Of a stretch of DNA of 64,000 bases, positions 1 to 64,000 are shown one piece after another. The notes beneath the pieces were generated by a model. The model ran no database searches and was not told where the DNA came from. It saw only the letters and a program-made list of their open reading frames with translations. Made by a program: the position numbers and the translations under genes. Numbering within the stretch: position 1 is the first letter of the stretch; each line of letters begins with the position of its first letter. Where the stretch lies: positions 13,589 to 77,588 of the forward strand of contig JAQVYB010000001.1 in assembly GCA_028708815.1 (NCBI GenBank), read 5' to 3'. This DNA comes from Kiritimatiellia bacterium. GTDB taxonomy: Bacteria; Verrucomicrobiota; Kiritimatiellia; RZYC01.

Positions 1-122
1 CGATGCGATGGTGAGTCTGCTGGGTGATGAGCCCGTGCGGAGGCGTCTCGGGGAGGCGGCCCGTGCCGCTGTGTTGGAAAAATACACGCCTGAAGCAGTG
101 GCGGCTCAGTATCTGTCCGTCT

Positions 123-3014
123 TCAGGGGACGTCCATGAAGAGGGCGGATGTGAGCCCGGGCAGGTTCAGGGGAACGGTGCGCGGGCCTTGGACATCAAC
201 CGCCTTTTTCAGGCCGTCCATGTTGATCTCCTTGCCGTTTCCGATCATGCGCCAACGCCCGGACGGGAACGGAACGGGGATGGCGGTGGGGTCGTAGGAG
301 GCGTTCAGCAATACGATGAAACGTCGGCCCGGCAAATGCCCGTCGGCGTTGATGATGTATCCCAGTGCGGCCTTTTCGGATGGTTCAATCCATTGATAGT
401 AGTTTTCGGGCGGGCGCTCGGTAAGGCGTAACGAAGCGCCTTCCGGACTGTTGCGCAGGTGAATCAGCCCGCGGTAATAGTCCATGGCTTGTGAAGCAAG
501 GGGGCGCTTGCGCAGTTCCCAGTCCACGGCGTTGATTCGGTCGCCCATGTTGTAGGTGTTTTTCAGGCCTTCCTTGTGGCGGATGAACTCCTGCCCTTCG
601 GCAAGCATAGGGATGCCCAGGGAGGTGAAGAGAATCGTGGCGCCGATGCGGTTGGCGGCGGCATCGTCATGAGAGAGGAGTTTGCCGTTTCGGTCGGGGT
701 GACTGCACAGCTCATCGGCCAAGGTCATGTCGTCGTGACTTTCCAGATAGTTGATGGATTGCAGCGGGGTCGCGGCCCAGGAGTTCATCGAGCCGAAGAT
801 GCAGTTTTTCAGCCACTCACGGTTGTGTCTGCCCATAATGAAGTCCTTGGCGGCATAACGGAATTCATTATTCCAGGCTGACCACTCGGTGCCGGTCAGA
901 TCCTGTTTGTTTTCACCTCGCAGGCTCCACGGTTCCGAGATCAGCAGGACGTTGGGGTTGATGGCACGAGCGGCCTCCTCAATGGTGCGCATGGTGTCCA
1001 TGTCGATCAGTTCCGCCAGGTCTAGGCGGAACCCGTCCACGTGGAATTCCTGCATCCAAAAGAGAATGTTGTCCACGATCAGGCGCCGCATCATGGGGGC
1101 TTCGCTGCGGACATCGTTCCCGCACCCACTGAAATTGCTGAAGGTATAATCATCGTTGAGGCGGAAGAAATACTTGCGGTCAATCATGGAAAAGATGTTG
1201 GGCCATCCCACATGGTTATAAACGACATCCATGACCACTCCGAATCCGCGCCGATGCAGTTCGTTGACCAGGGTCTTGTATTCGAAGTACTGCGAGCCCT
1301 TGAGCGGGCGATGCGCGTAGCTGGCTTCCGGCGCAAAATAGAACACCGTGGAATAGCCCCAGTTGTGGCCGCCGGTGTCGTTGTTAAATTCGTTAAGCGG
1401 CATCAATTCGATGGTGTTAAAGCCCATGCTGCGGAGGTGTTGAAGCCCGGTGTCGGTGTCGTCGGAGGCGATGATCCCATCGTATTTTCCGCGTTGGCTG
1501 TTGGGGACGCCGGAGGAGGGGTGAAAGGTGAGATGGCGCACATGTGTTTCATAGATGACGGCATCCTGGCGGGGAATGGTTTGGTATTCCTGATCCGTCC
1601 AGCCGGAAAACCATTCGTTGGTCTCTTCGGGATCGATAACAATCGCGTTGTTTTCAGCGTGTGCGGCGGCTCGTGCGTAGGGGTCGCCGACTTGCTCGGA
1701 AAAGGAGAATCCTTCGCCTTCGCCGGAGGGGCCATCCACGTTGAAGGAATAATAAGCGCCCACATCGAGACCAACCAGGGAGATTTCCCAAACGCCGTCG
1801 GCGGGATCCTTCCAGAGACGGTAGCGTTCTTTGGGTATATGGCGTTTATAGGCTGGTTTGAAGGTTTGGTAGGCGGGCGTGTCATAGAGGCAGAGATAGA
1901 CCTCTGTGGCCCGCGGGGCGAACAGACGGTAGGTGGTGGCATTTTGTGATCGGTGCAGGATGACGCCCAGTTCTTTTTCGGATGGCGGCGCATCCAGGAT
2001 ATAGCCGGGCGTGGTCATGTGGTGAACCGGTCGTTCGGAGAGACCGTTGATGGTGACCACATAGTTTCGGGCCGGGTCAAGTGGTTCCAGCGTTTCAATG
2101 ACAACGGAGGAGGCGCCGCTGAGTGCCGGATCAATGCGCAGATTGGCATTTTTTGCGCCGTCCGGGGCAAAATTCATGGCGGTACGCGGTGGGAAAAGCC
2201 AGTCCTTTCCATTGATCACAAACTTGAATAGAAGGTCGTTTTCTCCGGGAGGCAGGCGCATGGCCTGTAGAGGAACCGAGAGTTCCCAGTTTCCGTCGCG
2301 GTTTGCATCGTGCAGGGTCCAGCGCGGACCCGGCTGGCTCTTCCATCCATTGAAATTTCCCGCCACCGTGACCTGGGCTCCGGGGGTAAGGTTCAGCCCG
2401 TATGTTTTGGCGGCCAGACGAAACGTGATGACTCCGTTTTGTGCCGTATAGCCTTCCGGGTATCCTCGTTCTTCGGGTGTGGTTAAATGCCATTTTCGCA
2501 CCACGATTTCGGGTGAGACATAAACGCTAATGGGGGCGGAGGGGGGTACCGGTTTGTTGAAAAAAACATCTATCCGATTCGTCGCGGTGACAACGCAGCG
2601 CGCGATCAGGGATGACGGCTCTTCCAGCATGGATTCCATGTTGGCATAGAGCACCCGGTTGGCGCCGGCCTCCCAGTCGCCGTTGACCACGAACTTGTAT
2701 TCATAACGACCGAAAGGAACGGCGAGCGTTCGGCTATCAAAAGTCCAGGTGCCGCTCGGCGCATGCTTCTGCATGGGAAGTTGAACGGACCACTTGTTCC
2801 AGGAGCCTGCAATCATCACGTTGGTGGCCGCTGGGTTCTGATAGAGGAGCCAAGGAGTCGGCTCGTCTTTTCCGGGCATGGCAAAGAGGCGCGGCGTGAG
2901 CACAAGCGGTGGCGCTGCATGCAGGCCGGCAAGCGGAAAGCACAGCATCCACGTCAGAATAATCACCTTTTTCAGCATAAGCAAACTCCACGAAAAAACA
3001 CGCTTACATGACAC
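123..3014 (-). CDS. Secreted glycoside hydrolase family 13 (pullulanase/alpha-amylase type) with N-terminal signal peptide and carbohydrate-binding/Ig-like N-terminal domains
   Basis: 963-aa ORF. GH13 catalytic motifs are visible (VVYNHVG, GFRLDLAELID, YLESHDD). Hydrophobic signal peptide MSCKRVFSWSLLMLKKVIILTWMLCFPLAGLHA. Confidence 0.85.
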   Translation of the reverse strand: MSCKRVFSWSLLMLKKVIILTWMLCFPLAGLHAAPPLVLTPRLFAMPGKDEPTPWLLYQNPAATNVMIAGSWNKWSVQLPMQKHAPSGTWTFDSRTLAVPFGRYEYKFVVNGDWEAGANRVLYANMESMLEEPSSLIARCVVTATNRIDVFFNKPVPPSAPISVYVSPEIVVRKWHLTTPEERGYPEGYTAQNGVITFRLAAKTYGLNLTPGAQVTVAGNFNGWKSQPGPRWTLHDANRDGNWELSVPLQAMRLPPGENDLLFKFVINGKDWLFPPRTAMNFAPDGAKNANLRIDPALSGASSVVIETLEPLDPARNYVVTINGLSERPVHHMTTPGYILDAPPSEKELGVILHRSQNATTYRLFAPRATEVYLCLYDTPAYQTFKPAYKRHIPKERYRLWKDPADGVWEISLVGLDVGAYYSFNVDGPSGEGEGFSFSEQVGDPYARAAAHAENNAIVIDPEETNEWFSGWTDQEYQTIPRQDAVIYETHVRHLTFHPSSGVPNSQRGKYDGIIASDDTDTGLQHLRSMGFNTIELMPLNEFNNDTGGHNWGYSTVFYFAPEASYAHRPLKGSQYFEYKTLVNELHRRGFGVVMDVVYNHVGWPNIFSMIDRKYFFRLNDDYTFSNFSGCGNDVRSEAPMMRRLIVDNILFWMQEFHVDGFRLDLAELIDMDTMRTIEEAARAINPNVLLISEPWSLRGENKQDLTGTEWSAWNNEFRYAAKDFIMGRHNREWLKNCIFGSMNSWAATPLQSINYLESHDDMTLADELCSHPDRNGKLLSHDDAAANRIGATILFTSLGIPMLAEGQEFIRHKEGLKNTYNMGDRINAVDWELRKRPLASQAMDYYRGLIHLRNSPEGASLRLTERPPENYYQWIEPSEKAALGYIINADGHLPGRRFIVLLNASYDPTAIPVPFPSGRWRMIGNGKEINMDGLKKAVDVQGPRTVPLNLPGLTSALFMDVP

Positions 3015-3230
3015 GGGAAAAGGCGGTTCAAGTCAAGCGCTTTAGCCTGAATTCAGGGCGTTGTCCGGCAGGTCGGTGAGCTTTGCCCGTCCGTCCTGAC
3101 GGATGCCATCCCGAGCGACGCCGATGCCGATTTTGATTTCCGGGCTCCCCTCGTTATATGATTTTAAGGTCTTCTCCGAAGGTGAGCAATTCACTTGCCT
3201 TATACCCCGATATGTCATTATCATGAGCGC

Positions 3231-4070
3231 ATGAAAACAGAAGACGTTGCAAATGTGGTGAAGCCGATGAGAAGCATTCTGACCGTTGCTGGATCCGACA
3301 GCGGTGGCGGAGCGGGCATCCAGGCGGATTTGAAAACATTTACCTCTCTGGGGTTGTTCGGTACGTCCGTTGTGACTTGCCTGACCGCACAGAACCCCGA
3401 CCGGGTTTTCGGCATTCTTCCGGTGGATCCCTTGTTTGTGGCGAAGCAGATTGAAGCGGTATGCGACAGTTTTCCCATTTTTGCCATGAAAACGGGGATG
3501 TTGTATTCGCCGGAAATTGTCCGGGTGGTGGCGGATGAGGACATCTATGAAGGCATCGCGGTGATGGTGGTGGACCCGGTTATGGCTTCCGCTTGCGGCG
3601 CGCGGCTTGAAAAGGATCATACCATCGAGGCGATTTGTCGCGAACTGCTGCCGTTGGCCCGCGTAGTGACGCCGAATATTCAGGAGGCGGAAGTGATTTG
3701 GGGGAATTCGATAAGCAGTCAGGATGATATGCGCCGGGCGGCCTGTGACATTGGTCATCGGTATGATGTGGCTTGTGTGATCAAGGGAGCGCATTTGCCC
3801 GGCGATGAGGTGGTGGATGTACTGTATGACGAGGGCGAGGAATTCATTTACTCGTCGTATCGGGTTGAGGCCAGGCAGACGCATGGTGCGGGTTGCACCT
3901 TCTCCGCCGCGTTGACCGCCTTTCTTGCACAGCGTCGGTTGCTGTGCGATGCCGTGGACTTGGCCAAGGAATATGTGGTTCGTGCACTGGAGGAAGCCCG
4001 CCCGACCAGGCCGCATACGCCACTGAATTTTGATGCCGCTGCGGCACTGATGGCATATACGAAGGAATAA
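3231..4070 (+). CDS. thiD: Hydroxymethylpyrimidine/phosphomethylpyrimidine kinase ThiD
   Basis: MKTEDVANV...[22 protein letters not shown]...[13 protein letters not shown] is the classic ThiD/PdxK ribokinase-fold N-terminus. Start chosen at internal Met 3231, not the ORF-track start 3195. Confidence 0.88.
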
Positions 4071-4073
4071 CCG

Positions 4074-6521
4074 GTGTCACACGACGCCTCCCGCCTGATG
4101 GATGTTTCGGTGTCGGTGGGCCCGGTTCGGGTGCGTCGTCCTTTGATGGCGCTTTGTCTGGTCTTTATGCTGGGCGTCTTTGCGGGGGAGTGGATGTCGG
4201 TGGGCTTGGTGATTTCGGCTGCATCCGCTGTCTGTTTGTTCCTTTCCTTTTTTCTGCGTCGGAATGGGTGGGCGCATTTTTTTCTGTATGCCGCACTTCT
4301 GCTTTTCGGTATGTTGTGTGGTGCGGGAGGGCGGCGCGATTTCTCGCCGTGTGCGTTGGAGAATCAGATTTCGTCATCACGGACTTACCTCAGTCTGGAC
4401 GGGGTGATTATGGACGATCCCGTGTTCACTCCGGAGGAGGAAGGCGGGAGCGAGGGGAGCTGTGAGCTGAGACTTCGTTTGCATGGATTGCGTCAGCGGA
4501 TTCCCTGGCAGCAGGCCCGGGGGACTGTTCGTGTTTTTGTGCGAGGGACTTCTCCGGGATTCTTTGAGTTCGGGCAGCGTTGGACGATGGATGGATTGCT
4601 GATCCGCTCCAACTTTGAAAGTATGCGGGATGGTTTTACGTTGTATACGGATGTGGATCACAGTCGCCGGCTTTTCGTCGGTTCACATTGGAATCTCTCC
4701 ATGTATTGTTTTCGCGCCCGCCATCGGTGTGCGGAAATATTGTCGCGTGGGATCGGCGAATCCTCGCAGGCGGCTCTGCTGATTCGGGCCCTTCTGCTTG
4801 GTTATCGGAGTGACCTGCCCGTAGGGCTTCGTGATCTCTTTGCCTCGACCGGTACGTTTCATATCTTCGCTATTTCAGGGCTGCACGTGGGGATTGTTGC
4901 CGTGCTGCTGATCGGGTTACTCAAGCTGTTGGGGCTTTCCCGCGAACACTGGTTCTTCGGGCTGCTTCCGTTGCTGGTGTTGTATACGCTGGGTACCGGT
5001 GGTCGGGCCAGCGCCGTACGCGCCTGTGTGATGGCATTGATTTTCTGGGCGGCGCCAATGGTGGGTCGTCGGGCAGATAGTTTGAGTGCGTTGGCCCTGG
5101 CGGCCCTGGGTATTCTGGTGGTGGACAGCTCGCAGTTGATGCAACCCGGATTTGTGATGAGCTTTGTGGTGGTGGCGGGTCTGATTCTGATGGTTCCAAC
5201 ACTTTCAGCATTTTGGCGCCGGGTGATTCAGCCTGATCCTTTGCGACTTGAGCGCGAGACCGGTCCGGTGGCTCTGTGGCGTGACGCAGCGCGTTGGATC
5301 GGCGACTTATTTTGTGTTTCGCTGGCGGCCTGGCTGGCCTCGGCACCCATGACGGCGTATTACTTCAACCTGGTTTCTCCCGTGTCTCTTCTGGGGAATG
5401 TGCTGGTGGTCCCGGGCACCTTTCTGGTGGTGTTTACGGGCTGCCTTTCGTTGCTGAGCGGATTGATCATTCCACCCGCAGCGGAACTCTTCAATTTTGC
5501 CAATCAAGCATTTCTCGACCTGTTGCTTCTGGTTGTGCGGGGCATGCAACAGGTGCCTGGAGGGCATTATTTTGTTCAGTCGCCGCCGGGATGGATGTTG
5601 GTTGGGTGGTATGCGGGTTTGGCGGTCTTGTTTTTCGGCACGCATTTTCTTCGTCGTTTGCTCTGGGTGGTCATTACGGTATTGATTTGTCTGGGGGTCT
5701 GGTATCACCTGACTGAGCGCACGATGAGTGTGGATGTTCTGGATGTGGGACATGGTTATGCAGCCCTGGTGAATCTGCCGGGGGAGCGCGATGACATGCT
5801 GGTGGATGCGGGCTGTACCCGGAGTGCGATGCCGATTGTGCGCCATCTGCGCCGATGCGGTGTGGATCGTCTCGGGGTGTTGGTGCTTTCCTATCCGGGT
5901 TATGATGTGTTGGCGGGAGCGGAACAAATTCTATTGGCGATACCGGTTCGTGAACTCTGGTGCGTGAATCCGTCGGTGTTTTCGATGTCGTTGCGGGAAG
6001 AGCGCGATGTTCGGTTGTATGAAAGTCTGATTCGCCAGGCGCGGGAGAAAGGGGTGTTCATTCGGTATCTTTCGCGCGGGGATGGTGGCTTTTTGGCCGG
6101 GATGCAATGGGATGTATTTCATCCGCCAGACGGGGGCGAGCCCGGTTCGGTGCGGGATGCCGCCCTGGTGCTTCGGATAGCTCGGGAGGGGGGCGGGGTG
6201 CTGTTTATGGGTGGCGCACGCCGGCGCACGGAAAACGAGATGCTGCGTGGTCGTTCTTTGTTTTCGGCCCCGGTGCTGGTGGCCGGCGCACATGGTGCGG
6301 CAGGGACGTGTTCAAGGCGTTTTCTGGAACGGGTATCTCCGGATGTGGCGATATTAAGCGTAGGTCTGTATAATGTGTTTGGTGATCCGGATGTCGGGGT
6401 GCTGGATCGTCTGGCCGCACGCCGGATTCCTTTTCGCCGAACGGATGAATCCGGCGGCGTGCGCATACGCTGGACCGACGCTCGGTGCGGGCATTATGTG
6501 GTCGAAGCGCTGGACGATTAG
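4074..6521 (+). CDS. comEC: DNA internalization-related competence protein ComEC/Rec2 (polytopic membrane domain plus C-terminal metallo-beta-lactamase domain)
   Basis: 815 aa with many TM segments. Competence-domain motif FHIFAISGLHVGIV is present. C-terminal MBL-like region (LDVGHGYAALVNLPGERDDMLVDAG). Confidence 0.85.
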   Translation: MSHDASRLMDVSVSVGPVRVRRPLMALCLVFMLGVFAGEWMSVGLVISAASAVCLFLSFFLRRNGWAHFFLYAALLLFGMLCGAGGRRDFSPCALENQISSSRTYLSLDGVIMDDPVFTPEEEGGSEGSCELRLRLHGLRQRIPWQQARGTVRVFVRGTSPGFFEFGQRWTMDGLLIRSNFESMRDGFTLYTDVDHSRRLFVGSHWNLSMYCFRARHRCAEILSRGIGESSQAALLIRALLLGYRSDLPVGLRDLFASTGTFHIFAISGLHVGIVAVLLIGLLKLLGLSREHWFFGLLPLLVLYTLGTGGRASAVRACVMALIFWAAPMVGRRADSLSALALAALGILVVDSSQLMQPGFVMSFVVVAGLILMVPTLSAFWRRVIQPDPLRLERETGPVALWRDAARWIGDLFCVSLAAWLASAPMTAYYFNLVSPVSLLGNVLVVPGTFLVVFTGCLSLLSGLIIPPAAELFNFANQAFLDLLLLVVRGMQQVPGGHYFVQSPPGWMLVGWYAGLAVLFFGTHFLRRLLWVVITVLICLGVWYHLTERTMSVDVLDVGHGYAALVNLPGERDDMLVDAGCTRSAMPIVRHLRRCGVDRLGVLVLSYPGYDVLAGAEQILLAIPVRELWCVNPSVFSMSLREERDVRLYESLIRQAREKGVFIRYLSRGDGGFLAGMQWDVFHPPDGGEPGSVRDAALVLRIAREGGGVLFMGGARRRTENEMLRGRSLFSAPVLVAGAHGAAGTCSRRFLERVSPDVAILSVGLYNVFGDPDVGVLDRLAARRIPFRRTDESGGVRIRWTDARCGHYVVEALDD

Positions 6522-6597
6522 CAATCCGTTGGGTGAGAGATGCTTTTATACACGATAGCGTTACTCAACGATGATGGCTACGCTCTATTCCAAATCA

Positions 6598-7938
6598 TCA
6601 TGCCGGATTGCTTTCCACGGGCTGTCCTTCAGGGATGAAACGGAGGGGTTGGCCGGTGGCCTCGTATACGCCGATCCATTCTTCGCCCTCGGGCTCCACC
6701 TTCTTCTTGGCGGCGACAGCCAATGGAATGGGCAGGTGAACAAAGGAACCATCCCACATGCCGATCAGAATCTGAGTTTTCCCGGCCATGCCGGCATCGA
6801 CGGCCCGCCGGGCCAGTTGATCGCACAGCAGCGCGTCGCCGGTGTTGGCCGGAACACTGCGAATGATATAGCTGGGATCAATGTATTTAAGATTGACCGG
6901 CATCTTTTCTCTCTTGAAGTAAGCCTGAATCTCCTCTTTGAGAAAGATGCCCACGTCCGGATGGCGTTTGTTTCCGGAGGCATCCACCCCAAGCGAAGAT
7001 TCGGGCATCAGATTCAGGGCGGCGCCCTCGGCCACGACGACCACCGCATGACGCTTGCGTTGCAGGCGGGCTTTCAACAGCGGAAGAAAACCGCCCTCGC
7101 CCTCCAGATTGAAAGGTACTTCCGGAATCAGGGTGAAATTCACTTCCTGGCTGGCCAGTGTGGCATGGACGGCGATAAACCCAGATTCGCGGCCCATGAC
7201 CTTGACCAGGCCAATGCCGTTGGGGGCCCCTTTGGCTTCGGCGTGCGCGCAATCCAACACCGCTTTGGCCTGCTCAATGGCGGTGGAAAAGCCGAACGAA
7301 CGGGAGATATACATGATGTCGTTGTCGATGGTTTTTGGAATGCCGACGATGGCTATTTCGGCCCCGCGGCGTTCCACTTCATTGGCCAGATCGCGTGCGC
7401 CGCGCAGGGTGCCGTCGCCCCCGATGCAGATGAGAATGCGTATTCTGCGTGCCATCATAAAATCCACCATGACGCTTACATCCTCGGGGCCCCTCGAGGA
7501 GCCCAGCATGGTGCCGCCTTCCCGGTGGATGTCCTCCACCATCTCGTCTTCCATATCAATCGGCGGAAGTCCTTCGTTTGGATTCAGCCCCTGGAAGCCG
7601 TAGCGTATGCCCAGTACTTTCTTTACGCCGTATTTTCGGAACTGGCGGACCACGGAGCGTATCACGTTGTTCAATCCGGGGCAGAGGCCGCCGCAGGTAA
7701 CGACTGCTGCAGTAATCTGCTGTGGATCGAAATAGATCATTTCCCGCGAGCCGGCCTTTTCGAAAAAGATGCCTTCGTAGGGCGGGATGCCGGTGTTGAA
7801 TTCATTTTGATAGCTTATTTTTGCGTTGTCCGGGGTGAAGTTGCCCACGCCATCGCCGTGCCGGATAGACAACGGAAGCGGAGAGCGCACCGTGCAGACG
7901 CCCAGATTCTTGACGATGAATTGCTCGGGTGTGATCAT
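6598..7938 (-). CDS. pfkA: 6-phosphofructokinase, mixed/long type (ATP- or PPi-dependent PFK)
   Basis: 446 aa. Motifs GGLCPGLNNVIRSVV and ICIGGDGTLRGA are present and match PFK family motifs. Length is typical of the about 440-aa 'mixed' PFK group. Confidence 0.85.
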   Translation of the reverse strand: MITPEQFIVKNLGVCTVRSPLPLSIRHGDGVGNFTPDNAKISYQNEFNTGIPPYEGIFFEKAGSREMIYFDPQQITAAVVTCGGLCPGLNNVIRSVVRQFRKYGVKKVLGIRYGFQGLNPNEGLPPIDMEDEMVEDIHREGGTMLGSSRGPEDVSVMVDFMMARRIRILICIGGDGTLRGARDLANEVERRGAEIAIVGIPKTIDNDIMYISRSFGFSTAIEQAKAVLDCAHAEAKGAPNGIGLVKVMGRESGFIAVHATLASQEVNFTLIPEVPFNLEGEGGFLPLLKARLQRKRHAVVVVAEGAALNLMPESSLGVDASGNKRHPDVGIFLKEEIQAYFKREKMPVNLKYIDPSYIIRSVPANTGDALLCDQLARRAVDAGMAGKTQILIGMWDGSFVHLPIPLAVAAKKKVEPEGEEWIGVYEATGQPLRFIPEGQPVESNPA

Positions 7939-7942
7939 AAGG

Positions 7943-10900
7943 TTATCCCAAGGTTATTTCTATTGAGGCGACATCGCCCTGGCGTATGGCTTGGGCGGTT
8001 TGGGTATTCAGGGTTTCCCCGGAGAATTCCTTGACGACCCCGCCGCGTGTCGTAACGTTGAACCGCACCGGTTTCACGGCTTTTGCGCCAAAGGTGTCGC
8101 GCCGTTTTGGATTGCTGTACGTGATCAGTGTCCCGCCCATGAACATGAAGCTGAAGGTGTTTTTCTCAAAGGAGAGTGGCCTTTCCCGTTCTTCCTTCCA
8201 GAGCGTTTTATCCGTCGGCTTTTCAGTGAAAAGCCACGCAGGCAGTGTGGGAGCTGGTGCAAAGAGCAGGCTGCCGTCCGCGTCCTGACGGAAGGGGGTT
8301 GGCCCGACGGTCATCAGGGAGAGCATGTGGGCGAACTCGGCGGTGGAGCCGCTCAGCCTCGCGAAGAAGCCGGCGCCGTGTATCTGGCTGTCCGGATTGG
8401 CACTGCTGGCGATAAAGGAGGAATTCTCCAAAATGCTTCGTCCATAGACCGCCGGATCCTGAAAGGGGACCAGTACGTTCCGGAAGTGGGTGAAAAATTC
8501 CTTGAGGTGTCCTCCGCGCAGCAGCTCAAGCATATACTTGTATTCCATGTGCATCCAGATGGATTCGTTTTCCAGCCAGCCGCGTGCGAATGTTCGGCAG
8601 CGTCCGATTTCGAGGGCCTCGGCGCTCAGGTCGGCATTTACCTTGAACATCTTCAGTTTGCGGTCGAACAGGTCGCTTTTGCGCACCTGTTGTACGAGTG
8701 CCTGTGCCTGGGCGGAGGGGCCTTCGACCCGTAGGAAGTGAACGGGGCCTTCGAGGAAGAGCGGAAGGGCCCGGTGCCGGATCTTCTGCGGAATAAAGCA
8801 GGGCATTCCTTTTGCGTTGGTTTTGACCACCCGTTTTCCGTTCTTGTCGCGGATATGGATCAGGCTGTGTTTCAGTATTTCCGTTCGGAAATAGGTTTTG
8901 ATTACGCCGGTTTTTGAGTCCATGGCTTTGGCTACCGCTCGGTCGAGCTTGCGCTCGAAGCGTTCCAGCATGGCACCCAGTGATTTGATTTTCAGTCCGG
9001 TTTCAGCACCGTCCAGTCCCATGAGGACGGAACGGCGATAAATTTCTTTCAGCGAGGCGGAGGCATCCCAGTAGCGGAAGTCAGCTTCGGCGCTTTTGTT
9101 TTTCAGATTTTTGATGAGGAGTGCGTCGAGTCCGTTCAGAAATTCCAGCACTTCAACGGGCAGGATGACTTCATGTTCCGGTTCGAGATTCAGGCGCTGA
9201 AGAGCCTGGCGGCAGAAGCGTACAAAGCGCTTCAGTTCGAGGGTTTCGGAGATGCTGGAGCCGAACATGCCGGGCAGTCCATTGAGGGCGTCATACCAGT
9301 TGGGGCGCTCCGATTCCATTTCGATGCCGACGCCCGCCATATCCAACGAGGCCATTTTGCAGGTGATCATGGTGAGTAATTTGGCGAGCAGGTTGGTTTG
9401 GTAGACATCGCCCATGCCGTGCCGTGTCCGTACGGCGTGCTTATCTTTATTGCGGGACTGAATCATTTTTTCCTTGGCCGGATCCTGTGCGACAGCCTCG
9501 AGCTGCATCGGGAGCTCATCCCAGAGGACGTATTTATCGGCCCGCGGGCGTACGACATGGCTGTTGTCGTAGAAGGTGAATTGGCGCGTTTCGATCAGGA
9601 GTTCACGCAGTTTATCCGGGTAGACGGCCAGAAAATTGTCAATCAGGTCGAGGCTGTAGTGCCAGTGATCAGACCAGTAGCTGTGGCCATATCTGGTTTC
9701 CTCACTGCGTTCGCACAGCGGGAGGAGTTCGGCGAGAAAGGTGTCGGTCGATGTTTTCAGATTCACGCCCTCTTGTTGCAGTTTCATACAGAGGTCGCCG
9801 GGGCGGAAGGGGCTGGTTACCAGCGTTTCCAGGCGGGTGGTTTTCCCGGGCGGGACGCAGCTCTTCAGGAGAGTCGAAAGAGCTTTGCCTTTTCTGGCGG
9901 TGAAGGAAGAGGGCATGACCGTCAGTGGGTTAAAACCATCCAGTTGGTTTAGGTTAAAGAAGTGGAGAATATTGTTCATGCCCACATTCGGATTGAGGAG
10001 GACATCCATGCGGCGGTTCTGATTGATGTCGCGGTAAGCGCCGTTGCCCTGAGAGTAGGGGGTGGGGTCGATAAAGAAGGAGTTGTAGTCGCGTTCGAGG
10101 TCGCCGTGGGCCCGGGAATAGACGTGAAAGGTGGTTTTCTTTCCGGCTTTGGAGGAGAAAGTAACCGGGAGTCCGCCGCGCAGGGTGTTGTCCAAAAAGT
10201 TCTGTCGGCAGTAATAATCGAATGGGGGGGAATTGCTGCAGATGAAGTTGTATTGTGAGAGCTGCTCCACGACCCGTTTGCCGATTTCACGCTGTTCGGC
10301 AAAAAAGGAGGCCTGAGCGATTCTTGGAATCAGGCGGTTGAGCATATCGCGGTTGCTGCAGTGCCCCGCAATGGCATAGAAGGTGCCGGTTCGTCCGGGG
10401 GCTGCCGTGAGTTTTACGTGGGCGAGGGCACAGGGCAGGACGTTTTCCAGGCGCTGCGCACCGGGCTTGAACGGGCCTTTCGTCTGGAGAAAGTTTTCAG
10501 GATACGATAGGTCCTGGCGGGCGCCGAAAACACAGGCCGGGTCCACCACGGGGTTGACCAGTTTGGTCTTGCCCCGGTTTTCGGTGAACGCTGCGTAGAA
10601 GTTGCCCCGGGTGATGCGGTGTACCTGTGGGGTATCCATCTGCTTCACCTTGCCTTTGAAGAAAGGCACGTTGTTCTCCAGGTTGACGCATTCGACAAAG
10701 GATTGAACGAGATAGCGCATCTCTTTCAGGTTTTCGTTGTCCACGCCGTAGGGAACCATCAGAGCGAGGCCGTCCAATGCTTCGATCTGCACGGGGTTCT
10801 TGCCGGTATTTTCAATTTGCACGGTTCGCAGGAGGGCGGCAAAGGATTCTTCCGAGGCGGGACTGTAGGAAACTCGGAAATTCAGTCCCAGGGTGGAGTT

Positions 10901-11464
10901 TTGTTCTTCCAGAATCAGCGCATTGGGTTCGATGATCATGCGCTGATTTCGTTTCATTCCGATGTGGGTGATGTGATTCTGGAAGGGTTCATAGAATTCT
11001 GTTTCGCCGTTGCGTGTGATTTTCAGGAAGGTTCTGAAGCCTTGGGTGGGGGTAAGCTGGTAGGCCCTGTTGGCGGAAAGGAACTCCATCATGGACTGAT
11101 GCTTGTCGCCTACGCCCGCGCTTGCAATGCATTGGCCGCGATTCACATAGAATGTCCACATGGGGATGCCGTGCATGCCGGCCACGCCGGGGAAAAAGCT
11201 GGAGAAGGGCTTGGCGTCATTGTATTGCTCGATGATGAACTCTCCGCCTGCGCCCAATTGATACGTGACTGACTTCTCCGACATAAACATCCTCCATGGA
11301 ACTGAATTATTTGCTGTTTTCATGACCCGGATGGCTTGCCATCCGCACGGCCTGGATTTGAAAAAATCGCGATCATAGTAAAACAAGAACTTCAAAATGT
11401 ATAGAATGGAGATTGGAAAAAGTCGCCTTCGGGCGGGTGGCGGCTGAAAATTATCTGTTTTCAA
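7943..11464 (-). CDS. Large (1173 aa) conserved protein of unknown function, cytoplasmic; possibly a glycoside hydrolase/phosphorylase-like alpha/alpha-barrel protein
   Basis: Uninterrupted 3.5 kb ORF with coding-like composition. No signal peptide. I do not recognise the family from sequence alone. Confidence 0.6.
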   Translation of the reverse strand: MKTDNFQPPPARRRLFPISILYILKFLFYYDRDFFKSRPCGWQAIRVMKTANNSVPWRMFMSEKSVTYQLGAGGEFIIEQYNDAKPFSSFFPGVAGMHGIPMWTFYVNRGQCIASAGVGDKHQSMMEFLSANRAYQLTPTQGFRTFLKITRNGETEFYEPFQNHITHIGMKRNQRMIIEPNALILEEQNSTLGLNFRVSYSPASEESFAALLRTVQIENTGKNPVQIEALDGLALMVPYGVDNENLKEMRYLVQSFVECVNLENNVPFFKGKVKQMDTPQVHRITRGNFYAAFTENRGKTKLVNPVVDPACVFGARQDLSYPENFLQTKGPFKPGAQRLENVLPCALAHVKLTAAPGRTGTFYAIAGHCSNRDMLNRLIPRIAQASFFAEQREIGKRVVEQLSQYNFICSNSPPFDYYCRQNFLDNTLRGGLPVTFSSKAGKKTTFHVYSRAHGDLERDYNSFFIDPTPYSQGNGAYRDINQNRRMDVLLNPNVGMNNILHFFNLNQLDGFNPLTVMPSSFTARKGKALSTLLKSCVPPGKTTRLETLVTSPFRPGDLCMKLQQEGVNLKTSTDTFLAELLPLCERSEETRYGHSYWSDHWHYSLDLIDNFLAVYPDKLRELLIETRQFTFYDNSHVVRPRADKYVLWDELPMQLEAVAQDPAKEKMIQSRNKDKHAVRTRHGMGDVYQTNLLAKLLTMITCKMASLDMAGVGIEMESERPNWYDALNGLPGMFGSSISETLELKRFVRFCRQALQRLNLEPEHEVILPVEVLEFLNGLDALLIKNLKNKSAEADFRYWDASASLKEIYRRSVLMGLDGAETGLKIKSLGAMLERFERKLDRAVAKAMDSKTGVIKTYFRTEILKHSLIHIRDKNGKRVVKTNAKGMPCFIPQKIRHRALPLFLEGPVHFLRVEGPSAQAQALVQQVRKSDLFDRKLKMFKVNADLSAEALEIGRCRTFARGWLENESIWMHMEYKYMLELLRGGHLKEFFTHFRNVLVPFQDPAVYGRSILENSSFIASSANPDSQIHGAGFFARLSGSTAEFAHMLSLMTVGPTPFRQDADGSLLFAPAPTLPAWLFTEKPTDKTLWKEERERPLSFEKNTFSFMFMGGTLITYSNPKRRDTFGAKAVKPVRFNVTTRGGVVKEFSGETLNTQTAQAIRQGDVASIEITLG

Positions 11465-11505
11465 AGCGGGGTCGATGAGCTACCATTCTCATTAAAGGAG
11501 AGGCC

Positions 11506-12654
11506 ATGCGCGCGGCGGAATGCACCTGCAGAGAGTTTCTGAATGGGAACATACAGTATGTTGTCCCTTCGTTTCAGCGTCCTTATCGCTGGAAAAAGGA
11601 GCGATGGCAGACGTTTCTGGAGGGGGTCTTGGATTTATGCACGAAGGAGAAGCAGGCGGAAATCTTTTTGGGGGCGATTGCAATCATGCCGATTGATTCA
11701 ACGCCCAAGGGGGTGCAGAAGTATCTTTTGGTGGATGGGCAGCAGCGTTTAATTACGGTGCTGGCCCTGCTGGCGGCGCTGCGGAACTGTGCGCGGGATG
11801 CCGGGTTGGAGCTGGCGGAACGGATCACGCGCGAGTGTTTGATCAACGAAGAGGAAGAATGGAATTACCGGTACAAACTGCTGCCGAAAGAGCCGAATCG
11901 AAAGGTTTTTTTTCATACTTTGGAGAATGAACCGCATCCCGAGGGCGAGCCGATGTTCGGGGCCACGGAGTTTTTCATGGAACAACTCACGCTTACGGAG
12001 CGCCCCGTGGATTATCACCAGCTCTATGATCTCCTGCTGCGCCATTTTATGATTGTGCGCGTGGTGTTGGACAAGGATGAGAATCCCTATCCGATCTTCA
12101 AGAGTCTGAACATGACCGATGATCCGGAGCCGGCGGTGGGGCTGGAGGAGTACCACCGCTTTGCCTCGGATCCGCGTGTTATGGCCCTGATTGCCGGAGG
12201 CGAGTCCCAGCAGTTGGAATTTAAGGAGGCGATTTCAACCTACACCACGGATACGCGCGACGCCGAGCGGCACGGCGCAGCGATTGTCCGGACGGTGGCC
12301 GCGTTCATGAACAGCTCGATTGGCGGGACGCTCCTGATCGGCGTAGCCGATGATGGCAAGGTGAGCGGAATCAACATGGAGTATGAGCGGGTGGACAAAG
12401 GCAAACCCAACTGGGACGGCTATCATCTGCATTTGCGCAACTTGCTGCGTTCGCGTATTTCCATTGAAAATCCCTTCAAGTATTACACCATCACCAAGCA
12501 CATGGTGGATGGAAGGGACATCTGCCGCATTACGGTCAAGCCATCTCCCGCACCGGTCTACATTGACAAGCACCTGTATGTGCGCTCAGGGAATCAAACC
12601 CTGGAGATGCGCGGGCCGGATTTGGTGGAGCATGTGCGTACGCGCTGGCCGTGA
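11506..12654 (+). CDS. DUF262 (GmrSD N-terminal / ParB-like nuclease-NTPase) domain fused to C-terminal Schlafen-like AlbA_2 domain; candidate defence protein
   Basis: N-terminus has YVVPSFQRPYRWKKERW and LLVDGQQRLITV (DGQQR motif of DUF262). C-terminal half has QQLEFKEAIS...AAFMNSSIGGTLLIGVADDGKVSGI (AlbA_2/Schlafen core). Strong RBS AAAGGAGAGG before the ATG. GC is slightly lower than in neighbouring genes. Confidence 0.8.
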   Translation: MRAAECTCREFLNGNIQYVVPSFQRPYRWKKERWQTFLEGVLDLCTKEKQAEIFLGAIAIMPIDSTPKGVQKYLLVDGQQRLITVLALLAALRNCARDAGLELAERITRECLINEEEEWNYRYKLLPKEPNRKVFFHTLENEPHPEGEPMFGATEFFMEQLTLTERPVDYHQLYDLLLRHFMIVRVVLDKDENPYPIFKSLNMTDDPEPAVGLEEYHRFASDPRVMALIAGGESQQLEFKEAISTYTTDTRDAERHGAAIVRTVAAFMNSSIGGTLLIGVADDGKVSGINMEYERVDKGKPNWDGYHLHLRNLLRSRISIENPFKYYTITKHMVDGRDICRITVKPSPAPVYIDKHLYVRSGNQTLEMRGPDLVEHVRTRWP

Positions 12655-12802
12655 TGCTGAAAAGAATGGTTCTCGGGCAGGGCGAAGCCTCCGGCAGAGC
12701 CGGTTGTTTGGCGGGAGGGCTGTCTTGTGTTTGCTCTGGTCTTAGAATTTTCTTTTCATTGGTTGCGGATTCGGGTAGCTCAGGTTGCCATGTGGAGCGA
12801 TT

Positions 12803-12887
12803 GGGCGAGTGGTGAAATTGGCAGACACGCCAGACTTAGGATCTGGTGCTTTACGGCTTGCGGGTTCGAGTCCCGCCTCGCCCACCA
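12803..12887 (+). tRNA. tRNA-Leu (anticodon TAG), 85 nt with long variable arm, CCA encoded
   Basis: Acceptor stem GGGCGAG/CTCGCCC, discriminator A then CCA. T-arm GCGGGTTCGAGTCCCGC. Anticodon stem-loop CCAGA-CTTAGGA-TCTGG gives anticodon TAG. Long variable arm is typical of Leu. Confidence 0.85.
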
Positions 12888-12911
12888 CGCTATACATGAT
12901 CGGATGTTGCG

Positions 12912-13253
12912 TTATCGAGTCTTGTAGGCCACTGTTCCGCCTATAGTCAGCGAGCAGGTGTCCACTTGCTCTTTGCCCACATCATACTTTCTGATGTCCG
13001 TTTGACGCAGGTATTCTCCGATGTGGTCCCATTCCACGGTATCCCCTTCGGCGCCTCCGGCATCCATGGCATATCGGGCAATGGCGCCTTCAATCTGTGT
13101 GCAGTTCGTCGCTTTACTGGTGCCCAGTGACTTTTCCCTGGCCTTCATGAAGGACGGGATTCCTATGGCAGCCAGGAGGCCAATGATCGCCACGACGATC
13201 ATGATCTCCACCAGGGTGAAGCCCTGGGGTTTCCTGTTGTTGGTTGAGTTCAT
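12912..13253 (-). CDS. Type IV pilin / T2SS pseudopilin-like protein with prepilin N-terminal cleavage/methylation domain (major pilin paralog 1)
   Basis: MNSTNNRKPQG|FTLVEIMIVVAIIGLLAAIGIPSF carries the PilD G|FTLxE signature. The N-terminal 25 residues of the mature part are identical to the paralog at 13444..13779. Confidence 0.85.
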   Translation of the reverse strand: MNSTNNRKPQGFTLVEIMIVVAIIGLLAAIGIPSFMKAREKSLGTSKATNCTQIEGAIARYAMDAGGAEGDTVEWDHIGEYLRQTDIRKYDVGKEQVDTCSLTIGGTVAYKTR

Positions 13254-13370
13254 TGTGGCGTTTCTTTTTCATGTTTTTATTTTTATTAAGTTCCACCTGG
13301 AGTCCTGAAGAAACTCGAGAATGAGAGGGGTATTCTTCAGTGGACCCCATGTGGGCAAGTTATTACTTGA

Positions 13371-13385
13371 GCAGAAACAATGCCA
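13371..13385 (-). promoter_or_regulatory. Possible sigma-54 promoter (TGGCAT-N5-CTGC) for pilin paralog 1
   Basis: Minus-strand sequence TGGCATTGTTTCTGC keeps the conserved -24 GG and -12 GC. It partly overlaps the A/T tract of the upstream terminator. Confidence 0.35.
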
Positions 13386-13414
13386 AAAAAAGCCCCCGGA
13401 TTTCTCCGGGGGCT
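13384..13414 (-). terminator. Rho-independent terminator downstream of pilin paralog 2
   Basis: Minus-strand hairpin GCCCCCGGA-GAAA-TCCGGGGGC followed by TTTTTTT. Confidence 0.7.
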
Positions 13415-13443
13415 GTGAATCCAGGTTATCCCTGTTTCAGGAC

Positions 13444-13779
13444 TTAATCATTATAGGTAACCGAACCGCCGATCGTAGCCGGGAAGTTAATGGTCTTCGT
13501 GGATACGGTGTAATCGGTCTGGTTTGTTTTCTTCAGGTAAGGTGCGACGTCGGCCCATGTGACGGCCACGGTGCTGTTCGTTGCGCCATTATCCAGAGCC
13601 CACTCCTGAATGGCATCTTCAATCTTGGCAATATTGGCTTCTTTCGTTGTGCCCAGAGCCTTGGTGCGGGCCTTCATGAAAGAAGGAATACCAATAGCGG
13701 CCAGCAGTCCAATAATGGCGACTACGATCATAATCTCGACCAACGTGAAACCAGCTTTGCTTTTTTCTGTCTTTTTCAT
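13444..13779 (-). CDS. Type IV pilin / pseudopilin-like protein (major pilin paralog 2)
   Basis: MKKTEKSKAG|FTLVEIMIVVAIIGLLAAIGIPSFMKAR. RBS AAAGGAG lies 9 nt upstream of the ATG. Confidence 0.88.
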   Translation of the reverse strand: MKKTEKSKAGFTLVEIMIVVAIIGLLAAIGIPSFMKARTKALGTTKEANIAKIEDAIQEWALDNGATNSTVAVTWADVAPYLKKTNQTDYTVSTKTINFPATIGGSVTYND

Positions 13780-13925
13780 TGTCCCATGCTCCTTTGATTT
13801 ATTTTCAGTATTTCTTTTTTATCGTTGTTCATCCTGCGGAAAGGCCCGCAGGCAACTTTGCGCCGGCAGTGAGCCTCTCCGCTCCCCGCCGATCTGCCGG
13901 ATTCCCGGAACAGATGTACTATTCA

Positions 13926-13940
13926 GCAAAAGACGTGCCA
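13926..13940 (-). promoter_or_regulatory. Sigma-54 (RpoN) promoter, perfect -24/-12 consensus TGGCAC-N5-TTGC, driving pilin paralog 2
   Basis: Minus strand reads TGGCACGTCTTTTGC, about 150 bp upstream of the pilin ATG. A sigma-54 activator gene (14280..15665) is adjacent. Confidence 0.75.
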
Positions 13941-14279
13941 AATCTGGATAACGCCTGCTGAACGGTTTGAATTATAGAGCGAATCCGAAAAGGAGCAAGA
14001 AAATAGAAGGGAATGAGTGGGTTGAGCTTCTCAAAAATAAGAATTAATCAACTATGAGAAAACAGGAGGGTGCCTGGGAAGAGACCCGCAGCCCTGCACG
14101 TTTTGAGTAGGGCGAGGCCTTCGCACGAGCCGGCGTTGGGCGATTGACTGGACGCGGGGGGCGGCTCACCGGGACCTGACGTCGCCCAAGGCTATGTCAG
14201 GCACGCAGGTTCGCCCTGTCTTGGTTCTGAGCGGAATCCTTGGCTCCGAACAGAATCATATTGTTGCGCAAGGGGCCAT

Positions 14280-15665
14280 TCAGGATTTGTCGGAGAGTTT
14301 GCGATAAAGGGTCGCCACGCTGATGTCCAGGGCCTGCGCCGCCTTTTCCTTGTCGCCATTGAGATTGTTCATGACATTGGAGAGGTATTCCTTTTCCTTG
14401 GAGCGGAGAAAGGCTTTCAGGGATTTGCCCTTGAACTTGGCGGCTTGACTGGAGGCGGCGGCGTGCGAGCCGCTTTCGCCGGCGGGCATTTCGCCCACGG
14501 ATTCAACGAGTTTGGGAGGCAGGGCGGAGCGGGTGATGGTATTGTTTTCCGCGAAGGCGAGGGCGTGCTGAATCACATTTTCCAGTTCGCGGACGTTCCC
14601 CGGCCAGGGGTGGCGTTCGAGAATGATTTCGGCTTCATGATCGATCGAGATGGTTGGCTGATCGGGACGGGCGCGCCGTTTCAGGAAGTGTTGAACGAGG
14701 GGCAGGATGTCCGTGACGCGTTCGCGCAGCGGGGGAATATCAATGGTAATGACGCTTAGACGATAGAAGAGATCTTCCCGGAAGCGCCCCTGTTCGATGA
14801 GGGATTCCAGCCGTTCGTTGGAAGCGGCAATGAGGCGCACGTCCACGGCGACATTCTGCGTGCCGCCGACCCGGCGTATCTGCATGTCTTGCAGGACGCG
14901 CAGCAGTTTCGACTGAATGGCGAGGGGCATGGCGCCGATTTCGTCGAGGAAGAGTGTTCCGCCGTGGGCGGATTCGAAGAGTCCCTCCTTGTTGGAGGTG
15001 GCGCCGGTGAAGGCGCCTTTGACGTGGCCGAACATTTCCGATTCGAGGAGGGGTTCGGGCAGTGCCGCGCAGTTGACGGCGATGAATTCCTCTTTTTTCC
15101 GGTTGCTGTATTGGTGCAGGGCTCGAGCGACCAGTTCTTTTCCGGTGCCGCTTTCTCCATAGATGAGGACCGTCGTGTCGGTTGGGGCCACGCGCTCAAT
15201 CATTTCGCACACCTGCTTCATGCCGTCGCTCTCCGACACGATGTTGTCGAGCCGGTTGGTTGCCATGAGGCGTTCTTTAAGGCCTTTGTTTTCGGCCAGT
15301 ACGTTGCCGTATTCCAGGGCACGCTGCACGGTGATTTGCAGTTCATCGAGTTTGAAGGGCTTGGTGATATAGTCGTAGGCGCCGCATTTCATGGCCTCGA
15401 CAGCCGTGGAGACGGTTCCGAAGGCGGTGAGCATGATGACCTGGGTCTCGGGGGATTTCTCGCGTGCGAAGCGCAGGACTTCCATACCGTTGACGGGTTC
15501 CATGTTGATGTCCGAAATCAGCAGGTCAAAGGTTTCTTTTTCCAGCAGGTGCATGGCCTCTTCGCCATTTTTTGCCGGTGATACGTCATAGCCGTTGCTG
15601 ATGAGAATTTTGTTGAGGATGTTGAGGATGACCGGTTCGTCATCCACCGTTAGAATACGTGCCAT
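14280..15665 (-). CDS. Sigma-54-dependent response regulator (NtrC/PilR family: REC + AAA+ sigma-54 activator + Fis-type HTH)
   Basis: REC N-terminus (ILTVDDEPVILNIL...DLLISDINMEPVNGMEVLR). Walker A GESGTGKELVARALH and GAFTGA-like ESEMFGHVKGAFTGA. C-terminal HTH AAQALDISVATLYRKL. Confidence 0.9.
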   Translation of the reverse strand: MARILTVDDEPVILNILNKILISNGYDVSPAKNGEEAMHLLEKETFDLLISDINMEPVNGMEVLRFAREKSPETQVIMLTAFGTVSTAVEAMKCGAYDYITKPFKLDELQITVQRALEYGNVLAENKGLKERLMATNRLDNIVSESDGMKQVCEMIERVAPTDTTVLIYGESGTGKELVARALHQYSNRKKEEFIAVNCAALPEPLLESEMFGHVKGAFTGATSNKEGLFESAHGGTLFLDEIGAMPLAIQSKLLRVLQDMQIRRVGGTQNVAVDVRLIAASNERLESLIEQGRFREDLFYRLSVITIDIPPLRERVTDILPLVQHFLKRRARPDQPTISIDHEAEIILERHPWPGNVRELENVIQHALAFAENNTITRSALPPKLVESVGEMPAGESGSHAAASSQAAKFKGKSLKAFLRSKEKEYLSNVMNNLNGDKEKAAQALDISVATLYRKLSDKS

Positions 15666-15681
15666 GAATACTCCTTCTCTG

Positions 15682-16803
15682 TTACATATTGATAATTTCG
15701 CTCATTTTAAAGATGGGCAGGAACATACAAATGACGATACTGCCGATCAGCAGCCCTACGAAAACCATGAGAAGCGGCTCGATCATGGAGGTGAGTCCGG
15801 CGACCATGGTTTCCACTTCGTCCTCGTAAAACTCGGCTGTTTTATCGAGCATTTCCTCGACTTTTCCTGTTTTTTCACCGGCGGCGAGCATGTGGATGAG
15901 CATGCGTGGGTAGTATTTGCTTTTCTGAAGGGCGGTGGAAAGGGGTTCGCCGCGTTCCACGGTGGCCTTGGCTTCGTTGAGTACCTTGCCGATAACGAGG
16001 TTTCCAGTGGCCAACGCGACGATGTCCAGGGCCTGAAGAATCGGTACGCCACTGTGCATGAGCTGGCTGAAGGTGGAGGAAAAGCGGCTGATGGCGAGCC
16101 CCTGGCTGAGTTTGCCGAGCAGCGGGAAGCGCAATTTCATTTCATCCACCATGTAGGCGCCTTTTTTTGTTTTTTTAAAGCGGATGAATCCATAGATCAG
16201 GCCCCCCAGTATGCCAATGGTGAGCAGGGCGTTGTTGCGTATGGCATTGCTGATGTCGAGGAGTGCCTGCGTGGGGCCGGGCAGTCCGGCGCCGAAATCG
16301 GAGAACATGCCGACAAACGTGGGCAAGACGAACACAATCAGGGCCGAGGCCAGGATGATGGCTGCCATCAAAACAATGATGGGATACATCATGGCGGATT
16401 TAACCTTGCGGCGCAGGCGTCCGCTGGCTTCCAGGAAGGTCGCCACGCGGGAGGCGGTTTCGGCCAGAATGCCGCCCATTTCTCCGGCCCGCATCATGTT
16501 GACGTAGAGGCCGTCGAAGATGCCGGGATAGGCCGCGAGGGCTTCGGAGTACATGGAGCCGCCTTCCACCCGCATGCGAACGGAGGAAACAATGGGGCGG
16601 AAGTTGACATCCTCGCTTTGTTCTTCGAGAGCCATCAGGCATTGCACGAGCGGCATGCCCGAACCGAGCATGGCGGAGAGCTGCCGTGTGAAGATGGGCA
16701 GGGCTTTCGTCCGTATCTTTCCGGCGCCACGGACTTTTAAACCCTTCTTCTTTTTTTTCTTTTTGGCATCCTGGGCCGCTTGGGTGAAATCTTTTGTGGC
16801 CAT
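15682..16803 (-). CDS. pilC: Type IV pilus / T2SS inner-membrane platform protein PilC/GspF family
   Basis: 373 aa, two GspF repeats with 3 TM segments. Sits between the PilB-like ATPase and the PilR-like regulator. Confidence 0.85.
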   Translation of the reverse strand: MATKDFTQAAQDAKKKKKKKGLKVRGAGKIRTKALPIFTRQLSAMLGSGMPLVQCLMALEEQSEDVNFRPIVSSVRMRVEGGSMYSEALAAYPGIFDGLYVNMMRAGEMGGILAETASRVATFLEASGRLRRKVKSAMMYPIIVLMAAIILASALIVFVLPTFVGMFSDFGAGLPGPTQALLDISNAIRNNALLTIGILGGLIYGFIRFKKTKKGAYMVDEMKLRFPLLGKLSQGLAISRFSSTFSQLMHSGVPILQALDIVALATGNLVIGKVLNEAKATVERGEPLSTALQKSKYYPRMLIHMLAAGEKTGKVEEMLDKTAEFYEDEVETMVAGLTSMIEPLLMVFVGLLIGSIVICMFLPIFKMSEIINM

Positions 16804-16806
16804 GGG

Positions 16807-18576
16807 TTACTCCGAGGTGGTGACGCGCAGAATTTCTTCGATGGTGGAGACGCCGGCCTCCGCCTGGGTCAGGCCGACATCGCGCAGGGTGGCCATGCCT
16901 TCCTCGATGGCCGCGTTGCGGATGACATTGGCATCGGTGCTTTCGAGAATGGTATGGCGGAGACGTTCGCTCAGGAGGAGAATTTCCATGAGGGCGCCGC
17001 GGCCTTTGTAGCCCATGTTGGCGCATTTGGGGCATCCCACGGCTTCATAGAACGAGGCCTCGCGGAACTTTTCGGGATCGAGGCGGTTCTTCCTCAGTGT
17101 TTCTTCCGGGAAGGCCGTGATTCTTTTGCAGGTGGGGCAGAGTTTGCGGTAGAGGCGCTGGGCCTGCGTCATGATCAGGGAGGAGGCGAGCAGGAAGGGC
17201 TCTATGCCCATGTAGGCGAGACGGGCTACCGCGCCGGCGGCGTCGTTGGTGTGCAGGGTGCTGAGCACGAGATGTCCGGTGAGAGCGGCTTGTACGGCGA
17301 TGGAGCCGGTCTCGTTGTCACGTATTTCTCCGATGAGCACGATGTCGGGGTCCTGACGCAGAATGGAGCGCAGTCCGGCGGCGAAAGTCAGGCCGACTTC
17401 CGCGTGGGTTTGGACCTGATTGATGCCGGGGAGCTGGTATTCAACGGGATCTTCCACGGTGATGATGTTCACATCCGGCTGGTTGAGTTCCTGCAGGGCG
17501 GAATAGAGGGTGGTTGTTTTTCCGCTGCCGGTGGGTCCGGTCACAAGCAGCATGCCGTGCGGCTGACTGATGGCAAACATGAGTTTTTCGTAGTCGGACT
17601 CGCGCAGGTGCAGGGCGGCCAGATTGGGGGCGAGGGAGGATTTGTCCAGGGTACGCATGACGATTTTTTCGCCGTGCACGGTGGGCAGAATGCTGACGCG
17701 CAGATCCACTTCTTTCCCCAGTGCCTTGATCTTGAAGCGTCCATCCTGCGGAACGCGGCGCTCGGCAATGTTGAGGTTGGACATGATCTTGATGCGCGAG
17801 ATGATGGCGTTCTGCAGGCTCTTGGGCGGCTTGGGATTTTCGTAGAGAATGCCGTCTACGCGGTAGCGCAGGCGGATGGATTTTTCCATCGGTTCGATGT
17901 GAATATCGCTGGCCTTTTTGCGCAGGGCTTCGATCAGAATGGAGTTCACAATGCGAATGACGGGGGCATCCTCGGCGCTTTCCATCATTTCATCGAGACT
18001 GGTATCTTCGGCGGCGTTTTCGCCGACTTCAATTTCGTCGTCGTTGGCCATGTCTTTCAGAATGTCTTCCAAGGCCTGCGCGGGTTCCTTGGTGAAACTG
18101 TCGAGTACCCGGTTGATTTCTTTTTCGGTGGCGACGAGGATGACCACGTCGAGTCCGGTTTGTGCCTGAACGTTTTCGATGTCGGGCACGTTGAACGGGT
18201 CACAGGTGGCCACGGTAAGCATCTTTCCGATGCGTGCGATAGGGAGCATCCCGAATTGCTTCCAGGTGGCTTTTGGAAGCAGTTCCATCAGGACATCGTG
18301 CGGGGTGAAGTCGTCGAGGGTAATGGGGCGGATATCCAGATATTCGCCCATGCTGAGAATCAGGTCGTATTCCGTGATCAGTTGTTTATCCAGCAGGATT
18401 TTTTCGAGAGCGACCCCGCTTTGCTCGGACTCGGCCTGTACGGTGTTCAGGACGTGGGCCTCCAGAGACGTCCGTTTCAAGATCGTCTTAACCAGTTGGT
18501 TATGAGAAGCAGTAATCATGTTTTTCGAAATCCGCCCCGTCTTGCTGTGTTTTCTGAACCCGATGCGAGAAAACAT
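16807..18576 (-). CDS. pilB: Type IV pilus assembly / T2SS ATPase PilB/GspE
   Basis: N-terminal T2SSE_N domain. Walker A VTGPTGSGKTTTLYSAL. Walker B region LIGEIRD. C-terminal tetracysteine CPTCKR...CPKC. Confidence 0.9.
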   Translation of the reverse strand: MFSRIGFRKHSKTGRISKNMITASHNQLVKTILKRTSLEAHVLNTVQAESEQSGVALEKILLDKQLITEYDLILSMGEYLDIRPITLDDFTPHDVLMELLPKATWKQFGMLPIARIGKMLTVATCDPFNVPDIENVQAQTGLDVVILVATEKEINRVLDSFTKEPAQALEDILKDMANDDEIEVGENAAEDTSLDEMMESAEDAPVIRIVNSILIEALRKKASDIHIEPMEKSIRLRYRVDGILYENPKPPKSLQNAIISRIKIMSNLNIAERRVPQDGRFKIKALGKEVDLRVSILPTVHGEKIVMRTLDKSSLAPNLAALHLRESDYEKLMFAISQPHGMLLVTGPTGSGKTTTLYSALQELNQPDVNIITVEDPVEYQLPGINQVQTHAEVGLTFAAGLRSILRQDPDIVLIGEIRDNETGSIAVQAALTGHLVLSTLHTNDAAGAVARLAYMGIEPFLLASSLIMTQAQRLYRKLCPTCKRITAFPEETLRKNRLDPEKFREASFYEAVGCPKCANMGYKGRGALMEILLLSERLRHTILESTDANVIRNAAIEEGMATLRDVGLTQAEAGVSTIEEILRVTTSE

Positions 18577-18672
18577 GTATTACACACGATTCTCAAATTT
18601 ATCAAACATAATTCTCAAAAATGAGACGCCTTTTTTGTTGAGTTCGCTTTTCTGTCCTTCTATAAGCAGGCC

Positions 18673-19539
18673 ATGAGTGAGCAGGAAAGAGCCGGTGATT
18701 CGAGTCAGGCCGATGGCGCCTTGCGCGAGACCATCACCATGTTCGAGCAGATCCTGGAGGTCATGCCGGACGACGAAATGGCCATCCGCACCTTGTACGA
18801 CAGTTATAGGCAGGTCGGAGAAACGTCAAAGGCGTTTTCCATGCTCCAGCGTCTGACGGAAATTGTCCTTGCCGAGGATAACCATGATCTTTCGGGTTTT
18901 TTGTTGGATCAGTTCAGTCAGTATGAAGACCTGATCGATGATTCCTGTGTGCCGTTGATTGAGCGGCTTCAGCAGTTTGCGGATACCGCGCCGGTCCTTT
19001 CGGAAGCGGAGACGGCGGAGACGGTGGAGTCGGCGGGGGAAGCACCTGCGCTGCGCGAAGTGAAAATCGGCGAGGAGGACCGCAAGGATGCCGAGGTGGC
19101 CCTGGTGTGGAATCTCTATCAGGCCGGCATGATCACCGAAGACGATTACACCATGATTTTAAAAGATTTGACGGAGATGGTTTCGAAGCAGGCGATGGTG
19201 CCCAGCACGGTCATGCACGTGCTCTTCGACCGCAGCTATTCCCACTTTTCCTCCGTGGTGGCTTACATGGCCAAACAGTCGGGCTCGCCGTTCATTTCGC
19301 TGGCGAATTTTGATGTACCCGGGGAACTGGTGACACTGCTTCCCGCGGAATTTGTCTATCACAATGCCGCGATTGTATTTAAGAAGATTCAGGAGGATCT
19401 GCTGGTGGCCATGCTTAATCCCTTCGACCGCAAGCTCAAGGATGCCGTCGAGGAGATGACCGGTCGAACCTGCCACTATTACCTGATCACGGCAGAAGAA
19501 TACGATGGCCTTCTTAAGAAGATGAAAGAGGCGCTCTAA
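18673..19539 (+). CDS. Protein with C-terminal T2SSE_N (GspE-N / MshEN-like) domain, divergently transcribed from pilB; possible c-di-GMP-binding regulator of the pilus ATPase
   Basis: C-terminal 140 aa (SSVVAYMAKQSGSPFISLANFDVPGELVTLLPAEFVYHNAAIVFKKIQEDLLVAMLNPFD) resembles the GspE N-terminal domain. The acidic N-terminal half is unique. Confidence 0.6.
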   Translation: MSEQERAGDSSQADGALRETITMFEQILEVMPDDEMAIRTLYDSYRQVGETSKAFSMLQRLTEIVLAEDNHDLSGFLLDQFSQYEDLIDDSCVPLIERLQQFADTAPVLSEAETAETVESAGEAPALREVKIGEEDRKDAEVALVWNLYQAGMITEDDYTMILKDLTEMVSKQAMVPSTVMHVLFDRSYSHFSSVVAYMAKQSGSPFISLANFDVPGELVTLLPAEFVYHNAAIVFKKIQEDLLVAMLNPFDRKLKDAVEEMTGRTCHYYLITAEEYDGLLKKMKEAL

Positions 19540-19611
19540 CGGCGTGTCGGGCTTTGGCCCGCCATCCTGCCGGTGAACCACCGCGGATGCGCGGTGGCTC
19601 TGTGTTTGGAA

Positions 19612-20535
19612 TCAAAACATTTCTCCGCCCACGCGCAGGGTACGGATTTCGCCCTGGAATTCCAGTACAATGCCGTCGCCATGGACGGATATGAGCTTGA
19701 TGCCCTGGACGCGCTGCCCGCAGGAAATAATCTGTCCGTCGATGATGGCGAGGCCATCTGCCGACTTGTTTTTGGAGGCCATCACGCCGGTCAGGCGTAT
19801 TCTGGGCCAGGCGATCGGGGCGTCCTGTGCGCCGGGCTCGGTGGTTTTGGTTTCCGCATGTGTCGCGGTGAAGGTTTTTTGCTCAATCGGCGCATTTTTC
19901 GGCAGGGATTTTACGGTGTTCGGTTGTTGTTTCAGGGCCGGCTTGGCGGTGGGTTCCGGGGCGGGTTTTTGTGGGGTGGCGGTGGGTGCCGGCTGCAATG
20001 GTTTTGTTTCGGGCGGCGTTTCGGGCGGGGCGTCCATGAGTGTAGCAGCGGTTTCCCGGTCGGCACGCTCGTTGGCGGTGATTTCTTTTGTTTTTTGAAT
20101 GAGTTTATAGGCGAGGGAGGGGTCCCGCTTGGGTTCCTGTTCCGGTTCGCCGGCTTTTTCGTTTTGTGTTTCGAGTTGGGCGGTCGGTGTGGCGGTGGGT
20201 GTGGGTGCCGGTGCGGGCTTGTCCTTGGTCTTTATTCCGGCAAAGAGTCCGGCTTCCAGGGCGTAGTATCCGGCCACGGCCAGGCCTCCGAGCACCAGTA
20301 GAATGATCAGCCAGACGATGATTGTTTTCACGGCGTTTTGTTTCGGGGGCTGCGGCGGTTCTTCGCCGCGCTGAAAGGCGGGCGGCAGAACGGAGGGGGG
20401 TGCGGGGGGAGGAGGGCTCGGCGGAACGCCGCCGGTGGCTTCGGGGAGATCGGGCGTTTCGGCGGTGGGTTCCGAAGGCGCCCTGCTTTGCTTTTCCTCT
20501 GCTTTTCGTTTCAGTGCTTCCTGAACAAGACTCAT
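19612..20535 (-). CDS. GspB/ExeB-like general secretion pathway protein (Pro-rich, single TM, C-terminal GspB-type domain)
   Basis: Immediately downstream of the ExeA-like AAA ATPase. TM segment IIVWLIILLVLGGLAVAGYYAL. PAPTPTATP-rich linker. C-terminus LAIIDGQIISCGQRVQGIKLISVHGDGIVLEFQGEIRTL. Confidence 0.6.
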   Translation of the reverse strand: MSLVQEALKRKAEEKQSRAPSEPTAETPDLPEATGGVPPSPPPPAPPSVLPPAFQRGEEPPQPPKQNAVKTIIVWLIILLVLGGLAVAGYYALEAGLFAGIKTKDKPAPAPTPTATPTAQLETQNEKAGEPEQEPKRDPSLAYKLIQKTKEITANERADRETAATLMDAPPETPPETKPLQPAPTATPQKPAPEPTAKPALKQQPNTVKSLPKNAPIEQKTFTATHAETKTTEPGAQDAPIAWPRIRLTGVMASKNKSADGLAIIDGQIISCGQRVQGIKLISVHGDGIVLEFQGEIRTLRVGGEMF

Positions 20536-20592
20536 GGACGCCCTTCCTTCTATGTCTAAATTAAGGCCCGATACCGAGTGGTATGATGTTGA

Positions 20593-21456
20593 TCAATGTA
20601 GCATGGTCTCCATTTCCCGCACAGCCTTTTTTACTTCCTGCGGGGAGATTGTATGAGTTCCGGCCACGTACCCGGCCAGGAGGGAGCGGTCGGCAATCAT
20701 ATTGATAACGCGCGGGATGCCTCCGCTTTTTTTCAGGATGAGACGTATTGCGCCTTCGTCAAAATGGGTGGGGTAGCCTCCGCCGGCCACCTGCATGCGG
20801 AAACGCAGGTACTGTTTGACATCTTCGAGTTCCAGTGGGCGCAGGTTGCAGTGTACCATGATACGCTGGCGGAGCTGGCGCCACTCCGGGGCACGCAGGC
20901 GCTTGGCCAGTTCGGGCTGCCCGATCAGAATGAGTTGCATGAGCTTGTGCTGATCCGTTTCAAGATTGGAAAGCAGGCGGACCTGTTCCATGACCTTGGC
21001 TTCGAGATCCTGCGCTTCATCAATCACAATGGCGACGTTTTCGTTGCGTGCGTCGCAGGCCAGGAGAAATTCATTGAGCTGTTCGATGTAGGCGAGGCGG
21101 TCGCGCCCGCGCGGTTTGAGGCCGAGGTCAACCAGGATGGCGCGCAGCAGTTGCGATTCGGTGAGCGAGGGATTGAGCACCAGGGCCGTACGGGTGGGGG
21201 GAGGCAGGCTTGAAAGGACGGCCCGGCAAACGGTGGTTTTTCCGCAGCCCACTTCGCCGGTGAGTGTGATGAAGCCTTTGCGTTGTTCAATGCCGTAGCG
21301 AAGGGAGTCAAAGGCCTCGCGATGCTCCTGGGTGAAGAAGAGAAAACGCGGGTCTGGCGTGACGTTGAAGGGTGGTTCGTTGAGGTTGTAAAAAGCCAGA
21401 TACATACGGGTCTCTTTCGGATGAGGATTAGGGTCCGGTGGATTGTTTCTGTTCAA
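20593..21456 (-). CDS. gspA: ExeA/GspA-like AAA ATPase (general secretion pathway protein A)
   Basis: Walker A GEVGCGKTTVCRAVL. Walker B VAIVIDEAQDL. ExeA family architecture of about 290 aa. Confidence 0.8.
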   Translation of the reverse strand: MNRNNPPDPNPHPKETRMYLAFYNLNEPPFNVTPDPRFLFFTQEHREAFDSLRYGIEQRKGFITLTGEVGCGKTTVCRAVLSSLPPPTRTALVLNPSLTESQLLRAILVDLGLKPRGRDRLAYIEQLNEFLLACDARNENVAIVIDEAQDLEAKVMEQVRLLSNLETDQHKLMQLILIGQPELAKRLRAPEWRQLRQRIMVHCNLRPLELEDVKQYLRFRMQVAGGGYPTHFDEGAIRLILKKSGGIPRVINMIADRSLLAGYVAGTHTISPQEVKKAVREMETMLH

Positions 21457-22069
21457 ACGAATTTCCGCTCAGCAGAAATCCGGCCTGTGGTGTGGTGTTT
21501 GTCTGGAGTTCCGGCGCGGTCTCGGGCCGGGTGAAGGAAATCAGTTTCAGGTTTGGCGCGAGCCGACTGATTGGGCGGAGGGCTGAAAGGGCCTGTTGAA
21601 ACCGGAGCACCAGAATTTCCGCCTCCGGGTGAATGACGAGCCCCTGAATGTCGAGGCTTTGATCCCAGGGGGAGAGAGGGCTGGTTGGGAATTTATCGGG
21701 GGCGGAGATGAAGGTGAGGCGTTGCAGTTGAATGCATTCGGGCGTTTCCTGTGCAATGAGCTGAAGGGGTTTCTGAAGGCGTGGGCTTTCCTGTTTCCAT
21801 CGGGCAAGCGCTTCGGCGGTTTGGCGGTTGTGGCGTAAGGCCTGATCCTTTGCGGTGATGCGGTGGAGGGTGGGCGCCCATTTTTCCAACCGCTGTTGAT
21901 ATTGCCTGATTGTTGCCTGCCTGGCCAAGCGGGCTTGCAGTCGGTGTATGCTTAGAGCAAAGGCGAGGATGATCACGGCGGAGACGGCCAATATCAGGGT
22001 CGTGCGTGGGAGAACCGCCCGGTGCTTCCGGGGTCGTGGCGCTGATGTTGCTGTTGAATTCTTGCGCAT
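21428..22069 (-). CDS. Hypothetical single-pass membrane protein, first gene of the gspA/gspB operon (possibly PilN/GspL/M-like)
   Basis: 213 aa. One TM (LILAVSAVIILAFAL) followed by a predicted periplasmic region. Overlaps the gspA start by 29 nt. Confidence 0.5.
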   Translation of the reverse strand: MRKNSTATSAPRPRKHRAVLPRTTLILAVSAVIILAFALSIHRLQARLARQATIRQYQQRLEKWAPTLHRITAKDQALRHNRQTAEALARWKQESPRLQKPLQLIAQETPECIQLQRLTFISAPDKFPTSPLSPWDQSLDIQGLVIHPEAEILVLRFQQALSALRPISRLAPNLKLISFTRPETAPELQTNTTPQAGFLLSGNSFEQKQSTGP

Positions 22070-22261
22070 GGTTGGCTAATGTAAGGGCAAAAGGTTCGGA
22101 AGGGAAGCTCCAATAGCAGGGTGATTATTTGGGATAAGCGTTGTGACTTTTGGAGGAGAAAGGGTAGAAAAAGAAAGAGCAATGTGACGTATCGTGCCGA
22201 CATGGTACGCATTGTGCTGGTAATAGCATGGGGCAGAATCTTCTGTCCGGGAGAGCACGGC

Positions 22262-22690
22262 ATGCGCGGATTATTCCATAAAAAGGAGCGGCAACAGGGC
22301 CGCCGGGGGTTCACTCTGGTGGAGGTGGTGATTGGTATCACCTTGATGGCCATGGTGTTGTTTGCGATGATTGGCGGCCTGCTTTCGGCCAACAGATTGA
22401 GTGCTTCGGCTTCGCAGCACTATGCCGCTTTTCAGCATGCACGTGCCCGGATTGAGCAGATGCGGGGAACGAATTATTCGGCCCTGACCACGAATGATTT
22501 TCCGGCGGGGCAGGTTGAGCTGGGCTATATCAACGGCTTGCAGCGATTGCCGGTTTACGGCTATTTGTCCAACTCGGTGGCCTCGTATTCGTCGCCCGAT
22601 CGCAAGGTGGTGGACGTTTCCGTGACGTGGAGTTTCCGCGGACGTGGGCGGACCCAGGAGGTGCGTGGTGTCATTTATGATAAAAAATAG
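22262..22690 (+). CDS. Minor pilin / pseudopilin with prepilin-type N-terminal cleavage/methylation domain
   Basis: MRGLFHKKERQQGRRG|FTLVEVVIGITLMAMVLF. Internal Met start chosen; the ORF-track start is 22121. Confidence 0.75.
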   Translation: MRGLFHKKERQQGRRGFTLVEVVIGITLMAMVLFAMIGGLLSANRLSASASQHYAAFQHARARIEQMRGTNYSALTTNDFPAGQVELGYINGLQRLPVYGYLSNSVASYSSPDRKVVDVSVTWSFRGRGRTQEVRGVIYDKK

Positions 22691-23285
22691 CCGAACGATC
22701 CATCAGGGGTCGGATGGAAAGGGGGCGAAGGCCGCCCCTTCGAGCGGCTTTACGCTGATTGAAATTATCATTGCCATGGCTCTCTTTTTCGGGTTTATCG
22801 GGGTGATTACCTCGACCTATCTCAATACGTTGAAGGGGACGCATTCGGGGCTCGCTCAAATGAACTATACCACCCAGGCGCGGTTGAGCGGGCAAAAGAT
22901 CGCGCGCTATATTGAGAGCTGTAAGTTTTTCAATTGTGTTTCCTCGACGGAGCTGTCGTTGTTTTCTCCGAATCCGGTCAGCGGGGTGCTGGAGCAGAGC
23001 CGCCTGCGTTATATTCAAAGCGGGAGTGATGTGAGCACGTATCAAATCTGTCATGAAAAGCTGAACACATATGGGTGTGTGACGGAGACCAACCGTCTGG
23101 CGAGCTATGTCACGGCGATCAGCAATCAGCCGATTTTCAGCAAGCGGAGCAAAGTGGTGTATGTGAGTTACCATATTGGTGATCCGGCGGGTTCTGAGTT
23201 GGCGACGGGCAGTGGCCCAGGCTACCAGGGGCAGGAAGTCCGGTTCTATGTGACTCCCCGAAATGTGCAAACCTGGTTCGACTAA
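22677..23285 (+). CDS. Minor pilin / pseudopilin with prepilin-type N-terminal domain
   Basis: MIKNSRTIHQGSDGKGAKAAPSSG|FTLIEIIIAMALFFGFIGV. Overlaps the preceding pseudopilin gene by 14 nt. Confidence 0.75.
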   Translation: MIKNSRTIHQGSDGKGAKAAPSSGFTLIEIIIAMALFFGFIGVITSTYLNTLKGTHSGLAQMNYTTQARLSGQKIARYIESCKFFNCVSSTELSLFSPNPVSGVLEQSRLRYIQSGSDVSTYQICHEKLNTYGCVTETNRLASYVTAISNQPIFSKRSKVVYVSYHIGDPAGSELATGSGPGYQGQEVRFYVTPRNVQTWFD

Positions 23286-23296
23286 AGGAGCGGCTG

Positions 23297-25180
23297 ATGA
23301 GGAATCATTCTTTCAGACAAGCAACGTTACGCCGTAGCGGCTCGACGGTGATCTTTGCCCTGATCATGATCTTCATTGCTGCCGGGACGCTGACGGTCTA
23401 TATGCGTTACACGATTCAGAATGCTCATATGACGCGACGGGTGATTGATACGCAGAAGGCCCGCATGGTGGCGGAGGCCGGCCTCGAATATGCCGAGTTG
23501 AAACTGAAGGAAAAAATCTTTCAGTATTCACTGGGGCTCCCTTTTCGCAGTCAGATGCAGGCGGTGGTCAATGCCATTCCGACCCCGATGTCTCCCGATC
23601 CGACGTATCAGTACATGACGCCGACCGGCGGCAGTGCATTCAAAATAACCGTGGAAGGGGACGTGCTGTATGATCGGCTCATCGCGGATGGGACCGCCTG
23701 CCGGGGATTGCGGGGCGATGTACAGTACTTCACGATTCGTTCCGGCGCCTACAATCCCTCGTCGGGTGCGGGGAGTGTGTTCAGATTGAAGCTGCAGGCT
23801 GTGGGGGTTTATCTGATCCGCTATGCGCTCTTTTATCAGGATGACCTGGAAATCTGGCCGGGCCCGGATATGTACATCACGGGCCCGACCCATGCCAACT
23901 CGGATATGTATATCGGCTGTAATGCCTCGCTGATTTTTTCGGACCGGGTTTGTTCCGCAGGCAATATTTACAATTTCGGGAAGGACGGTCGAACCGGCGC
24001 CGGCAATGTGCGCATTGTGGATGGCAACCAGGTTCCGCAGGCCATGAACCGCGGGAGTTACCGCCTCGACAGTACGTATGCCAACTGGATCAATCAGTCG
24101 TTGAACCTTTGGGATGCCAACGTCCTCTCCCAGGAGCACGGCATTCAAACGTTGCGCCCACCCGTGGATGCCGACAGCCAGACCAATCTGCATGATTTGA
24201 TCGAACGCCCGCTGACCACCAACTCGGCGCATTATTCCATAGCAACCGAAGCCGAAAAGTTTGCCAACAAGGCGACGATTTTCATTCACATTGATTCCCA
24301 TAATAATATCTGGGCCACCAACCGAGTCAAAACAGGTACGAACAGCTGGAGTTCGGCCGACATCAGCACCAATTTTCAGGTTGCTTACCCCTATGTGAAC
24401 GGCTCCATCAATGGAACCCCGTCGTTCTTGAAAACCAACGGGTATTATGTCACTTCCAATGGCTGTATCGGCCTGGATGTTTCCAATTTCTACGATGATC
24501 GCGAAAACAGCTACATGGCGCCGGTGGATATCTATCTGGATGAGTTTCTGCCCATCATCACGAACAACGCCAATCCGGACTTCAACTTCGGCACGAACGA
24601 CTACAGCGGGTTGATTTACGTCACGCGGGACCCCCCCGCTTCCGGCAGCGCCATTCCGTGTGTCCGTCTTCGCAACGGAAAAGAGATGGCTACTGACCTC
24701 TCCGTGGTGACGGACCTTCCGCTCTACGTGGAGGGGAATTTCAATTCCATCAATACAAAGGCCTCGCTGGTGGCGGGTGACGCCGTGACGCTGCTCTCCT
24801 CCGATTGGCAGGATGCACGTACGGGAGCCTACCGGCTCAATCAGCGCCGCGCCGTGAATACCGCGTTTTTCACCATTATCATGACCGGCAACACACCCAC
24901 TATCGGGAGCAGTTACAACGGCGGCGTGGAAAACGTGTTGCGCTTTTTGGAAGACTGGGGCGGGATCACGACCTACTATCGAGGATCCATCATTGATTTA
25001 TGGTACAGCGAAATTGCCGCGACCCGCTGGAATGACGGGTCCGGCGGCTCGTATTATTCCGCCCCGAGGCGTGACTGGGGGTATGATGAAATGTACCGCA
25101 CCAACTGCCCGCCCGGCATGACGCGCGTGTTCGGAATGGAAGAACTCAACTGGGAACAGGTGAGCTGGGACGTCTTCTGA
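23297..25180 (+). CDS. Large pilus-associated protein (PilX/PilY-like?) with N-terminal hydrophobic anchor
   Basis: 627 aa. N-terminal TM VIFALIMIFIAAGTLTVYM. Directly follows the two pseudopilin genes on the same strand. Function inferred from context only. Confidence 0.5.
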   Translation: MRNHSFRQATLRRSGSTVIFALIMIFIAAGTLTVYMRYTIQNAHMTRRVIDTQKARMVAEAGLEYAELKLKEKIFQYSLGLPFRSQMQAVVNAIPTPMSPDPTYQYMTPTGGSAFKITVEGDVLYDRLIADGTACRGLRGDVQYFTIRSGAYNPSSGAGSVFRLKLQAVGVYLIRYALFYQDDLEIWPGPDMYITGPTHANSDMYIGCNASLIFSDRVCSAGNIYNFGKDGRTGAGNVRIVDGNQVPQAMNRGSYRLDSTYANWINQSLNLWDANVLSQEHGIQTLRPPVDADSQTNLHDLIERPLTTNSAHYSIATEAEKFANKATIFIHIDSHNNIWATNRVKTGTNSWSSADISTNFQVAYPYVNGSINGTPSFLKTNGYYVTSNGCIGLDVSNFYDDRENSYMAPVDIYLDEFLPIITNNANPDFNFGTNDYSGLIYVTRDPPASGSAIPCVRLRNGKEMATDLSVVTDLPLYVEGNFNSINTKASLVAGDAVTLLSSDWQDARTGAYRLNQRRAVNTAFFTIIMTGNTPTIGSSYNGGVENVLRFLEDWGGITTYYRGSIIDLWYSEIAATRWNDGSGGSYYSAPRRDWGYDEMYRTNCPPGMTRVFGMEELNWEQVSWDVF

Positions 25181-25322
25181 ACTATCGCGGAAGCCCCGCA
25201 ATCCAATCAGTTTCTTCTTTTCAATCGGCGTAATCTGCGGCCCAAACGAAAGGTCCGGCCCCTAAACACCCCTTGTACAGCGACTTGGTTTTATGCATAC
25301 TGACGCCAAAGGAGCGGACTTT

Positions 25323-26441
25323 ATGAAAGAGGAGCAGACCGTGTGGGTGCCGTTTGACTTGTTGGAGTCTTTTATGGTGGATGTGTTTCGGTCGATCGGC
25401 GTGCCGGAGGGTGAGGCGCGGATTTGTGCGGATGTGCTGATCACGGCGGATCGGCGGGGCATTGATTCGCATGGGGTGGGGCGGTTGAAGCCCATCTATT
25501 ACGACCGCATTGTCAGGCAGCGTATTCAGAATCCGGTGACGCAGATCGAAGTGGTGCGCGATCGGAAGGCGACTGCCGTGCTGGATGGGCATCACGGCAT
25601 GGGGATGGTCATTGCGAAACACGCCATGGAGATGGCCATCGAAAAGGCCCGCACCTACGGCCTCGGCATGGTGGCGGTGCGGAATTCCACGCACTATGGC
25701 TTTGCCGCCTATTATCCGATCATGGCCTGCGAGGCGGATATGATCGGCGTGACCGGCACCAATGCACGCCCCTCCATGGCCCCCACGCTGGGGGTGGAAA
25801 ACATGCTCGGAACCAATCCGCTGGTTTTTGCCATGCCTTCCGACGAGCCCTTTCCCTTCACCAATGATTATGCCACGTCCATCATTCAACGCGGAAAAAT
25901 CGAGCAATATGCGCGCGAGGGGCGGGCTTGTCCGCCGGGTTTGATTATTGACCGGAACGGCGAAACCCTCACCGACTCCGCACGGATTCTCGAAGCGCTC
26001 ACCGCCGGCGAAGCGGCCCTGGCGCCGATCGGCGGGCTCTCCGAAGAAACCGGCAGCCATAAAGGCTATGGCTTTGCCACCGTGGTGGAAATCCTGAGCG
26101 CCGCGCTTCAGCAGGGCGCATTTCTGCAGATGCTCAACGGCATAGACGAGCACGGCGCACGCGCCCCGTATCGGCTCGGGCATTTTTTCATCGCCATGGA
26201 TATTGCCGCCTTCACCGAACCCGCCGCTTTCAAAAAAACCACCGGCGATATTCTGCGTGCTCTGCGTGCCTCCCGCAAGGCCCCCGGAAACGAGCGGATC
26301 TATACGCATGGAGAAAAGGAATATCTGAACGAAGTGGAGCGCCGTGATCGCGGCGCACCGGTGGTCCCTGCGTTGCAGCGGGAGATCATCGCCATGCGCG
26401 ATGAACAGCAGTTGAATCAATATCGTTTTCCCTTCGAGTGA
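25323..26441 (+). CDS. Ldh_2 family oxidoreductase (malate/L-lactate/L-sulfolactate dehydrogenase family)
   Basis: Motif [22 protein letters not shown] and overall Ldh_2 architecture. Start at MKEEQ; ORF-track start is 25293. Confidence 0.8.
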
Positions 26442-26445
26442 GCGC

Positions 26446-27939
26446 ATGAAAAAAAAGTTTGTGTTGGCATTGGATCAGGGGACGACCAGTTCGCGGGCGA
26501 TTCTCTTTGATGGCGAGGGGCGGGTGGTCGGCTCCGCGCAGAAGGCGTTTCGTCAGTCGTATCCTTCGCCGGGCTGGGTGGAACAGGATCCGATGGAAAT
26601 CTGGGCCACGCAAAGCGGGGTGATGACCGAAGTGATCGAGCGGGCGGGTCTGGGGACCGCACGGCTCGCGGCCATCGGCATCACGAATCAGCGCGAGACC
26701 ACGGTGATCTGGGAGAAGGGCACGGGGACACCGATTTATCCGGCCATCGTTTGGCAGTCGCGCCAAACCTCGGAACTCTGCGAGACGTTGAAAAGCGACG
26801 GACTCGCCGCGCATATACACCGTGTCACAGGGCTCGTGATTGATGCCTATTTCTCCGCCACGAAAATCCGCTGGATACTCGACCACGTACCCGGCGCGCA
26901 GGAACGCGCCGAACGCGGGGAACTCCTGTTCGGTACGGTGGACACCTGGTTGCTCTGGAAACTGACCGCCGGACGCTGCCACGCCACCGATTACAGCAAC
27001 GCCTCGCGAACCATGCTCTTTGACATCACCCGTCTCGAATGGGACCCCGTCCTGTTGGAACGCCTCCGCATCCCGCGGGCGATGCTGCCGGACGTGCGGA
27101 CCTCGAGCGAAGTCTACGGCCTGGCCCGCCTCGGCGGTCATGACGTACCCGTCGCCGGTATCGCGGGCGATCAGCAGGCAGCGCTCTTCGGGCAGGCGTG
27201 CTATTCAAGCGGTATGGCAAAAAACACCTACGGCACCGGCGCCTTTCTGTTGCAGCATACGGGCGGGCATCCCGTCTTCTCGGAGAATGGTCTCCTGACG
27301 ACCCTGGCCTGGGGCGTGGAAGGGACGGTTGACTATGCCCTCGAAGGGTCGGTCTTTGTCGCCGGGGCCGTTGTGCAGTGGTTGCGCGATGAACTCGGCC
27401 TCATTCGCGATGCCGCCGATACCGAATATTTCGCAGGCAAGGTGCCCGACACCAACGGCGTCTATCTTGTGCCCGCCTTTACCGGGCTCGGAGCACCCTA
27501 TTGGGATATGTACGCGCGCGGCATCCTCACCGGCATCACACGCGGAACCAACCGGGATCACCTCGTGCGCGCCGCGCTCGAGGCCGTTGCCTACCAGTCG
27601 GCCGACGTGCTGCGGCTCATGGCGGATGAAGCAGGTGCGCCCCTCCGGGAAGTCCGCGTGGATGGCGGTGCCGGTGCAAACAACTTTCTTATGCAGTTTC
27701 AGGCTGATGTGCTGGGCGTTCCGGTGCTGCGCCCGGAAATCACCGAAACCACCGCCCGCGGGGCGGCCTGTCTCGCAGGCCTGGCCGTGGGCCTCTGGAA
27801 AAACCGTACGGAACTGGCGGCCCTCTGGCGGCTTGAACGCTGCTTCGAGCCGCAAATGGAGCCCGCGCATCGGCAGGCGCTTCTCGAAGGATGGCGTCAG
27901 GCTGTCGCCCGGGCCCGCGGTAATCCGTCGGGTGCTTGA
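26446..27939 (+). CDS. glpK: Glycerol kinase
   Basis: [18 protein letters not shown]...[11 protein letters not shown]. 497 aa FGGY kinase. Confidence 0.92.
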
Positions 27940-28028
27940 TGGTTGCAGCTCCGAGTGCACTGATTCATTGCGATGTTTGGTGCGACAGCCCCCCGCCCGG
28001 CTCGGACGAAATGCCTCGCCCGAGACTT

Positions 28029-28150
28029 TTTCCAACGATTGGAAAAAACGTCCAAAAAGTTTCCAATGATTGGAAAAAACGTCCAAAAAGTTTCCAATGA
28101 TTGGAAAAATGCTCTGAAAAGTTTCCAATGGTTGGAAAAGCCCGGGAAAG
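28029..28150. repeat. Four tandem 31-bp direct repeats, each containing the perfect palindrome TTCCAATGATTGGAA (first copy TTCCAACGATTGGAA)
   Basis: Units at 28029, 28060, 28091 and 28122 have the form TTTCCAA(C/T)GATTGGAAAAAACGTCCAAAAAG. They progressively diverge towards the 3' end. Confidence 0.9.
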
Positions 28151-28187
28151 GTTAGTGGCCCCCCCCCCCGACGGATTGAATTAGGCC

Positions 28188-28216
28188 TTGACCCGGTATG
28201 AGGGTGTCAGTACTAT
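28188..28216 (+). promoter_or_regulatory. Sigma-70-type promoter TTGACC-N17-TACTAT upstream of nusA
   Basis: -35 TTGACC at 28188-28193, 17-bp spacer, -10 TACTAT at 28211-28216. About 110 bp upstream of the nusA ATG. Confidence 0.6.
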
Positions 28217-28327
28217 CCCGCCTTTGATTCTGACGACCTGTTTGCGAAGAGTGGGTTTGCCCCCACTCTTTTGCGTAAAGGGCGGGTGGTGTGGTTCTTT
28301 GAGCGGTAGGACGGCGAGGGTAAAACG

Positions 28328-29593
28328 ATGAATAATGAATTATTGGCCGTATTGGAATATATGGAGAGAGAGCGGGGTATTGAGCGGGAATCCCTCATAC
28401 AGGCTCTGGAATCGGCTTTGTTGAGCGCCGCACGAAAAAGCGTGGTGGAATCCACGGATATTCGCATTAACATCGATCGCGAAACCTATGACATCAAAGC
28501 GATTGCCCGCAAACGGGTGGTCGAAAAAGTCAAAAATCAACACGATGAAATTTCCTGGGTCAAGGCCCGGATGCTGCGTCCCGAAGTGCAGTTGGGCGGT
28601 ACGGTGGACGTCGAGGTGACCCCGAAAAACTTCGGACGCATCGCCGCACAGACCGCCAAACAGGCGATTATGCACAAGATACGCCAGGCGGAAAAAGAGC
28701 GCGTCTATGATGAATATCGCGACAGCGCGGGAGATATCGTCAGCGGTGCGGTGCGCCGCTTCGAGCGCGGCGACGTGGTGGTGGATCTGGGCCGCGCCGA
28801 GGGGCTGATGCCCATGCGCGAGCGGGTGCCGATCGAAGAATATCAGGTGGGCGACCGGCTTCGTGCGTATGTGGTGCGCGTGGATAATACGCCGCAGGGC
28901 GCGGAAATCATTCTTTCGCGCAGTCATCCGAATTTTGTGCGCCGTCTTTTCGAACTCGAGGTGTCGGAGATTTCAGATGGCACGGTGGAAATCAAGGGCA
29001 TCGCCCGTGAGGCGGGATTCCGCAGCAAAATAGCGGTGCATTCACACGATGAAAAAGTGGATCCGGTGGGCGCGTGCGTTGGGATGCGCGGCATCCGGGT
29101 GAAGAACATTGTCCGCGAGTTGTCGGGTGAAAAGATTGACATTGTCCGCTGGAGCGACGATATACGCACGTTTGTGACGAACTCTCTTGCGCCCGCGAAA
29201 CTGAGACATGTGAGCGTGGAGGAAGCCGAACACAAGATTTGCGTTCAGGTGGATAACGATCAGCTTTCTTTGGCCATTGGTAAGAAAGGGCAGAACGCCC
29301 GGCTCACGGCCAAGCTGACCGGCTGGAAGGTGGATATCCAACGCGAAGAGACCGATGGCGGTTTTGCGGAAAAAGTCGCAAAAGCCGTTGCCGATCTGGC
29401 CCAACTCGAAGGCGTTGGCCCGGAACTGGCGGAGAAACTGGTGCATGGCGGCTTTGCCTCCATGGAAGGCATCGTGACTGCCGAGCTGGAAGATATCGCC
29501 GCACTGGATGGTTTTGATGCGGAACTGGCCAGCCAGGTCCATCAGGCCGTCGAAAAAGCATACGAAGCAATGAACGGACCGATAGAGGATTGA
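28328..29593 (+). CDS. nusA: Transcription termination/antitermination factor NusA
   Basis: N-terminal, S1, KH and AR1-like domains. Immediately followed by infB with a 4-nt overlap. Confidence 0.93.
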   Translation: MNNELLAVLEYMERERGIERESLIQALESALLSAARKSVVESTDIRINIDRETYDIKAIARKRVVEKVKNQHDEISWVKARMLRPEVQLGGTVDVEVTPKNFGRIAAQTAKQAIMHKIRQAEKERVYDEYRDSAGDIVSGAVRRFERGDVVVDLGRAEGLMPMRERVPIEEYQVGDRLRAYVVRVDNTPQGAEIILSRSHPNFVRRLFELEVSEISDGTVEIKGIAREAGFRSKIAVHSHDEKVDPVGACVGMRGIRVKNIVRELSGEKIDIVRWSDDIRTFVTNSLAPAKLRHVSVEEAEHKICVQVDNDQLSLAIGKKGQNARLTAKLTGWKVDIQREETDGGFAEKVAKAVADLAQLEGVGPELAEKLVHGGFASMEGIVTAELEDIAALDGFDAELASQVHQAVEKAYEAMNGPIED

Positions 29594-31731
29594 TGAGAGT
29601 TTACGAATTAGCAAAAGAATTGAATGTTTCCAGCAAAGAGATACTGGAAAAACTGAACGGTTTCGGAGTCGAGGCCGCCAACCACATGTGTGCACTGACC
29701 GCTGAACAAATGGCGGTGGTTCATGAAAAACTGGCCGAAGAAGGGGTGACTCTTTCCGGCAAGCCGTCCGAGGCCTCCGGCGACGCGCCCGGGGAGCCGT
29801 CCATCGAGGAGGAAGAAGAGGAAGAAGAAACGCCTCCCGAGGAAGAGGAAGGGCCCAAGGCCATTCTGGTGGATGGCCCGATCATTGTGAAAGATTTCGC
29901 GACGGATCTGGGCATGAAACCCAATCAGTTGATTGCCGAATTGATGAAGCTCAACGTGTTTGCTTCCATCAACGCCAAACTGGATTTCAAAGTTGCGCAG
30001 AAGCTGGCCGAAAAGCACGACATGGTGCTGGAACTGCCGAAAAAAGAGCCACCGCCGCCTCCGCCGGCGCCTGTTGCGCCTCCCGTTGTGGAAGGGGGAG
30101 CCCTTCCGGAAGCGGAGGATGGGTCTGCTGCCACGCCGGAGGATGTCCGTGCCGCCGTAAAACGCCGCAAGGAAAAGGAAAAGAAAAAGAAGGCCAAGGC
30201 CTCGGAAGTGCAGGATGTCTATCAGGTGGATGCGCCGCCGGTGGTGACGTTTCTTGGTCACGTGGACCACGGCAAAACCTCGCTGCTCGACCGCATCCGG
30301 AATGCACGCGTAGCCTCCGGAGAAGACGGAGGAATCACACAGCATATCGGCGCCTATACGGTGGAATACAACGAGAAGAAAATTACGTTTTTGGATACAC
30401 CGGGGCATGCCGCCTTCACCTCCATGCGTGCACGCGGCGCCAACCTGACGCATGTGGCCGTACTCGTGGTGGCCGCCGATGATGGGATCATGCCGCAGAC
30501 CCGCGAAGCCATGCAGCACGCCCTGGCGGCGGAAGTCTGCATTATCGTGGCAATCAATAAAATGGATTTACCCAATGCCAACCCGGATCGCGTGAAGCAG
30601 CAGCTTCAGCAGGAAGGGCTCGCCCCGGAAGAATGGGGCGGGGAAGTGGGATGCTGCCTCGTCAGCGCGGCCACGGGCGAAGGGATTGATGAACTGCTCG
30701 GGCGTATTCTGCTCGAAGCGGAAATGCTTGAGCTTAAATGTACCCCCAACAAACCCGCCGATGGCTATGTGATCGAGGCGCAGATGGAGGCCGGAAGAGG
30801 CCCCACGGCGTCCATCCTGATCAGCGATGGCACGCTCAAGGTCGGGGATGCCGTGACCTGCGGTACATCCTGGGGCCGGGTGAAGTCGCTGATCAACGAC
30901 CATGGCATTATTGTGCGTACGGCGGGGCCCTCCACGCCCGTCAAGTGCATGGGCCTGACCAGCGTTCCGGAAGCGGGCGCGCGACTGGAAGTGCATAAGA
31001 ACGACAAGGAAGCCCGCGCCGTAGCCGAATCGCGTCAGGCGGATCGGCGGATGGATAATCTGACGCCGAAAAAGATGTCGCTGGATGACTGGATCGGCCA
31101 AACGGCGGAAAACAAGGCCAAGGAGATGGCCATTGTGCTGAAGGCGGACGTGAAAGGTTCGCTCGAAGCCATCAGTCAGGCCTTGGCGGATATCAAGAGC
31201 GACAAGGTGTCGGTCAATATTGTTCTGATGGGTGTGGGTAATATCAGCAACAACGATGTGCTGCTGGCCAGTGCCTCGAATGCGATTATTGTCGGCTTCC
31301 ACGTGGGTATGGAAAACGGCGTGCAGAAAACCGCCAAACACGAGGGCGTAGAAATGCGCCTGTATAACATTATTTACGAGCTGTTGGATCAGGTGCGCGA
31401 GGCCATGTCCGGGATGTTGGATCCCGAGGTGCGCGAGAGTGTCACGGGGCATGCGAAGGTGCTGCAGGTGTTCTCGCTGGGCAAGCGAAACCGGGTGGCC
31501 GGCTGTGTCTGTACGGATGGGCGCATCGCCTCGAAGTCCAATGCGCGCGTGCTGCGCGATGGTTCGGTTGTTTTCCAGGGGCGCCTGGCGTCGCTGAAGC
31601 GTTACCAGAACGATGCGGCCGAAGTGCGTGAAACACAGGAATGCGGGCTGCGTATCGGTGATTTTGAGGATTACAAGGAAGAGGACATCATCGAGTTTTT
31701 CCAAGTGGAGCGGATTACGCAGGCTCTGTAA
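29590..31731 (+). CDS. infB: Translation initiation factor IF-2
   Basis: G-domain motifs [21 protein letters not shown] and NKMD, plus the C-terminal beta-barrel domains. Confidence 0.95.
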
Positions 31732-31806
31732 TCAGTCGAATTTTTCCATTCTCCATCGGGCGGTTTCCGCGAGGCGCCGCTAACACATTTATTCCAGGGG
31801 TGATGT

Positions 31807-32217
31807 ATGTCTGAAAAGCGCATGGTCAGGGTGAATGAGCTGATCAAACGAACGCTGGCCGAGCACATGCACCGCGTACTGGGGGCGTCCGGGTTTGACC
31901 TGGTGGCGGCCACCATCACGCGCGTCAAGACCAGCCCCGACCTGCGGGATGCCTACGTCCATGTGAGCATCCTCGGCCACGAGGGGGAACGCGACGACAT
32001 GATCCGTTTCCTGGATCACCACCGCAAGGATTTTCAGGCCGATCTGGGGCGCTCCGTTCGTCTGCGTTATACCCCGCGCCTCTGGTTTCGACTGGATGAA
32101 TCCATTGAAAAGGGCGATCATGTGCTTGGGATCATGGCCGAAATCGAGCGGGAAACCCCGCTGAATGCCGAAGAACCGACGCCGGAAACGGATGGAGAAG
32201 AACGGCATGACGATTGA
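31807..32217 (+). CDS. rbfA: Ribosome-binding factor A
   Basis: MSEKRMVRVNELIKRTLAEHMHRVL. 136 aa with an acidic C-terminal tail. Confidence 0.9.
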   Translation: MSEKRMVRVNELIKRTLAEHMHRVLGASGFDLVAATITRVKTSPDLRDAYVHVSILGHEGERDDMIRFLDHHRKDFQADLGRSVRLRYTPRLWFRLDESIEKGDHVLGIMAEIERETPLNAEEPTPETDGEERHDD

Positions 32218-32962
32218 TGGGAGTAGGATGTATGCCGCGCCGCGCAGCTCGCAGGATTCCCTTGACGGCCTGCTGCTGGTGGATAAGCCCTCCGGCTTCA
32301 CCTCGCACGATGTGGTCGCTAAGTTCCGCTCCACGTTTCGCTTTAAAAAAGTGGGTCACGGCGGGACACTGGATCCGGCGGCGACCGGTCTGCTGGTGCT
32401 GCTTCTTGGTCGAGGAACCAAGCTTTCCGATCGCGTAATGGGCGGCGACAAGGCCTATGAAGGTACGATCAGGCTGGGGGTGGCCACCAACACCCAGGAT
32501 GCCGATGGCGAGATCCTGGAAGAACGTGACGCCTCGCAGGTGACGCGCGACATGCTGGAAGCCGAAATGCAGCGGCTCACCGGGGATATCATGCAAACGC
32601 CGCCGATGGTGTCGGCCATTAAGCAGAACGGCGTCCCCCTCTATAAACTCGCCCGAAAAGGTGTGGAGGTCGAGCGTGCCGCACGACTGATTCACATTTA
32701 CGATTTTCGCCTGTTGGATTTTGAAAATCCTTGCGCTCGGTTTTCGGTGCGCTGCACGAAGGGAACCTATGTGCGCACGCTGTGCGCCGACATCGGCGCA
32801 GCGTTGGGCTGCGGGGCGCACCTGGAGTCGCTGTGCCGGACGCGGAGCGGGGCGCTCAGTCTGAGCGACGCCCTCCCGCTCGCGGATATTCTACGCATGT
32901 CGCGCGAGGAACTGCGCCCGCATCTGATTTCCATACACGACGTCATTCGCAGAGGGTTGTGA
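32207..32962 (+). CDS. truB: tRNA pseudouridine(55) synthase TruB
   Basis: LLLVDKPSGFTSHDVV...VGHGGTLDPAATGLLVLLLG, including the catalytic Asp motif. Start uncertain; the ORF-track start is 32165. Confidence 0.88.
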   Translation: MTIDGSRMYAAPRSSQDSLDGLLLVDKPSGFTSHDVVAKFRSTFRFKKVGHGGTLDPAATGLLVLLLGRGTKLSDRVMGGDKAYEGTIRLGVATNTQDADGEILEERDASQVTRDMLEAEMQRLTGDIMQTPPMVSAIKQNGVPLYKLARKGVEVERAARLIHIYDFRLLDFENPCARFSVRCTKGTYVRTLCADIGAALGCGAHLESLCRTRSGALSLSDALPLADILRMSREELRPHLISIHDVIRRGL

Positions 32963-32969
32963 GTATGCC

Positions 32970-33926
32970 ATGAAGGTGATCCGCTATCCCGAACAGCAGC
33001 TGGAAGACCAAGGGGCGGTGGTGCTGGCCATTGGTTTTTTTGATGGTGTTCATCTGGGGCATCGGGCCGTGCTGGAGGAGGCGGTGCGCCGTGCGCGTGA
33101 GGCGGGAGGCGAGGCTTGGGTGATGACGTTTGATCCTCATCCGCTCAGTGTGATCAACCCATCGTCCGCGCCGCGCTTGCTGACCTCTGCCGATCACAAA
33201 TGCCGTCTCTTCGAAGAACTTGGTCTGGATGGATGCATTCTGATGAGCTTTGACCGCGCCATGCAGCAACGCTCCCCGGAAGATTTCTTTCACCTGCTGA
33301 CGGAGCAGATTCCCGGCCTGCTGCGAATCGTGGTTGGGCGCAATTGGACGTTCGGCTCCGGGCACCGGGGCGATACGGCCCTGCTGCGTTCCCTGGCCGA
33401 GACCCGGGGTATACGGATATCGGTGGTGCCGCAGGTGATCAGCGGCGATGGCTCTATTTCCAGTACGCGCATCCGCGAGGCGGTTTTGATGGGGGATTTG
33501 GAACAGGCGCGTGCCTGGCTCGGTCGCCCGTTCAGCATCTTCGGCCAGGTGGTGCATGGACATAAAATCGGACGCGAACTCGGCTATCCCACAGCCAACG
33601 TCAAACCGCACAATGAAGTGCATCTGCCCGATGGTATTTATGCCGCACGCGCCAAGCTCGATGGTGAAACCTATCCCGGCGCCGCCTATGTGGGGTGCCG
33701 CCCCACCTTTCAGGGAACGGCCTGGGTGGTGGAAATATTTCTGCTCGATCAGCGCTTTGATTTGTACGGGCGCGACATGGAAATCCAGTTTCTTCACAAA
33801 GTGCGTGATGACCGCGCCTTCTCCGATGCCGCCGCCCTGCGTGCGCAAATCACTCTCGACATCGAAACAGTCCGCCGCCTGATCGCACAGCAAGGCTGTG
33901 CGGCGCGGGAGGCAGACCCGCGTTGA
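32970..33926 (+). CDS. ribF: Bifunctional riboflavin kinase / FMN adenylyltransferase RibF
   Basis: VLAIGFFDGVHLGHRAVLEEA is the FAD synthetase HxGH-type motif. C-terminal riboflavin kinase domain. Confidence 0.9.
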   Translation: MKVIRYPEQQLEDQGAVVLAIGFFDGVHLGHRAVLEEAVRRAREAGGEAWVMTFDPHPLSVINPSSAPRLLTSADHKCRLFEELGLDGCILMSFDRAMQQRSPEDFFHLLTEQIPGLLRIVVGRNWTFGSGHRGDTALLRSLAETRGIRISVVPQVISGDGSISSTRIREAVLMGDLEQARAWLGRPFSIFGQVVHGHKIGRELGYPTANVKPHNEVHLPDGIYAARAKLDGETYPGAAYVGCRPTFQGTAWVVEIFLLDQRFDLYGRDMEIQFLHKVRDDRAFSDAAALRAQITLDIETVRRLIAQQGCAAREADPR

Positions 33927-34158
33927 AATCATCCAAATAAAAATCGGCATTTCAATAGCGGTTTTGTCTTGGATTCCGGCCCCGATTTCGATAGCGATAG
34001 CGATGGGGATGGAGCCGCGAGGACGGGATTGATCTGCCTCGGGCCGACAGGATGGAAAAAAGTGAACATGGGGCTTTACAATGAACAGGGGCCTATCTAT
34101 ATTGGCCGCCCAAACAAACAGAAGTAAGAAAGCAGTAGAGAATTCTACAAAGGTAGTT

Positions 34159-34422
34159 ATGGATACAGAGACCAAGACCACGATTGAAAAAGAGTACCAG
34201 ATGCACGAACGCGATACCGGTTCATCCGATGTGCAAATTGCCCTCCTTACGCGTCGTATTCAGGAATTGACCGATCACCTTAAGCTGCATAAGAAGGATC
34301 ACAGTTCGCGTCGCGGCCTGATCATGATGGTCAGCAAGCGCCGCCGTCTGCTGGATTATGTCAAAAAGAAAAATACCGAGCACTACCGGGAGCTGATTCA
34401 GCGCCTCGGTTTGCGCCGCTAA
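34159..34422 (+). CDS. rpsO: 30S ribosomal protein S15
   Basis: Near-universal S15 sequence [39 protein letters not shown]. Start at MDTETK; ORF-track start is 34081. Confidence 0.93.
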
Positions 34423-34494
34423 TGTTTTCTTCAGCGCACCCAGTTTTATTATCCGTCCCGGCAAAAACGGGATCACCTAAGTCGAAACAGCAAT

Positions 34495-34530
34495 CTGCGG
34501 AATGCGGCGGCCTGTCTGCCGCCCCCGCAG
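34495..34530 (+). promoter_or_regulatory. Extended GC-rich hairpin in the pnp 5' leader (candidate RNase III processing / PNPase autoregulatory stem-loop)
   Basis: CTGCGG-AATGCGGCGGCC-TGTCT-GCCGCC-CCCGCAG forms a nested hairpin between rpsO and pnp. Confidence 0.5.
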
Positions 34531-34623
34531 AAGGTCTGTATTCCTCTTTCAGCCATTCACATCTTCTGTCGGAATACGAATGAGACCGCGGACAAACCGC
34601 AAGTAGGAGAAAAGAGAATAAGT

Positions 34624-36735
34624 ATGACAAAAATAACCAGGGTAGAAGCAGATATAAACGGGAAACCCCTCGTTTTCGAAACAGGCCTGCTGGCTTCGCA
34701 GGCACAGGGCGCCGTCACTGTACGCGCCGGAGACACCGTCCTTTTTTCGGCGGTGACCATCAGTAAAACCGTGCGCGAAGGAGTGGATTTCTTTCCGCTT
34801 CAGGTCGAATACCGCGAAAAATTCTATGCCGCAGGGCGTTTTCCCGGCGGATACTTCAAACGGGAGGCCAAACCCTCGGAAAAAGAAGTGCTGACGATGC
34901 GCGTGACGGATCGTCCCATTCGCCCACTTTTCCCGGACGGGTATTACAATGAAGTGCAGATTAACAACATGGTCATGTCGGCGGACGGCCAGAACGAGCC
35001 GGACGTCCTCAGCATCAACGGCGCGAGCGCCGCACTGATGCTTTCGGAAGCCCCGTTCATGGGCCCGATCGGCGCCGTGCGCGTTGGGCGGGTCGATGGC
35101 AATTTCATCGTCAATCCAACGCATGACGAAGTTCAGGCGGGCGATCTGGATCTGGTCTATGTGGGCCACCGTACGCTCCCGATGATGATCGAAGGCAGTG
35201 CGAAGGAACTCTCCGAGGCCGATCTGGTCGCGGCGATGAAATTTGCCCAGCCGTTTGTTGAAAAGATCATTGCGGCGCAGCTTGAGCTGCGGCGTGAGGC
35301 CGGTCTGCCGGATAAGGTGATGACGGAACCTGAAAAGGATACCGCTCTGCTGGACAAGGCACGCGAGCTGGTGGGTGAGAAGTTTTCCGCCGCCCTGCTC
35401 ATCGCAGGCAAGCAGGAACGGCACGATGCCGTGACGGCCATCAAGGAAGAGCTGAATGCGAAGCTCCTGGAAATCAATCAGGAACTGGAAGCCGGAACGT
35501 TTTCCCATCTGTTTGATGAACTCGAAATTGAACTGGTCCGCAAAAACGTATTGCTTCACGGCAAGCGTATTGACGGGCGCGCCTCCAACGAACTGCGTCC
35601 GCTGGGCGGGCAGGTTGGCCTGTTGCCCCGTACGCACGGCTCCTCGCTGTTTAATCGCGGTGAAACGCAGGCCATGGCCGTGGTCACCCTGGGCACCATG
35701 AAGGACACGCAGAGCGTGGATGCGGTGACCGGCGGTGTGGCGGAAAAGAAATTCCTGCTGCACTACAACTTCCCGCCGTATTGCACGGGCGAGGTGCGTC
35801 GTCTTGGTTTTACCAGCCGTCGTGAAATCGGACACGGCAATCTGGCCGAACGCTCCCTGCTGCAGGTGGTGCCGGAGGATTATCCCTACTCGATTCGCGT
35901 GGTTTCCGAAATCATGGGCTCGAACGGTTCGTCATCCATAGCGAGCGTCTGTGCGGGTTGTCTGGCGCTGATGGATGCGGGTGTGAGCATCACTAAGCCG
36001 GTGGCCGGCATTTCGATTGGTCTGTTCACCGGCGAAGGCAAAGCCGAACTGGTGACGGATATTCTCGGTGCCGAAGACCACTGCGGTGACATGGACTTCA
36101 AAGTATCCGGGACGAAAGACGGCATCACTGGTTTTCAGGTGGACCTGAAAATTCGTGGTCTGGAGTGGGATTTGGTTGCCGGCGCCTTTGAACAGGCCCG
36201 CGTAGCCCGCCTGCAGATTCTGGAATTCATGAAAGGCGTTATCGAAGCGCCTCGCAGCGAGCTTTCCGAGTATGCCCCGCGTATTCATGTTATGAAAATT
36301 GATCCGGAGAAGATCGGCCTGCTGATCGGACCGGGCGGAAAGAACATCCGCGGGATCACCGAACGTACGGGCACCCAGATTGATATCGAAGACGATGGCT
36401 CTGTAAGCATTTTTGCCGTGGATAAAACCGCGCTGGATGCCGCCATCATGGAAGTCTCCGCGCTGACTGCCGAGGCCGAGATCGACAAGATCTATCACGG
36501 TCGCGTCACGGGCATCAAAGACTTCGGCGCCTTCGTCGAAATCATCCCCGGAAAAGACGGGCTTGTCCATATCAGCCAACTGGCTGATTTCCGCGTGAAG
36601 GCGGTGGAGGATGTTTGTCAGATCGGCGATATGATGTGGGTGAAGTGCATCGGAGTCGATGATCGCGGCAAGATCAAACTCAGCCGCAAGGAAGCCATGG
36701 AAGAAATGGACGGCACCGCCGCCGCCGAAGAATAA
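34624..36735 (+). CDS. pnp: Polyribonucleotide nucleotidyltransferase (PNPase)
   Basis: Two RNase PH domains followed by KH and S1 domains. 703 aa. Confidence 0.95.
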
Positions 36736-36760
36736 AATTCCGGCTTCGGAAATCGTGTAA

Positions 36761-36791
36761 AGGGCGTTGCTTCGGCAACGCCCTTTTTTTA
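36761..36791 (+). terminator. Rho-independent terminator after pnp
   Basis: Hairpin AGGGCGTTGC-TTCG-GCAACGCCCT followed by TTTTTTT. Confidence 0.85.
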
Positions 36792-36795
36792 TCCT

Positions 36796-37458
36796 GTGCC
36801 CATGCCCTTGAAAAAAGTTTCGCCGTCCGAGAAAAAAAGAGCGCAGCGGATTCTGCGCGGTTTTCGCGTCATGTATCCCGAAGCGCAGTGCGAGCTGATT
36901 CACGCCAATTCCTTTCAATTGGCCGTGGCGGCGATTCTTTCCGCGCAGTGTACCGACAAGCGCGTGAATCAGGTCACCCCGCCGCTCTTTAAGAAATACC
37001 CTCGTGTGGAGGATTGGGCCGCCATCCCGCAGGCCACCCTCGAAAAGGATATTCATTCCACCGGGTTTTTCCGCAACAAGGCCGCGAATATCCGGGGGTT
37101 GGCCAGAGAGCTGCTGGAACGATTCAATGGGGAACTCCCGCAAGATCTCGAAACCCTGATCACCTTGCCGGGCATCGGCCGAAAAACCGCGAATGTACTG
37201 CTTATCAGTGCCTTCGGACGGCCCGGCATCACCGTGGATACGCATTGCAGGAGGGTCACTCAACGCCTCGGTTTTACGAAAAGCGTCAACCCCGAACACA
37301 TCGAAACCGAATTGAAGGTGCTCCTGCCGGAAAAAGACTGGGGCGACTGGTCGCACGGAATCGTATTTCACGGGCGCTACTGCTGCAAGGCCCGAACCCC
37401 CGCCTGTGATCAATGCCGAATCGCTGCCGACTGCCCGTCCCGGAAAGGACAGGCGTGA
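36796..37458 (+). CDS. nth: Endonuclease III (DNA glycosylase/AP lyase)
   Basis: HhH-GPD motif LPGIGRKTANVLL. C-terminal 4Fe-4S cluster ligands CKARTPACDQCRIAADCP. Confidence 0.9.
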   Translation: MPMPLKKVSPSEKKRAQRILRGFRVMYPEAQCELIHANSFQLAVAAILSAQCTDKRVNQVTPPLFKKYPRVEDWAAIPQATLEKDIHSTGFFRNKAANIRGLARELLERFNGELPQDLETLITLPGIGRKTANVLLISAFGRPGITVDTHCRRVTQRLGFTKSVNPEHIETELKVLLPEKDWGDWSHGIVFHGRYCCKARTPACDQCRIAADCPSRKGQA

Positions 37459-37752
37459 GCAACGGGTTTGCAGATCGAGAAGGTCTTCATAAAGAAAGGC
37501 GATGAATCTCTGTCTGTCTTTCCGTTCCTGAGTGCCGGTCTCCAGATGATGTTGAGGGGATGGTCATTCACGTGGCAGAAGGCAACGGGGATTGATCATA
37601 GACCGGAACAGGATGCTGCTGAAAAAACGCAGTACGGGAGTGTTTCCGAGCTTCCGGATCAGGGCGGGGTGTGGGTCGCCTTCAGCCGCTATAAACAGGC
37701 AATCTGTTGGTAGTTCATGGCATGCCCCGCAACCGGTTGGCGAAGGAAAAGA

Positions 37753-37828
37753 TGGAGCCGGCTCTCGGATTCGAACCGAGGACCTGCTGATTACAAGTCA
37801 GCTGCTCTGCCAACTGAGCTAAGCCGGC
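37753..37828 (-). tRNA. tRNA-Thr (anticodon TGT), 76 nt, CCA encoded
   Basis: Minus strand reads GCCGGCT-TA-GCTCAGTTGGCAGAGC-AGCTGA-CTTGTAA-TCAGC-AGGTC-CTCGGTTCGAATCCGAG-AGCCGGC-T-CCA. Confidence 0.85.
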
Positions 37829-37912
37829 TCCGTGCAGGATGGAGTATCCTGTAAAACGGGGGCATTATCTGGCTTTTGACTGCGTTGTCAAGCCGGTAAC
37901 CCGATAGCGATT

Positions 37913-38332
37913 TTAGCGGAAAGAGGTACGCATCACAAACTTGCCGGCAATCATCAGGGCGATGCCGATGATCAAACAGGCAGCGGCTTTCAGAATGATC
38001 AGGATGGTGATTTCCTTCACGTGGAAAAAGCTCAATGAACCGATGATGGCGGTGATGAAGCCGATGATTCCGATAAAAAATCCCATGTATGGATTCATCA
38101 GCAGGCTTCGAATTAAGATTCGCCGTGAGGGGAGGGGGCGTCCTTTGATTCGGGCGTGTCTCCGCTCGCTGCGGTAGTCCGACACCGAAAAGGCCACGCC
38201 GACAAAAGGCAGCGCCAAGATGCAAATGCCCAAAAAAACGGGGCCTGACTCAAACATAAACCCAAGTGCTACCATTTTGTCTGCTCCTGTCCATTCCGGG
38301 AAATGCATAACAGGAAGCGGGAGATGAGTCAA
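37913..38332 (-). CDS. Small polytopic membrane protein, hypothetical
   Basis: 139 aa with 3-4 hydrophobic helices. Start uncertain. Confidence 0.45.
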   Translation of the reverse strand: MTHLPLPVMHFPEWTGADKMVALGFMFESGPVFLGICILALPFVGVAFSVSDYRSERRHARIKGRPLPSRRILIRSLLMNPYMGFFIGIIGFITAIIGSLSFFHVKEITILIILKAAACLIIGIALMIAGKFVMRTSFR

Positions 38333-40660
38333 CGCTTGCCATCCGGGAGGGGTTTGGGCAGTATCCCGCGTATGTTAGAGAAATACATGCTTCATTTGAT
38401 GAATGAACCGTCGCGCGTGGTTGCCTTCACGGATCGAGTGGGTGGTTTTTGGGATGGTCAGACGTTTTCCCGGAATCAACATGAAGGCTATATGATTTCG
38501 GGTCGGCGCTATCTGAAGGAGTTGTATCTGGCGGCGGATGAAACGACGCTGGATCCGGCGAATGCGGTGTCGGTGGATGTGTGCCCGCATCAGTTGGTGC
38601 AGCGTTGGGGCGAGGGCTTTTCGGCGGGTTGGACGGTTCTACAGGGCGAGCATGGTCTCATCGTTACGCTGAAGGCGGAACGCCCGGTGGTTTGGCGTGT
38701 GGCTGCGGTTTTTCATGAGGCGCCGGAGCAGGAGACGGTTTCGACGGATGGCCGGATGCTTCGGGTGGAGAGGGAAGCGGGCGACTGGCAGACGGGTTTT
38801 CGGCTGGATGGTCCGGCGAAATGTACCTCACTGGATGCAGGGGCCGGCCCGACCCGTGCGCCGTGGGAGGATGCCCGGTGTTGCAGCAACCAACTTGAAT
38901 CGGAGCCGCTGGCCACCTGCTCGCTGATTATACTGTTTGACCTGGAAGGGGACGCGCTGGAGCGGCGCTTGAAGGAATGGGCAGCCGATCCGGCGCGTGC
39001 CGCGAGGGAACGCTCGGAGCGGGTGGAGAATCTGCTCGCGCAATCCTGGGTGGAAACGAATGATCCCGAGTATGATCGGGCGCTGGCCTGGGCGAAAATT
39101 TCGGCGAATGAGCTGGTCGTGAAGGAGTTCAGCAAAGGGATCTGGGCCGGGTTGCCTTGGTTTCATCAAGGATGGGGGCGTGATACGTTTATCTCTCTGC
39201 CGGGTACGTCGATGGTCACCGGGCAGTTTCAGGATGCGGCGGATATTATACGCGGGTTTGCGGGTTATCAGATTACCGATCCGAATCATCCGTTATATGG
39301 ACGGATCCCGAACCGCGTTTGCTCTCCTACGGACATCATTTACAACACGACAGATGGTACGCCCTGGCTGATTCGTGAAATTGCCGAATATGTGCTTTGG
39401 ACGGGTGATCGGGCGTTTGCGGAGGAGATGCTTCCTGTGGTGCGGCGCGCCATCGAGGGCGTGCTGAAACATTTCACGGATGAATTTGGTTTTATGACGC
39501 ACGAGGATGCGGATACGTGGATGGATGCGAAGCTGGATGGGCGGGAGGCCTGGTCGCCCCGCGGCAATCGGGCGGTGGATATTCAGGTGTTGTGGCACAC
39601 GCAGCTTGAAGCGGGTGCCTGGATGGCCCGCTTGAACGGGCATGAGGCGGAGGCGGAGGCCTGGCAGCGGCAGGCCGACCGGTTGAAAGAGAATTTCAGG
39701 CGCCTCTTCACGGATGCGGAGCATGAGGCGTTGTTTGATCATTTGAATGAGGATGGTTCGCCGGATCATCAGGTGCGGCCCAACCAACTCTTCGCGCTCA
39801 CGATTCCGCTCTTCGGTGAACTGATCGAGCCGTCGTTGCAGAGCGGAGTCGTTCACCAGGTCGTGACGGAGTTGACCTACCCCTACGGCGTGGCGTCGCT
39901 GGCTCAGCAGGATGCGCATTTTCATCCGTATCATCACAATCAGATTTATCATTTTGATGCAGCGTATCACAATGGGCTCTGCTGGCAATGGAATGCGGGT
40001 CCGGCGGTGGGCGGTATGGTGAAGGTGGGGCAGAGCGATCTGGCTTTTGAGCTGACGAAGAATCTGGCCGGCCAGATTCTGGGCGAGGGCATGCCCGGCT
40101 CGATGTCCGAATTGGTGGAGCCGCTGAAGGATGACGAGGGGCACCTGGTGCTGACAGGAACCTATTCGCAGGCGTGGTCGGTAGCGGAATTCGTCCGTAA
40201 TTTTTATCAGGATTACCTGGGGATTCGGGTGGATATGACGGAGCGGCGGTTGGTGTTCGAGCCGCGCCTTCCGAAGGCGCTGCAGCAGATTTCCTGCGTG
40301 CTGACTCTTGGAAACAAAGAGCAGATCAAGGTGTCCAGGGAGGGGTCGGACCGGATCGGCGTTGAGGCGTCGCATCTGGATGCCCCGCTTACGCTACTGG
40401 TACGGCTGCCCGATGAGCAGCGGGCGATTCATGAAATTTCGATGGTTTTGGAACCGGGAGCTGCTCGAATGCTGGAGGTGCAGGATCGGGTGGCCATGCG
40501 GGTGACGCTGGATGGTCGGGACTGCCGGGCGGTCCGGACCGATGCCTGTCTTTCGGCGCCTGATCCCTCGTTTCATTTTCAGACGCCCCGCCTTGAGCCC
40601 GACCTGCAAACGCTCAAGGTTCCGGATTTTCTGCAGCGGATTATTCGTCCGGGCTCGTGA
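38303..40660 (+). CDS. Amylo-alpha-1,6-glucosidase / glycogen debranching enzyme, archaeal-type GDE_C family
   Basis: Central (alpha/alpha)6 barrel region (GIWAGLPWFHQGWGRDTFISLPG, TDGTPWLIREIAEYVLWTGD) is typical of the GDE_C family. Start ambiguous; internal Mets at 38324 and 38372. Confidence 0.7.
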   Translation: MHNRKREMSQRLPSGRGLGSIPRMLEKYMLHLMNEPSRVVAFTDRVGGFWDGQTFSRNQHEGYMISGRRYLKELYLAADETTLDPANAVSVDVCPHQLVQRWGEGFSAGWTVLQGEHGLIVTLKAERPVVWRVAAVFHEAPEQETVSTDGRMLRVEREAGDWQTGFRLDGPAKCTSLDAGAGPTRAPWEDARCCSNQLESEPLATCSLIILFDLEGDALERRLKEWAADPARAARERSERVENLLAQSWVETNDPEYDRALAWAKISANELVVKEFSKGIWAGLPWFHQGWGRDTFISLPGTSMVTGQFQDAADIIRGFAGYQITDPNHPLYGRIPNRVCSPTDIIYNTTDGTPWLIREIAEYVLWTGDRAFAEEMLPVVRRAIEGVLKHFTDEFGFMTHEDADTWMDAKLDGREAWSPRGNRAVDIQVLWHTQLEAGAWMARLNGHEAEAEAWQRQADRLKENFRRLFTDAEHEALFDHLNEDGSPDHQVRPNQLFALTIPLFGELIEPSLQSGVVHQVVTELTYPYGVASLAQQDAHFHPYHHNQIYHFDAAYHNGLCWQWNAGPAVGGMVKVGQSDLAFELTKNLAGQILGEGMPGSMSELVEPLKDDEGHLVLTGTYSQAWSVAEFVRNFYQDYLGIRVDMTERRLVFEPRLPKALQQISCVLTLGNKEQIKVSREGSDRIGVEASHLDAPLTLLVRLPDEQRAIHEISMVLEPGAARMLEVQDRVAMRVTLDGRDCRAVRTDACLSAPDPSFHFQTPRLEPDLQTLKVPDFLQRIIRPGS

Positions 40661-40833
40661 GCGGACGGCGGCGCATCGGGTAGGGTGAATGCCTCCGGCT
40701 GAGCCGTGGAGGTTGGCTCACCAGAAGGGATTGCATGACCGTCAACGACGGCTCACCGGGACGGTTCGCCCTACCAACGTCCGCTCGGCGAGCGGTCGGC
40801 CACTTGCATACGAAATATTGAAAACGGATTGCT

Positions 40834-43800
40834 TTATTCTGCGAGCGAAACGGCGACCAGATCATCAAGTACGATATACGCATTGGTGGAATCGAAGTTC
40901 TGAAATTCGATATGCGGGTAGACGCCGTAGTGGTAAACGGCGTTGGCATCGGGGATGCCGTGATCCACATCAATGATTTTTTTTCTGTTGTAAAATACCT
41001 TCAGGCGTTTGGCATCCATTTGCACCGCGAGGGGCGCGCCGTCCACATAGGGAGTGTTCGCCGGGAGCCCGAGTTCTTCGCGGTCACCCTGAATGCCGCG
41101 GTGGCGGAAGGGGAGAAATCCGATCTCCTCGTCTGCGCGCCACATTTCCACATAGATGGCCTGGCGAAAATAGTCGTTCCAGATGTTGCCAAAGAAGGGC
41201 TCCGGCATGAAACAGAATTTGGCGCGACCTTCGGTGAAGGCAGAGAGGGTGGCGGCGAGGCCGACCGCGTGTTGTTCATCAAAGCGCAGGCCAAGCGGAT
41301 TCTGATAATCCCGGTAGAGATTCATCCATACGCTTTGGTAGTTTTCGTCATTCGGGAGAAACACGGCGGCGCTGTCCTGGATGAAGGAGGAGGTGCTGCG
41401 GGAGGTGGACCAGGTGCGCAGGATGTTGAGCTGATCGGTCAGGGCACGCAGCATCATCATCTCGGGTGCGTCGTTGAACGTATGGACATACCACGTATCG
41501 GCGGGTGCGTCGATTTGCTGCACGCGCAGGTGGTCGAGTTCCACGAATTGTTCCCGCCCGGGGCGACCCTTGGCGGTAATGACGGCGAGACCGCCTTCGG
41601 GCCAGTCGGCCAGGGCGTATCCGTGGGCGATTGGCTCGGAGGTCCAGTCGCCGTAGATGAGGGAGGCCCCGGATTCGTTCATCTTCAGGATGAATGCCGC
41701 GCCGGGGATGAACGGCATCCAGTCGCTTTCGGTCAGGACGGTTTCTGCGGTGTCCATGGACGATAGGCAGGCTTTGACCCGATTGGTTCCGTCATAGAGT
41801 AAGCGGGCGGCAATGGAGGGCCCAAAGGTGCTCGGAAGGGCATTGGTGATCAAATCCCGGGTGAAGCACAGGCTCAGCTCGGTGCCGGAGGCGTTTTCCT
41901 CGCCGCCAAAGGCAGAGACGGCGGCGGAGAAGAGGCATCCCTCTCCGTTGAGGTTGAAGTGAGCTTCGGTTTCTTTGCGTGATTTGAGGCGCAGTGCGGC
42001 CGGTCCGTCGCCGGTGGCGATGCGGAGTTGCCGGTTGCTGATTGAAAAGGCCTCGGGGCGTCCGACAAGGGTAACCATGTCGCCGCACCAGCCGTAATCG
42101 AGGCGTTTGGTGTCGGGGGCTGCAAAGGTGGTCTGGAAAAGATCGGTGAAGAGGGTTTCTCCGGCGAGTCGGTTTCGGGGTTCAATGACGTGTATAAGGT
42201 GTGCGTTGGGTTGGAAATCGGCGGATTCGAAGGCGTCGAATTTTTCAGCGAGCGTGTCAAAGGAATCGGTTTGCAGGTCCACGAGTTCCGGGGTGTGTGG
42301 GTTGATTCGATATTGGAGGCCCCAGTGATCCCATCCGCGCTCGGGGAATTGGCGGTTGCCCCAGCCGGCTACTTTGAAATTCCAGTGGCACCAGTGAATG
42401 CCGAAGCGGTTGTAGCGGCGCAGGGCATAGTCATAGTTTTCGGGTGCGACGGGCTGAAATTCACCAATGAAGACGGGTACGTTCCGTTCGTTTTGAAAGC
42501 GGACGATGCGTTGGATGTTTTCATCGGCGACATTCTTTTGGGTGAGGACATCGCTGTCTCGCCAGTCGCCATGGGTGGAGTTTAGGGCGTGTTCATAACT
42601 GTGTATTTCGTAGACGACGTTGCTCCAGTTTTCTTTTTGTGGATCCGGGAGTTTGTCAAGAAAGCGGGCGTTCCAGGTCATGTGGGCGTTGTCTTCCATA
42701 AAGATGAGGTGATCGGGATCTTCGGCGCGTATGGCCTCGTACAGGCGACGGTGCAGCGGGAGAATGTATTGATTATATCGGGCGGGGAGTTCGTTGTTCA
42801 TGTCGCTGCTGTGCCACCAGGGGGCGGGTTCGTTGATGAGATCGTAGCCGGCTACGGCGGGATTTCCTTTGTAGTGTCTGGCCACGGCGGCCCAGAGGCG
42901 GACGGTGCGGTCCTGATGCTCCGGGACGTACCAGAGGCGGTTTCGGATGCCTTCCTTGCGCATGCACTGCTCATAATCATTCTGCCCGCCGGGGGTGGCG
43001 TGGAGGTCCAGGATGCAAAACATACCGCGTTTCGCACATTCGGCGACCACCCCGTCGAGGCGCGGGCTCCATTGCTGCTCGGGGAGCATTTCTCCGGCGT
43101 CATTCATGATCAGATCATAATTAAAGGGGAGGCGGATGCAGTTGATTCCGATGGACTGGAGCCAGTCGAGATCGGTGGCGGTGAAATAGGCGTCGCGGTG
43201 GCGCTCGATCAGGGCATTGGCGCGGTCGGCTCTGAAGAAGCGGAGGGAGTGGAGGTTTCCGACATCGCCGACGCCCTTGCCGGTGATGCCGGTGATCCGT
43301 ATGGTGCATGGTCCGGCGGGCAGCAGTGTGCCGTTGTAGATGGCGTATTCTTCGTAATTGTTCCATCCGCCGGAGTTGAAGAGAGGCACTTCGCCGAAGA
43401 GGTGTTGGGCGCCGGAGGCGTCGGTGATTTCAATGCGGAAGCGCCCGTCGTATTCAGGGTGGTCGTTTCCTGTGGCGGCGATGAGGGAAAGGTTGGTGAG
43501 TCCGGCAGGCAGGTTCACATTTTGAAATTCAATGAAGTCGCCGTTGCCGTAGCCGCCGATACCGTCCGGTTGGCAATCATAGGCGATGTTCACGCCGGAT
43601 GTTTTTTGCGCGTTGGTGGCATAGAGGGTGAGTGAGGCATCCACATTATCCACGAGCAGATCATACAGTTCCTCGGCGGAGGCTTTGTTTTCGATATCGA
43701 TCAGGCTGAGGTGCAGGAAGGCGGCGTTGCTGGGGCCGTCGGGATGGCGGGCGACAAGATAGAGGTCGTGCGGGCCGTCGAGGGAGGTAAGGAGGAGTCC

Positions 43801-44355
43801 GCGTGCTTCGGCGTTGTGGCATTCCTCTCCTTTGGAGTAGGCTGTTTCGATGAGGGCCAGAAGCGGGCCGTCCACCGCATCGGCGCGAAGCTCGAAGGTT
43901 CCCGGGACTTCATTGGATTGCACGTAGCGGAAAATATAAGCACCCAAGTAGGTGTTGAACGGGATCTTTTTAAAGCGGAGATAATCGCCGGGGCCGAATC
44001 CGGTGGCCGCTTTCTGCCAACACAGTTCCCGGAGTTCTGTTCCGGAGCCTTCGGCCTGAGCGGGTTCGAGTTCAATCCGGTTGCTTTTGTCTCCTTCGCC
44101 GACAATTCGCCCGAGCTGGTTGAAAAAGCGGTCGGGTTTGAAGCGCTGAATCCATTGTTCCCACGCGAGCCAATTGCCGATGTTTTCGGCCCGCAAGTGG
44201 ACGGTTTGGCCCTCTTCGTTCACAATATCCCCGTTTTCGGCCCGCAGCATGGAGAGTGCGGGGGGGGCATCGGGGGTGGTGGATTCGGCGGAGGCGAATG
44301 CGCCGGTTCCGGCAAAGAGCAGGAAGGCGAGGGAGAGTACAACTCGTGTCAACAT
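40834..44355 (-). CDS. Secreted multidomain glycoside hydrolase family 5 enzyme (1173 aa)
   Basis: Signal peptide MLTRVVLSLAFLLFAGTGAFASA. GH5 catalytic NEP motif (AGYDLINEPAPWW) and upstream FCILDLHATPGGQ. Long N- and C-terminal accessory (CBM/Ig-like) regions. Confidence 0.8.
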   Translation of the reverse strand: MLTRVVLSLAFLLFAGTGAFASAESTTPDAPPALSMLRAENGDIVNEEGQTVHLRAENIGNWLAWEQWIQRFKPDRFFNQLGRIVGEGDKSNRIELEPAQAEGSGTELRELCWQKAATGFGPGDYLRFKKIPFNTYLGAYIFRYVQSNEVPGTFELRADAVDGPLLALIETAYSKGEECHNAEARGLLLTSLDGPHDLYLVARHPDGPSNAAFLHLSLIDIENKASAEELYDLLVDNVDASLTLYATNAQKTSGVNIAYDCQPDGIGGYGNGDFIEFQNVNLPAGLTNLSLIAATGNDHPEYDGRFRIEITDASGAQHLFGEVPLFNSGGWNNYEEYAIYNGTLLPAGPCTIRITGITGKGVGDVGNLHSLRFFRADRANALIERHRDAYFTATDLDWLQSIGINCIRLPFNYDLIMNDAGEMLPEQQWSPRLDGVVAECAKRGMFCILDLHATPGGQNDYEQCMRKEGIRNRLWYVPEHQDRTVRLWAAVARHYKGNPAVAGYDLINEPAPWWHSSDMNNELPARYNQYILPLHRRLYEAIRAEDPDHLIFMEDNAHMTWNARFLDKLPDPQKENWSNVVYEIHSYEHALNSTHGDWRDSDVLTQKNVADENIQRIVRFQNERNVPVFIGEFQPVAPENYDYALRRYNRFGIHWCHWNFKVAGWGNRQFPERGWDHWGLQYRINPHTPELVDLQTDSFDTLAEKFDAFESADFQPNAHLIHVIEPRNRLAGETLFTDLFQTTFAAPDTKRLDYGWCGDMVTLVGRPEAFSISNRQLRIATGDGPAALRLKSRKETEAHFNLNGEGCLFSAAVSAFGGEENASGTELSLCFTRDLITNALPSTFGPSIAARLLYDGTNRVKACLSSMDTAETVLTESDWMPFIPGAAFILKMNESGASLIYGDWTSEPIAHGYALADWPEGGLAVITAKGRPGREQFVELDHLRVQQIDAPADTWYVHTFNDAPEMMMLRALTDQLNILRTWSTSRSTSSFIQDSAAVFLPNDENYQSVWMNLYRDYQNPLGLRFDEQHAVGLAATLSAFTEGRAKFCFMPEPFFGNIWNDYFRQAIYVEMWRADEEIGFLPFRHRGIQGDREELGLPANTPYVDGAPLAVQMDAKRLKVFYNRKKIIDVDHGIPDANAVYHYGVYPHIEFQNFDSTNAYIVLDDLVAVSLAE

Positions 44356-44657
44356 GGCGGTTCCTTTGTCTGTTCGTGGTTGGTGCTGGAAATGAAAATA
44401 AGTTCGGTATCGGTTCCATGATAGTGCAAAGAGCGCCCGGGGATCAATCGTCGAAGTCCGTGTTTCTTGAAAAATGTAACAGGCGCGTACGGGGATCGAT
44501 TGGGAAGGGATTCAACCCTGATATTCATGTGACGCCGAAGAACCTTGACTGCATACTAGGAAACAACTAGTCATGTTTTGCACGGATGCGGTGTTTTCGA
44601 TTGGAGAAGGCTTTTTGTTTTCAGGTGAAGGCCGCATGCATCGTTACGGGGAGTCTT

Positions 44658-46823
44658 ATGAAAAAATGGTTTTTGATCGCCGGTTACTTTCTTTTCTGGA
44701 GCATGGCGGGTTGGGCTCAATCGTCGTTTTTTCACACGTCCGGCCAGCAGATTCTGGATGGCAATAATGAGGTCTACGTGGCTCATGGTCTGGTGCTCAG
44801 CGGCTGGCTGATACCCGAGGCGTATGGATTGAAGCTCGACGAGGTTCACGATCGGCACATAAACGCCTACACCGATATACGCGCCAACATCCGTGCCCTT
44901 CTCGGCAATGATGCCGATGCCAAGCTGTTCTGGGATACCTACACCTCCAACTATGTCACCACGGCGGATCTGGCGGCATTCAAAGCGATCGGGTTCAATT
45001 CAGTTCGTCTTCCTTTTAATTATCGGCTTTTGATGAGTGTGACCAATGAACCGGATGTGTTTCTGGAGGAAGGGTTTCAATTTCTTGATAACGTGATCCA
45101 GCTATGCAAAACGAATGGGTTGTCGGTGTTGCTTGATATGCATGCCTGTCCCGGTGGCCAGTCGCACGATGCGTATGCCGATCCCGAACACACGTATTGG
45201 TCGGAGGACGGGAACGGGGTATGGCGAGAACACGGCGTGGCGGTGCTATGGGAATCCAATGCGCAATATTATGCGGCCACGGGCCGTACGCCGGAGGCCA
45301 ATAAGCAGCGAACGATCAATCTGTGGCGGGAGATTGCCCGGCGCTACGTCAACGAGCCGGCCATTCTGGGTTATGAACTGATCAACGAACCCTATTTTTA
45401 TACGTCATCCGGGGTCACCACGAATGACCTACGCGACCTGTTCATCCGAATCACGTCCGCCATCCGGGAGGAGGATACCAATCACATCGTTTTTGTGGAG
45501 GGAAATATCTTTGCCGAATTCATTGATGGTCTGACCCCGCCCTGGGATGACAACATGGCCCTCGCTTTTCACCGGTACTGGCGTGAGACGGGCTATGAGG
45601 ACGGGGTGGTTCAATCGTATCTCGATGCACGCTCCACCTACAATGTTCCGCTCCTCATGACCGAATCCGGTGAAAATTCCAATCCGTGGGTTTATGAAAT
45701 CAACCAATTGATGGAAAGCAATGGGATTGGCGGTTTTTGGTGGGGTTTTAAAAAGGTGGACGTCAATTCCGTGGTCTACCATGTCGACAAGACGGAGGAC
45801 TACCAGTATGTCATCGACAACTGGCGTGACGCCCCGGCGGTTGATGAGGTTCGTGTCAAGGGTGGGCTTATGGACCTTGCGAATCGTGTCTCGACAACCC
45901 ATTGCACCTATATTCCCGGCTATTTCGAGGCTTTGTTCGATCCGCAGTTCCCTGTGCTTTCTCGGCCGTTTGCGGACCATGTGATTCCCGGCGTTGTGTA
46001 TTTTTCGGACTACGATGTGGGGAATGAGGGCATTGCGTATCACGATAGTCGGTATAAAAACACCACGTATGAGGGGGAGGGGTGGAATTTGGGGTGGACC
46101 TATCGAAGCGATGGTGTAGACCTTTCCACCTGCGGCACGGGCAATCAGTACAACGTGGCGTACATCGATTCCGATGAGTGGGTGAAATACACCGTTCGGA
46201 TTCTTCACGCCGGGGTGTATGATTTAGATATCTGTGCCGCCACGCCCTATGCGGATCGGCGCATCCAATTCTTCCTCGATGGGGTCGATCTGACCGGTGC
46301 GGTGATGCTTCGGCAGGGCACCGGATGGGATGACTGGCAGCACGTGATCGTCACCAATCTCACCCTACCTGTCGGACCCCATGTGTTGAAAGTACTCATG
46401 CTTACGAACGATTTTGATCTCTCCGGCATGTCGTTTGAACTGTCCAACCGTGACTTTGTGGACCGTGACGGGGACCAAATCGATGACCATTGGGAAATCC
46501 GGTATGGCGGCGATTTGGATCCTGCGGCAAATGCCGATCAGGATGGGTTGAATAATCTGCAGGAGTACTTCGCCGACACGGATCCGACCAACGCCGCGTC
46601 CTCGCTGGTCGTTGCGATGCTTCTTCCCAATGAGCCGGGGAAAATTCTTGAAGTGTCCTCTTCCACCGGGCGGCTTTATACCCTGCAATACAGGGCTTCT
46701 TTGTTGTCCGGGGGCTGGAGCAACCTGCAATCCAACGTGGCGGGGGACGGCGGTATGCTTTCCCTGTCGGACACCAATGCGTTTCCGTCAGGATACTACC
46801 GTGTGGGTGTGTCACGGCCCTGA
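44658..46823 (+). CDS. Secreted glycoside hydrolase family 5 enzyme with C-terminal calcium-binding type-3-like repeats and a terminal beta-sandwich domain
   Basis: Signal peptide MKKWFLIAGYFLFWSMAGWAQS. Motifs VLLDMHACPGGQS and ILGYELINEPYF. C-terminus DRDGDQIDDHW...DPAANADQDGLNNLQEY. Start at 44658; ORF-track start is 44586. Confidence 0.82.
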   Translation: MKKWFLIAGYFLFWSMAGWAQSSFFHTSGQQILDGNNEVYVAHGLVLSGWLIPEAYGLKLDEVHDRHINAYTDIRANIRALLGNDADAKLFWDTYTSNYVTTADLAAFKAIGFNSVRLPFNYRLLMSVTNEPDVFLEEGFQFLDNVIQLCKTNGLSVLLDMHACPGGQSHDAYADPEHTYWSEDGNGVWREHGVAVLWESNAQYYAATGRTPEANKQRTINLWREIARRYVNEPAILGYELINEPYFYTSSGVTTNDLRDLFIRITSAIREEDTNHIVFVEGNIFAEFIDGLTPPWDDNMALAFHRYWRETGYEDGVVQSYLDARSTYNVPLLMTESGENSNPWVYEINQLMESNGIGGFWWGFKKVDVNSVVYHVDKTEDYQYVIDNWRDAPAVDEVRVKGGLMDLANRVSTTHCTYIPGYFEALFDPQFPVLSRPFADHVIPGVVYFSDYDVGNEGIAYHDSRYKNTTYEGEGWNLGWTYRSDGVDLSTCGTGNQYNVAYIDSDEWVKYTVRILHAGVYDLDICAATPYADRRIQFFLDGVDLTGAVMLRQGTGWDDWQHVIVTNLTLPVGPHVLKVLMLTNDFDLSGMSFELSNRDFVDRDGDQIDDHWEIRYGGDLDPAANADQDGLNNLQEYFADTDPTNAASSLVVAMLLPNEPGKILEVSSSTGRLYTLQYRASLLSGGWSNLQSNVAGDGGMLSLSDTNAFPSGYYRVGVSRP

Positions 46824-46862
46824 TAATCCGCCATTTTTAAACGCAAAACCCTTTGGAACGCT

Positions 46863-48266
46863 CTATCTCGCAGAGAACCTGATTCGATTGAAGGATAGGG
46901 GAGGCAAGTCGGTCGGAAGGCTTCGTCCGTCCGCACCCTCTGCCATTTCGTGGCTCACCCTGATGCCGGGCGAGACGAATGACTCGGCATGAGCCTTCGT
47001 GGCATCGAAACCGGCGTTTTCAATAATAAACTGCACGGATGCGGCTTCATTGCCCTTGTTGATCAGATAGACCTGGAGGTCGCCTTCCTGCCCCAGGGCG
47101 GCAAACCCATATACGCTTTTGGCTGAAGATTCCGTCTCCAACAGCTCGTTCCCCATGGCGTGTGCAACCATCTCGAAAACATGGGCGATGGGATTGAGTT
47201 TCAGGAGTCGTCTCTTGCTATCCGTGGTGACGAGAATCCGAGTCTCTGCCGGGCCCATATTGAGATTCCAGCAGCAGGCCTGATAGACGTCGTTCCGGAA
47301 CACTTCAATCAGGTAATCCGCCGCAACGAGCGCCTGATCAAACTCGTTTCCATCGGTCAGTTTCCCTACGCCCCATTCATTGAACGCCAGCTTGACGTTT
47401 GGGCGCCCTGCGCTTTTCATCGCCCGATAAAATGTGCGGATGCAGTCGCCGAATTTGCCGTGATAGAGTGGGCATTCATTTTGCCAATCGGAAATGCTCC
47501 CGCCTTTGGAAAGGGACCAGTCGTTTCCCCACTTTTCGTGAATGTCGAGCACGTCCAACTGTTTGGATGTGGCGGCGACCTCGATGCTTTGGGCCAATCG
47601 GTTTTTCGATTCCGGCGCGAATTTCCAGTCGCCGATAATCACAATGTTTGGATCGACGGATCGAAGAACCTCTGCATAACGGTCGATATATCGGGCATAT
47701 TCTCTGGGTTGAAAGCCTTTAAAGCACTCGTTTCCGATGTACCAGAACCTGACGGCGTACTCTTTCTCCCGGCAGTAGGTAATCAGCCTGCGCGCTTCCT
47801 CGATGGACTCCGCCTCCCGCTTGTATTTTTTCCCGGACTTGATGTTGATTCCAACCATGGGTTCTGCGCCGGCCCGGCGACAGAACGCGATATATTCGTC
47901 CAGATCCATGTACTCCTTTGGATCGGCAGACGCGGCCTGGTAGTCGGGGCTCCAGCTATCCTGTTTGAATGCAATTCCGTTGAGATTGTCCCAGTGATAA
48001 TTCTGTACGGCGGTTCCGCCCGGCCAGCGAATCACTCCCACCTTGCTCCTGCGCATCCAGTCGGTAATCCGTTCATCCGCGTAGAGGGAGTCCCTTTCAA
48101 AGGCGTAGACGAAGTGAGCGCCGGTCAGATACTTTGATATGGTCCCCAACGGGTGGTCCATGTCGATGCTTACGCGCACCTGATCCGGTTCGGCGGACTC
48201 TGCCAAGGGGCAGATTCGAAAGGCGGCAATCAGCAGGACAGTGAAACTCAGGCGGATGTTTGACAT
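46863..48266 (-). CDS. Secreted clan GH-A (TIM-barrel) glycoside hydrolase, GH51/GH39-like
   Basis: Signal peptide MSNIRLSFTVLLIAAFRICPLAESA. Catalytic acid/base-like motif WYIGNECF. Start at internal Met 48266; the Arg-rich 133-aa extension in the ORF track is rejected. Confidence 0.6.
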   Translation of the reverse strand: MSNIRLSFTVLLIAAFRICPLAESAEPDQVRVSIDMDHPLGTISKYLTGAHFVYAFERDSLYADERITDWMRRSKVGVIRWPGGTAVQNYHWDNLNGIAFKQDSWSPDYQAASADPKEYMDLDEYIAFCRRAGAEPMVGINIKSGKKYKREAESIEEARRLITYCREKEYAVRFWYIGNECFKGFQPREYARYIDRYAEVLRSVDPNIVIIGDWKFAPESKNRLAQSIEVAATSKQLDVLDIHEKWGNDWSLSKGGSISDWQNECPLYHGKFGDCIRTFYRAMKSAGRPNVKLAFNEWGVGKLTDGNEFDQALVAADYLIEVFRNDVYQACCWNLNMGPAETRILVTTDSKRRLLKLNPIAHVFEMVAHAMGNELLETESSAKSVYGFAALGQEGDLQVYLINKGNEAASVQFIIENAGFDATKAHAESFVSPGIRVSHEMAEGADGRSLPTDLPPLSFNRIRFSAR

Positions 48267-48367
48267 GATCCCTCTTTTTCGAGTGCTCATCCGTGGGTTT
48301 TTCCGCAGGGCGTTATATGCGAAACAAACACAATAGTTCACAAATTGTTCGGGGTTTTTTTTTGGGG

Positions 48368-49165
48368 TTATTTTGGTTTTACAGGGGTGACCACAGGCAG
48401 GTTGAACCGGTGGGCGAGGGCGAGTGCGTCGGGTATGTTTTTGGTGAGGTCGGCGGGGCGGTGCGCATCCGAATTGATGGTGACGGTTACGGGGAAGCGG
48501 GCGGCGGTTTCCCAGAAGGGGGGCCAAGGATACATGCATCGTATGCCGGACGGGGTTTCTATCTTTTCGCGCCGGAATCCGAGGGCATTGATTTCGAGAG
48601 GCATGTTCAGTTCGGCGGCGGCTTCGGCTATGGCTGCGGCGCAGGCCTCGGCATGGGCATCCCATACGGGATAGTCATTTCCAAAGATGTCCGGATGCGC
48701 GGTAAAGGCGAAGAGTTCGGTCTGCATAGCCCGGATGGTGTGATTGGTGTAGGCGGTGAGGCGTTCGGGGGTGTTGGTTTGTCCAAAGCACCCGAGCCAT
48801 TCCCCTTGGCATGGAAACCAGTGTTGCGCGCAGACGAGGTAATCCATCCCAAGCCGCCCGAGGAGTTCTTCTTCATAGAAGTGATGGTATTCGGGGATGT
48901 ACTCGCATTCGAGTGCCATGAGAATGGTGAGTTGGGGCCAGGCTTCGCGTGCCTCGCGGACGGAGTCGATGTAGAGTGGCAGGGAGGCCATGGGCATGCG
49001 TACGCCGGGCCAGCGGTCGTCCGGGATGGGTGTGTGATCCGAAATTCCGAGTATAGATAGACCACGGCGTACGGCCTCGGCGGCATAGTCTGTGGGCATC
49101 CCTTCTGCATGGCGACACAGTTGCGTGTGCGAGTGATAGTTTCCGGCGAGAAGAGGGGTGGGCAT
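48368..49165 (-). CDS. PHP-family phosphoesterase (histidinol-phosphatase HisJ-like)
   Basis: NYHSHTQLCRHAEG...ILGISDHTP. The PHP domain His/Asp metal ligands are present. Confidence 0.75.
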   Translation of the reverse strand: MPTPLLAGNYHSHTQLCRHAEGMPTDYAAEAVRRGLSILGISDHTPIPDDRWPGVRMPMASLPLYIDSVREAREAWPQLTILMALECEYIPEYHHFYEEELLGRLGMDYLVCAQHWFPCQGEWLGCFGQTNTPERLTAYTNHTIRAMQTELFAFTAHPDIFGNDYPVWDAHAEACAAAIAEAAAELNMPLEINALGFRREKIETPSGIRCMYPWPPFWETAARFPVTVTINSDAHRPADLTKNIPDALALAHRFNLPVVTPVKPK

Positions 49166-49168
49166 GGC

Positions 49169-49921
49169 TTATATCCGCGGAATCACGGTGCGGAGCAGCC
49201 GGGTCACGTTTTGTACGTTCTGCCCGAAAATGCGCAGTATTTCGGACCATTCAACGGGGGCTTCATCGGTTTTCCAGCAATCGTAGTCGGTCGCCATGGC
49301 CACGGCGGCGTAGGGAATGCCCGCTTCATTGGCAAGGGCGGCTTCGGGCGCGATGGACATGTTGACAACGTCGGCACCCCATATTCGAAACATGTTGGAT
49401 TCGGCACGCGTGGAAAAGCGCGGGCCTTCAATGGTGACGACGGTTCCGCGTTCGTGATGGCGTACTTTCAGTTCGCGGCAGGCCTGAACGAGGGTGTTGC
49501 GCAGTTCGGCGGCGAAGGGGTCGGCCATGGGGGTATGTTTGGCGTTTTCGGGGCCCGGTTGAAAGATTTCGTAAAAGGTGTTCATGCGGCGGTGGGTGAA
49601 GTCGATGAACTGGTCGAGAATGACGAGGTCGCCGCGCCGGATTTGTTCGCGGAGGGAACCGCAGGCGGTGGTGGCGAGGATATGGGTGCAGCCGCACTCT
49701 TTAAGGGCGTGAATATTGGCCCGGTAGTTAACTCCGGAGGGCGTGTGAGTGTGCTGGTGGCCGTGTCGGGCGATCAATACAATTTCGGTGCCCTCGATGG
49801 TGCCGCAGGTGAGGGGGGAGGAGGGGGCTCCAAAGGGGGTTTCCGCGGTCAGGTGTTTTGCGTTGGTGAGGATGTCGGGCTGGTCAAGTCCGGAGCCGCC
49901 GATAATGCCTATTTTATTCAT
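49169..49921 (-). CDS. mtnP: S-methyl-5'-thioadenosine phosphorylase (MTAP / PNP family)
   Basis: MNKIGIIGGSGLD...IARHGHQHTHTPSGVNYRANIHALKECGCTHILATTACGSLRE. Confidence 0.88.
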   Translation of the reverse strand: MNKIGIIGGSGLDQPDILTNAKHLTAETPFGAPSSPLTCGTIEGTEIVLIARHGHQHTHTPSGVNYRANIHALKECGCTHILATTACGSLREQIRRGDLVILDQFIDFTHRRMNTFYEIFQPGPENAKHTPMADPFAAELRNTLVQACRELKVRHHERGTVVTIEGPRFSTRAESNMFRIWGADVVNMSIAPEAALANEAGIPYAAVAMATDYDCWKTDEAPVEWSEILRIFGQNVQNVTRLLRTVIPRI

Positions 49922-50973
49922 AATGGATGATTGCTCAGGGGGAGTTTTTCATTGGGAGGCGAGTCGATTGCAACGGAACGGGAGAGAATTGCCGTTTCAT
50001 CGGGTAGATGCGCGATGGTGTGTATATCGGTGATGGCGCAGCGGATGTAGCCGAGGGCCAGTCCATAGTTGGCGAGCAGGGGGGTCATACCCCAGGCGGG
50101 AGTCTCTTTCGCGAGTTGTTTGAGCACGGGGTCGTCCAGTTGCGAGGCCATCTCTTCGAAGGAGGTAGCCCACATGCTGAAATCCCGGCTCTTGATTTTC
50201 GGAGCTTCGCGGGCCGGCATGACTTCCGCGCAGAGGGTCGGCCAGGCTTTACCGAGAATGGAAAGGTTTTCGCGGGAGGTTTGGGCGGCGAAGGGGACGG
50301 CCAGTCCGTCGCAATTGATCATGAGGCGGAAGTCGGATTCGGGGGTGATGAGGTCGCGGCGTCCGTGATAGACATCGGAGACCATTTGCAGGACCTTGGA
50401 GACTTCTTTTCCCTGGGTTGCCATATCGGCGGCCCCGGTGAGGTTGGTTTGGATTTCGCCGGTCAGATAGTTTTGCGCGTAATAATCGAGGGAGCCGTTT
50501 TCCAGATCATAGACGGCCGTGTGTTCGATGCGTTTGGCTTTTTTGAAGGGGGGGTTGATGTACTCATCCGTTTTTTTCATATAGAGGATGGTATTGAGGC
50601 CGGGCATGGTGGAAACGGAGACGAGGTGGTCATTGATGTAGATGCGTCCGTTTTTTTTGGTCTCTTCGTCGCATCGGGTGGATTGCAGGCGGATGCTGAT
50701 GAGGCAGCAGGGTTCCGTGCGCCTGCTTTCGGGGTAGGTCCAGTAGCCTTCGGTGGCCTCCATGGTGGCGGTTGCGACGCTGAGCATGTGGATGCCGAGC
50801 AGGCGGTAGGTGACGTTGTACGTCATCACCACGGTTGGTTTGGAGGGGGAGAAGTGGGTGGTGAGTTTGTCGAAGCAGGCCTGTTCATCCAGCCCATACG
50901 CTGCGGCGCAGGCGGCCAGCAGGCAGACAACGGAAATCATGCGCGTGAGGTAAAGGTGCCGAAAAAAGGTCAT
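49918..50973 (-). CDS. Hypothetical secreted protein
   Basis: 351 aa. N-terminal signal/anchor MISVVCLLAACAAAYG. Overlaps the MTAP start by 4 nt. Confidence 0.5.
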   Translation of the reverse strand: MTFFRHLYLTRMISVVCLLAACAAAYGLDEQACFDKLTTHFSPSKPTVVMTYNVTYRLLGIHMLSVATATMEATEGYWTYPESRRTEPCCLISIRLQSTRCDEETKKNGRIYINDHLVSVSTMPGLNTILYMKKTDEYINPPFKKAKRIEHTAVYDLENGSLDYYAQNYLTGEIQTNLTGAADMATQGKEVSKVLQMVSDVYHGRRDLITPESDFRLMINCDGLAVPFAAQTSRENLSILGKAWPTLCAEVMPAREAPKIKSRDFSMWATSFEEMASQLDDPVLKQLAKETPAWGMTPLLANYGLALGYIRCAITDIHTIAHLPDETAILSRSVAIDSPPNEKLPLSNHPL

Positions 50974-50979
50974 AGGCTG

Positions 50980-51372
50980 TCAGTCTATATGCCAATTTAC
51001 GTCATACTCATCATATCGCGAACCGATGTAGACCTTCATGACGGTCTTCTTGCCTTCCATGACGTCGGCATCGCCGAACCAGGCGCGATCGCCCCGCTTT
51101 TCTTCGAGGGCCACGCGGTAGGTTCCGGGGTCGCGGTCATAGAATTCGTAGTCGTCACTGCTTACCTTTTCCTGCTCGCGTCCCGAGATGTAGACATAGA
51201 TGTCGGAGAAGGTTCGGTTGTCAATGACCAGAGTACCCATTCCGTCCGGTATGTCATGGTCGTAGTTATCGTCGTCATCCCTTTCGCAGGATGAACAAAG
51301 GAGAGCGATCGTCAGCGCGCAGGTCAGTGTCAGAAAGGCATTCAGGCACCAGGTTTTTTTTGATGTAGTCAT
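50980..51372 (-). CDS. Hypothetical lipoprotein
   Basis: 130 aa with a lipobox-like LTLTCALTIALLCSSC followed by an acidic stretch. Confidence 0.5.
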   Translation of the reverse strand: MTTSKKTWCLNAFLTLTCALTIALLCSSCERDDDDNYDHDIPDGMGTLVIDNRTFSDIYVYISGREQEKVSSDDYEFYDRDPGTYRVALEEKRGDRAWFGDADVMEGKKTVMKVYIGSRYDEYDVNWHID

Positions 51373-51388
51373 CGTTTTACCCCTGTTG

Positions 51389-51829
51389 TTAAGAGATTTT
51401 TTTGATCATACGCATACGGTTTCGTTCGTCGGGAAGCCTTTCGTAATCCACCGAATCCATGAGCGACATCATCAGGTAAAGTCCGGCGCCGCGTATGTTG
51501 TCTTCGTGCATCCAATGGTCGGGGAATTTGTTGCGGACCCGGTTGTTGAAATCGAAGGAGGGGCCGGAATCCACGATGTCCACAATGAAGTCTTTTCCGT
51601 CTGCCTGCACGAGTACCTCGACAGGCGGGTGCGGCGTAAGGTTTTCATAGCTGTGCTCAACAACGTTGGTGCAGGCTTCATCCACGGCCACTTCCACTCG
51701 ACCGACCTGCTCCTCGGAAAGGCCTGCTTCGCGGGCAATGGCTGTGACGACCATGCGAATCAGAGAGAGAGACTTTGGATCCCCCGGCACAATTAGCTCA
51801 TAGGGATCCATTTGCACATTGGTTTCCAT
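51389..51829 (-). CDS. Anti-sigma regulatory factor, serine-protein kinase (RsbW/SpoIIAB-like HATPase_c)
   Basis: 146 aa. AVDEACTNVVEHSY (N-box), DSGPSFD and GAGLYLM match the GHKL ATPase motifs. Confidence 0.8.
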   Translation of the reverse strand: METNVQMDPYELIVPGDPKSLSLIRMVVTAIAREAGLSEEQVGRVEVAVDEACTNVVEHSYENLTPHPPVEVLVQADGKDFIVDIVDSGPSFDFNNRVRNKFPDHWMHEDNIRGAGLYLMMSLMDSVDYERLPDERNRMRMIKKIS

Positions 51830-51851
51830 GGTCGCTCCCGGGATTGATGAG

Positions 51852-52280
51852 TTACTTTTCGACGATCAGTCGTTGGATTTCGTTGAAGGCTTCATCCCGG
51901 TTTTCGAACAGGCGAAACACGGGAATCAACCCGAGTATGTCCAGGATGTTATACATTTGAGAGCTGACGTTGCAGAGCGCAAAGTAGCGGTTTTTTGCAT
52001 GGCTGGTCTTGTTGTAGCAGGAGAGCAGCCCGAACACCTGACTGCTGGCGTACGAGAGGTTGGAGCAGTCCATCACCACATGGTTATCCGACTCATTGAA
52101 GAGCGGGTCCAGTTCGCTTTTAAAGCGGCGGAGATTGGAAGAATCCAGTGCGCCGCTGATGGTGACCACGGTGATGTCTCCCTGAACTTCCATGTTGATC
52201 TCAATTTTACGGTCGGACATGGTTGCAGAACCTTCCTGATTTTTGCCGGTTATGCCGGTCTGAATATGCGGGAACGACAC
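51852..52280 (-). CDS. STAS-domain anti-sigma-factor antagonist (SpoIIAA/RsbV-like)
   Basis: GDITVVTISGALDSSNLRRFKSELDPLF...VVMDCSNLSYASSQVFGLL, including a phosphorylatable Ser. Start may be an internal Met. Confidence 0.75.
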   Translation of the reverse strand: MSFPHIQTGITGKNQEGSATMSDRKIEINMEVQGDITVVTISGALDSSNLRRFKSELDPLFNESDNHVVMDCSNLSYASSQVFGLLSCYNKTSHAKNRYFALCNVSSQMYNILDILGLIPVFRLFENRDEAFNEIQRLIVEK

Positions 52281-52352
52281 AGTTACAACGAGAAAAAATA
52301 GTCGTTCCCAAGTGTTTTGTCTAGGAAAGATTAGGGATTATTCGGCAGTTCT

Positions 52353-52380
52353 TGAATTGAAACACAGCGTATTGTATTAT
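52353..52380 (+). promoter_or_regulatory. Sigma-70-type promoter TTGAAT-N16-TATTAT upstream of clpB
   Basis: -35 at 52353-52358, -10 at 52375-52380, about 55 bp upstream of the clpB ATG. No CIRCE element seen. Confidence 0.5.
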
Positions 52381-52433
52381 GCCGTCCGTTTTTGGACGTA
52401 TGAGTCATTTGATGAAATGGATGAGGTGAGGAT

Positions 52434-55079
52434 ATGCAACTGGACAGACTGACGATTAAAGCACAGGAAGCGGCACAGCAGGCGCGGCGTATGGCCGAAA
52501 CGCATGGCCACGGGGAAGTCGACGTGGAACACCTGGTGGGTGCGTTGGTTGAACAGGAGGAGGGGGTGGTCACACCGCTGCTGGCGCGGTTGGGCGTGGA
52601 TAAGAATCTTCTGCGTGAGCGCCTGGAGGCGGTGTTGGGCCGGCGTCCCCGCGTGGAAGGCGCTTCGGTGGAAATCCACATGTCGCGGCGGCTGAAAAAG
52701 CTTTTTGACGATGCCTTTGATCTGGCGGGAAAGATGAAGGATGAGTACGTCAGCACAGAGCATCTTTTTTTGGCTTCTTTGCAGCAGAGCGGAAGCGAGT
52801 GGAAAACAATAGCGGACGATTTGGACCTGACTTCCGATGCCGTCCTCAAGGCCTTGCAGGCGGTACGCGGGCGGCAGCGGGTCAGCGATCAGAATCCGGA
52901 GGATAAATACGAGGTAATGAAGAAGTATGGGGTGGACCTGACCGCAGCGGCCCGCAATGGTAAGTTGGACCCCGTCATCGGGCGGGACAATGAGATTCGC
53001 CGGGTGATTCAGGTGCTCTCGCGCCGCACCAAGAACAATCCCGTGCTGATTGGCGAGCCGGGGGTGGGGAAAACCGCCATAGCCGAAGGGTTGGCGCAGC
53101 GGATGGTGGCCGGCGATGTGCCTGAAGGGTTGAAGGATAAAAAAGTCATTTCACTGGATTTGGGTGCGATGCTGGCCGGTGCCAAGTTCCGAGGTGAATT
53201 CGAGGATCGCTTCAAGGCCTTTATGAAAGAGGTGATCGAGGCCGAGGGGGCGATAGTGCTGTTCATCGATGAGCTGCATACACTGGTGGGAGCGGGGGGT
53301 GCCGAAGGCGCGGTGGATGCCTCGAACATGATCAAACCCGCGCTCGCCCGAGGCGAATTGCGCTGCGTGGGCGCTACGACACTGGATGAATACAGGAAAT
53401 ACATCGAAAAAGACGCCGCGCTTGAGCGCCGCTTTCAGCCGGTGATGGTGGACGAGCCGTCGGTGGAGGATACCATTGCCATTTTGCGTGGTTTGCGCGA
53501 ACGGTATGAGGTGCATCACGGGGTGCGCATTCAGGATGCCGCGCTGGTGGCCGCCGCCAACCTTTCGGCACGGTACATCAGTGACCGCTTTCTGCCGGAT
53601 AAGGCCATCGACCTGGTGGACGAGGCGGCCAGCCGCCTGCGCATGGAAATCGACAGCCTGCCCACCGAAATTGATGAAGTCGATCGGCGTATCATGCAGC
53701 TTGAAATCGAGCGCCAGGCCTTGCGACTCGAAAAAGACGAGCCCTCGAAGGAGCGTTTGCAGAAGATTGAGGAGAATCTCGGGCATCTGCGCGAGGATAG
53801 CGCCCGCATGAAGCTGCACTGGACCAAGGAAAAGGAACTCATCGCCGAAATACGCGGTCTCACCCAGGCACTGGAACTGCTCCGTGGGGAAGAGGAAGCC
53901 GCCAAGCGCGACAACAATCTCGAGCGGGCCGCAGAAATCATGTATGACCGCATCCCGAAAACGGAAAAACAGGTCAAGGCCGCCCAGGCCCGCCTGAATG
54001 AACTGCAAAAAAATCTGAAGATGCTTAAAGAGGAAGTGGATGATGAAGACATCGCCCAGGTGGTGGCCTTCTGGACGCATATTCCGATCAGCCGTCTGCT
54101 CGAGAGTGAAAAAAGCAAGCTGCTGCAGATGGAAGATCGTCTACGCGAGCGGGTGATTGGGCAGGAGGAGGCGATTTCCGCCGTATCCAATGCGGTGCGT
54201 CGGTCCCGTTCGGGCTTGCAGGATCCGAACCGCCCGATCGGGTCGTTTGTTTTCATGGGGCCGACCGGGGTTGGTAAAACGGAACTGGCTCGTGCCCTGG
54301 CGGAATTTCTCTTCGATGATGAGCACGCGATGCTCCGGGTGGATATGTCGGAATTCATGGAGAAGCACAGCGTGAGCCGGTTGATCGGCGCGCCGCCGGG
54401 CTATGTGGGCTACGACGAGGGCGGCTACCTCTCCGAGCATGTGCGCCGCAAGCCGTATTCCGTCGTGCTCTTCGATGAAATCGAGAAGGCCCATCCGGAT
54501 GTCTTCAACATCATGCTTCAGATTCTGGATGACGGACGCCTCACCGATGGGCACGGGCGGACGGTGGATTTTACCAACACCATGTTGATTCTGACCTCGA
54601 ACATCGGCAGTTCCATCATTCACGAGACGCTTGAGTTGTATCCTCGTTTGCAGCGTGCCGATCCGGAATACCGGGAGATGGAGCGAAAGGTGCAGGAGGC
54701 CCTGCGGGCGAATTTCCGTCCGGAATTTCTAAATCGGATTGATGAGATCATCATCTTCCACAGCCTGACGCGCGAGCAGTTGACCCGTATTGTGGATATC
54801 CAGATCAAGCGGGTGCAGGGCTACCTGGCGCCGCAGCATATTCAGCTCACGCTGAGCGATGAGGCGCGGAAATTTCTGGCCGAAGAGGGATATGATCCGG
54901 CCTTTGGGGCCCGCCCGCTGAAGCGGGTGATTCAGCGGCGGATTCTGGATCGGTTGGCGGAGGAGATTCTGCGCGGAACGGTTCAGCCCGGTTCAAACCT
55001 GACGGTTTCGGTGGGTGAAGAACGAGGCGGAAAGGTGATTGAGTTTGTGCCGGAAGACGATGGGAAGAGAGCAAAGTAA
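52434..55079 (+). CDS. clpB: Chaperone ClpB (Hsp104-type disaggregase)
   Basis: Two AAA+ modules ([15 protein letters not shown]; [15 protein letters not shown]), a long coiled-coil M-domain, 881 aa. Confidence 0.95.
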
Positions 55080-55277
55080 ACCCGCAGGCGGTCGGTCGAA
55101 TAAACAAAGTGTTGAAAAGCGTTGATTCCGCGGGAGCCGGTTTCGTTAAATAGACGATGTTCAAAACAGGCGGACGGATCAAGGAGTGAAGGCGTATGGA
55201 ATCGATTTTGTCGGGTCTGATGATTATCGGTATTTTTTTTATGGTGTGGTACATTACACGAGGCATGTAGGGAAAGG

Positions 55278-55460
55278 GTGTTTATGAGCAAAAAGATGAT
55301 ATGGGCGCTGTTGATGCTGGCGCTGGTGGTGATTGTGGTGGTGCTGAGTCGCGGGAACACCGAGGTGAACCTGCTGTTCACAAAAGTAAGCGGAATGAAA
55401 TCGTTAATTTTTCTGGCCTTCACGGCCTGGGGCGTGGTGATCGGCCTGTTGCTGAAGTAA
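55278..55460 (+). CDS. Small membrane protein (LapA/DUF1049-like, 60 aa)
   Basis: Two hydrophobic helices MIWALLMLALVVIVVVL and LIFLAFTAWGVVIGLLL. Confidence 0.4.
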   Translation: MFMSKKMIWALLMLALVVIVVVLSRGNTEVNLLFTKVSGMKSLIFLAFTAWGVVIGLLLK

Positions 55461-55464
55461 GCGC

Positions 55465-56043
55465 ATGACTTTCGACGCCTCCATAGAGCACTTGGCCGAT
55501 TGGATTGATGAGGCCGCTTCGATTGTCGTATTAACCGGGGCGGGCATTTCCGTGCCCTCCGGCATCCCTGATTTTCGATCTGCGGGTGGACTCTACTCCC
55601 TGGAGCAGAATCGCAATGTCTTTGATTTGGATGCCTTTCGTGAAGACCCGACGTGGTATTATCGCTTTGCCAGGGAGTTTTATCCGTTGGTGTGGTCGGC
55701 TGTTCCCAATATCGCTCACCGCATGACGGCGGGCTGGGAACGCGGCGGGCGCAAGGTGGAAGTAGTGACCCAGAACGTGGATGATTTGCATCAGCGTGCC
55801 GGTTCTTCGAGCGTGTATCCGTTGCACGGGGATATGATGCAGAGCACCTGCCTGCGTTGTGGTCGGCAAACAGAGGCGATGTCCCTGAATGAAGTCATCC
55901 GCCGCGGCGAAGTGCCGCATTGTACGTGCGGTGGCGTTTATAAACCGAATATCACTTTTTTCGGGCGATTTGATTCGTGTCTTCGAGGCCTTACGGGACC
56001 AGGCCGGGATTCAAGCTTAACCAGCAACAGGGAAATGCAATGA
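55465..56043 (+). pseudogene. Sir2-family NAD-dependent deacylase (CobB-like), 3'-truncated and frameshifted after the Zn-ribbon
   Basis: N-terminus IVVLTGAGISVPSGIPDFRSAGGLYS, QNVDDLHQRAG, HG and zinc CxxC...CxC are intact through ...KPNITFFG. Sir2-like sequence then continues in another frame (DLIRVFEALRDQAGIQA) and stops at about 56030. The C-terminal Rossmann half is absent. Confidence 0.5.
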
Positions 56044-57236
56044 GTAGAGAAAACAACGATGGATGGATCAGCCAAGGGGTGAAATTGATCGACTCGGAGT
56101 CGGTGTATATTGATCCGGCTGTTCCGGCGGGGCATATTGCGGAGGGCGTGACGATTTATCCCGGATGCCGGATTATGGGGGAGAAGACGGCGATTGGGCC
56201 GGGTTGCGTGATTGGACGCGAAGCGCCCGCCACGGTGCTGAACTGTCAGTTGGCCTCCAAGGTGGATCTGGCGGGCGGGTATTTTGAAGAGTCGGTGTTT
56301 TTGTCGAAGGCCTCGGCGGGGAGTGGTGCGCATATTCGTCCGGGCTGTCTGCTCGAAGAAGAGGCGGGCGTGGCGCACAGCGTGGGCTTGAAGCAGACCG
56401 TGTTTCTGCCCTGCGTGACAGCGGGAAGCCTGATCAATTTCTGCGATGCACTGATGGCGGGCGGTCGGAACCGAAAAGAACACAGTGAAATCGGATCATC
56501 GTATATTCATTTTAATTTTACGCCGCATGGAGACAAGGCCACGCCGTCGCTGATCGGTGATGTGCCGCGTGGCGTGCTGATGGATAATGATCCCGTATTT
56601 CTGGGCGGGCAGGGCGGCTTGGCCGGGCCGTGCCGTGTGGCGTTCGGCACCGTGATTCCGGCGGGCTCGGTGCTGCGCAGTGATGTGCTGCAACCGGGTA
56701 TGCTGCATCTTCCTGCCGCGTCGTCGCCCAAAACGGAGTGTTACGATATGCGTGTGTATAAACGGATTCGGCGGGTGGCGCAGAACAATCTGCATTATAT
56801 CGGCAACATATACGCGCTGCGGGAGTGGTATCGGAACGTGCGGTCGCGCATGATGACCGAGACCGTGGCGGACCGGGCGTGCTGCACCGGCGCCATTCGC
56901 GTGCTGAACCTGATTCTGGATGAACGGATGAAACGCCTGAAACAGTGGACCGAAAAACTGGGCGTATCGTATGAGTTGATTCAGGAGAATGCCGCTCTGC
57001 GCGAGTGCGCGGAAGAGCAGGTGGAGTGGATTCGGCAATGGCCCGAGCGCGAGACGTTGCTGAAGACGCTCTTGGGGCAGGAGGCCGATGCGACCGGCAT
57101 CGCGGAGATTGCCACCTCGGCCGCAAATCATGCAAAGGATGGTTTTCTGACCTGGGTGAAGGGCCTGGACGATGCGCAGAAAACGATCATTCGCGCCTGG
57201 TTGGATGAACTGGTTTTGCGTTTTTATGTACGGTGA
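56040..57236 (+). CDS. Left-handed beta-helix (hexapeptide-repeat) domain protein with C-terminal helical domain, function unknown
   Basis: Repeating [LIV]-G-x-x-x-x-I hexapeptide pattern (GVTIYPGCRIMGEKTAIGPGCVIGREA...). Start at MSRENN; ORF-track start is 55977. Confidence 0.55.
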   Translation: MSRENNDGWISQGVKLIDSESVYIDPAVPAGHIAEGVTIYPGCRIMGEKTAIGPGCVIGREAPATVLNCQLASKVDLAGGYFEESVFLSKASAGSGAHIRPGCLLEEEAGVAHSVGLKQTVFLPCVTAGSLINFCDALMAGGRNRKEHSEIGSSYIHFNFTPHGDKATPSLIGDVPRGVLMDNDPVFLGGQGGLAGPCRVAFGTVIPAGSVLRSDVLQPGMLHLPAASSPKTECYDMRVYKRIRRVAQNNLHYIGNIYALREWYRNVRSRMMTETVADRACCTGAIRVLNLILDERMKRLKQWTEKLGVSYELIQENAALRECAEEQVEWIRQWPERETLLKTLLGQEADATGIAEIATSAANHAKDGFLTWVKGLDDAQKTIIRAWLDELVLRFYVR

Positions 57237-57248
57237 ATGTTGCCGGGG

Positions 57249-57860
57249 TTATTCGTACATCCGCAGCTTCTTCATGGTTTCAATGGTGTCGGGATATAAC
57301 TCGCCCAGCGCGGGTCCGTTGGTCATGGAGATGTCGTCCAGATGAAACCCGTGGGCGCAGAAAACGCCGTAGAGTCCCCAGGCATCGGGGGAGTCGTCGG
57401 CCATGCGGAAGCCCATCCAGGTGTTTGCCGGGATGATGATCTGCGGTTGTTGGCCCAGGCGCGGGTCGGGACCGAGGACGAAGGTTTTGAAGGAACCATC
57501 GGGATAAATGAGCATTTGATTCATGGGTGCGCCGGCATGGTAGGCGAGCAATTCGTCACAGGTGATTTTGTGCCAGGGATCAAAGAGGCCGCCGGACATG
57601 AGATAATAGATGCTGCTGGCGGCGGCGCGGGGTTTATCGATGTCAGCCTTCACGTTGCATTCATAGAGTTCTTTGTAGTAACCGATGCAGGCGCCGTCGT
57701 TCATGGGGATCAGCCCAAGGCCGTCGATGATTTCCTGTCGGGTTGGCGCGGGTGTCGGTTCTGATGCGCAACAGGCGGCATGAAGGGGCTCGGCCGTCAC
57801 CAAGACGTTAAATATAAACAGAGCGGCTCCGGTTGTTATGAATCGTGTTGAGTTCTTCAT
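57249..57860 (-). CDS. Secreted cupin-like protein, hypothetical
   Basis: Signal peptide MKNSTRFITTGAALFIFNVLVTAEPLHA. Polypyrimidine Shine-Dalgarno GGAGGAGGAGGAGG upstream. Confidence 0.5.
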   Translation of the reverse strand: MKNSTRFITTGAALFIFNVLVTAEPLHAACCASEPTPAPTRQEIIDGLGLIPMNDGACIGYYKELYECNVKADIDKPRAAASSIYYLMSGGLFDPWHKITCDELLAYHAGAPMNQMLIYPDGSFKTFVLGPDPRLGQQPQIIIPANTWMGFRMADDSPDAWGLYGVFCAHGFHLDDISMTNGPALGELYPDTIETMKKLRMYE

Positions 57861-58148
57861 GGTTGTTCCTCCTCCTCCTCCTCCTTCTTTATGCAGTGTG
57901 AACGATACAGTCAGTACCTTAAAACTTCACTTCCTGCAAAAAAATATAAAGGAGAATTTCATGCATTAAAACAATGAATATTCATCACGGCACGGGCTTT
58001 AGGCGCGTGTGATTCGGCCCTGAAGGGCCGCCAATGTTTCCAAAATCGCGCCGGCGATTTTCACTAAAGCGGGCTGGAACCCGCCGATAACTCACTCCCC
58101 AATGCGGAAAATATCCATACACGTTAACTGGGTTGCGGGGCACCCGCT

Positions 58149-60692
58149 TTAGATCGGCTGTCCCTGTTTGTCGATGTGGATGTCGAGGGCGTGAATGATG
58201 GGTTTTGCTTTCGGCTGTGTGGTTCGGCAGGGCAGGGCGGCCATCTGCATGAGTTCGCACATGACGCCGTCGATCACTTCGCCGGGAACGCCGTAGAAAA
58301 GGAAATTCACGGGCATGCCATCGGCGATAAGGATGATTTCGCGCTGATCGGATTCGGCGGATTTTGAATGGAACGTGAAACGGATACGCGTTCCGAGATT
58401 CATGTGCGTCAGCGGGTCGCGCAGGTCGTAGGTATGCAGATCGACATCGCGTCCGCCGATGGTGGGCGTCGAGGCATCTCGGAGTTCCTGAATCCAGCGG
58501 GAGATATCCGAGAATTCGGCTGTTTTGGTTGAGCCGCTGGCCAGATAAATTCTTTTTTTGCGTCCGTGCAGCAGGAGGCGCTCCATATGCCCGGCTTGTA
58601 ATACGGAGACGCCTGTGATGCCCAGAAACACGTCCAGTTCCAGAAAAATATCGTCGGGGATATCGTCCAGCCGCACATATTCCGGAGCATTGCAGAGGAT
58701 GGCGCTGGATTCGGGCGAGGCCTGGAGGTCGGTGCCGATGGCGTGGTTGTCCGGCAGGCGCTGTGCAAAGAGGGAAAGCAGAAAGCGTCCGATGTTGCCG
58801 CGCGAGCCGATCACGGCGCCGTGCCGGTTGAAGAGACAATCCCCCAGGCCGTTCATCACCAGTTCGGTGGTCATCAGCAGCGAGAGTGCGCAGGCTCGGG
58901 CTTCTTCCACGTTCTTGCAGATGGATAGGGCGATGGTATAGGCCGGGAAATGAAGGCGACCGAAGGCCTGCTGCACCTCGAGCAGTTGGTCGTATCCGTT
59001 GCGCGTGTGTTCCACCGTGGCGTGGACAACCCCGGCCAGCCAGTCGGACAGTGGGACCTTGGTCGGGTCGGGTTCCGAGGGGTCTTTCCAGGTCTCGGGC
59101 GCGATATGGAAGTGGCTCATAAAATCGGCGACCGTTCTGTTTTCCAGGCAGAATTGATTCATCAGCGGCGCGAGGTAGCCGCCATCTTCAATGAGCAGGA
59201 CCTGGCCGTCGCGCTCTTTGGCCCGGATGACTTCCTGAAAGAAAATGTGCGCCGTAGCCAGTCGCATAGCGGGTGTATATTCCACCGGTTGGCTGTGCAG
59301 GTGTTCGTCCAGATGTTCCAATCCGGTGGTTGGGGAAAACTGATGCGACAGCACATACATGCCGCACAACAGGTCGTCGGAATCCATTTGCTGCAACGCA
59401 TGAAAGGAGAACCGCTCTTCCGGCAGGGCCAGCAGCGCCTCCACGAAGGAGTCCGGCACAATGCCTTTGTAGCGGATGAAGAGCGTGTGCAGCGCAGCGC
59501 AGCCTGTTTCGCTCAGCGCCTGAATGAGACCCAGTACTTCCGAGGTGAGGTGATGCACGAGCACAACGGATGTTTTGGCAAACAGGTCGTGGTTTTGCTC
59601 TGCGAATGCGTGCAGGGCGGGCATGCGTTCGAGATGGGTTTTCAGCGAGGGAATTTCCCGTCGTTCATCCAGATTGATGTTCAGGCAGGTGTTGCGGCGG
59701 GAAAGGTCCAGAAAGGCCCGCCGTCCACCGGAAATCACTTCAATGACCCGGTGTTCATTCAGGATGGCGGCGGCACTGGTGTTTTCGAGCAAGAGGAGGG
59801 CGCGCCCGATCAGTTCGATGATATCGCGCTGCTGTCCGAGCAGGAACGGCACCATCCGGGTGGAATCCCAACGGAAGCGGAGCGTGTTCACAGCGTCCAG
59901 TCCGTTGCCGGCCAGCATGTCAAAGAGGGCAGACTGGCGTCCGGGCACTTCGACATATTCTTCCCGCTGATTCTGGCATTCATGATGGATGGCCGTGGCG
60001 ATGATGGAGGCGAGGGCATCCACATCCTGGAGCAGCAGGTGGTCGCCGCAAGCCTCCGAGGCCCGGTGCGGGATGCGCTTCAGGTTCAGGCGCGGTTTCC
60101 AGGTGTGGTCCAGCGTCAGGCGGATGAAACGGTTTTCGCGTTCGTATTCAAACAGGATTTCAAAGCCGGTTTCCACGGGTTCGCGCGGGAAGGTAAAGAG
60201 CCAGGAGGAGGCGGTCTCTGTCTGTATTTCAGCGGATTTATCGCCCGACTGTCGTTCCTTCCAGAGGTGCTGCACGGCGCTGAATACGCGCAGGAGGCAT
60301 TGATAAAAGAAATCGCGGTCGTCGGTCAGCAGGCGAGCCGGTTCATAGAGTGCAGAGAGCGAGACGTAGCGGATATCCATCTCGGCCAGCTCGGGGGTCA
60401 GGAGTTCATCGACCGGTTGGTGAATGAGGAGGTCGGTGTCTGAGGTTCGTATTTGTTCAAAGAATTGATTGGCCAGCGTTTGGACAAACTGCGGAATGCC
60501 TTTGAAGACCGTACAGGTGGAGAGGTCGATTTGATAATGTCCGTCCTCCTGCATGAGCAGGGAACTGCCCAGAAAGGTCGGGCGGGCGTTGGGTGTGGTA
60601 ACGCGTGGTCTGGCTTCAAAGCGTTCCGCCGTACGCAGGCGGCTCAGAATGCCATTGATGTTTTTCTTTGCCGGGTGTTGTTGATTATTCAT
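58149..60692 (-). CDS. Large (847 aa) cytoplasmic protein of unknown function, third gene of a MinD-like/HAMP operon
   Basis: Long ORF with no recognisable motifs. Overlaps the upstream HAMP gene stop by 8 nt, implying translational coupling. Confidence 0.6.
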   Translation of the reverse strand: MNNQQHPAKKNINGILSRLRTAERFEARPRVTTPNARPTFLGSSLLMQEDGHYQIDLSTCTVFKGIPQFVQTLANQFFEQIRTSDTDLLIHQPVDELLTPELAEMDIRYVSLSALYEPARLLTDDRDFFYQCLLRVFSAVQHLWKERQSGDKSAEIQTETASSWLFTFPREPVETGFEILFEYERENRFIRLTLDHTWKPRLNLKRIPHRASEACGDHLLLQDVDALASIIATAIHHECQNQREEYVEVPGRQSALFDMLAGNGLDAVNTLRFRWDSTRMVPFLLGQQRDIIELIGRALLLLENTSAAAILNEHRVIEVISGGRRAFLDLSRRNTCLNINLDERREIPSLKTHLERMPALHAFAEQNHDLFAKTSVVLVHHLTSEVLGLIQALSETGCAALHTLFIRYKGIVPDSFVEALLALPEERFSFHALQQMDSDDLLCGMYVLSHQFSPTTGLEHLDEHLHSQPVEYTPAMRLATAHIFFQEVIRAKERDGQVLLIEDGGYLAPLMNQFCLENRTVADFMSHFHIAPETWKDPSEPDPTKVPLSDWLAGVVHATVEHTRNGYDQLLEVQQAFGRLHFPAYTIALSICKNVEEARACALSLLMTTELVMNGLGDCLFNRHGAVIGSRGNIGRFLLSLFAQRLPDNHAIGTDLQASPESSAILCNAPEYVRLDDIPDDIFLELDVFLGITGVSVLQAGHMERLLLHGRKKRIYLASGSTKTAEFSDISRWIQELRDASTPTIGGRDVDLHTYDLRDPLTHMNLGTRIRFTFHSKSAESDQREIILIADGMPVNFLFYGVPGEVIDGVMCELMQMAALPCRTTQPKAKPIIHALDIHIDKQGQPI

Positions 60693-61722
60693 TTTCCAAT
60701 CGCAGTTGAGAGGCTTTGGATTTCAGGGTTTTAAAATAGTCGGTTCCGGTGATGCGTGCGACTTCTTTCTGCTGTTTCACCTTGTTGATCTCGATGTGCA
60801 GTTCCTGCACCTGCGATTGCAGCAGGCGTTCGCGTTCGTGAACTTTGGCCGCCATGCATTGGAAGGCGGAGGCCAGTTGTCCGAGTTCGTCGGGTCGCGT
60901 GCAAAGGGAGTCGAGTCCGGTAATCGCCTGATAGTCGCCCGCCGCCACTTGATCGGAAACCTGAGTGAGGTGAATGATGGGGGCGGTGAGCCGTTTAATG
61001 AAAAAGGACGCGGCGATGAAGCCAATCACAATCACCAGCAGGGCCATAATCCCGATCACATACAAATCATTCGCCGCCACCGAAGAGAGCGCATTCCGTC
61101 CCCAGACCGTAACCATCGCCGCCGCATACGTGCCCAGTACGGCCAGACTGGTGAGGTAGGTCGAAAGCAGAAACGTACCGGTGGGGATGGACGGCTTCAG
61201 CAAGCCGAACAGCAGCATAAAAAAGGGAATCAGAATCACGGCAAAGAGCGCATCGGTGATAAATATGGGCAAAAAAAGCTGAAAAAAGGCTGCTTTCAGC
61301 GGGAGATGCCCGTACAGCACCTCCATGCCCGACGAAAACAGAAAGGGGAGCAGCGCCGCGAGAATCAGGAGGAAATACACTTTTTGCATGGCGCGAAGAT
61401 TCGTGACCACGCGCGCGCCGGGGCCCCCGGCCAAGCCCGGAATGAGGCCCATGAGTCCATTGGCCAACGCCCAGTACCAGAGCGGTATCGGATTCTTCGC
61501 CGCCAGCACATAGCCCAGACTGTCGCCTGCGGCCCCGGTAACAAAGCCCGCGAGCGGTCCGAAATACAGCCCCAGGAACATGGGAATGCAGACCTGTGGA
61601 CGCAATTCGGCGAACGAGCAGCCGGGCAGAAAGTGGATGCCGGAGAGATAATTCATCACGCCATACAGGGCCACCCCGACAAAACAGCAGAAATAAACTG
61701 AAGCGGAGGCGTGACGTTTCAT
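60685..61722 (-). CDS. Polytopic membrane protein (ECF-transporter S-component-like helical bundle) with C-terminal HAMP domain and coiled coil
   Basis: At least 6 TM helices in the first 240 aa. HAMP-like segment FFIKRLTAPIIHLTQVSDQVAAGDYQAI...ELGQLASAFQCMAAKV, then a coiled coil. Confidence 0.65.
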   Translation of the reverse strand: MKRHASASVYFCCFVGVALYGVMNYLSGIHFLPGCSFAELRPQVCIPMFLGLYFGPLAGFVTGAAGDSLGYVLAAKNPIPLWYWALANGLMGLIPGLAGGPGARVVTNLRAMQKVYFLLILAALLPFLFSSGMEVLYGHLPLKAAFFQLFLPIFITDALFAVILIPFFMLLFGLLKPSIPTGTFLLSTYLTSLAVLGTYAAAMVTVWGRNALSSVAANDLYVIGIMALLVIVIGFIAASFFIKRLTAPIIHLTQVSDQVAAGDYQAITGLDSLCTRPDELGQLASAFQCMAAKVHERERLLQSQVQELHIEINKVKQQKEVARITGTDYFKTLKSKASQLRLENE

Positions 61723-61726
61723 GGAC

Positions 61727-62485
61727 TTATTGCCCGGTGAGTTGGTTCATGAGGCGTTGATAATGTTGAGTGGTTGGATGATTCGGGAAGCGGCAGACAA
61801 ACAGATCGTGGCTGGCCAGCAGCATCATCTCGTCGCTGTGCGGAATGGCGACCGCCGGCGGAATGCCGTAGGCCGCTTCGATGCGTTTGGAAAGTTCGTC
61901 GATATTTTGCGAGGGCGGAATTTTGTTGGCCAGCAGCAGAATGCGGGGCACTTCCAGCTCGCGCGCCACTTCGATGGTGATGCCGGTGCCCTGATAATCC
62001 TGATAATCCGGACGCATTACAATCACCAGGCTGTTGGAAAGGGCCAGCGAGAGGAGCGTTTCTTCGTTCAGGCCGGGATGCGTATCGATCAGCAGGTAAT
62101 CCAGTTTCAGGTGCGTGATCAGACTGCGAAAGCCTTCGCTCAGCAGGTTGATGTCGTACCCTTCCTGAATGATCCGGGCAATGTCGCCCGCATTGACGCT
62201 GGAGGGAATGAGAAAAATGCGACCGGTGGCGGCTGGTCCGAGCCGATCAGTGACGTCGTAGGCGGTCTCCTGGATTTCGCAGCGACCCCAGAGAAAATCA
62301 TTGAGCACGTGGGTGAAGGATTCCTCGTCCTTTCCGAAAATCACATGAATGCCCGGCGACTGAATATCCGTATCCACAATTCCGACGCGCTTCCCGCTCA
62401 GGGCCATCAGGGCGGCGAGGTTGGCCGTGGTGTTGGATTTCCCGGTACCCCCGCGAAACGAATGGACGGATATGATCTCGGGCAT
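61727..62485 (-). CDS. MinD/ParA-family P-loop ATPase
   Basis: Deviant Walker A SFRGGTGKSNTTANLA. Walker B-like LLIDTHPG. RBS AGGAAA upstream of MPEIISVH. The ORF-track start at 62548 is probably an extension. Confidence 0.8.
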   Translation of the reverse strand: MPEIISVHSFRGGTGKSNTTANLAALMALSGKRVGIVDTDIQSPGIHVIFGKDEESFTHVLNDFLWGRCEIQETAYDVTDRLGPAATGRIFLIPSSVNAGDIARIIQEGYDINLLSEGFRSLITHLKLDYLLIDTHPGLNEETLLSLALSNSLVIVMRPDYQDYQGTGITIEVARELEVPRILLLANKIPPSQNIDELSKRIEAAYGIPPAVAIPHSDEMMLLASHDLFVCRFPNHPTTQHYQRLMNQLTGQ

Positions 62486-62809
62486 AGAGCCGTTTCCTGC
62501 CTTCCTGTGTGAATGATCCTTGTTTACGGGTTTGATACTATAGCGCAAGGATCAGGTTGTACAGGAGGAAAGCGCCGTCCCAGTCATTGGACATAAGCTC
62601 GTAACAGAAGCCTCGATGCGCCGGGGACACCGAGCCTCTTTGGATTCGTAGCATTTGAGTGTTCCTGCACCCCGTCCGGGGCGCTTGAGTTCTTTTGTTT
62701 TCCTATTCCCGGGGTTATTCGCCCCCGGGCTGTATTCCCAGACCCCTCCGGGGTCATTCCTGGAATGTGTCTGGATGCCGCGGTTGGACGAGTAGACGAA
62801 TGCCGATGA

Positions 62810-64000
62810 TCAATTCGCCGGGTAAAGCAGCATGGCTTCGGCTTCTTTCGGCGTTTCGATGTGCGGTTTATATTTTTCCACTTCGTTATGAATCCGTGCC
62901 GCCAACTCTTCGTCATTCAGTTGCACAAGCAGTTCATCCAGTTCTTCGATGTTATAGGGCGGTTGGGCGTATAAAGCGATAAGTTTGAGTTCAAGTGCTT
63001 TTCTGTATACTTTGATAGTATTTCGAATACCTTCCTGACGATTGTTATATGCGGAGACTTCTTTTATCTCAATGTTTCCGTCATCTTTCAGATACATATT
63101 TGCATCTGGGGTCCAATTGTCATCTTGTAATGATAGCATTACATTCCAGGCTTTTACCCATTGTTCCACCTGAACCCTTCGAGATGAAAAGTCTTGGGAA
63201 CCAGAGGTAAGAGTGCTAATAGAATCACAGATGTTGATCGACGAACTATGATCAGTTTTGTCAAACATAAATCGTAGGTGGTCTTGTAAAAACCGTGATT
63301 CGTCGTCGGAACAGTCATATTCCTGATTCAGAGAGGTAGACCATGCTGATTCATTTACGATATTATTTTGAGAAGAAACCTTTTTCTTGAATCTATCGAA
63401 AAGGATTTCCCTGGTAGTTGGATCATAAATATAGGCCTTTGCTGGTATTTTATCCTTTGTAACGGTTACATTTCCAAAAGCGTCAGAGGTAAATATTTGC
63501 TGGGCGGTTCCAAGCAAATGAATATCTTTTCCGTTTACGGTGTAACAAACAGGAATATCAAGCTGAAGATATCCGATGCCATACTCCTTCGGAACAGTAT
63601 TCATTATAATCGCATCATCTTTACCTACGGCAACCGGGGTTTCATTAGCAACAGGAGCAGGCAACCACATCCAACCAGATGCTCCATGAGTGTTGGTTGC
63701 AAATTTTGTCCACAAGCCTGTTGCAAGCGAAGGCATACAATCAATTTCTCTGAAGGCGACATGTTCAAAAGAAACATCGAAAGGCGGTACGTAGTATTTT
63801 GTAGTAAGTGCGACGCTAGAGTATCCATATATATGCCCTACACCTTCTTTTGCGTCTTCCAGATAATAATTAGTGGGGGCTACAATAGTGAGCTCGTTAG
63901 AATAAACATAACCGTCATATTTCCCCAGTATACACATGGTGCCTTTTTCGGGAGGAGCAACAGCAGATGCTGTAGTGCCACGTGTATGGTAGTTACTGCC
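62810..64000 (-). CDS. Partial ORF (5' end beyond window) encoding a protein of unknown function in a low-GC segment
   Basis: The reading frame stays open to the window edge. GC about 40% against about 60% elsewhere. No recognisable domain. Confidence 0.5.
   Translation of the reverse strand, partial: GSNYHTRGTTASAVAPPEKGTMCILGKYDGYVYSNELTIVAPTNYYLEDAKEGVGHIYGYSSVALTTKYYVPPFDVSFEHVAFREIDCMPSLATGLWTKFATNTHGASGWMWLPAPVANETPVAVGKDDAIIMNTVPKEYGIGYLQLDIPVCYTVNGKDIHLLGTAQQIFTSDAFGNVTVTKDKIPAKAYIYDPTTREILFDRFKKKVSSQNNIVNESAWSTSLNQEYDCSDDESRFLQDHLRFMFDKTDHSSSINICDSISTLTSGSQDFSSRRVQVEQWVKAWNVMLSLQDDNWTPDANMYLKDDGNIEIKEVSAYNNRQEGIRNTIKVYRKALELKLIALYAQPPYNIEELDELLVQLNDEELAARIHNEVEKYKPHIETPKEAEAMLLYPAN

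Follow-up and report, generated by a model that had tools for sequence, protein, structure and literature searches.

A DUF262-Schlafen fusion protein from a Kiritimatiellia bacterium: a candidate single-polypeptide sensor-effector of a published class

Background

Fusions of a DUF262 domain to a Schlafen (Slfn) domain make up 1.8% of the 5,930 prokaryotic Schlafens (pSlfns) surveyed by Perez Taboada et al. (bioRxiv 2025; Nat Microbiol 2026; PMC13056530), and one member of this class, EcoSlfn7 from E. coli, protects against T7 and other phages (PMC13056530). A share of 1.8% implies ~107 such proteins. According to the same study, 69.6% of pSlfns are defence-associated and the other 30.4% are not, the latter possibly being non-immune. 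The mean number of defence genes within +/-10 kb is given there as 1.9 for pSlfns, compared with 0.13-0.19 for ribosomal genes. Cash, a fusion of Csx15 and Slfn, cleaves tRNA upon cA4 (PMC13462974); SLFN-pAgo likewise acts in defence. DUF262-Slfn fusions have already been published (2025-26) as a class of phage-defence proteins; their architecture is not new.

Here we describe a gene found in a 64,000-nt stretch of DNA (termed "the window") from a Kiritimatiellia bacterium. An earlier note, made from the letters of this DNA, proposed it as a candidate single-gene defence system and did not recognize its two-domain architecture as a described one; this last statement is superseded by the publication cited above (PMC13056530). 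By its domain composition, the window protein is a member of the DUF262-Slfn class, EcoSlfn7 having been compared by description only.

Results and discussion

Gene and locus

The 382-aa ORF with an ATG start, present in the program-generated ORF list, is a real gene (Table 1). The exact protein is deposited in NCBI (MDD4734481.1/MDD2235661.1) under the title [quoted passage not shown], our searches returned ~100 full-length homologue clusters, and the start is conserved, with M1 nearly invariant in the family alignment. The earlier note was right in assigning the gene its own ribosome-binding site and in placing it between a housekeeping-like gene and a tRNA-Leu. Upstream lies a divergent "cellobiose-phosphorylase-like" gene that is widely conserved; we chose its start at 11284 because the 100%-identical NCBI product (P0277) is 1113 aa long; another large ORF of the window (1173 aa) was considered as its paralogue and rejected on comparison. 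A promoter presumably lies in the divergent intergenic region. We found no sigma-70 consensus in the sequence near the gene, terminator-like hairpins there do not exceed the chance level, and Rfam searches of the surroundings returned no regulatory RNA, the only matches being two tRNAs. The DUF262-Slfn gene stands alone.

Table 1. Features of the DUF262-Schlafen locus (window coordinates)
Feature	Position	Strand	Evidence or remark
CDS of the DUF262-Schlafen fusion protein, 382 aa (NCBI MDD4734481.1)	11506..12654	+	ORF list, homologue clusters, exact record, dN/dS
Shine-Dalgarno AAGGAG, 5 nt 5' of the ATG	11495..11500	+	direct sequence reading
Divergent intergenic region of 221 nt separating the DUF262-Slfn gene from its 1113-aa neighbour; promoter presumed here	11285..11505	.	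neighbour start
GmrSD_N / DUF262 (ParB/Srx-fold) domain, aa 10-204; proposed NTP-dependent sensor/switch	11533..12117	+	Pfam, PADLOC, Foldseek, PDB profile
DGQQR motif, aa 77-81	11734..11748	+	intact in the window protein
Linker / pre-helix of the Slfn module, aa 205-232	12118..12201	+	alignment; conserved F219, D222, P223, M226, A230
Schlafen / AlbA_2 nuclease domain, aa 233-368; proposed RNase effector	12202..12609	+	Pfam, Foldseek
E233-x4-E238-x-K240, predicted catalytic motif	12202..12225	+	invariant; aligns with SLFN11 "ESQSIEFK"
D282 in GGTLLIGVADDG, predicted third catalytic carboxylate	12349..12351	+	invariant; aligns with second D of SLFN11 "GVDD"
tRNA-Leu(UAG), neighbour, outside the system	12803..12887	+	ARAGORN + Rfam

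Domain architecture and predicted active site

Pfam analysis bears out the two-domain architecture proposed in the earlier note as well as the absence of the canonical DUF1524 nuclease: the protein matches GmrSD_N (PF03235, E-value 1.7e-23, 84 bits, cut-off 33) and SLFN_AlbA_2 (PF04326, E-value 2.8e-17, 64 bits, cut-off 25), and it has no match to GmrSD_C/DUF1524 (PF07510) at E ≤ 1. The Schlafen part consists of one AlbA_2 unit of ~150 aa (a single Pfam match), 14 aa past which the protein ends. PADLOC profiles (Orf5, HEC-06, mREase_IV and SspE) cover the N-terminal part alone, with Orf5 as the best match of this domain, and all GmrSD-like profiles match via their first ~200 positions only. 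The AlphaFold model of the fusion protein is confident (pLDDT 89, pTM 0.80; linker 65-82). Foldseek identified DndI (9jfl) and SspE (6jiv/7drs) as the best structural matches of the N-terminal half, for which a PDB profile match to 9jfl (9.6e-17) was also obtained, while the C-terminal half matches 3lmm, SLFN11 (7fex), SLFN13 (5yd0) and SAMD9 (7ksp/9o0d), the last being a tRNase, as well as SLFN5, SLFN12 and SLFN14.

Both the DGQQR motif and the Schlafen acidic residues are intact. In the alignment of 56 diverse family members D77, G78 and R81 of the DGQQR motif are invariant and both Q positions are variable; a conserved QR motif is also present in the DUF262 domain. R81 aligns with R100 of SspE, which is the residue mutated in a deposited structure (SspE-R100A, 7drr). 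The predicted catalytic residues of the Schlafen domain, namely E233, E238 and K240 together with D282, are invariant across the same 56 sequences, and the first three fit the Ex4(E/D)xK motif defined for prokaryotic Slfn proteins (PMC13056530). The linker aligns with the SLFN11 residues that precede ESQSIEFK, and it accompanies the Slfn module when the latter is fused to other partners; matches to such fusions run from profile position ~193 onward.

Family, distribution and selection

Among 185,579 species genomes the family was found at 44 loci only, a sparse distribution that indicates an accessory gene. The window copy is part of a small clade of short forms that is nearly confined to Verrucomicrobiota, Kiritimatiellia and Lentisphaerae. 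Compared with its orthologue in the closest relative (locus L001), the gene shows a dN/dS of 0.05, close to the 0.04 of a nearby PFK gene, and the protein is 86% identical (PFK: 84%); both halves of the fusion protein are under strong purifying selection. Within the family the sensor half has diverged more rapidly than the effector half (mean pairwise identity of 37% vs 55%), the same pattern as reported for pSlfn5 (PMC13056530). Elsewhere the Slfn module is joined to different N-terminal domains, among them trypsin-like, Eco57I/MmeI-methylase and unassigned ones, and the nearest DUF262 domains outside the family belong to canonical GmrSD_N+GmrSD_C enzymes.

Comparison with described systems

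The window protein and EcoSlfn7 share a DUF262 domain and a Slfn nuclease with the Ex4(E/D)xK motif in one polypeptide, encoded by a single-gene system, in which the Slfn domain is the presumed effector and the fused domain the presumed sensor. EcoSlfn7, however, comes from E. coli, was picked for its defence-gene neighbours and is phage-protective, whereas the window protein belongs to a PVC-restricted clade found in housekeeping contexts. Our homologue searches found no enterobacterial relative. A match on an E. coli plasmid (H11) was rejected as a relative; it is a disrupted ordinary GmrSD in a restriction-modification (R-M) island.

The homologous N-terminal DUF262 domain of GmrSD and BrxU carries the QR and DGQQR motifs, as in the window protein. 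GmrSD and BrxU end, however, in a DUF1524/GmrSD_C His-Me finger nuclease, in place of which the window protein has an AlbA_2/Schlafen domain; since this C-terminus is a Schlafen RNase domain, the predicted target is RNA rather than the modified DNA attacked by GmrSD and BrxU. The phosphorothioate-sensing DUF262 effectors SspE and DndI resemble the N-terminal half most closely in structure, and R81 of the window protein has its counterpart in R100 of SspE, yet the window gene has no adjoining sspBCD or dndBCDE genes, and its product has no DUF1524 nicking domain and is about half their size.

Long-form GmrSD-Slfn proteins of ~710 aa (S. meliloti pSymA WQO97353.1; Haloquadratum PL100 WP_014554916.1) have, like the window family, DUF262 at the N-terminus and, at the very C-terminal end, a Slfn module; identity between the Slfn halves is 35%. 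They differ by ~330 extra residues, which include a weak GmrSD_C match, and by their location in defence islands on plasmids, whereas the window family is short, chromosomal and GC-ameliorated. The long forms are at least 78% identical across phyla, which indicates horizontal transfer; a blastn search of 5,426 E. coli genomes with the mobile long form gave no match.

On the effector side, RorSlfn5 (Ig-like-Slfn) and Cash have the fold and motif of the window protein, and trigger-activated tRNA cleavage has been demonstrated for both; their sensors differ from DUF262, and the known triggers are a phage tail chaperone and cA4, respectively. Eukaryotic SLFN11 and SLFN13 match in fold, and their E-x4-E-x-K / D site aligns with that of the window protein, but they possess a two-lobed core, a linker and a helicase, as opposed to a single AlbA_2 unit. 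Regulators of the DIP2311 type (AlbA_2-HATPase_c_4-HTH) carry HATPase_c_4 and a wHTH after AlbA_2, neither of which Pfam detected in the window protein.

Genomic context and mobility

In ~30 sampled lineages the homologues lie amid housekeeping genes, outside defence islands. Among ~130 Pfam-labelled neighbour genes from 9 lineages there is no R-M, Abi, TA, CRISPR, integrase or transposase gene, the lone exception being one ResIII/DEAD helicase at the edge of a locus. The 124 neighbours from 24 further loci yielded a handful of singleton PADLOC matches (among them one SspB-like, one PDC-S02 and one SNF2/DrmD-like), two of which are at a single non-PVC locus (L041), and the 10 neighbours of the window gene itself gave no real PADLOC match and no Ssp or Dnd match. 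Association with defence genes, a supporting criterion of the pSlfn class, was thus not seen for the window gene or the sampled loci of its family. Defence-like neighbourhoods were found for the long forms and for a distant gammaproteobacterial short form; they contain either type I R-M, Abi and RES genes or a TIR/ThsB-like gene. A conserved hidden partner gene was also considered and rejected: in an all-against-all BLAST of the neighbours, sharing was confined to sister loci, and each Pfam family is represented in 3 of the 124 at most. Co-transcription with housekeeping genes is suggested in several lineages, where such genes precede it on its own strand at a distance of 2-9 nt.

The earlier note pointed to tRNA loci as integration hotspots and to a GC content lower than that of the neighbours, and neither argument held. 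The gene has a GC content of 0.555, the window one of 0.563 and the upstream gene one of 0.548, and family members have ameliorated to the GC of their hosts over a range of 34-75%; the argument from low GC to horizontal acquisition was therefore rejected. The position of the gene is 5' of the tRNA-Leu, no att-like repeat of the tRNA 3' end was found, and no integrase or transposase occurs among the Pfam-labelled neighbours within 10 kb. The adjacency to tRNA-Leu is kept at two loci (L002 and L045) and absent from L001 and other lineages, so the tRNA was rejected as an integration site or a functional link. Synteny is conserved at the species level, and the L002/L045 site diverges as much as the flanking genes, while among lineages the genomic location varies. 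The 1113-aa neighbour was considered as an anchor for an empty site; its next relatives are just 53% identical, and synteny is gone. Thus, none of the marks of a tRNA-integrated genomic island (integrase, att repeat, compositional deviation, variable presence at the site) was observed. Full-length relatives on plasmids or phages were not found by tblastn, and prophage or viral carriage was rejected, as the family is absent from the 2.9 M viral contigs of IMG/VR. The PVC-clade protein is a long-resident chromosomal gene product rather than an island-borne one.

Proposed function and alternatives

On balance, we favour the view that the window protein is a single-polypeptide sensor-effector of the DUF262-Schlafen class. 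By analogy to GmrSD, BrxU, SspE and DndI on the one hand and to RorSlfn5, Cash and SLFN11 on the other, a tRNA-cleaving Schlafen effector under the control of an NTP-dependent DUF262 sensor appears the most likely arrangement. The DUF262 domain would bind and hydrolyse NTP and sense a nucleic-acid cue, e.g. modified or foreign DNA; this would turn on the Schlafen domain, which would cut tRNA, probably in the anticodon arm, and the resulting arrest of translation would limit phage replication in a manner similar to abortive infection. The domains and motifs, the fold matches, the modularity of the Slfn part, the divergence pattern, the defence contexts of the long forms and the sparse distribution speak for this view; the housekeeping contexts, the absence of viral or plasmid carriage, the ameliorated GC, the PFK-like conservation, the variable glutamines of DGQQR and the 30.4% of non-defence pSlfns (PMC13056530) speak against it or against an immune role. 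An immune role for the PVC clade is plausible. The earlier proposal of a defence gene is supported in part; the note itself had named consistently housekeeping contexts of the homologues as evidence to the contrary, and such contexts are largely what ~30 lineages of this clade display.

Less probable, but to be taken seriously, is a domesticated, non-immune role as a lineage-specific regulated RNase, whose DUF262 NTPase would sense the nucleotide or DNA state of the cell and tune tRNA or rRNA pools under stress rather than respond to phage, in likeness to the tRNA cleavage by SLFN11 that is triggered by DNA damage. The occurrence in housekeeping contexts in every PVC lineage sampled, the short same-strand gaps to housekeeping genes, the species-level synteny, the low dN/dS, the full GC amelioration and the non-defence share of pSlfns (PMC13056530) would fit such a role; against it speak the sparse distribution, the varying genomic location, the lack of a conserved functional partner or pathway among the neighbours and the immune function of all prokaryotic Slfn fusions characterized so far. 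Slightly more doubtful is the specific version in which the PVC short form descends from an immune tRNase, was inherited vertically in housekeeping operons, lacks the GmrSD DNase, and now regulates tRNA pools or translation in uninfected cells by sensing NTP or DNA state. The weight of the contexts is lessened by the fact that many true single-gene defence genes and type IV restriction genes are located outside islands.

We regard as unlikely that the protein is a DNase resembling type IV restriction enzymes, in which Schlafen/AlbA_2 would replace DUF1524 in cutting or binding DNA, with modified phage DNA and not tRNA as the target. The kinship of the N-terminal domain to canonical GmrSD enzymes agrees with this idea, as do the ability of AlbA_2 folds to bind DNA (the SAMD9 AlbA_2-DNA complex 7ksp is among the structural matches), the description of SLFN5-N as DNA binding and the joining of DUF262, weak GmrSD_C and Slfn in the long forms; yet the conserved Ex4ExK/D site is the tRNase site of SLFN11/13 and of pSlfns with demonstrated RNA cleavage, and the long forms have Slfn in addition to the DNase, not in its place, which suggests a distinct activity. 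Least probable is a regulator that binds nucleic acid without catalysis, for example a DUF262 transcription factor akin to DndB with AlbA_2 as its DNA-binding domain. NCBI titles of homologues ("putative DNA binding domain-containing protein", "ATP-binding protein") and the match to 3lmm, which comes from a regulator-like architecture, would accord with it, but the catalytic residues E/E/K/D are invariant in the family, Pfam detects no HTH or HATPase_c_4 domain, and no target operon is conserved beside the gene.

Conclusion

As the architecture has already been published, the gain is incremental either way. If the window protein serves in defence, the immune family of Schlafen tRNases would come to include Verrucomicrobiota, Kiritimatiellia and Lentisphaerae, about whose immune repertoires little is known, and the protein, a minimal DUF262-Slfn fusion of 382 aa without a DNase, would be of use in studying the gating of an RNase by a GmrSD-type NTPase sensor. 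A non-immune protein would instead be a tractable example of those prokaryotic Schlafens that lie outside islands and are so far unexplained; and if it is indeed a domesticated regulator, it would be a bacterial parallel to the DNA-damage response of SLFN11 and would cleanly represent the ~30% of prokaryotic Schlafens without a link to defence.

Domain architecture and class assignment

A Pfam scan of the 382-aa protein returned GmrSD_N and SLFN_AlbA_2, both with scores well over the gathering cut-offs, and no match to GmrSD_C/DUF1524. The HMM check thus bears out the two-domain fusion proposed in the earlier note, together with its observation that the canonical DUF1524 partner is replaced; the gene also has a ribosome-binding site of its own, as that note read it, whereas the "somewhat lower GC" fails against the values obtained (gene 0.555, window 0.563, upstream gene 0.548). 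PADLOC GmrSD-like profiles (Orf5, HEC-06, mREase_IV and SspE) align by the first ~200 positions only. The best PADLOC match of the N-terminal domain (window 11506-12117) is PDLC02693 "Orf5", a profile of 543-aa DUF262 proteins (5.5e-47). NCBIfam has no model for the window protein, and the identical deposited sequence (MDD4734481.1/MDD2235661.1) is named [quoted passage not shown], so that only the N-terminal domain is named in its annotation.

Features of the DUF262-Slfn locus and of relatives (window coordinates, protein residues marked aa, or coordinates within the relative's own locus)
Feature	Position	Strand	Remarks
DUF262-Slfn CDS	11506..12654	+	ATG-initiated ORF, 382 aa
Shine-Dalgarno AAGGAG	5 nt 5' of DUF262-Slfn ATG	+	sequence reading
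GmrSD_N (DUF262, PF03235)	aa 10-204		Pfam E 1.7e-23
SLFN_AlbA_2 (PF04326)	aa 233-368		Pfam E 2.8e-17
tRNA-Leu(UAG)	12803..12887	+	same strand, downstream of DUF262-Slfn
1113-aa neighbour	7943-11284	-	divergent; no Pfam match
1173-aa ORF	40834-44355	-	unrelated to equal-length 7943..11464 ORF; BLASTP E 0.8
Long form L060	8381-10516		S. meliloti pSymA; ~710 aa
Long form L061	8360-10486		Haloquadratum walsbyi PL100; ~710 aa
Short-form relative L041	7881-11050		MAG MFD00905.bin.3.287; second copy at L043

An AlphaFold2 model built from 56 family members is confident (mean pLDDT 89.2, pTM 0.80) and softer in the inter-domain linker only. In Foldseek comparisons with the PDB its N-terminal half resembles the DUF262 proteins DndI (9jfl) and SspE (6jiv, 7drs), and its C-terminal half resembles DIP2311 (3lmm), SLFN11, SLFN13, SLFN5, SLFN12, SLFN14 and the AlbA_2/tRNase domain of SAMD9. 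A profile search of PDB sequences pairs the family motifs "GGESxxxEFK" and "GGTLLIGVxDDG" with SLFN11 "PESQSIEFK" and "GGSLFIGVDD", and R81 of DGQQR with R100 of SspE. None of the 56 aligned sequences departs from E233, E238, F239, K240, D282, D77, G78 or R81, so that the predicted RNase site (E233/E238/K240/D282) is intact and the core of the ParB-like NTP-binding motif (D77/G78/R81) is retained; many members carry NH, NQ, TQ or HH in place of the glutamine pair of DGQQR.

Perez Taboada et al. (bioRxiv July 2025, Nat Microbiol March 2026, PMC13056530) catalogued 5,930 prokaryotic Schlafens with a conserved Ex4(E/D)xK motif in 55 domain compositions, with DUF262 fusions at 1.8%. An E. coli member, EcoSlfn7, protected against T7 and other phages in their work. 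The earlier view that no such defence system is described no longer holds: the architecture is known already and the headline novelty is pre-empted. Judged by domain composition, the window protein belongs to the published DUF262-Slfn class, as it has both the Slfn motif and the DUF262 fusion; the supporting association with a defence island was not found. Lacking both the DUF1524 nuclease and the linkage to modification genes that define these enzymes, it is neither of the GmrSD/BrxU nor of the SspE/DndI kind, and it is not of the eukaryotic two-lobed SLFN type. Two other 2026 papers describe Schlafen effectors, in type III CRISPR signalling (Cash, PMC13462974) and in fusion with Argonaute, and Schlafen RNases are named among the common backup effectors in a survey of BREX.

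Relatives and distribution

A word-indexed search of 5.8 billion proteins found ~100 clusters of 372-430 aa that share this two-domain layout and are 36-86% identical, the named ones from Verrucomicrobiota, Kiritimatiellae and Marinimicrobia MAGs. When 1.84 billion representatives were searched exhaustively with HMMER, about a dozen matches at 50% clustering were end-to-end, after which scores fell steeply to single-domain matches. One genome each of 185,579 species yielded 44 loci, nearly all from Verrucomicrobiota, Kiritimatiellia or Lentisphaerae, and a few from Planctomycetota, Marinimicrobia, Chloroflexota and one gammaproteobacterial MAG (taxonomic labels of MAGs are the submitters' own). 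The patchiness of the family is inferred from this one-genome-per-species scan. No relative was found among 2.9 million viral contigs, and no full-length one on plasmids or phages.

The Slfn half of the query also matches plasmid proteins annotated as DUF262, in S. meliloti pSymA (WQO97353.1, 711 aa) and Haloquadratum PL100 (WP_014554916.1, 708 aa), which are 35% identical to the window protein in that half. In this long form GmrSD_N is followed by ~330 residues, which only in Haloquadratum include a weak match to GmrSD_C, and then by Slfn at the extreme C-terminus. The window family is thus a short form without the DNase region. The two long forms lie in obvious defence islands, with a recombinase, a RES toxin and a type I R-M system with an embedded Abi gene nearby in S. 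meliloti, and a restriction endonuclease and methyltransferases in Haloquadratum. Long forms from Alpha- and Betaproteobacteria and Acidobacteria share at least 78% identity, which indicates that they spread horizontally not long ago. The long form is plasmid-borne, situated in defence islands and horizontally spread, in contrast to the short form of the window.

The nearest DUF262 domains outside the family belong to canonical GmrSD_N+GmrSD_C enzymes of 550-840 aa. The nearest Slfn modules are joined to a trypsin-like peptidase, an Eco57I/MmeI-type methyltransferase (1109 aa) or unannotated N-terminal domains; in such methyltransferase, peptidase and unannotated fusions (P0132, P0164/P0156/P0168/P0133 and P0131/P0140/P0219) the module is accompanied by a conserved pre-helix. 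Together with the GmrSD-type DUF262 relatives, these fusions show a pattern of "conserved effector, swappable sensor". The peptidase fusion is exemplified by Mesorhizobium WP_244621708.1, and the unannotated domains measure ~230 aa. Mean identity across the family is 37% in the DUF262 half versus 55% in the Slfn half; a sensor diverging faster than its effector was reported for pSlfn5 (PMC13056530).

Synteny, selection and neighbourhoods

Collinearity with a second species (L002/L045) extends over ~20 kb of the window, in the order alpha-amylase-like, Phos_pyr_kin, ComEC, PFK, 1113-aa protein, DUF262-Slfn, tRNA-Leu, two pseudopilins, sigma-54 regulator, GspF and GspE. DUF262-Slfn is 86% identical between the two, a value like that of PFK (84%) or of the regulator, GspF and GspE (88-89%); ComEC at 56%, the pilins at 66-68% and the 1113-aa neighbour at 71% are much less conserved. 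In comparison with L001, which is the closest relative at 93% aa identity, the whole gene has a dN/dS of 0.051, its DUF262 half 0.064 and its Slfn half 0.038, as against 0.042 for PFK and 0.088 for the 1113-aa gene; both halves are under strong purifying selection. The block common to the window and L001 comprises only PFK, the 1113-aa gene and DUF262-Slfn (window 6623-12678, L001 5117-11173). Collinearity ends 24 nt past the DUF262-Slfn stop codon and just beyond PFK, so rearrangement breakpoints flank these three genes.

The position between a housekeeping-like gene and tRNA-Leu holds in the window and not in L001, where alanyl-tRNA synthetase lies 3' of DUF262-Slfn and tRNA-Leu and the pilins are missing. 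An island integrated at the tRNA, at which the earlier note hinted, finds no support: the gene lies 5' of the tRNA, the window holds no att-like copy of the tRNA 3' end, and L001 has no tRNA there. The 1113-aa protein is one of a large family whose members, from many phyla, are conserved at ~50% identity; one of them is named "cellobiose phosphorylase" in UniRef, and in distant relatives a GH35 beta-galactosidase gene comes directly after it. The 1173-aa ORF at 40834-44355 was rejected as a paralogue of 7943..11464, the equal length being coincidental.

PADLOC matches of the window's ten neighbours are generic only (GlgB and sigma-54 AAA). Elsewhere the neighbours differ wholly between lineages and are housekeeping-like: a radical-SAM enzyme with HSP20, IlvD, ECF sigma factors, CdaA/CoaBC/phosphodiesterase, a metallo-beta-lactamase-fold protein, an ABC transporter, GalK/SpoU/LpxD or asparagine synthase/GDPD. 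Among ~130 such neighbours we found no R-M, Abi, TA, CRISPR, integrase or transposase gene, save one ResIII/DEAD helicase at a locus edge. Our neighbour counts span +/-3 genes for some sources and +/-10 kb for others and are not strictly comparable to the published metric. By that metric, 69.6% of pSlfn genes lie at most 10 kb from a defence gene, and the remaining 30.4% may be non-immune or in unannotated hot spots (PMC13056530). In 24 further loci, with 124 neighbours called by us (for L001-L044 neighbour genes are our own simple ORF picks), no Pfam family occurs in more than three neighbours, and BLAST clustering shows sharing between sister loci only. Their PADLOC matches at E<1e-10 are singletons (SspB-like, 3e-79, PDC-S02, 3e-140, and one SNF2/DrmD/PLD-helicase-like protein in alignment set A2; TIR/ThsB-like; PDC-S03) plus generic RmuC and LolE-like ones. 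SspB beside a DUF262 protein could hint at phosphorothioate sensing.

Position is fixed within species: one relative (P0014), for which 15 contigs were read, has identical genes upstream of it in at least four places, and another (P0059) occurs in three places and 6 further similar ones (24 contigs read). In the latter lineage, Kiritimatiellia from animal guts (L053/L054/L055), DUF262-Slfn begins 2 nt after same-strand genes for Metallophos, CdaA (the c-di-AMP synthase), an unannotated protein, CoaBC and a nucleotide pyrophosphatase/phosphodiesterase, an order that suggests co-transcription with nucleotide-metabolism genes.

In PVC loci the GC of the gene tracks that of its host over a range of 34% to 75%. 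L041/L043 (30% versus ~50%) and an Anaerolineae copy (43% versus 52%) depart from this and look recently acquired. L041, a 27%-identical gammaproteobacterial relative (gene 30%, locus 51%), is flanked by TIR and PDC-S03 genes, lying just downstream of the TIR/ThsB-like gene (PADLOC 4e-38) and the PDC-S03 candidate; in contrast to the PVC members, it seems to be a recent acquisition within a defence island. Homologues of the PVC clade lie largely in the housekeeping contexts that the earlier note named, beside a missing phage phenotype, as counting against its reading.

Possible function

The DUF262 module of GmrSD/BrxU, SspE and DndI binds and hydrolyses NTP and links the recognition of modified DNA to the nuclease attached to it, and the Schlafen site of RorSlfn5, Cash and SLFN11/13 cleaves tRNA when a fused sensor is triggered. 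From these established activities, the most likely mechanism is that DUF262 would sense a nucleic-acid cue in an NTP-dependent manner and release the Schlafen RNase, which would cut tRNA and stall translation. As DUF1524 is missing, the predicted Schlafen RNase is the only candidate catalytic effector. We lean, with some reserve, towards such a sensor-effector role related to biological conflict. Our analysis established the domain identities, the intact catalytic and NTP-motif residues, the stand-alone gene and strong purifying selection in each half. A less probable reading, to which we would give about half that weight, is a regulated RNase that has been domesticated for a non-immune role, as the housekeeping contexts and vertical inheritance would favour. 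We regard a DNA-directed, type IV-like activity as improbable; a non-catalytic binder, set beside the conserved catalytic residues, seems more improbable still.

What is new here is a PVC-restricted, chromosomally stable short form of a known class. The find is real and makes biological sense, and the interest that is left lies in the contrast between its immune-type architecture and its thoroughly housekeeping-like evolutionary behaviour.

Follow-up and report, generated by a model that had tools for sequence, protein, structure and literature searches.

A 64-kb stretch of DNA from a Kiritimatiellales bacterium (hereafter the window, meaning all of it) carries a motor ATPase gene, an NtrC-family activator gene and two pilin genes beside a gene for a 288-aa protein, and raises the question of which machine these genes serve, how it is controlled and what the 288-aa protein contributes. 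We propose that the region is one half of a type IVa-like pilus cluster, the half devoted to the motor and its regulation, and place a probability of about 0.65 on this model as a whole, comprising the regulatory wiring, the loss of a sensor, an accessory role for the 288-aa protein and the participation of a GspA/GspB-like pair.

Gene content and type of machine

As determined from ORFs and Pfam searches, the locus runs pilB-pilC-activator followed by two pilin genes; the gene for the 288-aa protein is divergent from pilB, and beyond it lie the GspA/GspB-like pair and a minor-pilin operon (Table 1). All ORFs of the first-pass annotation were found where it had placed them, and the gene content supports its assignment to a type IV pilus or T2SS-type locus.

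Table 1. Coordinates of genes and predicted elements of the pilus locus
Feature	Position	Strand	Properties
Pilin paralogue B, 113 aa	12912..13253	-	Class III signal peptide, cleavage G/FTLVEIM, Glu5, two Cys; Pfam N_methyl E 1.4e-8
Sigma-54-type promoter, pilin B	13370..13385	-	TGGCATTGTTTCTGCT; GG-N10-GC kept
Intrinsic terminator after pilin A	13391..13414	-	10-bp G+C-rich stem, then T run
Pilin paralogue A, 111 aa	13444..13779	-	Cleavage G/FTLVEIM, Glu5, no Cys; Pfam N_methyl
Hairpin, predicted 5' end of pilin A mRNA	13892..13915	-	AUCUG-UU-CCGG-GAAU-CCGG-CAGAU
Sigma-54 promoter, pilin A	13925..13940	-	TGGCACGTCTTTTGCT; exact -24/-12 consensus match
Candidate upstream activator site	14028..14060	.	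Inverted repeat TTCTCA-N21-TGAGAA, 88-120 nt upstream of -24 element
PilR-like NtrC-family sigma-54 activator, 461 aa	14280..15665	-	Receiver, AAA+ (GAFTGA), Fis-type HTH
PilC/GspF platform protein, 373 aa	15682..16803	-	Pfam T2SSF 9e-59
PilB/GspE extension ATPase, 589-aa ORF	16807..18576	-	Probable start 18519, 570 aa (gene call); Pfam T2SSE 1e-136, MshEN at residues 81-165
TPR-like and MshEN/GSPII-fold protein, 288 aa	18673..19539	+	Divergent from pilB; Pfam MshEN at residues 204-284, E 3.5e-12
GspB/GspC-HR-like protein, 307 aa	19612..20535	-	Single TM segment, Pro-rich linker and a small beta domain at the C-terminus
GspA/ExeA/MshM-like AAA ATPase	20593..21456	-	Probable start 21405, 270 aa (gene call); Pfam AAA_22 7e-29
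Single-TM protein, first gene of GspA/B-like operon	21428..22069	-	Probable start 21991; conserved in L003 and L004
Minor pilin	22121..22690	+	G/FTLVEV; probable start 22262 (inferred from promoter position); Pfam N_methyl 4e-6
Sigma-54-type promoter, minor-pilin operon	22203..22218	+	TGGTACGCATTGTGCT
Minor pilin	22644..23285	+	G/FTLIEI; probable start 22677 (gene call); Pfam N_methyl 6e-5
Large protein, 627 aa, last gene of minor-pilin operon	23297..25180	+	Pilin-like hydrophobic N-terminus without Glu5

The same genes could instead encode a T2SS-like pseudopilus that secretes the organism's many glycoside hydrolases rather than a surface pilus. PilB is nearly as good a GspE (612 bits, against 631 for the NCBIfam type_IV_pilB model, both just under cut-off), the pilins are short with a GspG-like N-terminus, relatives are publicly annotated as "type II secretion system protein", GspA/GspB/GspC-like genes are part of the locus, no pilT is nearby, and GH5/CBM enzymes are encoded in the window. 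As the pilins are very short and the head modelled for pilin A resembles no known structure significantly, the pilins alone are compatible with a pseudopilus. The GspC-like matches, however, fall below cut-off, and PilC has its best matches in type IV pilus PilC models (in NCBIfam the Myxococcus-type PilC, below the model cut-off). In the classical T4aP arrangement, known from Pseudomonas, Myxococcus and Geobacter, a PilS-like/PilR-like pair accompanies a pilin gene with a sigma-54 promoter. In Tichowtungia aerotolerans, a pilA-pilR-pilS'-pilC-pilB and 288-aa-homologue block is contiguous with minor pilins, PilM (PF11104), three small genes of PilN/O/P size and a secretin, which indicates a T4aP alignment module and not GspL/M/C. 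We consider the pseudopilus unlikely.

Measured against the T4aP clusters of Myxococcus xanthus, Geobacter sulfurreducens and Pseudomonas aeruginosa (pilB-(pilT)-pilC-pilS-pilR-pilA, with PilS/PilR and an RpoN-dependent pilA), the locus shares the succession of ATPase, platform protein, NtrC-type regulator and pilin with a -24/-12 promoter, as well as the class III pilin signal peptide with F1 and E5. It differs in that the block lacks pilT and PilS (the PilS of relatives being without the catalytic ATP-binding domain), has two pilin paralogues with a sigma-54 promoter each, and includes an extra divergent TPR-GSPII gene; pilMNOPQ are also unlinked in this genome.

Among the window ORFs of at least 200 aa that were scanned, none encodes a histidine kinase, a secretin or a prepilin peptidase, and tblastn of the window with the PilS-like, PilM, secretin and kinase proteins of relatives found none. 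Within these searches (for the secretin, both of them), the earlier statement that the window encodes neither a secretin nor a prepilin peptidase is borne out. None of pilM/N/O/P/Q, pilD, pilT and rpoN was found in the 64-kb window, which by itself therefore demonstrates neither a complete machine nor the presence of sigma-54. The secretin and pilMNOP, which in Tichowtungia belong to the same cluster but are absent from this window, would lie elsewhere in the genome together with pilD and any pilT. A protein of the window is a 100% match to a protein of a Kiritimatiellae MAG, and the window DNA is 99.67% identical to GCA_028681075.1.

Pilin paralogues and their promoters

An AlphaFold2 model of pilin A (pLDDT 84) shows a long alpha-1 helix spanning residues 13-64 and topped by a very small head, and has no significant match in the PDB, the best being the N. 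gonorrhoeae pilin (E 0.13). In NCBIfam, the matches of pilin B are confined to its N-terminus and are to PilA, GspG and ComGC. The two paralogues had been described as sharing an identical 25-residue mature N-terminus and then diverging completely. The identity stands, but it extends over 28 mature residues (29 with Gly-1), and the remainder has not diverged completely, as pilins A and B are 52% identical with 66% positives over 105 aa (BLASTP, E 2e-35).

The recent duplication and antigenic diversification that had been suggested, taken here to be rapid and with gene conversion as an alternative to duplication, would account for the unbroken run of 29 identical residues that covers the processing site and the N-terminus of alpha-1. 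Within this stretch, however, 19 of 27 degenerate codons differ synonymously (20/87 nt), indicating that the identity has been kept by selection at the protein level. The C-terminal parts of A and B are still clearly homologous, relative L004 carries both paralogues, each with its own promoter, and tandem pilin copies are common across the Kiritimatiellales. Judged from these sequences, the duplication is old; a recent origin is already contradicted and deserves next to no credence, and neither complete divergence nor antigenic variation is supported. Paralogues A and B would be old and independently transcribed.

The sigma-54 promoter reported upstream of pilin A is real. TGGCAC-N5-TTGC occurs exactly once in the 64 kb (13940-13926 on the minus strand), about 147 nt upstream of the pilin A ATG (13779), and alignment with L004 and L001 leaves TTGGCAC...TGC invariant. 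A sigma-54 promoter precedes the first pilin, at a conserved position, in 28 of 32 related loci (background 0.03 per window; binomial P ~5e-38), and in 26 of 29 a TTCTCA/TGAGAA hexamer is found no more than 260 nt upstream of -24 (background 0.12; P ~4e-21), though both P values overstate independence because the loci come from related genomes. The full inverted repeat TTCTCA-N21-TGAGAA has its sole occurrence in the window here (shuffle mean 0.17). In L004, the pilin B promoter is kept as TGGCATATTTTCTGCT amid an otherwise diverged spacer, and homologues of the minor-pilin operon promoter read TGGTACGTATTCTGCT in L003 and TGGCACATATTCTGCT in L004. Only seven sigma-54-type sites were found in the window, four of them in the pilus locus. 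The conserved promoter supports sigma-54/NtrC-type control of the pilin gene. L004 and L001 also share the block with which the pilin A mRNA is predicted to begin, and this block folds into a hairpin; its counterpart in the Pontiella clade has 95% of its positions paired and shows both compensatory and G-U substitutions.

The PilR-like activator and its lost partner

The activator matches Response_reg (4.8e-31), Sigma54_activat (1.3e-73) and HTH_8 in Pfam. Its translated receiver is intact (D8/D9, D52, T80, K102), and GAFTGA is present. The gene starts 16 nt past the pilC stop codon, with no PilS-like gene in the gap, and the earlier description of a receiver-bearing activator with no PilS nearby agrees with both the scan of ORFs of at least 200 aa and tblastn. 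A PilS-like gene occupies the position between pilC and the activator in 32 of 40 related loci. The missing PilS, as judged from this synteny, is therefore a lineage-specific loss and not a gene lying immediately outside the examined region, the case that the first-pass annotation had named as part of its refutation; the loss is what leaves the activator an orphan. The PilS-like proteins of relatives carry HisKA (32/32) and mostly 6TM_PilS (30/32), and HATPase_c was found in 0/32.

We infer that pilB (extension ATPase), pilC (platform) and the activator gene form one operon, and that the activator, with its receiver phosphorylated, would bind an upstream element, for which the inverted repeat is the candidate, and then open sigma-54 holoenzyme at three promoters of the locus, those of pilin A, pilin B and the minor-pilin operon. 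The ancestral membrane partner would have been a PilS-like 6TM-PAS-DHp protein, already without an ATP-binding domain in relatives. With this partner lost, phosphorylation of the activator would have to come from an unlinked donor.

The 288-aa protein and the GspA/GspB-like genes

The 288-aa protein had been described as carrying only an MshEN-like domain and as divergent from pilB. It is divergent, is not an ATPase and has MshEN as its sole Pfam domain, but it is not MshEN-only: its AlphaFold2 model (pLDDT 90) consists of a TPR-like helical repeat (4-105), a disordered stretch (106-133) and a GSPII fold (134-288). The best PDB match by Foldseek is Thermus thermophilus PilF GSPII-A (9G1W; TM 0.75, E 4e-6; phmmer 5e-6), followed by MshEN (0.66) and Xanthomonas PilB-N (0.60); just 26% identity over 74 aa connects it with the N-domain of its own PilB. 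PilF GSPII-A lies covalently within the ATPase, whereas the GSPII domain here belongs to a polypeptide of its own, in which it is joined to a TPR-like module. Vibrio cholerae MshEN (5HTL), a c-di-GMP receptor, shares the four-helix bundle and alpha/beta sub-domain (TM 0.60-0.66; PF05157); unlike it, the 288-aa protein is not joined to an ATPase, has an added N-terminal TPR-like domain, and is degenerate in both 24-residue motifs (14/22 versus 22/22). The family is uncharacterised and Kiritimatiellales-wide, with 142 clusters at 50% identity (E<1e-30).

A c-di-GMP receptor relaying second-messenger levels to the PilB ATPase, the role first proposed for this product, is suggested by the complete modelled MshEN/GSPII fold including the N-terminal four-helix sub-domain, by the gene adjoining pilB in most genomes, and by invariant polar residues of its own in the four-helix region (Y159, D165, D186, R187) that could form some ligand site. 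FrgA of M. xanthus and PA3740 of P. aeruginosa, which resemble the 288-aa protein at the domain level (an MshEN-type domain with uncharacterised domains), are non-ATPase MshEN proteins linked to surface motility, and proteins with less conserved sites were recovered in a c-di-GMP screen; imperfect motifs can sometimes bind (Wang et al. 2016, PMC5013675). PA3740, however, carries the LxxxLxxQ binding motif (PMC5013675), and the 288-aa family has no complete motif. When scored with the relaxed 24-residue motif of Wang et al. (tandem score out of 22), 0 of 113 members had even one full motif, which answers the test that the first-pass annotation had set for itself. The median best tandem score was 14/22, the same as shuffled sequence (14.7), against 22 for VcMshE, 21 for Geobacter PilB and 20 for PilF GSPII-B and -C; even the non-binding PilF GSPII-A reaches 19/22 (PMC12002112). 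Other residues occupy the Arg, Gly and Gln positions of the motif; where motif 2 should have its turn Gly, for example, the family has an invariant Arg. The PilB N-terminus scores 15/22 with no full motif, and the motif is also absent from all 62 Kiritimatiellales PilB orthologues examined. At the level of sequence, a missing canonical motif only lowers the likelihood of c-di-GMP binding, and we regard the receptor role as very unlikely.

The gene adjoins pilB in 61 of 69 informative Kiritimatiellales genomes, with protein identity down to 29%, and for this reason we read its product as a probable pilus-motor accessory, consistent also with its fold. It might instead be unrelated to the pilus and sit beside pilB through a retained ancestral gene order that means nothing for function: lying on the opposite strand, it is not co-transcribed with pilB, and in eight genomes it lies away from pilB among unrelated housekeeping genes. 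Against this, the adjacency persists though identity drops to ~29-35% and has outlasted changes of neighbour (loss of the pilS-like gene, insertion of the GspA/B module), and the only recognisable domain is one that in other proteins forms the N-terminal part of pilus and secretion ATPases. A protein without bearing on the pilus appears very unlikely.

As a motor accessory, the 288-aa protein would act by protein-protein contact, modulating or scaffolding PilB engagement rather than sensing c-di-GMP. Its GSPII domain would present a surface like the one that N-domains of PilB use to contact PilM, PilZ or the platform, and a second partner would be held by the TPR domain. The PilB N1D-PilM contacts are themselves inferred from T2SS homologues (PMC11656802), and the complex of Xanthomonas PilZ with the N-terminal domain of PilB (7LKM) is among the Foldseek matches. 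In this proposed role it resembles the PilB cofactors PilZ/FimX and CpiA (PMC11656802), small cytoplasmic proteins acting on the extension ATPase, but the folds are unrelated. That review describes no TPR-GSPII cofactor of PilB.

The GspA/GspB-like pair resembles ExeA/ExeB (GspA/GspB) and MshM in that a short AAA_22 ATPase precedes a Pro-rich protein with a single TM segment and, at its C-terminus, a GspB/GspC-like domain; the pair probably helps secretin assembly. It differs in that the ATPase has neither a TM segment nor a peptidoglycan-binding domain, and specific models all score below cut-off (NCBIfam TIGR03015, 283 bits). The GspB/GspC-HR-like protein matches Pfam T2SSC (5e-6) and T2SSB (4e-4), both just under cut-off, and NCBIfam GspC (8e-6). 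The single-TM protein has no family match in Pfam or NCBIfam. The 627-aa protein, with no Pfam match, is conserved in L003 and L004 and has a short C-terminal match to an HpsA pseudopilin-like protein (NCBIfam, 1e-13).

Gene content and type of the pilus locus

The locus was mapped from an ORF listing together with Pfam and NCBIfam scans. The gene list of the first-pass annotation, a reading of the sequence by eye, was correct, because this map agrees with it. Its observations largely hold, as does the regulatory architecture that it described, but its history of the pilins fails and its proposed c-di-GMP role is unsupported. The window belongs to an uncultured Kiritimatiellae bacterium. Its DNA matches contig JAQUJH010000006.1 of GCA_028681075.1 at 99.67% identity, and the 288-aa protein matches one from a Kiritimatiellae MAG at 100% identity. 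Much is understood about type IV pili and their control in Proteobacteria; to our knowledge, they are almost unstudied in the PVC group.

Features of the pilus locus, with PilS-like genes of related loci (window coordinates unless a locus is named)
Feature	Position	Strand	Remarks
Pilin B	12912-13253	-	Beyond pilin A
tRNA-Leu		Opposite to pilins	Beyond pilin B
Pilin B sigma-54-type site	13385-13370	-	Conserved in related locus L004
Pilin A	13444-13779	-	Strong terminator downstream
Pilin A leader hairpin	13915-13892	-	Directly after sigma-54 promoter
Pilin A sigma-54 site	13940-13925	-	Exact TGGCAC-N5-TTGC
Inverted repeat	14028-14060		TTCTCA-N21-TGAGAA
NtrC-family activator	14280-15665	-	16 nt after pilC
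PilC/GspF platform protein	15682-16803	-	Pfam T2SSF 9e-59
PilB/GspE ATPase	16807-18576	-	Pfam T2SSE 1e-136 and MshEN
288-aa gene	18673-19539	+	Divergent from pilB; MshEN the sole Pfam match
Single-TM protein, GspA/ExeA-like AAA ATPase, GspB/GspC-like protein	22069-19612	-	Beyond 288-aa gene
Two minor pilins and 627-aa protein with pilin-like N-terminus	22121-25180	+	ORF listing, Pfam/NCBIfam scans
Minor-pilin operon sigma-54-type site	22203-22218	+	Third promoter; conserved in related loci L003 and L004
PilS-like gene, related loci	L006:5535-6836; L073:5669-6889	-	Absent from window 15665-15682

Pfam identified both a PilB-type extension ATPase, which carries a GSPII domain at its N-terminus, and a PilC platform protein, and the best NCBIfam matches of the ATPase and platform protein were the PilB and PilC models, slightly under the equivalog cut-offs. 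Pfam and tblastn detected no PilM, PilN, PilO, PilP or PilQ secretin in the 64-kb window; neither a prepilin peptidase (PilD; Pfam) nor a retraction ATPase (PilT) was found there, in keeping with the earlier statement that the window has no secretin or prepilin peptidase, and rpoN does not lie within it. Secretin, pilMNOP, pilD, pilT and rpoN must be located elsewhere in the genome. Compared with the classical PilB-PilC-(PilS)-PilR-PilA arrangement, the window contains a lineage-specific variant. A gap of 500 nt separates the activator gene from pilin A.

A GspA/GspB-like module is inserted beside the 288-aa gene in the window and likewise in the related loci L003, L004 and L069. By Pfam, its GspA-like ATPase (270-287 aa) has AAA_22 only, without a peptidoglycan-binding domain, and the GspB-like partner matched T2SSB and T2SSC only weakly, under the cut-off. 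In the known GspA/GspB (ExeA/ExeB) pair, GspA is an AAA ATPase that has a TM segment and a periplasmic peptidoglycan-binding domain, and GspB has a single TM segment.

The locus might encode a T2SS-like system and not a surface pilus. The AlphaFold2 model of pilin A (pLDDT 84) combines a long alpha-1 helix with a very small head, and a fold search with it found no significant match in the PDB and gave no discrimination between a type IV pilin and a GspG-like pseudopilin; the pilins alone therefore do not decide between pilus and pseudopilus. We consider a T2SS-like system unlikely, however, given the homologous cluster of Tichowtungia aerotolerans, where the same block is followed by minor pilins, a large protein, PilM (PF11104), three small genes and a secretin. 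Judged from its predicted genes, this continuation is a T4aP layout. The window differs from Tichowtungia in that housekeeping genes (Ldh_2, glycerol kinase) come after its minor-pilin operon.

Class III signal peptides (G|F-x-x-x-E) with the N-methylation motif were present, with Pfam N_methyl matches in four genes and G/FTLVEIM in the sequence. The two tandem pilins had been described as sharing an N-terminus and then diverging completely, as expected of a recent duplication. The identical stretch extends from Gly-1 to Arg28 (29 residues, 28 of them mature), and downstream of it the pilins are still homologous, with 52% identity over 105 aa (E 2e-35). Within the stretch, 19 of 27 degenerate codons differ, which argues that N-terminal identity has been kept by selection on the assembly helix and does not reflect recent duplication or conversion. 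Locus L004 carries both paralogues with a separate promoter for each, also at odds with a recent event, and tandem pilin copies are common across the order. The paralogues also differ in cysteine content, with two in pilin B and none in pilin A.

A short conserved block, AAUAAAAACAUGAAAA (13254-13275, minus strand), precedes pilin B and has an upstream AUG, which shares the reading frame of pilin B in L004 but is shifted out of it (19 nt) in the window. A Shine-Dalgarno sequence accompanies neither AUG, whereas pilin A has AAGGAG.

Sigma-54 promoters and the orphan activator

The locus indicates that the classical PilR/sigma-54 pilin switch reaches the Kiritimatiellales, where it comes with promoters that are conserved, a candidate site for the activator and a conserved hairpin in the leader. 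The promoter reported earlier as a textbook sigma-54 site, TGGCAC-N5-TTGC, is exact, occurs only once in the window, and is invariant in an alignment with the related loci L004 and L001. Sites were counted as GG-N10-GC with at most two mismatches in the 250 nt preceding the first pilin. The -24 GG and -12 GC with 10-nt spacing were found in 28 of 32 related loci, against a background chance of 0.03 per window (nominal P 5e-38, inflated since the loci are related), and the spacers around these sites have otherwise diverged. The 64 kb contain seven sigma-54-type sites, four of them inside the pilus locus. The site before the minor pilins implies that the first of these starts at 22262 and not at the upstream GTG. 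A one-mismatch match at 22037 (+) is absent from L003 and L004 and was taken as chance.

An inverted repeat that is unique in the window lies upstream of the main pilin promoter. Its TTCTCA/TGAGAA hexamer is found upstream of the -24 element in 26 of 29 related loci (background 0.12) and becomes a perfect palindrome, TGAGAATTCTCA, in one clade; we infer that the repeat is a candidate activator-binding site. A conserved hairpin is located at the predicted transcript start of the pilin A mRNA. Its Pontiella-clade form (leaders in loci L018-L070) is GUCUG...[UGAG-GYGAG-CUCA]...CAGAC, 95% paired, with UA-to-CG and U-A-to-U-G changes (compensatory and G-U). Rfam gave no known element at the leader hairpin. 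Pili of C. difficile use a c-di-GMP riboswitch. The possibility that the pilin leader contains a riboswitch, for c-di-GMP or otherwise, was considered and rejected, as an Rfam E-value scan of 12600-14400 gave only the tRNA and sub-threshold noise.

The activator adjoins the pilin gene and by Pfam has a phosphorylatable receiver, an AAA+ domain and an HTH. In translation, the receiver retains D8/D9, D52, T80 and K102 and the AAA+ domain has GAFTGA, so the activator looks phosphorylation-dependent. Its best NCBIfam matches were AtoC and NtrC, below cut-off, in libraries that contain no PilR-specific model. In the deposited NCBI assembly copy of the genome (L074, 5596-6993), this gene is called as two pieces of 396 and 65 aa, unlike the single intact 461-aa ORF of the window; 42 substitutions and 2 indels separate the deposited sequence from the window across 16.8 kb.

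A cognate PilS (6TM, PAS, HisKA and HATPase_c) is absent: the pilC-activator spacing leaves 16 nt, and tblastn gave no match in the window. No histidine kinase was found in the window by Pfam on scanned ORFs of at least 200 aa or by tblastn, upholding the view that the activator has no PilS nearby. In 32 of 40 related loci, a gene of 414-448 aa lies between pilC and the activator. The products of these genes have HisKA (32/32), a PilS-type 6TM region (30/32) and PAS (29/32), and none of the 32 has HATPase_c. Their H-box, HEIRTP, retains HExxT, which is a phosphatase-type motif in two-component systems. The window and loci L001, L004, L069 and L072 have no space for such a gene, and the orphan state of the activator thus reflects lineage-specific loss. 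Even the ancestral PilS-like partner was probably incapable of autophosphorylation, which makes an unlinked phosphodonor for the activator likely throughout the order.

In L001 (6284-14131, minus strand), which also has no PilS-like gene, the genes that come after the 288-aa gene encode a REC-HisKA-HATPase protein, a CHASE2 hybrid kinase that has Hpt, and FecR-like as well as TPR proteins. This set could provide the activator of that lineage with an alternative signalling input.

The TPR-GSPII protein linked to pilB

The standout element of the locus is an uncharacterised, order-wide TPR-GSPII protein linked to pilB. Homologues of the 288-aa protein form at least 199 clusters at 90% identity, are about 270-300 aa each and are annotated, if at all, as hypothetical or 'GspE/PulE/PilB domain-containing'. 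The gene is carried by 70 Kiritimatiellales species genomes and is divergent from pilB in 61 of the 69 informative ones, and linkage to pilB holds down to ~29% identity despite changed neighbours. By Pfam, the protein carries an MshEN-like domain only, as first described, but its AlphaFold2 model (pLDDT 90) adds a TPR-like helical domain (residues 4-105), followed by a disordered linker and a complete GSPII/MshEN fold (134-288; four-helix bundle and alpha/beta sub-domain). Foldseek matched the model to 9G1W, 8PDK, 5HTL and 7LKM. The best PDB match was GSPII-A of T. thermophilus PilF (TM 0.75), and further best matches were c-di-GMP-bound GSPII-B, VcMshEN and the Xanthomonas PilB-N/PilZ complex; these relations were also found at sequence level.

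A truncated recent copy of pilB was rejected as the origin of the gene, since the GSPII domain shares only 26% identity over 74 aa with the N-domain of the neighbouring PilB and an exhaustive profile search (E<1e-30) recovered at least 142 clusters at 50% identity, almost all full length. Sequence comparison instead points to an old paralogue of the PilB N-domain, not a fragment. Invariant residues of the family occur in both domains: MFEQILEVMPDD; Y159, D165 and D186-R187.

The protein had been proposed as a possible c-di-GMP receptor, with the MshEN consensus as the test. We searched with the strict and relaxed 24-residue motifs of Wang et al. 2016 (PMC5013675), as two tandem copies of RLGxx(L)(V/I)xxG(I/F)(L/V)xxxxLxxxLxxQ ~5 residues apart. 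Not even one full relaxed motif was found in any of the 113 family members, and the best tandem score had a median of 14 of 22, as for shuffled sequence (14.7), which speaks against this role. [quoted passage not shown] The motif was also absent from the N-domains of all 62 cognate PilB orthologues. A Pfam 'MshEN' match alone is thus no predictor of c-di-GMP binding.

The N-domains of PilB and PilF are docking parts for PilM and for cofactors such as PilZ (PMC11656802, PMC12002112). On the best reading of its fold and synteny, the 288-aa protein would therefore act on PilB engagement through protein-protein contact, as an adaptor or a modulator. A review of PilB cofactors describes nothing comparable to a TPR-GSPII-like cofactor (PMC11656802), and a Leptospira c-di-GMP survey offers no precedent for a stand-alone MshEN. 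We tentatively suggest, with a probability of roughly 0.3, that the Kiritimatiellales have pilus-motor control of an undescribed kind, in which a free-standing PilB N-domain paralogue with a TPR domain would gate or scaffold the docking of PilB on the PilM/PilC platform, or would bind another small ligand through its invariant Tyr/Asp/Asp-Arg signature, in place of c-di-GMP on the PilB N-domain or PilZ/FimX adaptors. On this view, a PilR would control transcription of the pilins, and its partner PilS would act only as a phosphatase in relatives and is missing here. Two departures are seen at the locus and its relatives: an uncharacterised TPR-GSPII protein that is widespread and linked to pilB, and a PilS that is missing or is without an ATP-binding domain.

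Other genes of the window

A gene for a ComEC competence channel (4074-6521, plus strand; Pfam Competence and DUF4131) lies ~6 kb from the pilin genes. A protein with GmrSD_N and Schlafen/AlbA_2 domains, a defence-type nuclease architecture also present in L004, is encoded at 11506-12654 (+), between a 1173-aa ORF without a family match (7943-11464, minus strand) and the tRNA-Leu and pilins. Members of the Kiritimatiellales are abundant and break down sulfated and complex polysaccharides. Polysaccharide-degradation genes found around the locus (123-3014 and 38303-46823), which encode alpha-amylase/CBM48, amylo-alpha-1,6-glucosidase-type and two GH5 cellulase-family proteins with CBM6/CBM35, are consistent with this lifestyle.

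Follow-up and report, generated by a model that had tools for sequence, protein, structure and literature searches.

A phased palindrome array upstream of nusA belongs to a motif family found across the Kiritimatiellia

The intergenic region between glpK and nusA in a Kiritimatiellia genome carries four copies of the palindrome TTCCAA-N3-TTGGAA in a regular array, and we found the same palindrome, often clustered at spacings close to whole helical turns, at many loci throughout this class. We tentatively propose that the array is a local instance of a class-wide element, whose sites are most readily explained as docking sites for a conserved dimeric, architectural DNA-binding protein. An original prediction, made on this DNA alone, saw in the array the sites of a dimeric regulator and in a neighbouring run of cytosines a possible modulator of the promoter; read as a nusA operator with a slippage switch, it is weakly supported by our results.

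Results

In the window (the whole stretch of 64,000 nucleotides that we analysed), the top-scoring array of Tandem Repeats Finder lies at positions 28029-28139, with a period of 31, 3.6 copies and 91% matches. An exact-match scan resolved it into four zero-mismatch copies of TTCCAA-N3-TTGGAA, starting at 28030, 28061, 28092 and 28123 and hence 31 bp apart, so that the four 31-bp tandem repeats with perfect palindromes that had been described here were confirmed by both methods. The cores (28030-28044, 28061-28075, 28092-28106 and 28123-28137; no strand is assigned) are separated by 16-bp spacers rich in A-tracts. In the rest of the window we found no further such site with fewer than two mismatches. 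The arms of the first palindrome reach 9 bp (TTTTTCCAA-CGA-TTGGAAAAA), and its T run is also the U tract of a terminator-like hairpin that follows glpK. The repeats had been said to degenerate progressively in the downstream direction; this is true of the spacers, but all four palindromes are perfect and only the centre of the fourth is altered (TGG). Two simple readings of the repeat were set aside. A small open reading frame does not fit, since the unit length, 31, is not divisible by 3 and a codon-based caller finds no gene, and a promoter (TTGGAA-N17-TCCAAT) does not fit either, since arrays have no orientation bias relative to genes and the 22-bp spacings seen elsewhere are incompatible with it.

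The upstream neighbour is the glycerol kinase gene glpK (26446-27939, forward strand; TIGR01311 at 705 bits with a cut-off of 590, Pfam FGGY_N and FGGY_C). When 27930-28035 was folded as RNA, positions 27999-28027 were paired and followed by UUUUU, with a z-score that is not significant; fold and sequence together suggest a terminator-like hairpin with T5 for glpK at 27999-28031 on the forward strand. Downstream, nusA (28328-29593, forward strand; TIGR01953 at 422 bits, Pfam NusA_N and KH_5) is the first gene of nusA-infB-rbfA-truB-ribF. A promoter scan of 27500-28700 gave a single sigma-70-like match, TTGACC-17-TACTAT at 28188-28216, which is part of a conserved forward-strand block at 28179-28216 that consists of AATTAGGCC, the -35 TTGACC (28188-28193), a 17-bp spacer and the -10 TACTAT (28211-28216).

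In an alignment of seven nusA upstream regions, conservation begins sharply at AATTAGGCC-TTGACC and runs to the start codon, which gives the promoter call good support. The DNA 5' of AATTAGGCC, including the array and the C tract, is unalignable, and the array therefore lies in a dispensable part of the intergenic region. The nusA leader contains a second hairpin with a T run (AAGAGTGGG / CCCACTCTT, then TTTTG) at 28244-28273 on the forward strand, which folds, is found in 6 of the 6 aligned lineages, some of its pairs having survived changes in both arms, and is terminator- or attenuator-like. Rfam searches of the window at gathering thresholds, and of 27900-28400 by E-value, returned sub-threshold noise only. 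The placement of the array between the end of glpK and the -35 of the nusA-infB promoter was thus borne out by profile matches, promoter scan and upstream alignment.

A second assembly of the window's species (L001), whose NusA is 100% identical, differs from the window by an exact 31-bp indel and has three units where the window has four. The array regions show three substitutions, all at spacer or palindrome-centre positions, and the other ~3.9 kb of flank differs by 3 SNPs only. This is a whole-unit copy-number difference between near-identical genomes (4 versus 3 units), as in a VNTR, observed between two metagenome assemblies. A comparison of orthologous regions for variation in repeat number and C-tract length had been suggested, and both kinds of variation were indeed found, L001 having three units and C9. 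Looking up the window's GlpK and scanning metagenomes with window-specific flanks yielded no further alleles.

Four relatives whose NusA is 94, 92, 89 and 87% identical (L002, L005, L145 and L006) have no array at nusA, and they retain the nusA promoter and leader almost base for base. In L002 glpK is still upstream of nusA, and L005, L145 and L006 have different neighbours. The genomes of the 94% and 87% relatives bear similar arrays elsewhere (L034, L065, L068, L087, L117, L115). In a distant member of the Kiritimatiellales (L009), two sites occur ~90 bp upstream of the nusA -35, in a register unlike that of the window. The conserved parts of the nusA region are the promoter and the leader hairpin, and the array is a fast-evolving, dispensable upstream module. 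Absence from close relatives had been named, along with a lack of polymorphism and of any effect on a reporter, as the outcome that would speak against a regulatory array; the absence was observed at nusA in all four relatives, but unit-number polymorphism does exist.

The C tract (28159-28169, no strand assigned) consists of 11 bases, as had been stated, and ends 18 bp upstream of the nusA -35. It is the longest homopolymer of the window and its sole intergenic G/C run of at least 7 bases. Its length is 11 in the window and 9 in L001, a difference that could also come from an assembly error or a sequencing or consensus error. The tract is absent in L002, L006, L145 and L009, and L005 has an unrelated G10 further upstream. 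Near arrays elsewhere we observed 5 G/C homopolymers where 2.5 were expected; as this association is not significant, we rejected the tract as a part of the element. Known phase-variable homopolymers, such as the C-stretch between activator site and core promoter in Bordetella fim and the promoter G/C tracts of Neisseria, control surface contingency genes. The C run resembles them in its length of 9-11, in its position between upstream sites and the -35 and in differing between two assemblies; unlike them, it has no regular array partner, is not kept in relatives, and precedes a housekeeping operon, nusA-infB, rather than a contingency gene. The suggestion that slippage in the tract modulates the promoter thus gains something from the C11/C9 difference and loses by the nature of the operon and by the lack of a significant link to arrays elsewhere.

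A scan for TTTCCAAYGRTTGGAAAA, with one genome per species, returned at least 116 loci, against ~69 chance matches expected over the whole 596-Gb collection by our own calculation. About 107 of the 116 loci listed come from Kiritimatiellia-type genomes, including Pontiellaceae records that are not labelled MAGs; counted here are the labels Kiritimatiellae, Kiritimatiellales, Pontiellaceae, Pontiella and Tichowtungia and the older 'Verrucomicrobia', 'Lentisphaerae' and 'Spartobacteria', the genomes with older labels being taken as Kiritimatiellia-type on the strength of the motif itself. The ~9 matches in other phyla among those listed have the single ascertained site each, except for one with two. 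The retrieved loci, 817 kb in all, contain 434 sites that depart from the 12 specified bases at no more than one position, compared with 1-3 expected. Their consensus is tTTTCCAAT-S-ATTGGAAAa, a 15-bp core often extended to 19 bp by TT/AA flanks. The cores are conserved, and spacer positions carry at most ~0.2-0.3 bit each; arrays are therefore made of conserved sites at fixed spacing and are not mere copies of a tandem unit.

Centre-to-centre spacings in the 116 loci listed were 31 (93 cases), 32 (35), 22 (26), 30 (15), 42 (5) and 33 bp (5), with a few at 21, 63 and 73 bp and almost nothing between these classes. They cluster near integral helical turns, with 22, 31-32 and 42 bp close to 2, 3 and 4 turns. 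It is possible that the spacings of 42, 63 and 73 bp are composites over an undetected degenerate site, in which case only 22 and 31-32 bp are independent. The commonest layout among arrays of at least three sites in the retrieved loci was (31,31,31), with 7 cases. The geometry of dimers binding cooperatively on one face, which had been proposed for the nusA array, is thus matched family-wide by helical-turn spacings, conserved cores and free spacers, and is not specific to nusA.

Clades use the motif in different ways. Loci of Pontiellaceae, Tichowtungia and Kiritimatiellales type have 0.4-1 additional site per kb, mostly as singles, so that densities near one per kb, in genes as well as between them, occur there and not in the window or in rumen-clade loci. 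The genome AM-2014_bin-1020 has a pair of sites 32 bp apart with GC-rich spacers in most of its intergenic regions. The window clade, rumen genomes and several sediment MAGs have sparse arrays of 3-7 sites. The rumen-clade arrays have the layout (22,30,22,30,31) in common, along with spacers that are similar in part and a TTGCACAATCYGCTGGC in the flank, and this recurrence of spacer parts and flanking motif looks like copy-and-paste of whole arrays. Adjacent spacers at least 75% identical make up 17% within arrays versus 8% between arrays, and mean spacer identity is 0.54 within versus 0.53 between.

In Pontiellaceae-type genomes ~70% of single sites lie inside genes, distributed over the reading phases as 20/20/18, with variable bases at the palindrome centre. 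Three sites checked in truB and ribF of L009 align gap-free with the window orthologues, which have ordinary codons at these positions; these three in-gene sites therefore arose by substitution and not by insertion. Two orthologous blocks that are 81% identical (L069 and L082) retain 4 of 4 sites. In this one orthologous pair, with its four sites, half-site positions differ at 2 of 48 positions compared with a background of 18.7% (binomial P=0.0035), and palindrome centres differ at 4 of 12. Small though this sample is, such half-site conservation is the signature of selection, or of drive, on the DNA word itself.

Gene context was mapped with a caller that works on codon log-odds and recovers the genes of the window. 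Arrays of at least three sites lie outside genes in 36 of 39 cases, though 83% of the DNA is coding. By intergenic context, 51 arrays of at least two sites are in tandem regions, 15 in divergent and 8 in convergent ones, roughly in proportion to intergenic length, and array polarity shows no bias with respect to gene direction. Pfam verified two of the convergent cases, which lie between DnaJ and hydrolase genes (L035) and between isocitrate dehydrogenase and PATR protein genes (L054); another candidate, L112, was dropped as its pair of sites is just 3' of a tRNA-Ser gene. The median distance of arrays, read off the context table, is roughly 40 bp to the upstream stop versus 100 bp to the next start.

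The genes downstream of arrays are functionally unrelated. No DNA-binding family recurs beside arrays among the best 25 of 86 families from 77 array-adjacent genes, and arrays are not tied to a set place ahead of regulon promoters. Because the flanking genes are so heterogeneous, and arrays are found between convergent genes as well, the element is not the operator of a regulon. No Y1 or other transposase appeared among the best 25 of the 86 array-flanking families, nor in the genes of L064, L068, L077 and L088. We considered the inverted arrays of L064 as transposon ends and rejected this, the cargo being a D12 methyltransferase and a DUF6996/6997/7226 protein, without transposase. A tRNA scan of 107 loci placed a site at most 250 bp upstream of 3 of 9 stable-RNA genes, not clearly above the ~1.3 expected under ascertainment.

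The motif is also found on phage contigs. Some 12 high-GC IMG/VR contigs carry several sites, some of them at 22- or 31-bp spacing, and one site-bearing contig encodes terminase, portal, protease and major head proteins.

The shape of the array DNA was predicted with a dinucleotide wedge model, with angles after Bolshoy et al. 1991. The ratio of end-to-end to contour length predicted for the window array is 0.65, which we convert to a bend of ~180 degrees. Among the 492 tiles of the window no ratio is lower, and 0 of 300 shuffles came down to this value. Periodic shuffling of the unit gave equal curvature in just 11 of 500 cases, and the predicted curvature requires a period of 30-32 bp. Other arrays of the window clade are also predicted to be curved. 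For the pairs of AM-2014_bin-1020, whose spacers are GC-rich, the model predicts straight DNA (ratio 0.99), and curvature is therefore a feature of the clade rather than a conserved property of the element. As RNA, the window array folds far better than its shuffles (z = -6.4), as any array of palindromes must; in the paired sites that we examined by eye, no larger hairpin was seen.

Discussion

The element shares individual features with several known systems. Like arrays of dimer sites in general, it is built on a palindrome with a core of ~15 bp, whose half-sites are conserved and whose centre is free, and its centres are spaced by whole turns with sequence-free spacers. Fis, a gamma-proteobacterial protein whose dimers bend DNA at highly degenerate sites and which phages also use, has sites near -71, -102 and -143 at rrn P1 of E. 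coli, and it has site arrays ahead of other promoters of stable-RNA and translation operons as well. The nusA array resembles this arrangement in its 15-bp palindromic core and in having sites 3-4 turns apart upstream of a strong housekeeping promoter; unlike Fis sites, the core in Kiritimatiellia is nearly invariant, and it also occurs between convergent genes and, in some clades, inside genes. Lrp at pap and ilvIH, NrdR at its box pairs and NtrC at glnAp2 form cooperative same-face arrays in which DNA wraps around the oligomer, on palindromes of ~15-17 bp with centres 31-32 bp apart (~21-22 bp for NtrC), much as in the present arrays. Their sites, however, are regulon-specific and at fixed promoter positions, whereas the Kiritimatiellia motif is genome-wide and has another consensus. 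The F-plasmid sopC, with 12 tandem 43-bp units that contain a 16-bp inverted repeat each, likewise combines a constant period with one palindromic dimer-binding site per unit, but there is one such array per replicon and its whole units are identical, while the Kiritimatiellia arrays are numerous, dispersed and free in their spacers. In comparisons by eye, we saw no match of the palindrome to the sigma-54, IHF, Fis, Lrp, parS and Noc consensus sequences.

We propose that each palindrome docks a dimer of a sequence-specific architectural protein, in the mode of Fis, IHF or Lrp, and that dimers bound next to each other make contact along a single face of the DNA, which in the window clade would be pre-bent by phased A-tracts. 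With site centres ~93, 124, 155 and 186 bp upstream of the start site predicted ~7 nt after the -10, the four sites of the window could fold ~110-130 bp of DNA into a nucleoprotein complex, bent or wrapped, that would separate the glpK terminator from the nusA promoter. On nusA the complex would have a modulatory and dispensable effect, either as upstream activation or as insulation from glpK, and not that of a dedicated switch. Array length would change through gain and loss of whole 31-bp units, and C11 would be an independent slippage-prone run outside the element that could shift the rotational register between array and promoter. We infer protein binding, cooperativity and any transcriptional effect from several properties of the family: the palindrome is class-wide, its centre and spacers are free, its spacing follows whole turns, it is indifferent to gene orientation, phage contigs carry copies of it, and its half-sites are conserved inside genes. 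Some observations qualify this picture. No DNA-binding family recurs among the best 25 of 86 array-flanking families. Since the motif is rare in the window's own genome (a single array in 64 kb), an abundant nucleoid protein is not obviously needed in that clade. A single protein with a single role is perhaps too simple, as usage of the motif differs sharply between clades.

The in-gene enrichment and conservation are explained equally well by DNA-uptake drive. In such a scenario the palindrome would be a preferred substrate of competence, spread by biased uptake and recombination, and the nusA array a by-product of local duplication. The uptake words DUS (Neisseria) and USS (Pasteurellaceae) are not palindromes, and the cyanobacterial HIP1 is only 8 bp long; what our motif shares with them, in loci of Pontiellaceae, Tichowtungia and Kiritimatiellales type, is that a short word, hundreds-fold over-represented and reaching about one per kb, lies in genes and between them, originates by point mutation and is conserved within a family or class. 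The 0.4-1 extra sites per kb in Pontiellaceae-, Tichowtungia- and Kiritimatiellales-type genomes, the ~70% of singles that sit in genes in all phases, their substitution origin, the half-sites conserved between species and a motif kept across the whole class in the manner of an uptake dialect all argue for this scenario. We nevertheless consider it unlikely, because a contig with phage head and packaging proteins bears arrays that uptake leaves unexplained and because the window genome has one array and no dispersed singles in 64 kb. The word is, moreover, palindromic and set in strictly phased 22/31-bp arrays of 3-7 copies, which uptake sequences are not known to form. Alternatively, the array may be an extragenic repeat, selfish or structural, akin to REP/BIME, REPIN or MITE elements, copied between intergenic sites, amplified locally by slippage and tolerated, with no dedicated role at nusA. 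REPs are GC-rich, imperfect palindromes with a GTAG or CGTC tag at one end, occur exclusively outside genes, are restricted to a species or family and are associated with RAYT transposases. The present repeats recall the REP/BIME and REPIN elements of Enterobacteria and Pseudomonas as dispersed extragenic palindromes with quantised linkers and strain-variable copy number that often lie just after genes. Their turnover is fast, as they are absent at nusA in close relatives and yet present elsewhere in those genomes; unit number differs within a species; density per intergenic bp is similar in all contexts, without orientation bias; and the common architecture, similar spacers and flanking TTGCACAATCYGCTGGC of the rumen clade, with the 17% versus 8% of near-identical adjacent spacers, suggest copying. 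But copies are not confined to extragenic DNA (the arrays of at least three sites are, in 36 of 39 cases), and many of those inside genes arose by substitution, where REP-type repeats insert. The core is constant class-wide, mean spacer identity is no higher within arrays (0.54 vs 0.53), and the hairpins are AT-rich and weak, with a T/A extension as their only flank in place of a GTAG/CGTC tag (CGTC is present in two spacers of the window array and is not family-wide). With no transposase among the best 25 of 86 flanking families and no larger hairpin in the examined pairs, we give this origin little chance.

Three further explanations appear still less probable. That the array needs no bound protein and is a static bend of phased A-tracts ahead of the promoter, stimulating RNA polymerase or forming a topological barrier, would account for the extreme ratio of 0.65 among the 492 tiles, the loss of curvature outside periods of 30-32 and the curved arrays elsewhere in the clade. 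It is the palindrome, however, and not the A-tracts that is conserved class-wide; the GC-rich-spacer pairs are predicted straight (0.99), in-gene singles and half-site conservation would go unexplained, and the curvature values depend on the wedge angles chosen, so that we regard a purely static bend as very unlikely. A dedicated operator or activator array for nusA-infB, with C11 as a phase-variable tract that alters the distance from array to promoter, is how the original prediction can be read. The array does lie upstream of a conserved sigma-70-type promoter with three-turn spacing, unit number and C length both differ between the two assemblies, and in L009, too, a pair of sites lies ~90 bp ahead of the nusA -35. 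Against this, the four closer relatives keep promoter and leader without an array, the window and L009 differ in how the sites are set in register with the promoter, and the element also adjoins unrelated genes and lies between convergent ones. G/C tracts are not significantly linked to arrays, the operon is a housekeeping one and no contingency locus, and the C11/C9 difference, seen in metagenome assemblies, may stem from sequencing or consensus errors. Taken together, these points contradict a dedicated operator, which we hold to be highly improbable. Finally, the array might act in RNA, transcribed as part of the glpK 3' UTR or from another promoter, its hairpins protecting mRNA or binding an RNA-binding protein. 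It does begin at the U tract of the glpK terminator-like hairpin, arrays are often nearer the upstream stop (~40 bp) than the next start (~100 bp), and the fold is strong, although a z of -6.4 is expected of any palindrome array. Single hairpins are short, AU-rich and weak, however, spacing in helical turns belongs to duplex DNA, copies inside genes are found in every phase and orientation, and there is no match to an Rfam family; an RNA-level role is thus barely plausible.

The element is apparently undescribed. A literature search found no 15-mer of the type TTCCAA-N3-TTGGAA in any paper of the collection searched, papers that contain 11-mer fragments of the palindrome are unrelated by title and abstract, and nothing relevant was found on repeats and motifs of Kiritimatiellota or Pontiella. 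Each of its properties has a precedent (the phasing of Fis, Lrp, NtrC and NrdR sites, the clustering of REP/BIME, the over-representation of DUS, USS and HIP1), but none of the elements known to us unites them. The motif may well mark a system as yet undescribed, and the chance of this is substantial. It may be a new chromosome-marking system, in which a dimer reads the 19-bp palindrome, or alternatively the first uptake-signal system outside Proteobacteria; we put this forward as a possibility, with some reserve. If the motif does mark chromosomes, selection would keep the palindrome at hundreds to thousands of places per genome, used depending on the clade as in-gene singles, as pairs in most intergenic regions or as phased arrays of 3-7. 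Clustered sites would then wrap pre-bent DNA into particles of 110-190 bp, forming a chromatin or boundary element that phages also exploit.

Kiritimatiellia matter for polysaccharide degradation in oceans, sediments and the rumen, and a motif of the kind that this one appears to be would give immediate access to the way genomes are organised in a PVC lineage that has received little study. A 19-bp bait (TTTTCCAATGATTGGAAAA) could fish out the binding protein and lead on to a genome-wide map of its sites, and the clades form a natural series in which the same word is put to three different uses. For annotation, such arrays should not be read as gene-specific operators. At the nusA locus itself, the conserved regulatory parts can now be separated from the dispensable module upstream.

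Layout and flanks of the arrays

The palindrome copies (sites) of several rumen-clade arrays follow a fixed plan. Four such arrays, at loci L016, L098, L114 and L119 from other genomes or contigs, share a six-site layout that occupies 150-151 bp, with partly similar spacers and with successive site centres separated by (22,30,22,30,31) or (22,30,22,31,31) bp. Related six-site layouts are found at L023 and L053, where the distances are (22,31,31,30,22) and (22,30,31,31,22) bp, respectively. This fixed layout suggests either a particle of defined size or the spread of whole arrays. A further motif, TTGCACAATCYGCTGGC, recurs beside rumen-clade arrays at L064, L077, L088 and L114, and in weaker form at L079, about 25-35 bp past one array end; it was not found beside the window array.

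Genomic settings of the arrays

At L064, two arrays in inverted orientation flank both sides of a restriction-modification-like cassette (1817-4945), which comprises a D12 adenine methyltransferase and a DUF6996/DUF6997/DUF7226 protein. The outer side of each of these arrays carries TGCACAATCTGCTRGCTCGCC together with a C/G run, and no transposase was seen in the cassette. Two other arrays (L135 3429-3505 and L140 650-767) lie on the same IMG/VR contig, 3300035698_006241, about 1 kb apart and just upstream of a phage or prophage terminase-portal-head module; this pair may act at a packaging site or at an operon boundary.

Sites also occur near genes for stable RNAs. One (L058 1367-1381) precedes a tmRNA gene by about 60 bp; others precede tRNA-Val by about 95-150 bp (L106 5672-5727) and tRNA-Gly by about 200-250 bp (L094 7728-7773). 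These positions hint at an association with stable-RNA promoters, yet their number does not clearly exceed what is expected from ascertainment.

The nusA promoter and leader

Conservation in the region upstream of nusA sets in sharply at AATTAGGCC, which occupies 28179-28187 in the window, directly upstream of the nusA -35 element. This block is largely kept among relatives, being invariant in the closer ones and partly altered in the distant Kiritimatiellales genome L009. It may serve the nusA promoter as an UP-like or factor-binding element.

Downstream of the promoter, the nusA leader (28217-28327) contains a GC-rich hairpin (28244-28273) followed by a T run, and both are kept in all six lineages compared, with NusA identities of roughly 70-100%. 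A search of Rfam gave no family match here. The hairpin and T run resemble a terminator or attenuator in the leader and may serve NusA autoregulation.

Upstream of the conserved promoter, gene order is different in nearly every relative. In L145, the relative with 89% identical NusA, a tRNA-like sequence, called by eye only, stands in place of glpK upstream of nusA (1-75, minus strand). The array-less relative L005 carries a G10 run (2786-2795) that precedes the nusA -35 by about 60 bp, a second long homopolymer at the same intergenic position, in a lineage other than that of the window.

Follow-up and report, generated by a model that had tools for sequence, protein, structure and literature searches.

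MinD, ParA and FlhG ATPases have a P-loop fold, conserved Walker A, switch and Walker B motifs, a likely ATP-dependent dimer, and a partner protein with a short N-terminal helix, all of which they share with the ATPase of the locus described here, which lies in a window of 64,000 nucleotides from a Kiritimatiellia bacterium. ECF S-components of the RibU type are small hydrophobic multi-helix bundles, and pairs of sensory rhodopsin II (SRII) with HtrII and other HAMP transducers combine a membrane sensing bundle with a two-helix transducer and a cytoplasmic HAMP domain; a single membrane protein of the locus resembles both. AHCYL1/IRBIT and AHCYL2, like the large protein found here, join a module of the S-adenosylhomocysteine hydrolase (SAHH) fold to an added N-terminal region, which in their case mediates interactions with membrane proteins.

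It is well supported that the locus is a conserved membrane-associated module, composed of four genes in this genome (Table 1), and that the C-terminal half of its large protein represents a previously unannotated branch of the SAHH superfamily. Given its conservation in many phyla and this SAHH-related half, the module has the look of a nucleoside enzyme system coupled to the membrane that has not been described before.

Gene order, distribution and accessory partners

Table 1. Genes and features of the module, with positions in the window.
Feature	Position	Strand	Basis or remark
MinD/ParA-type (SIMIBI) ATPase gene, 252 aa	61727..62485	-	Pfam and PDB profile matches
Polytopic membrane protein gene, 345 aa	60685..61722	-	Pfam ECF-ribofla_trS and HAMP
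ECF S-component-like transmembrane domain, residues 15-168	61219..61680	-	PF07155
HAMP domain, residues 240-295	60838..61005	-	PF00672 and PDB profile matches
Conserved C-terminal tail, residues 324-341	60700..60753	-	Homologue alignment; candidate partner-binding peptide
Two-part large protein gene, 847 aa	58149..60692	-	ORF; N-terminal domain and SAHH-superfamily module
N-terminal short helix I-N-G-I-L-S-R-L-R, residues 12-20	60633..60659	-	Predicted structure and motif co-occurrence
N-terminal alpha/beta domain, residues ~36-348	59649..60587	-	Fold unmatched
SAHH-like module (substrate-binding and Rossmann NAD-binding domains), residues 349-847	58152..59648	-	
Dinucleotide-binding G629-x-x-G632-x-x-G635	58788..58808	-	Homologue alignment; D655 ends beta-2
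Spacer, 288 nt, large gene to cupin gene	57861..58148	-	Sequence reading
DUF985/Cupin_5 gene, 203 aa, N-terminal signal peptide	57249..57860	-	PF06172, 103 bits

The membrane-protein and large-protein genes overlap by the 8 nt given in an earlier, sequence-only reading, and the gap before them, which that reading put at 5 nt, is 4 nt long. The ATPase begins at the ATG at 62485, and its homologues all open with M-x-x-I-I-S-V-H-S-F; a longer form starting at a TTG at 62548 was rejected, as the homologue N-termini give it no support.

Relatives of the large protein were found in 184 species-level genomes from about ten phyla, for the most part uncultured lineages, and the module itself is present in PVC, Desulfobacterota, Elusimicrobia, Sumerlaeota, and other phyla. 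Because the gene order recurs in other phyla at 36-66% protein identity (59-66% for the ATPase), the arrangement is not due to chance. Among the 53 loci with sufficient flank, the ATPase and HAMP genes adjoin the large gene in 37; in the other 16, neither is nearby, so that the large protein can work without them there, or both partners may be encoded elsewhere in the genome. The ParA and ECF-HAMP genes were always found together. Thus, the proposal that the three genes form one functional module holds. The test set against it called for two outcomes together, clear enzyme homology of the large protein and loss of synteny. The large protein does show a real, though remote, homology, whereas the synteny is strongly conserved, and the three-gene finding is therefore refined rather than refuted. 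Most module loci lie in housekeeping contexts, and in Desulfatiglans anilini the module sits among toxin-antitoxin pairs and integrase fragments.

The module, however, extends beyond three genes. Just outside the stretch first considered lies the gene for an exported DUF985 cupin, and a Zn alcohol dehydrogenase (ADH) takes the place of the cupin in other lineages. The cupin gene directly follows the large gene in 22 loci and the ADH gene is adjacent in 38, and the two are mutually exclusive, never occurring at the same locus. Both links are supported by fusion proteins, one joining the SAHH-like module to Cupin_5 and DUF952 (P0143) and the other joining ADH to a full-length large protein (P0074). 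Nearly all module cupins have a lipobox or signal-peptide leader, whereas the ADHs have no export signals and are cytoplasmic. In other genomes the large and cupin genes overlap or abut, in contrast to the spacer found here, which ends in a (GGA)n-rich ribosome-binding stretch; this cupin gene may be separately transcribed.

The large protein

Searches of Pfam, NCBIfam and PADLOC returned no match for the 847-aa cytoplasmic protein, in which the sequence-only reading had seen no known motif, and residues 1-348 match no solved fold. Nevertheless, the C-terminal half has the SAHH fold and forms an NAD-binding module with a GxxGxxG motif and most of the adenosine-binding residues. The top 50 Foldseek matches were all SAHH/AHCYL, and the best PDB match of the sequence profile was adenosylhomocysteinase, over three collinear stretches. 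The hhalign E-value is 0.0016; identity to SAHH is 15-16%, and the similarity stays under the Pfam threshold. The motifs shared with SAHH (AHCY; PF05221/PF00670) are collinear and comprise MPxL, HxTxE, (D/E)DGG, E-x-T-x-x-G, PAxxxxxSxxK, GxGxxG, an acidic residue after beta-2, and LLA(D/E)GxxVN. The GxxGxxG motif and D655 align with SAHH G220-x-G-x-x-G and E243; across 84 homologues G629, G632 and D655 never vary, and 82 of them keep G635. Equivalents of human SAHH His55, Thr57, Glu59, Asp131, Thr157, Lys186, and Asp190/Asn191, whose roles at the ligand site have been described (PMC4647836), are likewise invariant in 82 to 84 of the 84. NAD binding and catalysis by this half are thus far putative.

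Unlike SAHH, the large protein contains large insertions, is extended by 348 residues at its N-terminus, and is encoded beside a membrane protein and an ATPase, not beside methyl-cycle genes. Two residues that contact ribose in SAHH are replaced (Glu156 by His562 and His301 by Ser721, the latter followed by an invariant Thr-Lys) and the SAHH C-terminal tail is missing, which makes canonical SAH hydrolysis doubtful. Moreover, invariant residues near the 2'- and 5'-positions differ from those of SAHH, which suggests a substrate other than SAH.

The N-terminal helix, predicted with low pLDDT, carries a motif present in 58 of the 59 proteins adjoining ParA and HAMP genes and in 1 of the 17 that do not (Fisher p 2.6e-14, for a motif set after data inspection and lineages that are not independent). 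We infer that it may serve to dock the large protein to the ATPase or the HAMP protein, and its co-occurrence with both would be easier to explain by a protein complex than by a simple pathway.

The ATPase and the membrane protein

The assignment of the first gene to the MinD/ParA ATPases was confirmed by Pfam matches above cut-off to AAA_31 (64 bits), ParA (60 bits), and CbiA (47 bits), and among solved structures archaeal MinD (1hyq, E 1e-13) comes closest. In contrast to MinD, ParA and FlhG, the protein scores below every MinD and ParA equivalog cut-off and has Arg where the signature Lys is expected (Walker A F-R-G-G-T-G-K-S, with [F/Y]RGGTGK[S/T] in 58 of 60 module ATPases), and the ECF-HAMP gene is always its pair. 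Across 60 loci, minC/minE, parB, che, and flagellar genes are not recurrent, in agreement with the reported mismatch to Min, Par, FlhG/FleN, and chemotaxis systems.

The membrane protein consists of an S-component-like bundle, two more transmembrane segments, HAMP, a signalling helix, and a conserved basic tail, an architecture common to 43 homologues. It had been read as an S-component-like protein with HAMP and no kinase, MCP or GGDEF output, and Pfam indeed found ECF-ribofla_trS and HAMP and nothing beyond them. PF07155 scored 36.2 bits (cut-off 26.7) over nearly the whole profile (positions 12-167 of 172), and this modest score suggests S-component homology; the RibU equivalog NF010182 gave 34.5, under its cut-off of 99, and a PDB sequence-profile search did not reach an S-component. 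HAMP is matched by PF00672 (31 bits, cut-off 25) and by PDB HAMP domains at E 4e-5, including that of Af1503 and, among the best matches, TM2 and HAMP of HtrII, and NarQ. Unlike ECF S-components, the protein has an extra transmembrane pair, HAMP, signalling helix and basic tail fused on, and EcfT or EcfA genes are not recurrent in the 60 loci. Unlike SRII-HtrII, it unites receptor and transducer in a single polypeptide and lacks the downstream methyl-accepting or kinase-control part, the output being apparently on separate proteins. Its tail, I-T-G-T-D-Y-F-x-x-L-K-x-K-A-x-x-L-R, is kept among 58 module proteins, and 26 homologues all have I324, D328, Y329, F330, L333, L340, and R341; judging from this alignment, it may bind a partner.

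Proposed function and alternatives

Our tentatively favoured reading is that a membrane transducer senses a ligand and, with the ATPase as a switch, is coupled to an NAD-dependent enzyme acting on an adenosine-type compound. The membrane protein would be the input, with a small ligand in its S-component-like bundle that the cupin lipoprotein may present or modify in the periplasm, and the ligand state would pass through HAMP and the signalling helix to the cytoplasm. Since the transducer has no fused output domain, we propose that its signal is passed on by the ATPase dimer. As an ATP-dependent switch or scaffold, the dimer would engage the basic tail of the HAMP protein and the N-terminal helix of the large protein, so that the enzyme would be recruited to or activated at the membrane. 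The SAHH-like half would hold NAD and bind an adenosine-type nucleoside, probably with SAHH-style chemistry whose first step is 3'-OH oxidation by NAD (Lys593, Thr563). The cytoplasmic Zn-dependent ADH would be an accessory enzyme in lineages where it replaces the cupin. Proteins from elsewhere in which the SAHH-like module alone is fused to FHA or EF-hand domains show the pattern of a regulated module and speak for this reading.

It is also conceivable, but rather unlikely, that the membrane protein is a true transporter whose substrate is a micronutrient or metabolite containing adenosine, and which the MinD/ParA-type ATPase powers in place of EcfAA'T, with the exported cupin for periplasmic binding or processing and the SAHH-like enzyme, with or without ADH, converting the import. 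The analogy is with ArsA, a related ATPase that drives ArsB. The S-component family match, the lack of recurrent EcfT/EcfA genes, the cupins as exported lipoproteins placed like substrate-binding proteins, and the genes for cytoplasmic enzymes immediately downstream are consistent with uptake. However, the combination of HAMP and a signalling helix serves signalling and is not known from transporters, yet it is conserved here, an S-component energised by such an ATPase has no known case, and the N-terminal helix points to a complex.

We consider it unlikely that the SAHH-like half is a non-catalytic sensor, which would bind adenosine, SAH or NAD(H) and regulate membrane proteins in the manner of AHCYL1/IRBIT, with the ATPase and HAMP protein as targets or co-regulators. 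AHCYL proteins regulate channels and transporters, according to two reports (PMC3492294, PMC4930912), and their structures are among the Foldseek matches (3mtg, 3gvp). The two altered catalytic-site positions would suit a sensor, as would a solo homologue directly after trkA-trkH and the FHA and EF-hand fusions, which befit signalling proteins. On the other hand, the equivalents of catalytic Lys186, Asp131 and His55 and the replaced positions are invariant over 84 species, and the tight linkage, even fusion, to ADH argues for chemistry. AHCYL proteins are close sequence relatives of SAHH, have a disordered phospho-regulated segment where the large protein has a folded domain, and lack a ParA or HAMP partner; they and the large protein are not in a direct evolutionary relationship.

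A spatial positioning or division-type system, in which the ATPase would pattern the membrane and large proteins as in Min, Par or FlhG, is very improbable. This idea of the sequence-only reading agrees with the ATPase family and with a partner carrying an N-terminal peptide, as ParB and MinE do, but nothing specific favours it: the equivalog scores and gene neighbourhoods stand against it, a conserved C-terminal amphipathic helix is not evident, and the module partners are enzymes, which indicate small-molecule chemistry. Anti-phage defence or mobile-element cargo with an NAD-using or nucleoside-modifying effector can practically be dismissed: the Desulfatiglans anilini surroundings and a weak match between the ATPase and PDC-M28B, a candidate protein in PADLOC, speak for it, but PADLOC gave no meaningful match for the large protein or for the membrane protein, which barely touched ZorA (13.6 bits), homologues are absent from 72,556 plasmids and 50,697 phage records, most loci have housekeeping contexts, and an exported cupin and ADH are atypical partners.

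As to the ligand of the proposed transducer-enzyme system, no riboswitch or other clue was found. The module cupin belongs to Cupin_5, as do DUF985/YML079w-like cupins, but those of the module are exported and mostly lipoproteins, whereas most members of the DUF985 family, which has no assigned function (PMC8704077), are cytosolic. One family member, BbDUF985 (PDB 3LZZ), was crystallised with GDP, a guanine nucleotide (PMC11594714), which fits the nucleoside theme of the module.

Fold and ligand site of the large protein

The sequence-only reading had described three tightly packed genes, for a MinD/ParA-like ATPase, a HAMP-domain membrane protein and an orphan protein of 847 aa. ORF calling reproduced the three ORFs, their families and the 8-nt overlap between the membrane and large genes, with only the gap between the ATPase and membrane genes differing by one base (4 nt measured). 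As that reading proposed, the large protein was followed up by profile and structure comparison; it does lack a match in the profile libraries, but its C-terminal half is a relative of S-adenosylhomocysteine hydrolase (SAHH).

Features of the module and of its surroundings in the window
Feature	Coordinates	Strand	Length	Annotation
ATPase gene	61727..62485	minus	252 aa	Pfam AAA_31, ParA, CbiA
Membrane protein gene	60685..61722	minus	345 aa	ECF-ribofla_trS, residues 15-168; HAMP, residues 240-295
Large protein gene	58149..60692	minus	847 aa	no Pfam, NCBIfam or PADLOC match
Cupin gene	57249..57860			DUF985/Cupin_5; beyond the range of the sequence-only reading; 288-nt spacer to the large gene
(GGA)n run	57861..57900			aaggaggaggaggaggaggaac
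ORF directly upstream of the module	62810..63937	minus	375 aa	no Pfam, NCBIfam or PADLOC family
Sir2-family ORF	55465..56043	plus	192 aa	profile positions 1-149 of 180
GlmU-like ORF	55977..57236	plus	419 aa	about 72 bits, far below cut-off
Low-GC end of the window	62000-64000		last 2 kb	47% GC, against 53-63% elsewhere

A PDB search with the single 847-aa sequence returned only noise, and a profile of the 13 relatives found by a first, word-indexed search recovered only generic Rossmann motifs; PF05221 was matched by one of the 13 (E 0.15), and the window protein has no Pfam match. The alignment of these relatives contains invariant motifs (HHxTxE, EDGGY, EHTRNG, PAxxIAxSxxK, GxxGxxG, a later Asp, SGSTK and PxNF) that we took to resemble those of SAHH, and because of this likeness the idea was put to the test. 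The AlphaFold2 model of the large protein was confident (pLDDT 84.6, pTM 0.78), and all of the top 50 Foldseek matches to it were SAHH or AHCYL structures (E 4e-15 to 1e-12; TM-score, normalised to the target, 0.60-0.70). With a 67-sequence profile, the PDB sequence that matched best was that of adenosylhomocysteinase, along three collinear stretches (7r39_A, E 0.003), and hhalign aligned the protein with human SAHH, using a sequence identical to PDB 1LI4, over 361 columns (E 0.0016). The two-domain SAHH fold, with its substrate-binding and Rossmann NAD domains, is present. In contrast to SAHH, the window protein does not reach the gathering score of Pfam AdoHcyase or AdoHcyase_NAD, and it lacks the C-terminal tail that completes the NAD site of the neighbouring subunit; the alignment stops at residue 392 of the 432 in the human enzyme, which is also where the window protein ends.

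Ligand-site residues of human SAHH and their counterparts in the window protein
Human SAHH	Window protein
His55	His381
Thr57	Thr383
Glu59	Glu385
Asp131	Asp503
Glu156	His562
Thr157	Thr563
Lys186	Lys593
Asp190/Asn191	Glu596/Glu597
G220xGxxG	G629xxGxxG
Glu243	Asp655
His301	Ser721
His353	Val802

The mapped side chains of SAHH contact the adenine ring as well as the hydroxyls of the ribose, and its catalysis involves Lys186, His55 and Asp131 (PMC4647836). Within the adenosine-contact and catalytic set (His55, Thr57, Glu59, Asp131, Glu156, Thr157, Lys186, Asp190 and His301), seven residues are kept in the window protein, whereas Glu156 and His301 are replaced by residues that are both invariant in the large-protein family. 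Almost all mapped positions, including these two, are invariant among 84 species-level homologues with identities down to about 30%: Glu385 is found in 82 of the 84, as is Gly635, G629, G632 and D655 occur in all, and Glu596, aligned with Asp190, varies next to an invariant Glu597. As His353 touches adenine by its main chain only, the change to Val802 need not matter. The NAD-binding GxGxxG of SAHH and the acidic residue after beta-2 (G220..G225 and E243) are matched as well.

The large protein therefore has the SAHH fold, with an NAD motif and an adenosine site most of which is kept. We conclude that the C-terminal half should bind NAD and an adenosine-type nucleoside, and it probably catalyses a related but different chemistry. 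Canonical SAHH was rejected as its identity on the grounds of the subthreshold Pfam score, the two replaced contact residues and the missing tail, and the protein is taken to form a new branch within the superfamily, outside the SAHH family proper.

Distribution, gene order and accessory enzymes

An exhaustive profile search extended the family to 799 cluster representatives at E<=1e-3, or 156 at E<=1e-30, and at least 184 species-level carriers in about ten phyla emerged when one genome was scanned for each species. These include Verrucomicrobiota, Kiritimatiellae, Lentisphaerae, Desulfobacterota (Syntrophales, Smithella and Desulfatiglandales) and Elusimicrobia, as well as Spirochaetes, Acidobacteria, Gemmatimonadota, Sumerlaeota, Dependentiae and Bipolaricaulota. 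Near-identical module proteins were found in a Kiritimatiellae metagenome-assembled genome, and no homologue of the large protein was found on plasmid or phage records, so that a link to mobile elements was rejected. One relative, a 1854-aa gene model with an M4 peptidase domain, comes from the anaerobic amoeba Mastigamoeba balamuthi, so that the family reaches eukaryotes. SAHH is usually regarded as a single, highly conserved enzyme family, and a deep unannotated branch of this breadth, with its own invariant active-site variant, argues for a nucleoside reaction that is so far undescribed. The literature that we searched holds no description of a bacterial SAHH-like family of this kind.

Gene order was compared by calling ORFs in 89 fetched sequences (88 loci and the window region), which were searched with HMMs of the module proteins, the other ORFs being clustered. 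Conservation of the gene order, suggested as a check in the sequence-only reading, was borne out: the ATPase and HAMP genes lie directly upstream of the large gene in 37 of the 53 loci, taken from the genome scan plus the window, that had enough flank. A zinc-dependent alcohol dehydrogenase (Zn-ADH) gene stands between the HAMP and large genes in 21 loci, a Cupin_5 gene follows downstream in 12, and 4 have neither; of the remainder, 7 show only the Zn-ADH beside the large gene and 9 none of these partners. The ParA-like and ECF-HAMP genes always co-occur, and an ADH and a cupin were found together in none of 77 loci. The ADH is an MDR enzyme of the threonine- or polyol-dehydrogenase-like type without a leader, and a lipobox or signal-peptide leader precedes nearly all cupins of the module, which points to their export. 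Thus, the module is real, and the place of its accessory enzyme is taken in some loci by an exported cupin and in others by a cytoplasmic ADH.

The window cupin matches PF06172 at 103.3 bits (cut-off 25) over profile positions 1-138 of 139. Both accessory links are backed by fusions, for the cupin in relative P0143 (SAHH-like, Cupin_5 and DUF952) and for the ADH in P0074 (ADH joined to a full-length large protein), and the C-terminal module is elsewhere fused to FHA or EF-hand domains. P0147 is an EF-hand fusion, and P0166 is the Mastigamoeba gene model. One DUF985 structure contains GDP (PMC11594714), and the function of DUF985 is otherwise not known (PMC8704077). The module would give a genomic handle on these cupins, a family found in all kingdoms.

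Several loci show other surroundings. In L003 (5182-13722), a solo homologue without the N-terminal helix directly follows trkA-trkH and converges on metH and a gene for MTHFR, which hints at a link to K+ transport or the methyl cycle. The L008 locus of Desulfatiglans anilini (GCA_000422285.1; 2006-10312) holds a module without a cupin; around it are integrase fragments and the toxin-antitoxin pairs HicAB, MazEF/PemK and HigBA, and the module there thus sits in a variable island. In L089 (378-5572), a relative consisting of the C-terminal module alone lies among Dyp-peroxidase-like, Polyketide_cyc2, Cupin_2 and YCII genes, a context that looks like secondary metabolism, and in L017 (5453-7573), from a Syntrophobacteraceae genome, the large gene is directly followed by another HAMP-containing ORF, some 700 aa long. 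In eight, mostly spirochaetal, loci (L050, L054, L055, L062 and L067-L070), the solo homologue comes after a gene for the methyltransferase PrmA and another, conserved gene of some 600 aa that has no Pfam family; this recurrence was judged to be lineage synteny, and the two were rejected as module partners.

A possible membrane signal-to-metabolism coupling

Seven or eight hydrophobic segments were recognised in the membrane protein; of these, we infer that six form an S-component-like bundle and that a transducer-like pair precedes the HAMP domain. The bundle matches PF07155 at 36.2 bits (cut-off 26.7; profile positions 12-167 of 172), a match also precomputed for most of 43 homologues, and known S-component equivalogs are not reached (NF010182, 34.5 against 99; TIGR04518, 19.5 against 60), so that identity with RibU was rejected. 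The HAMP domain follows a transmembrane helix (PF00672, 31 bits; PDB HAMP matches to E 4e-5), the profile of the protein matching the HAMP of Af1503, the TM2 and HAMP of HtrII, and also NarQ. The protein stops about 50 residues later in a helix and basic tail, without a further Pfam domain, and this tail after the signalling helix is conserved (I-T-G-T-D-Y-F-x-x-L-K-x-K-A-x-x-L-R). As there is no fused output domain, identity with a chemotaxis or two-component transducer was rejected.

The ATPase, a P-loop protein of the CbiA/ParA/AAA_31 families (Pfam 47-64 bits, above cut-offs), is the most conserved component of the module, with 59-66% identity across phyla, and among solved structures it is nearest to archaeal MinD. 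Its Walker A, [F/Y]RGGTGK[S/T] in 58 of 60 module ATPases, differs from the deviant KGGxGK[ST] of MinD/ParA by an Arg at the signature-Lys position. Neither minC/minE nor parB/parS families recur among the neighbours of 60 loci. MinD/ParA proper was rejected because of this Arg, the missing partner genes and equivalog scores far below their cut-offs (minD_arch, 77 against 201.75; minD_bact, 51 against 212.9; ParA_partition, 44 against 180).

At the start of the large protein, a short helix is predicted (INGILSRLR, residues 12-20). Of the 59 large proteins whose genes lie beside ParA and ECF-HAMP genes, 58 carry a motif matching it, against 1 of the 17 without such neighbours (Fisher p 2.6e-14); that single case is an ORF-extension artefact. 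The association is a lead rather than proof, since it rests on non-independent lineages and on a motif chosen once the sequences had been inspected. The helix is reminiscent of ParB and MinE, each of which contacts its ATPase by an N-terminal peptide.

Every piece of the module belongs to a known superfamily, and the combination matches no described system; the literature searched on the architecture, PF07155, DUF985 and bacterial SAHH-like proteins does not describe it. The most far-reaching reading, a rather improbable one, is that a HAMP transducer on a vitamin-transporter-like ligand-binding bundle, without a fused output, acts through a MinD/ParA-type ATPase switch on a dedicated enzyme of the SAHH superfamily. 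This enzyme would produce or break down a small molecule derived from adenosine, perhaps a signal, with periplasmic DUF985 cupins as ligand-handling partners, and the whole would be a new coupling of membrane signal to metabolism. In the mechanism that we favour, a ligand would bind in the membrane bundle, the HAMP domain would relay its state to the ATPase dimer, and the dimer, by engaging the HAMP tail and the N-terminal helix of the enzyme, would control or localise the latter. As a clue to the ligand, Rfam riboswitches were sought in the window and nine related loci, and none was found.

Among four rival explanations, an ATPase-energised uptake-and-processing system carries the most weight; it would account for the S-component-like bundle, and neither EcfT nor EcfA genes recur among the 60 gene neighbourhoods compared, though a shared energising module may be encoded elsewhere in the genome. 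Next comes a non-catalytic, IRBIT-like sensor, to which the replaced contact residues would be relevant, as would, on the other side, the seven that are kept. A positioning system, for which the family of the ATPase would speak and its missing Min and Par partners would not, has less weight still. A defence system is the weakest, and this identity was rejected since PADLOC components were not matched: the large protein had no match, the membrane protein reached ZorA at only 13.6 bits, and the ATPase matched weakly, to the candidate PDC-M28B.

There is a real chance that the principle of the proposed coupling is new. For HAMP proteins without an output domain, the module suggests an explanation that can be put to the test, and a ParA/MinD-type ATPase would have in it a role other than positioning, that of a switch. 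The cultured carriers, Desulfatiglans anilini and the spirochaete Leptospira ellisii, make experiments feasible.

Flanking sequence in the window

The low-GC end of the window, in which the 375-aa ORF lies, may be foreign DNA. On the other side of the module, the short Sir2-family ORF overlaps the beginning of the next ORF; it may have been truncated or frameshifted, or its start may have been mis-called. That next ORF and the cupin gene are convergent. Its sole resemblance is to the acetyltransferase part of GlmU, a left-handed beta-helix, and it has a helical C-terminal extension of about 170 residues. The (GGA)n run precedes the cupin gene as an extended Shine-Dalgarno-like stretch.
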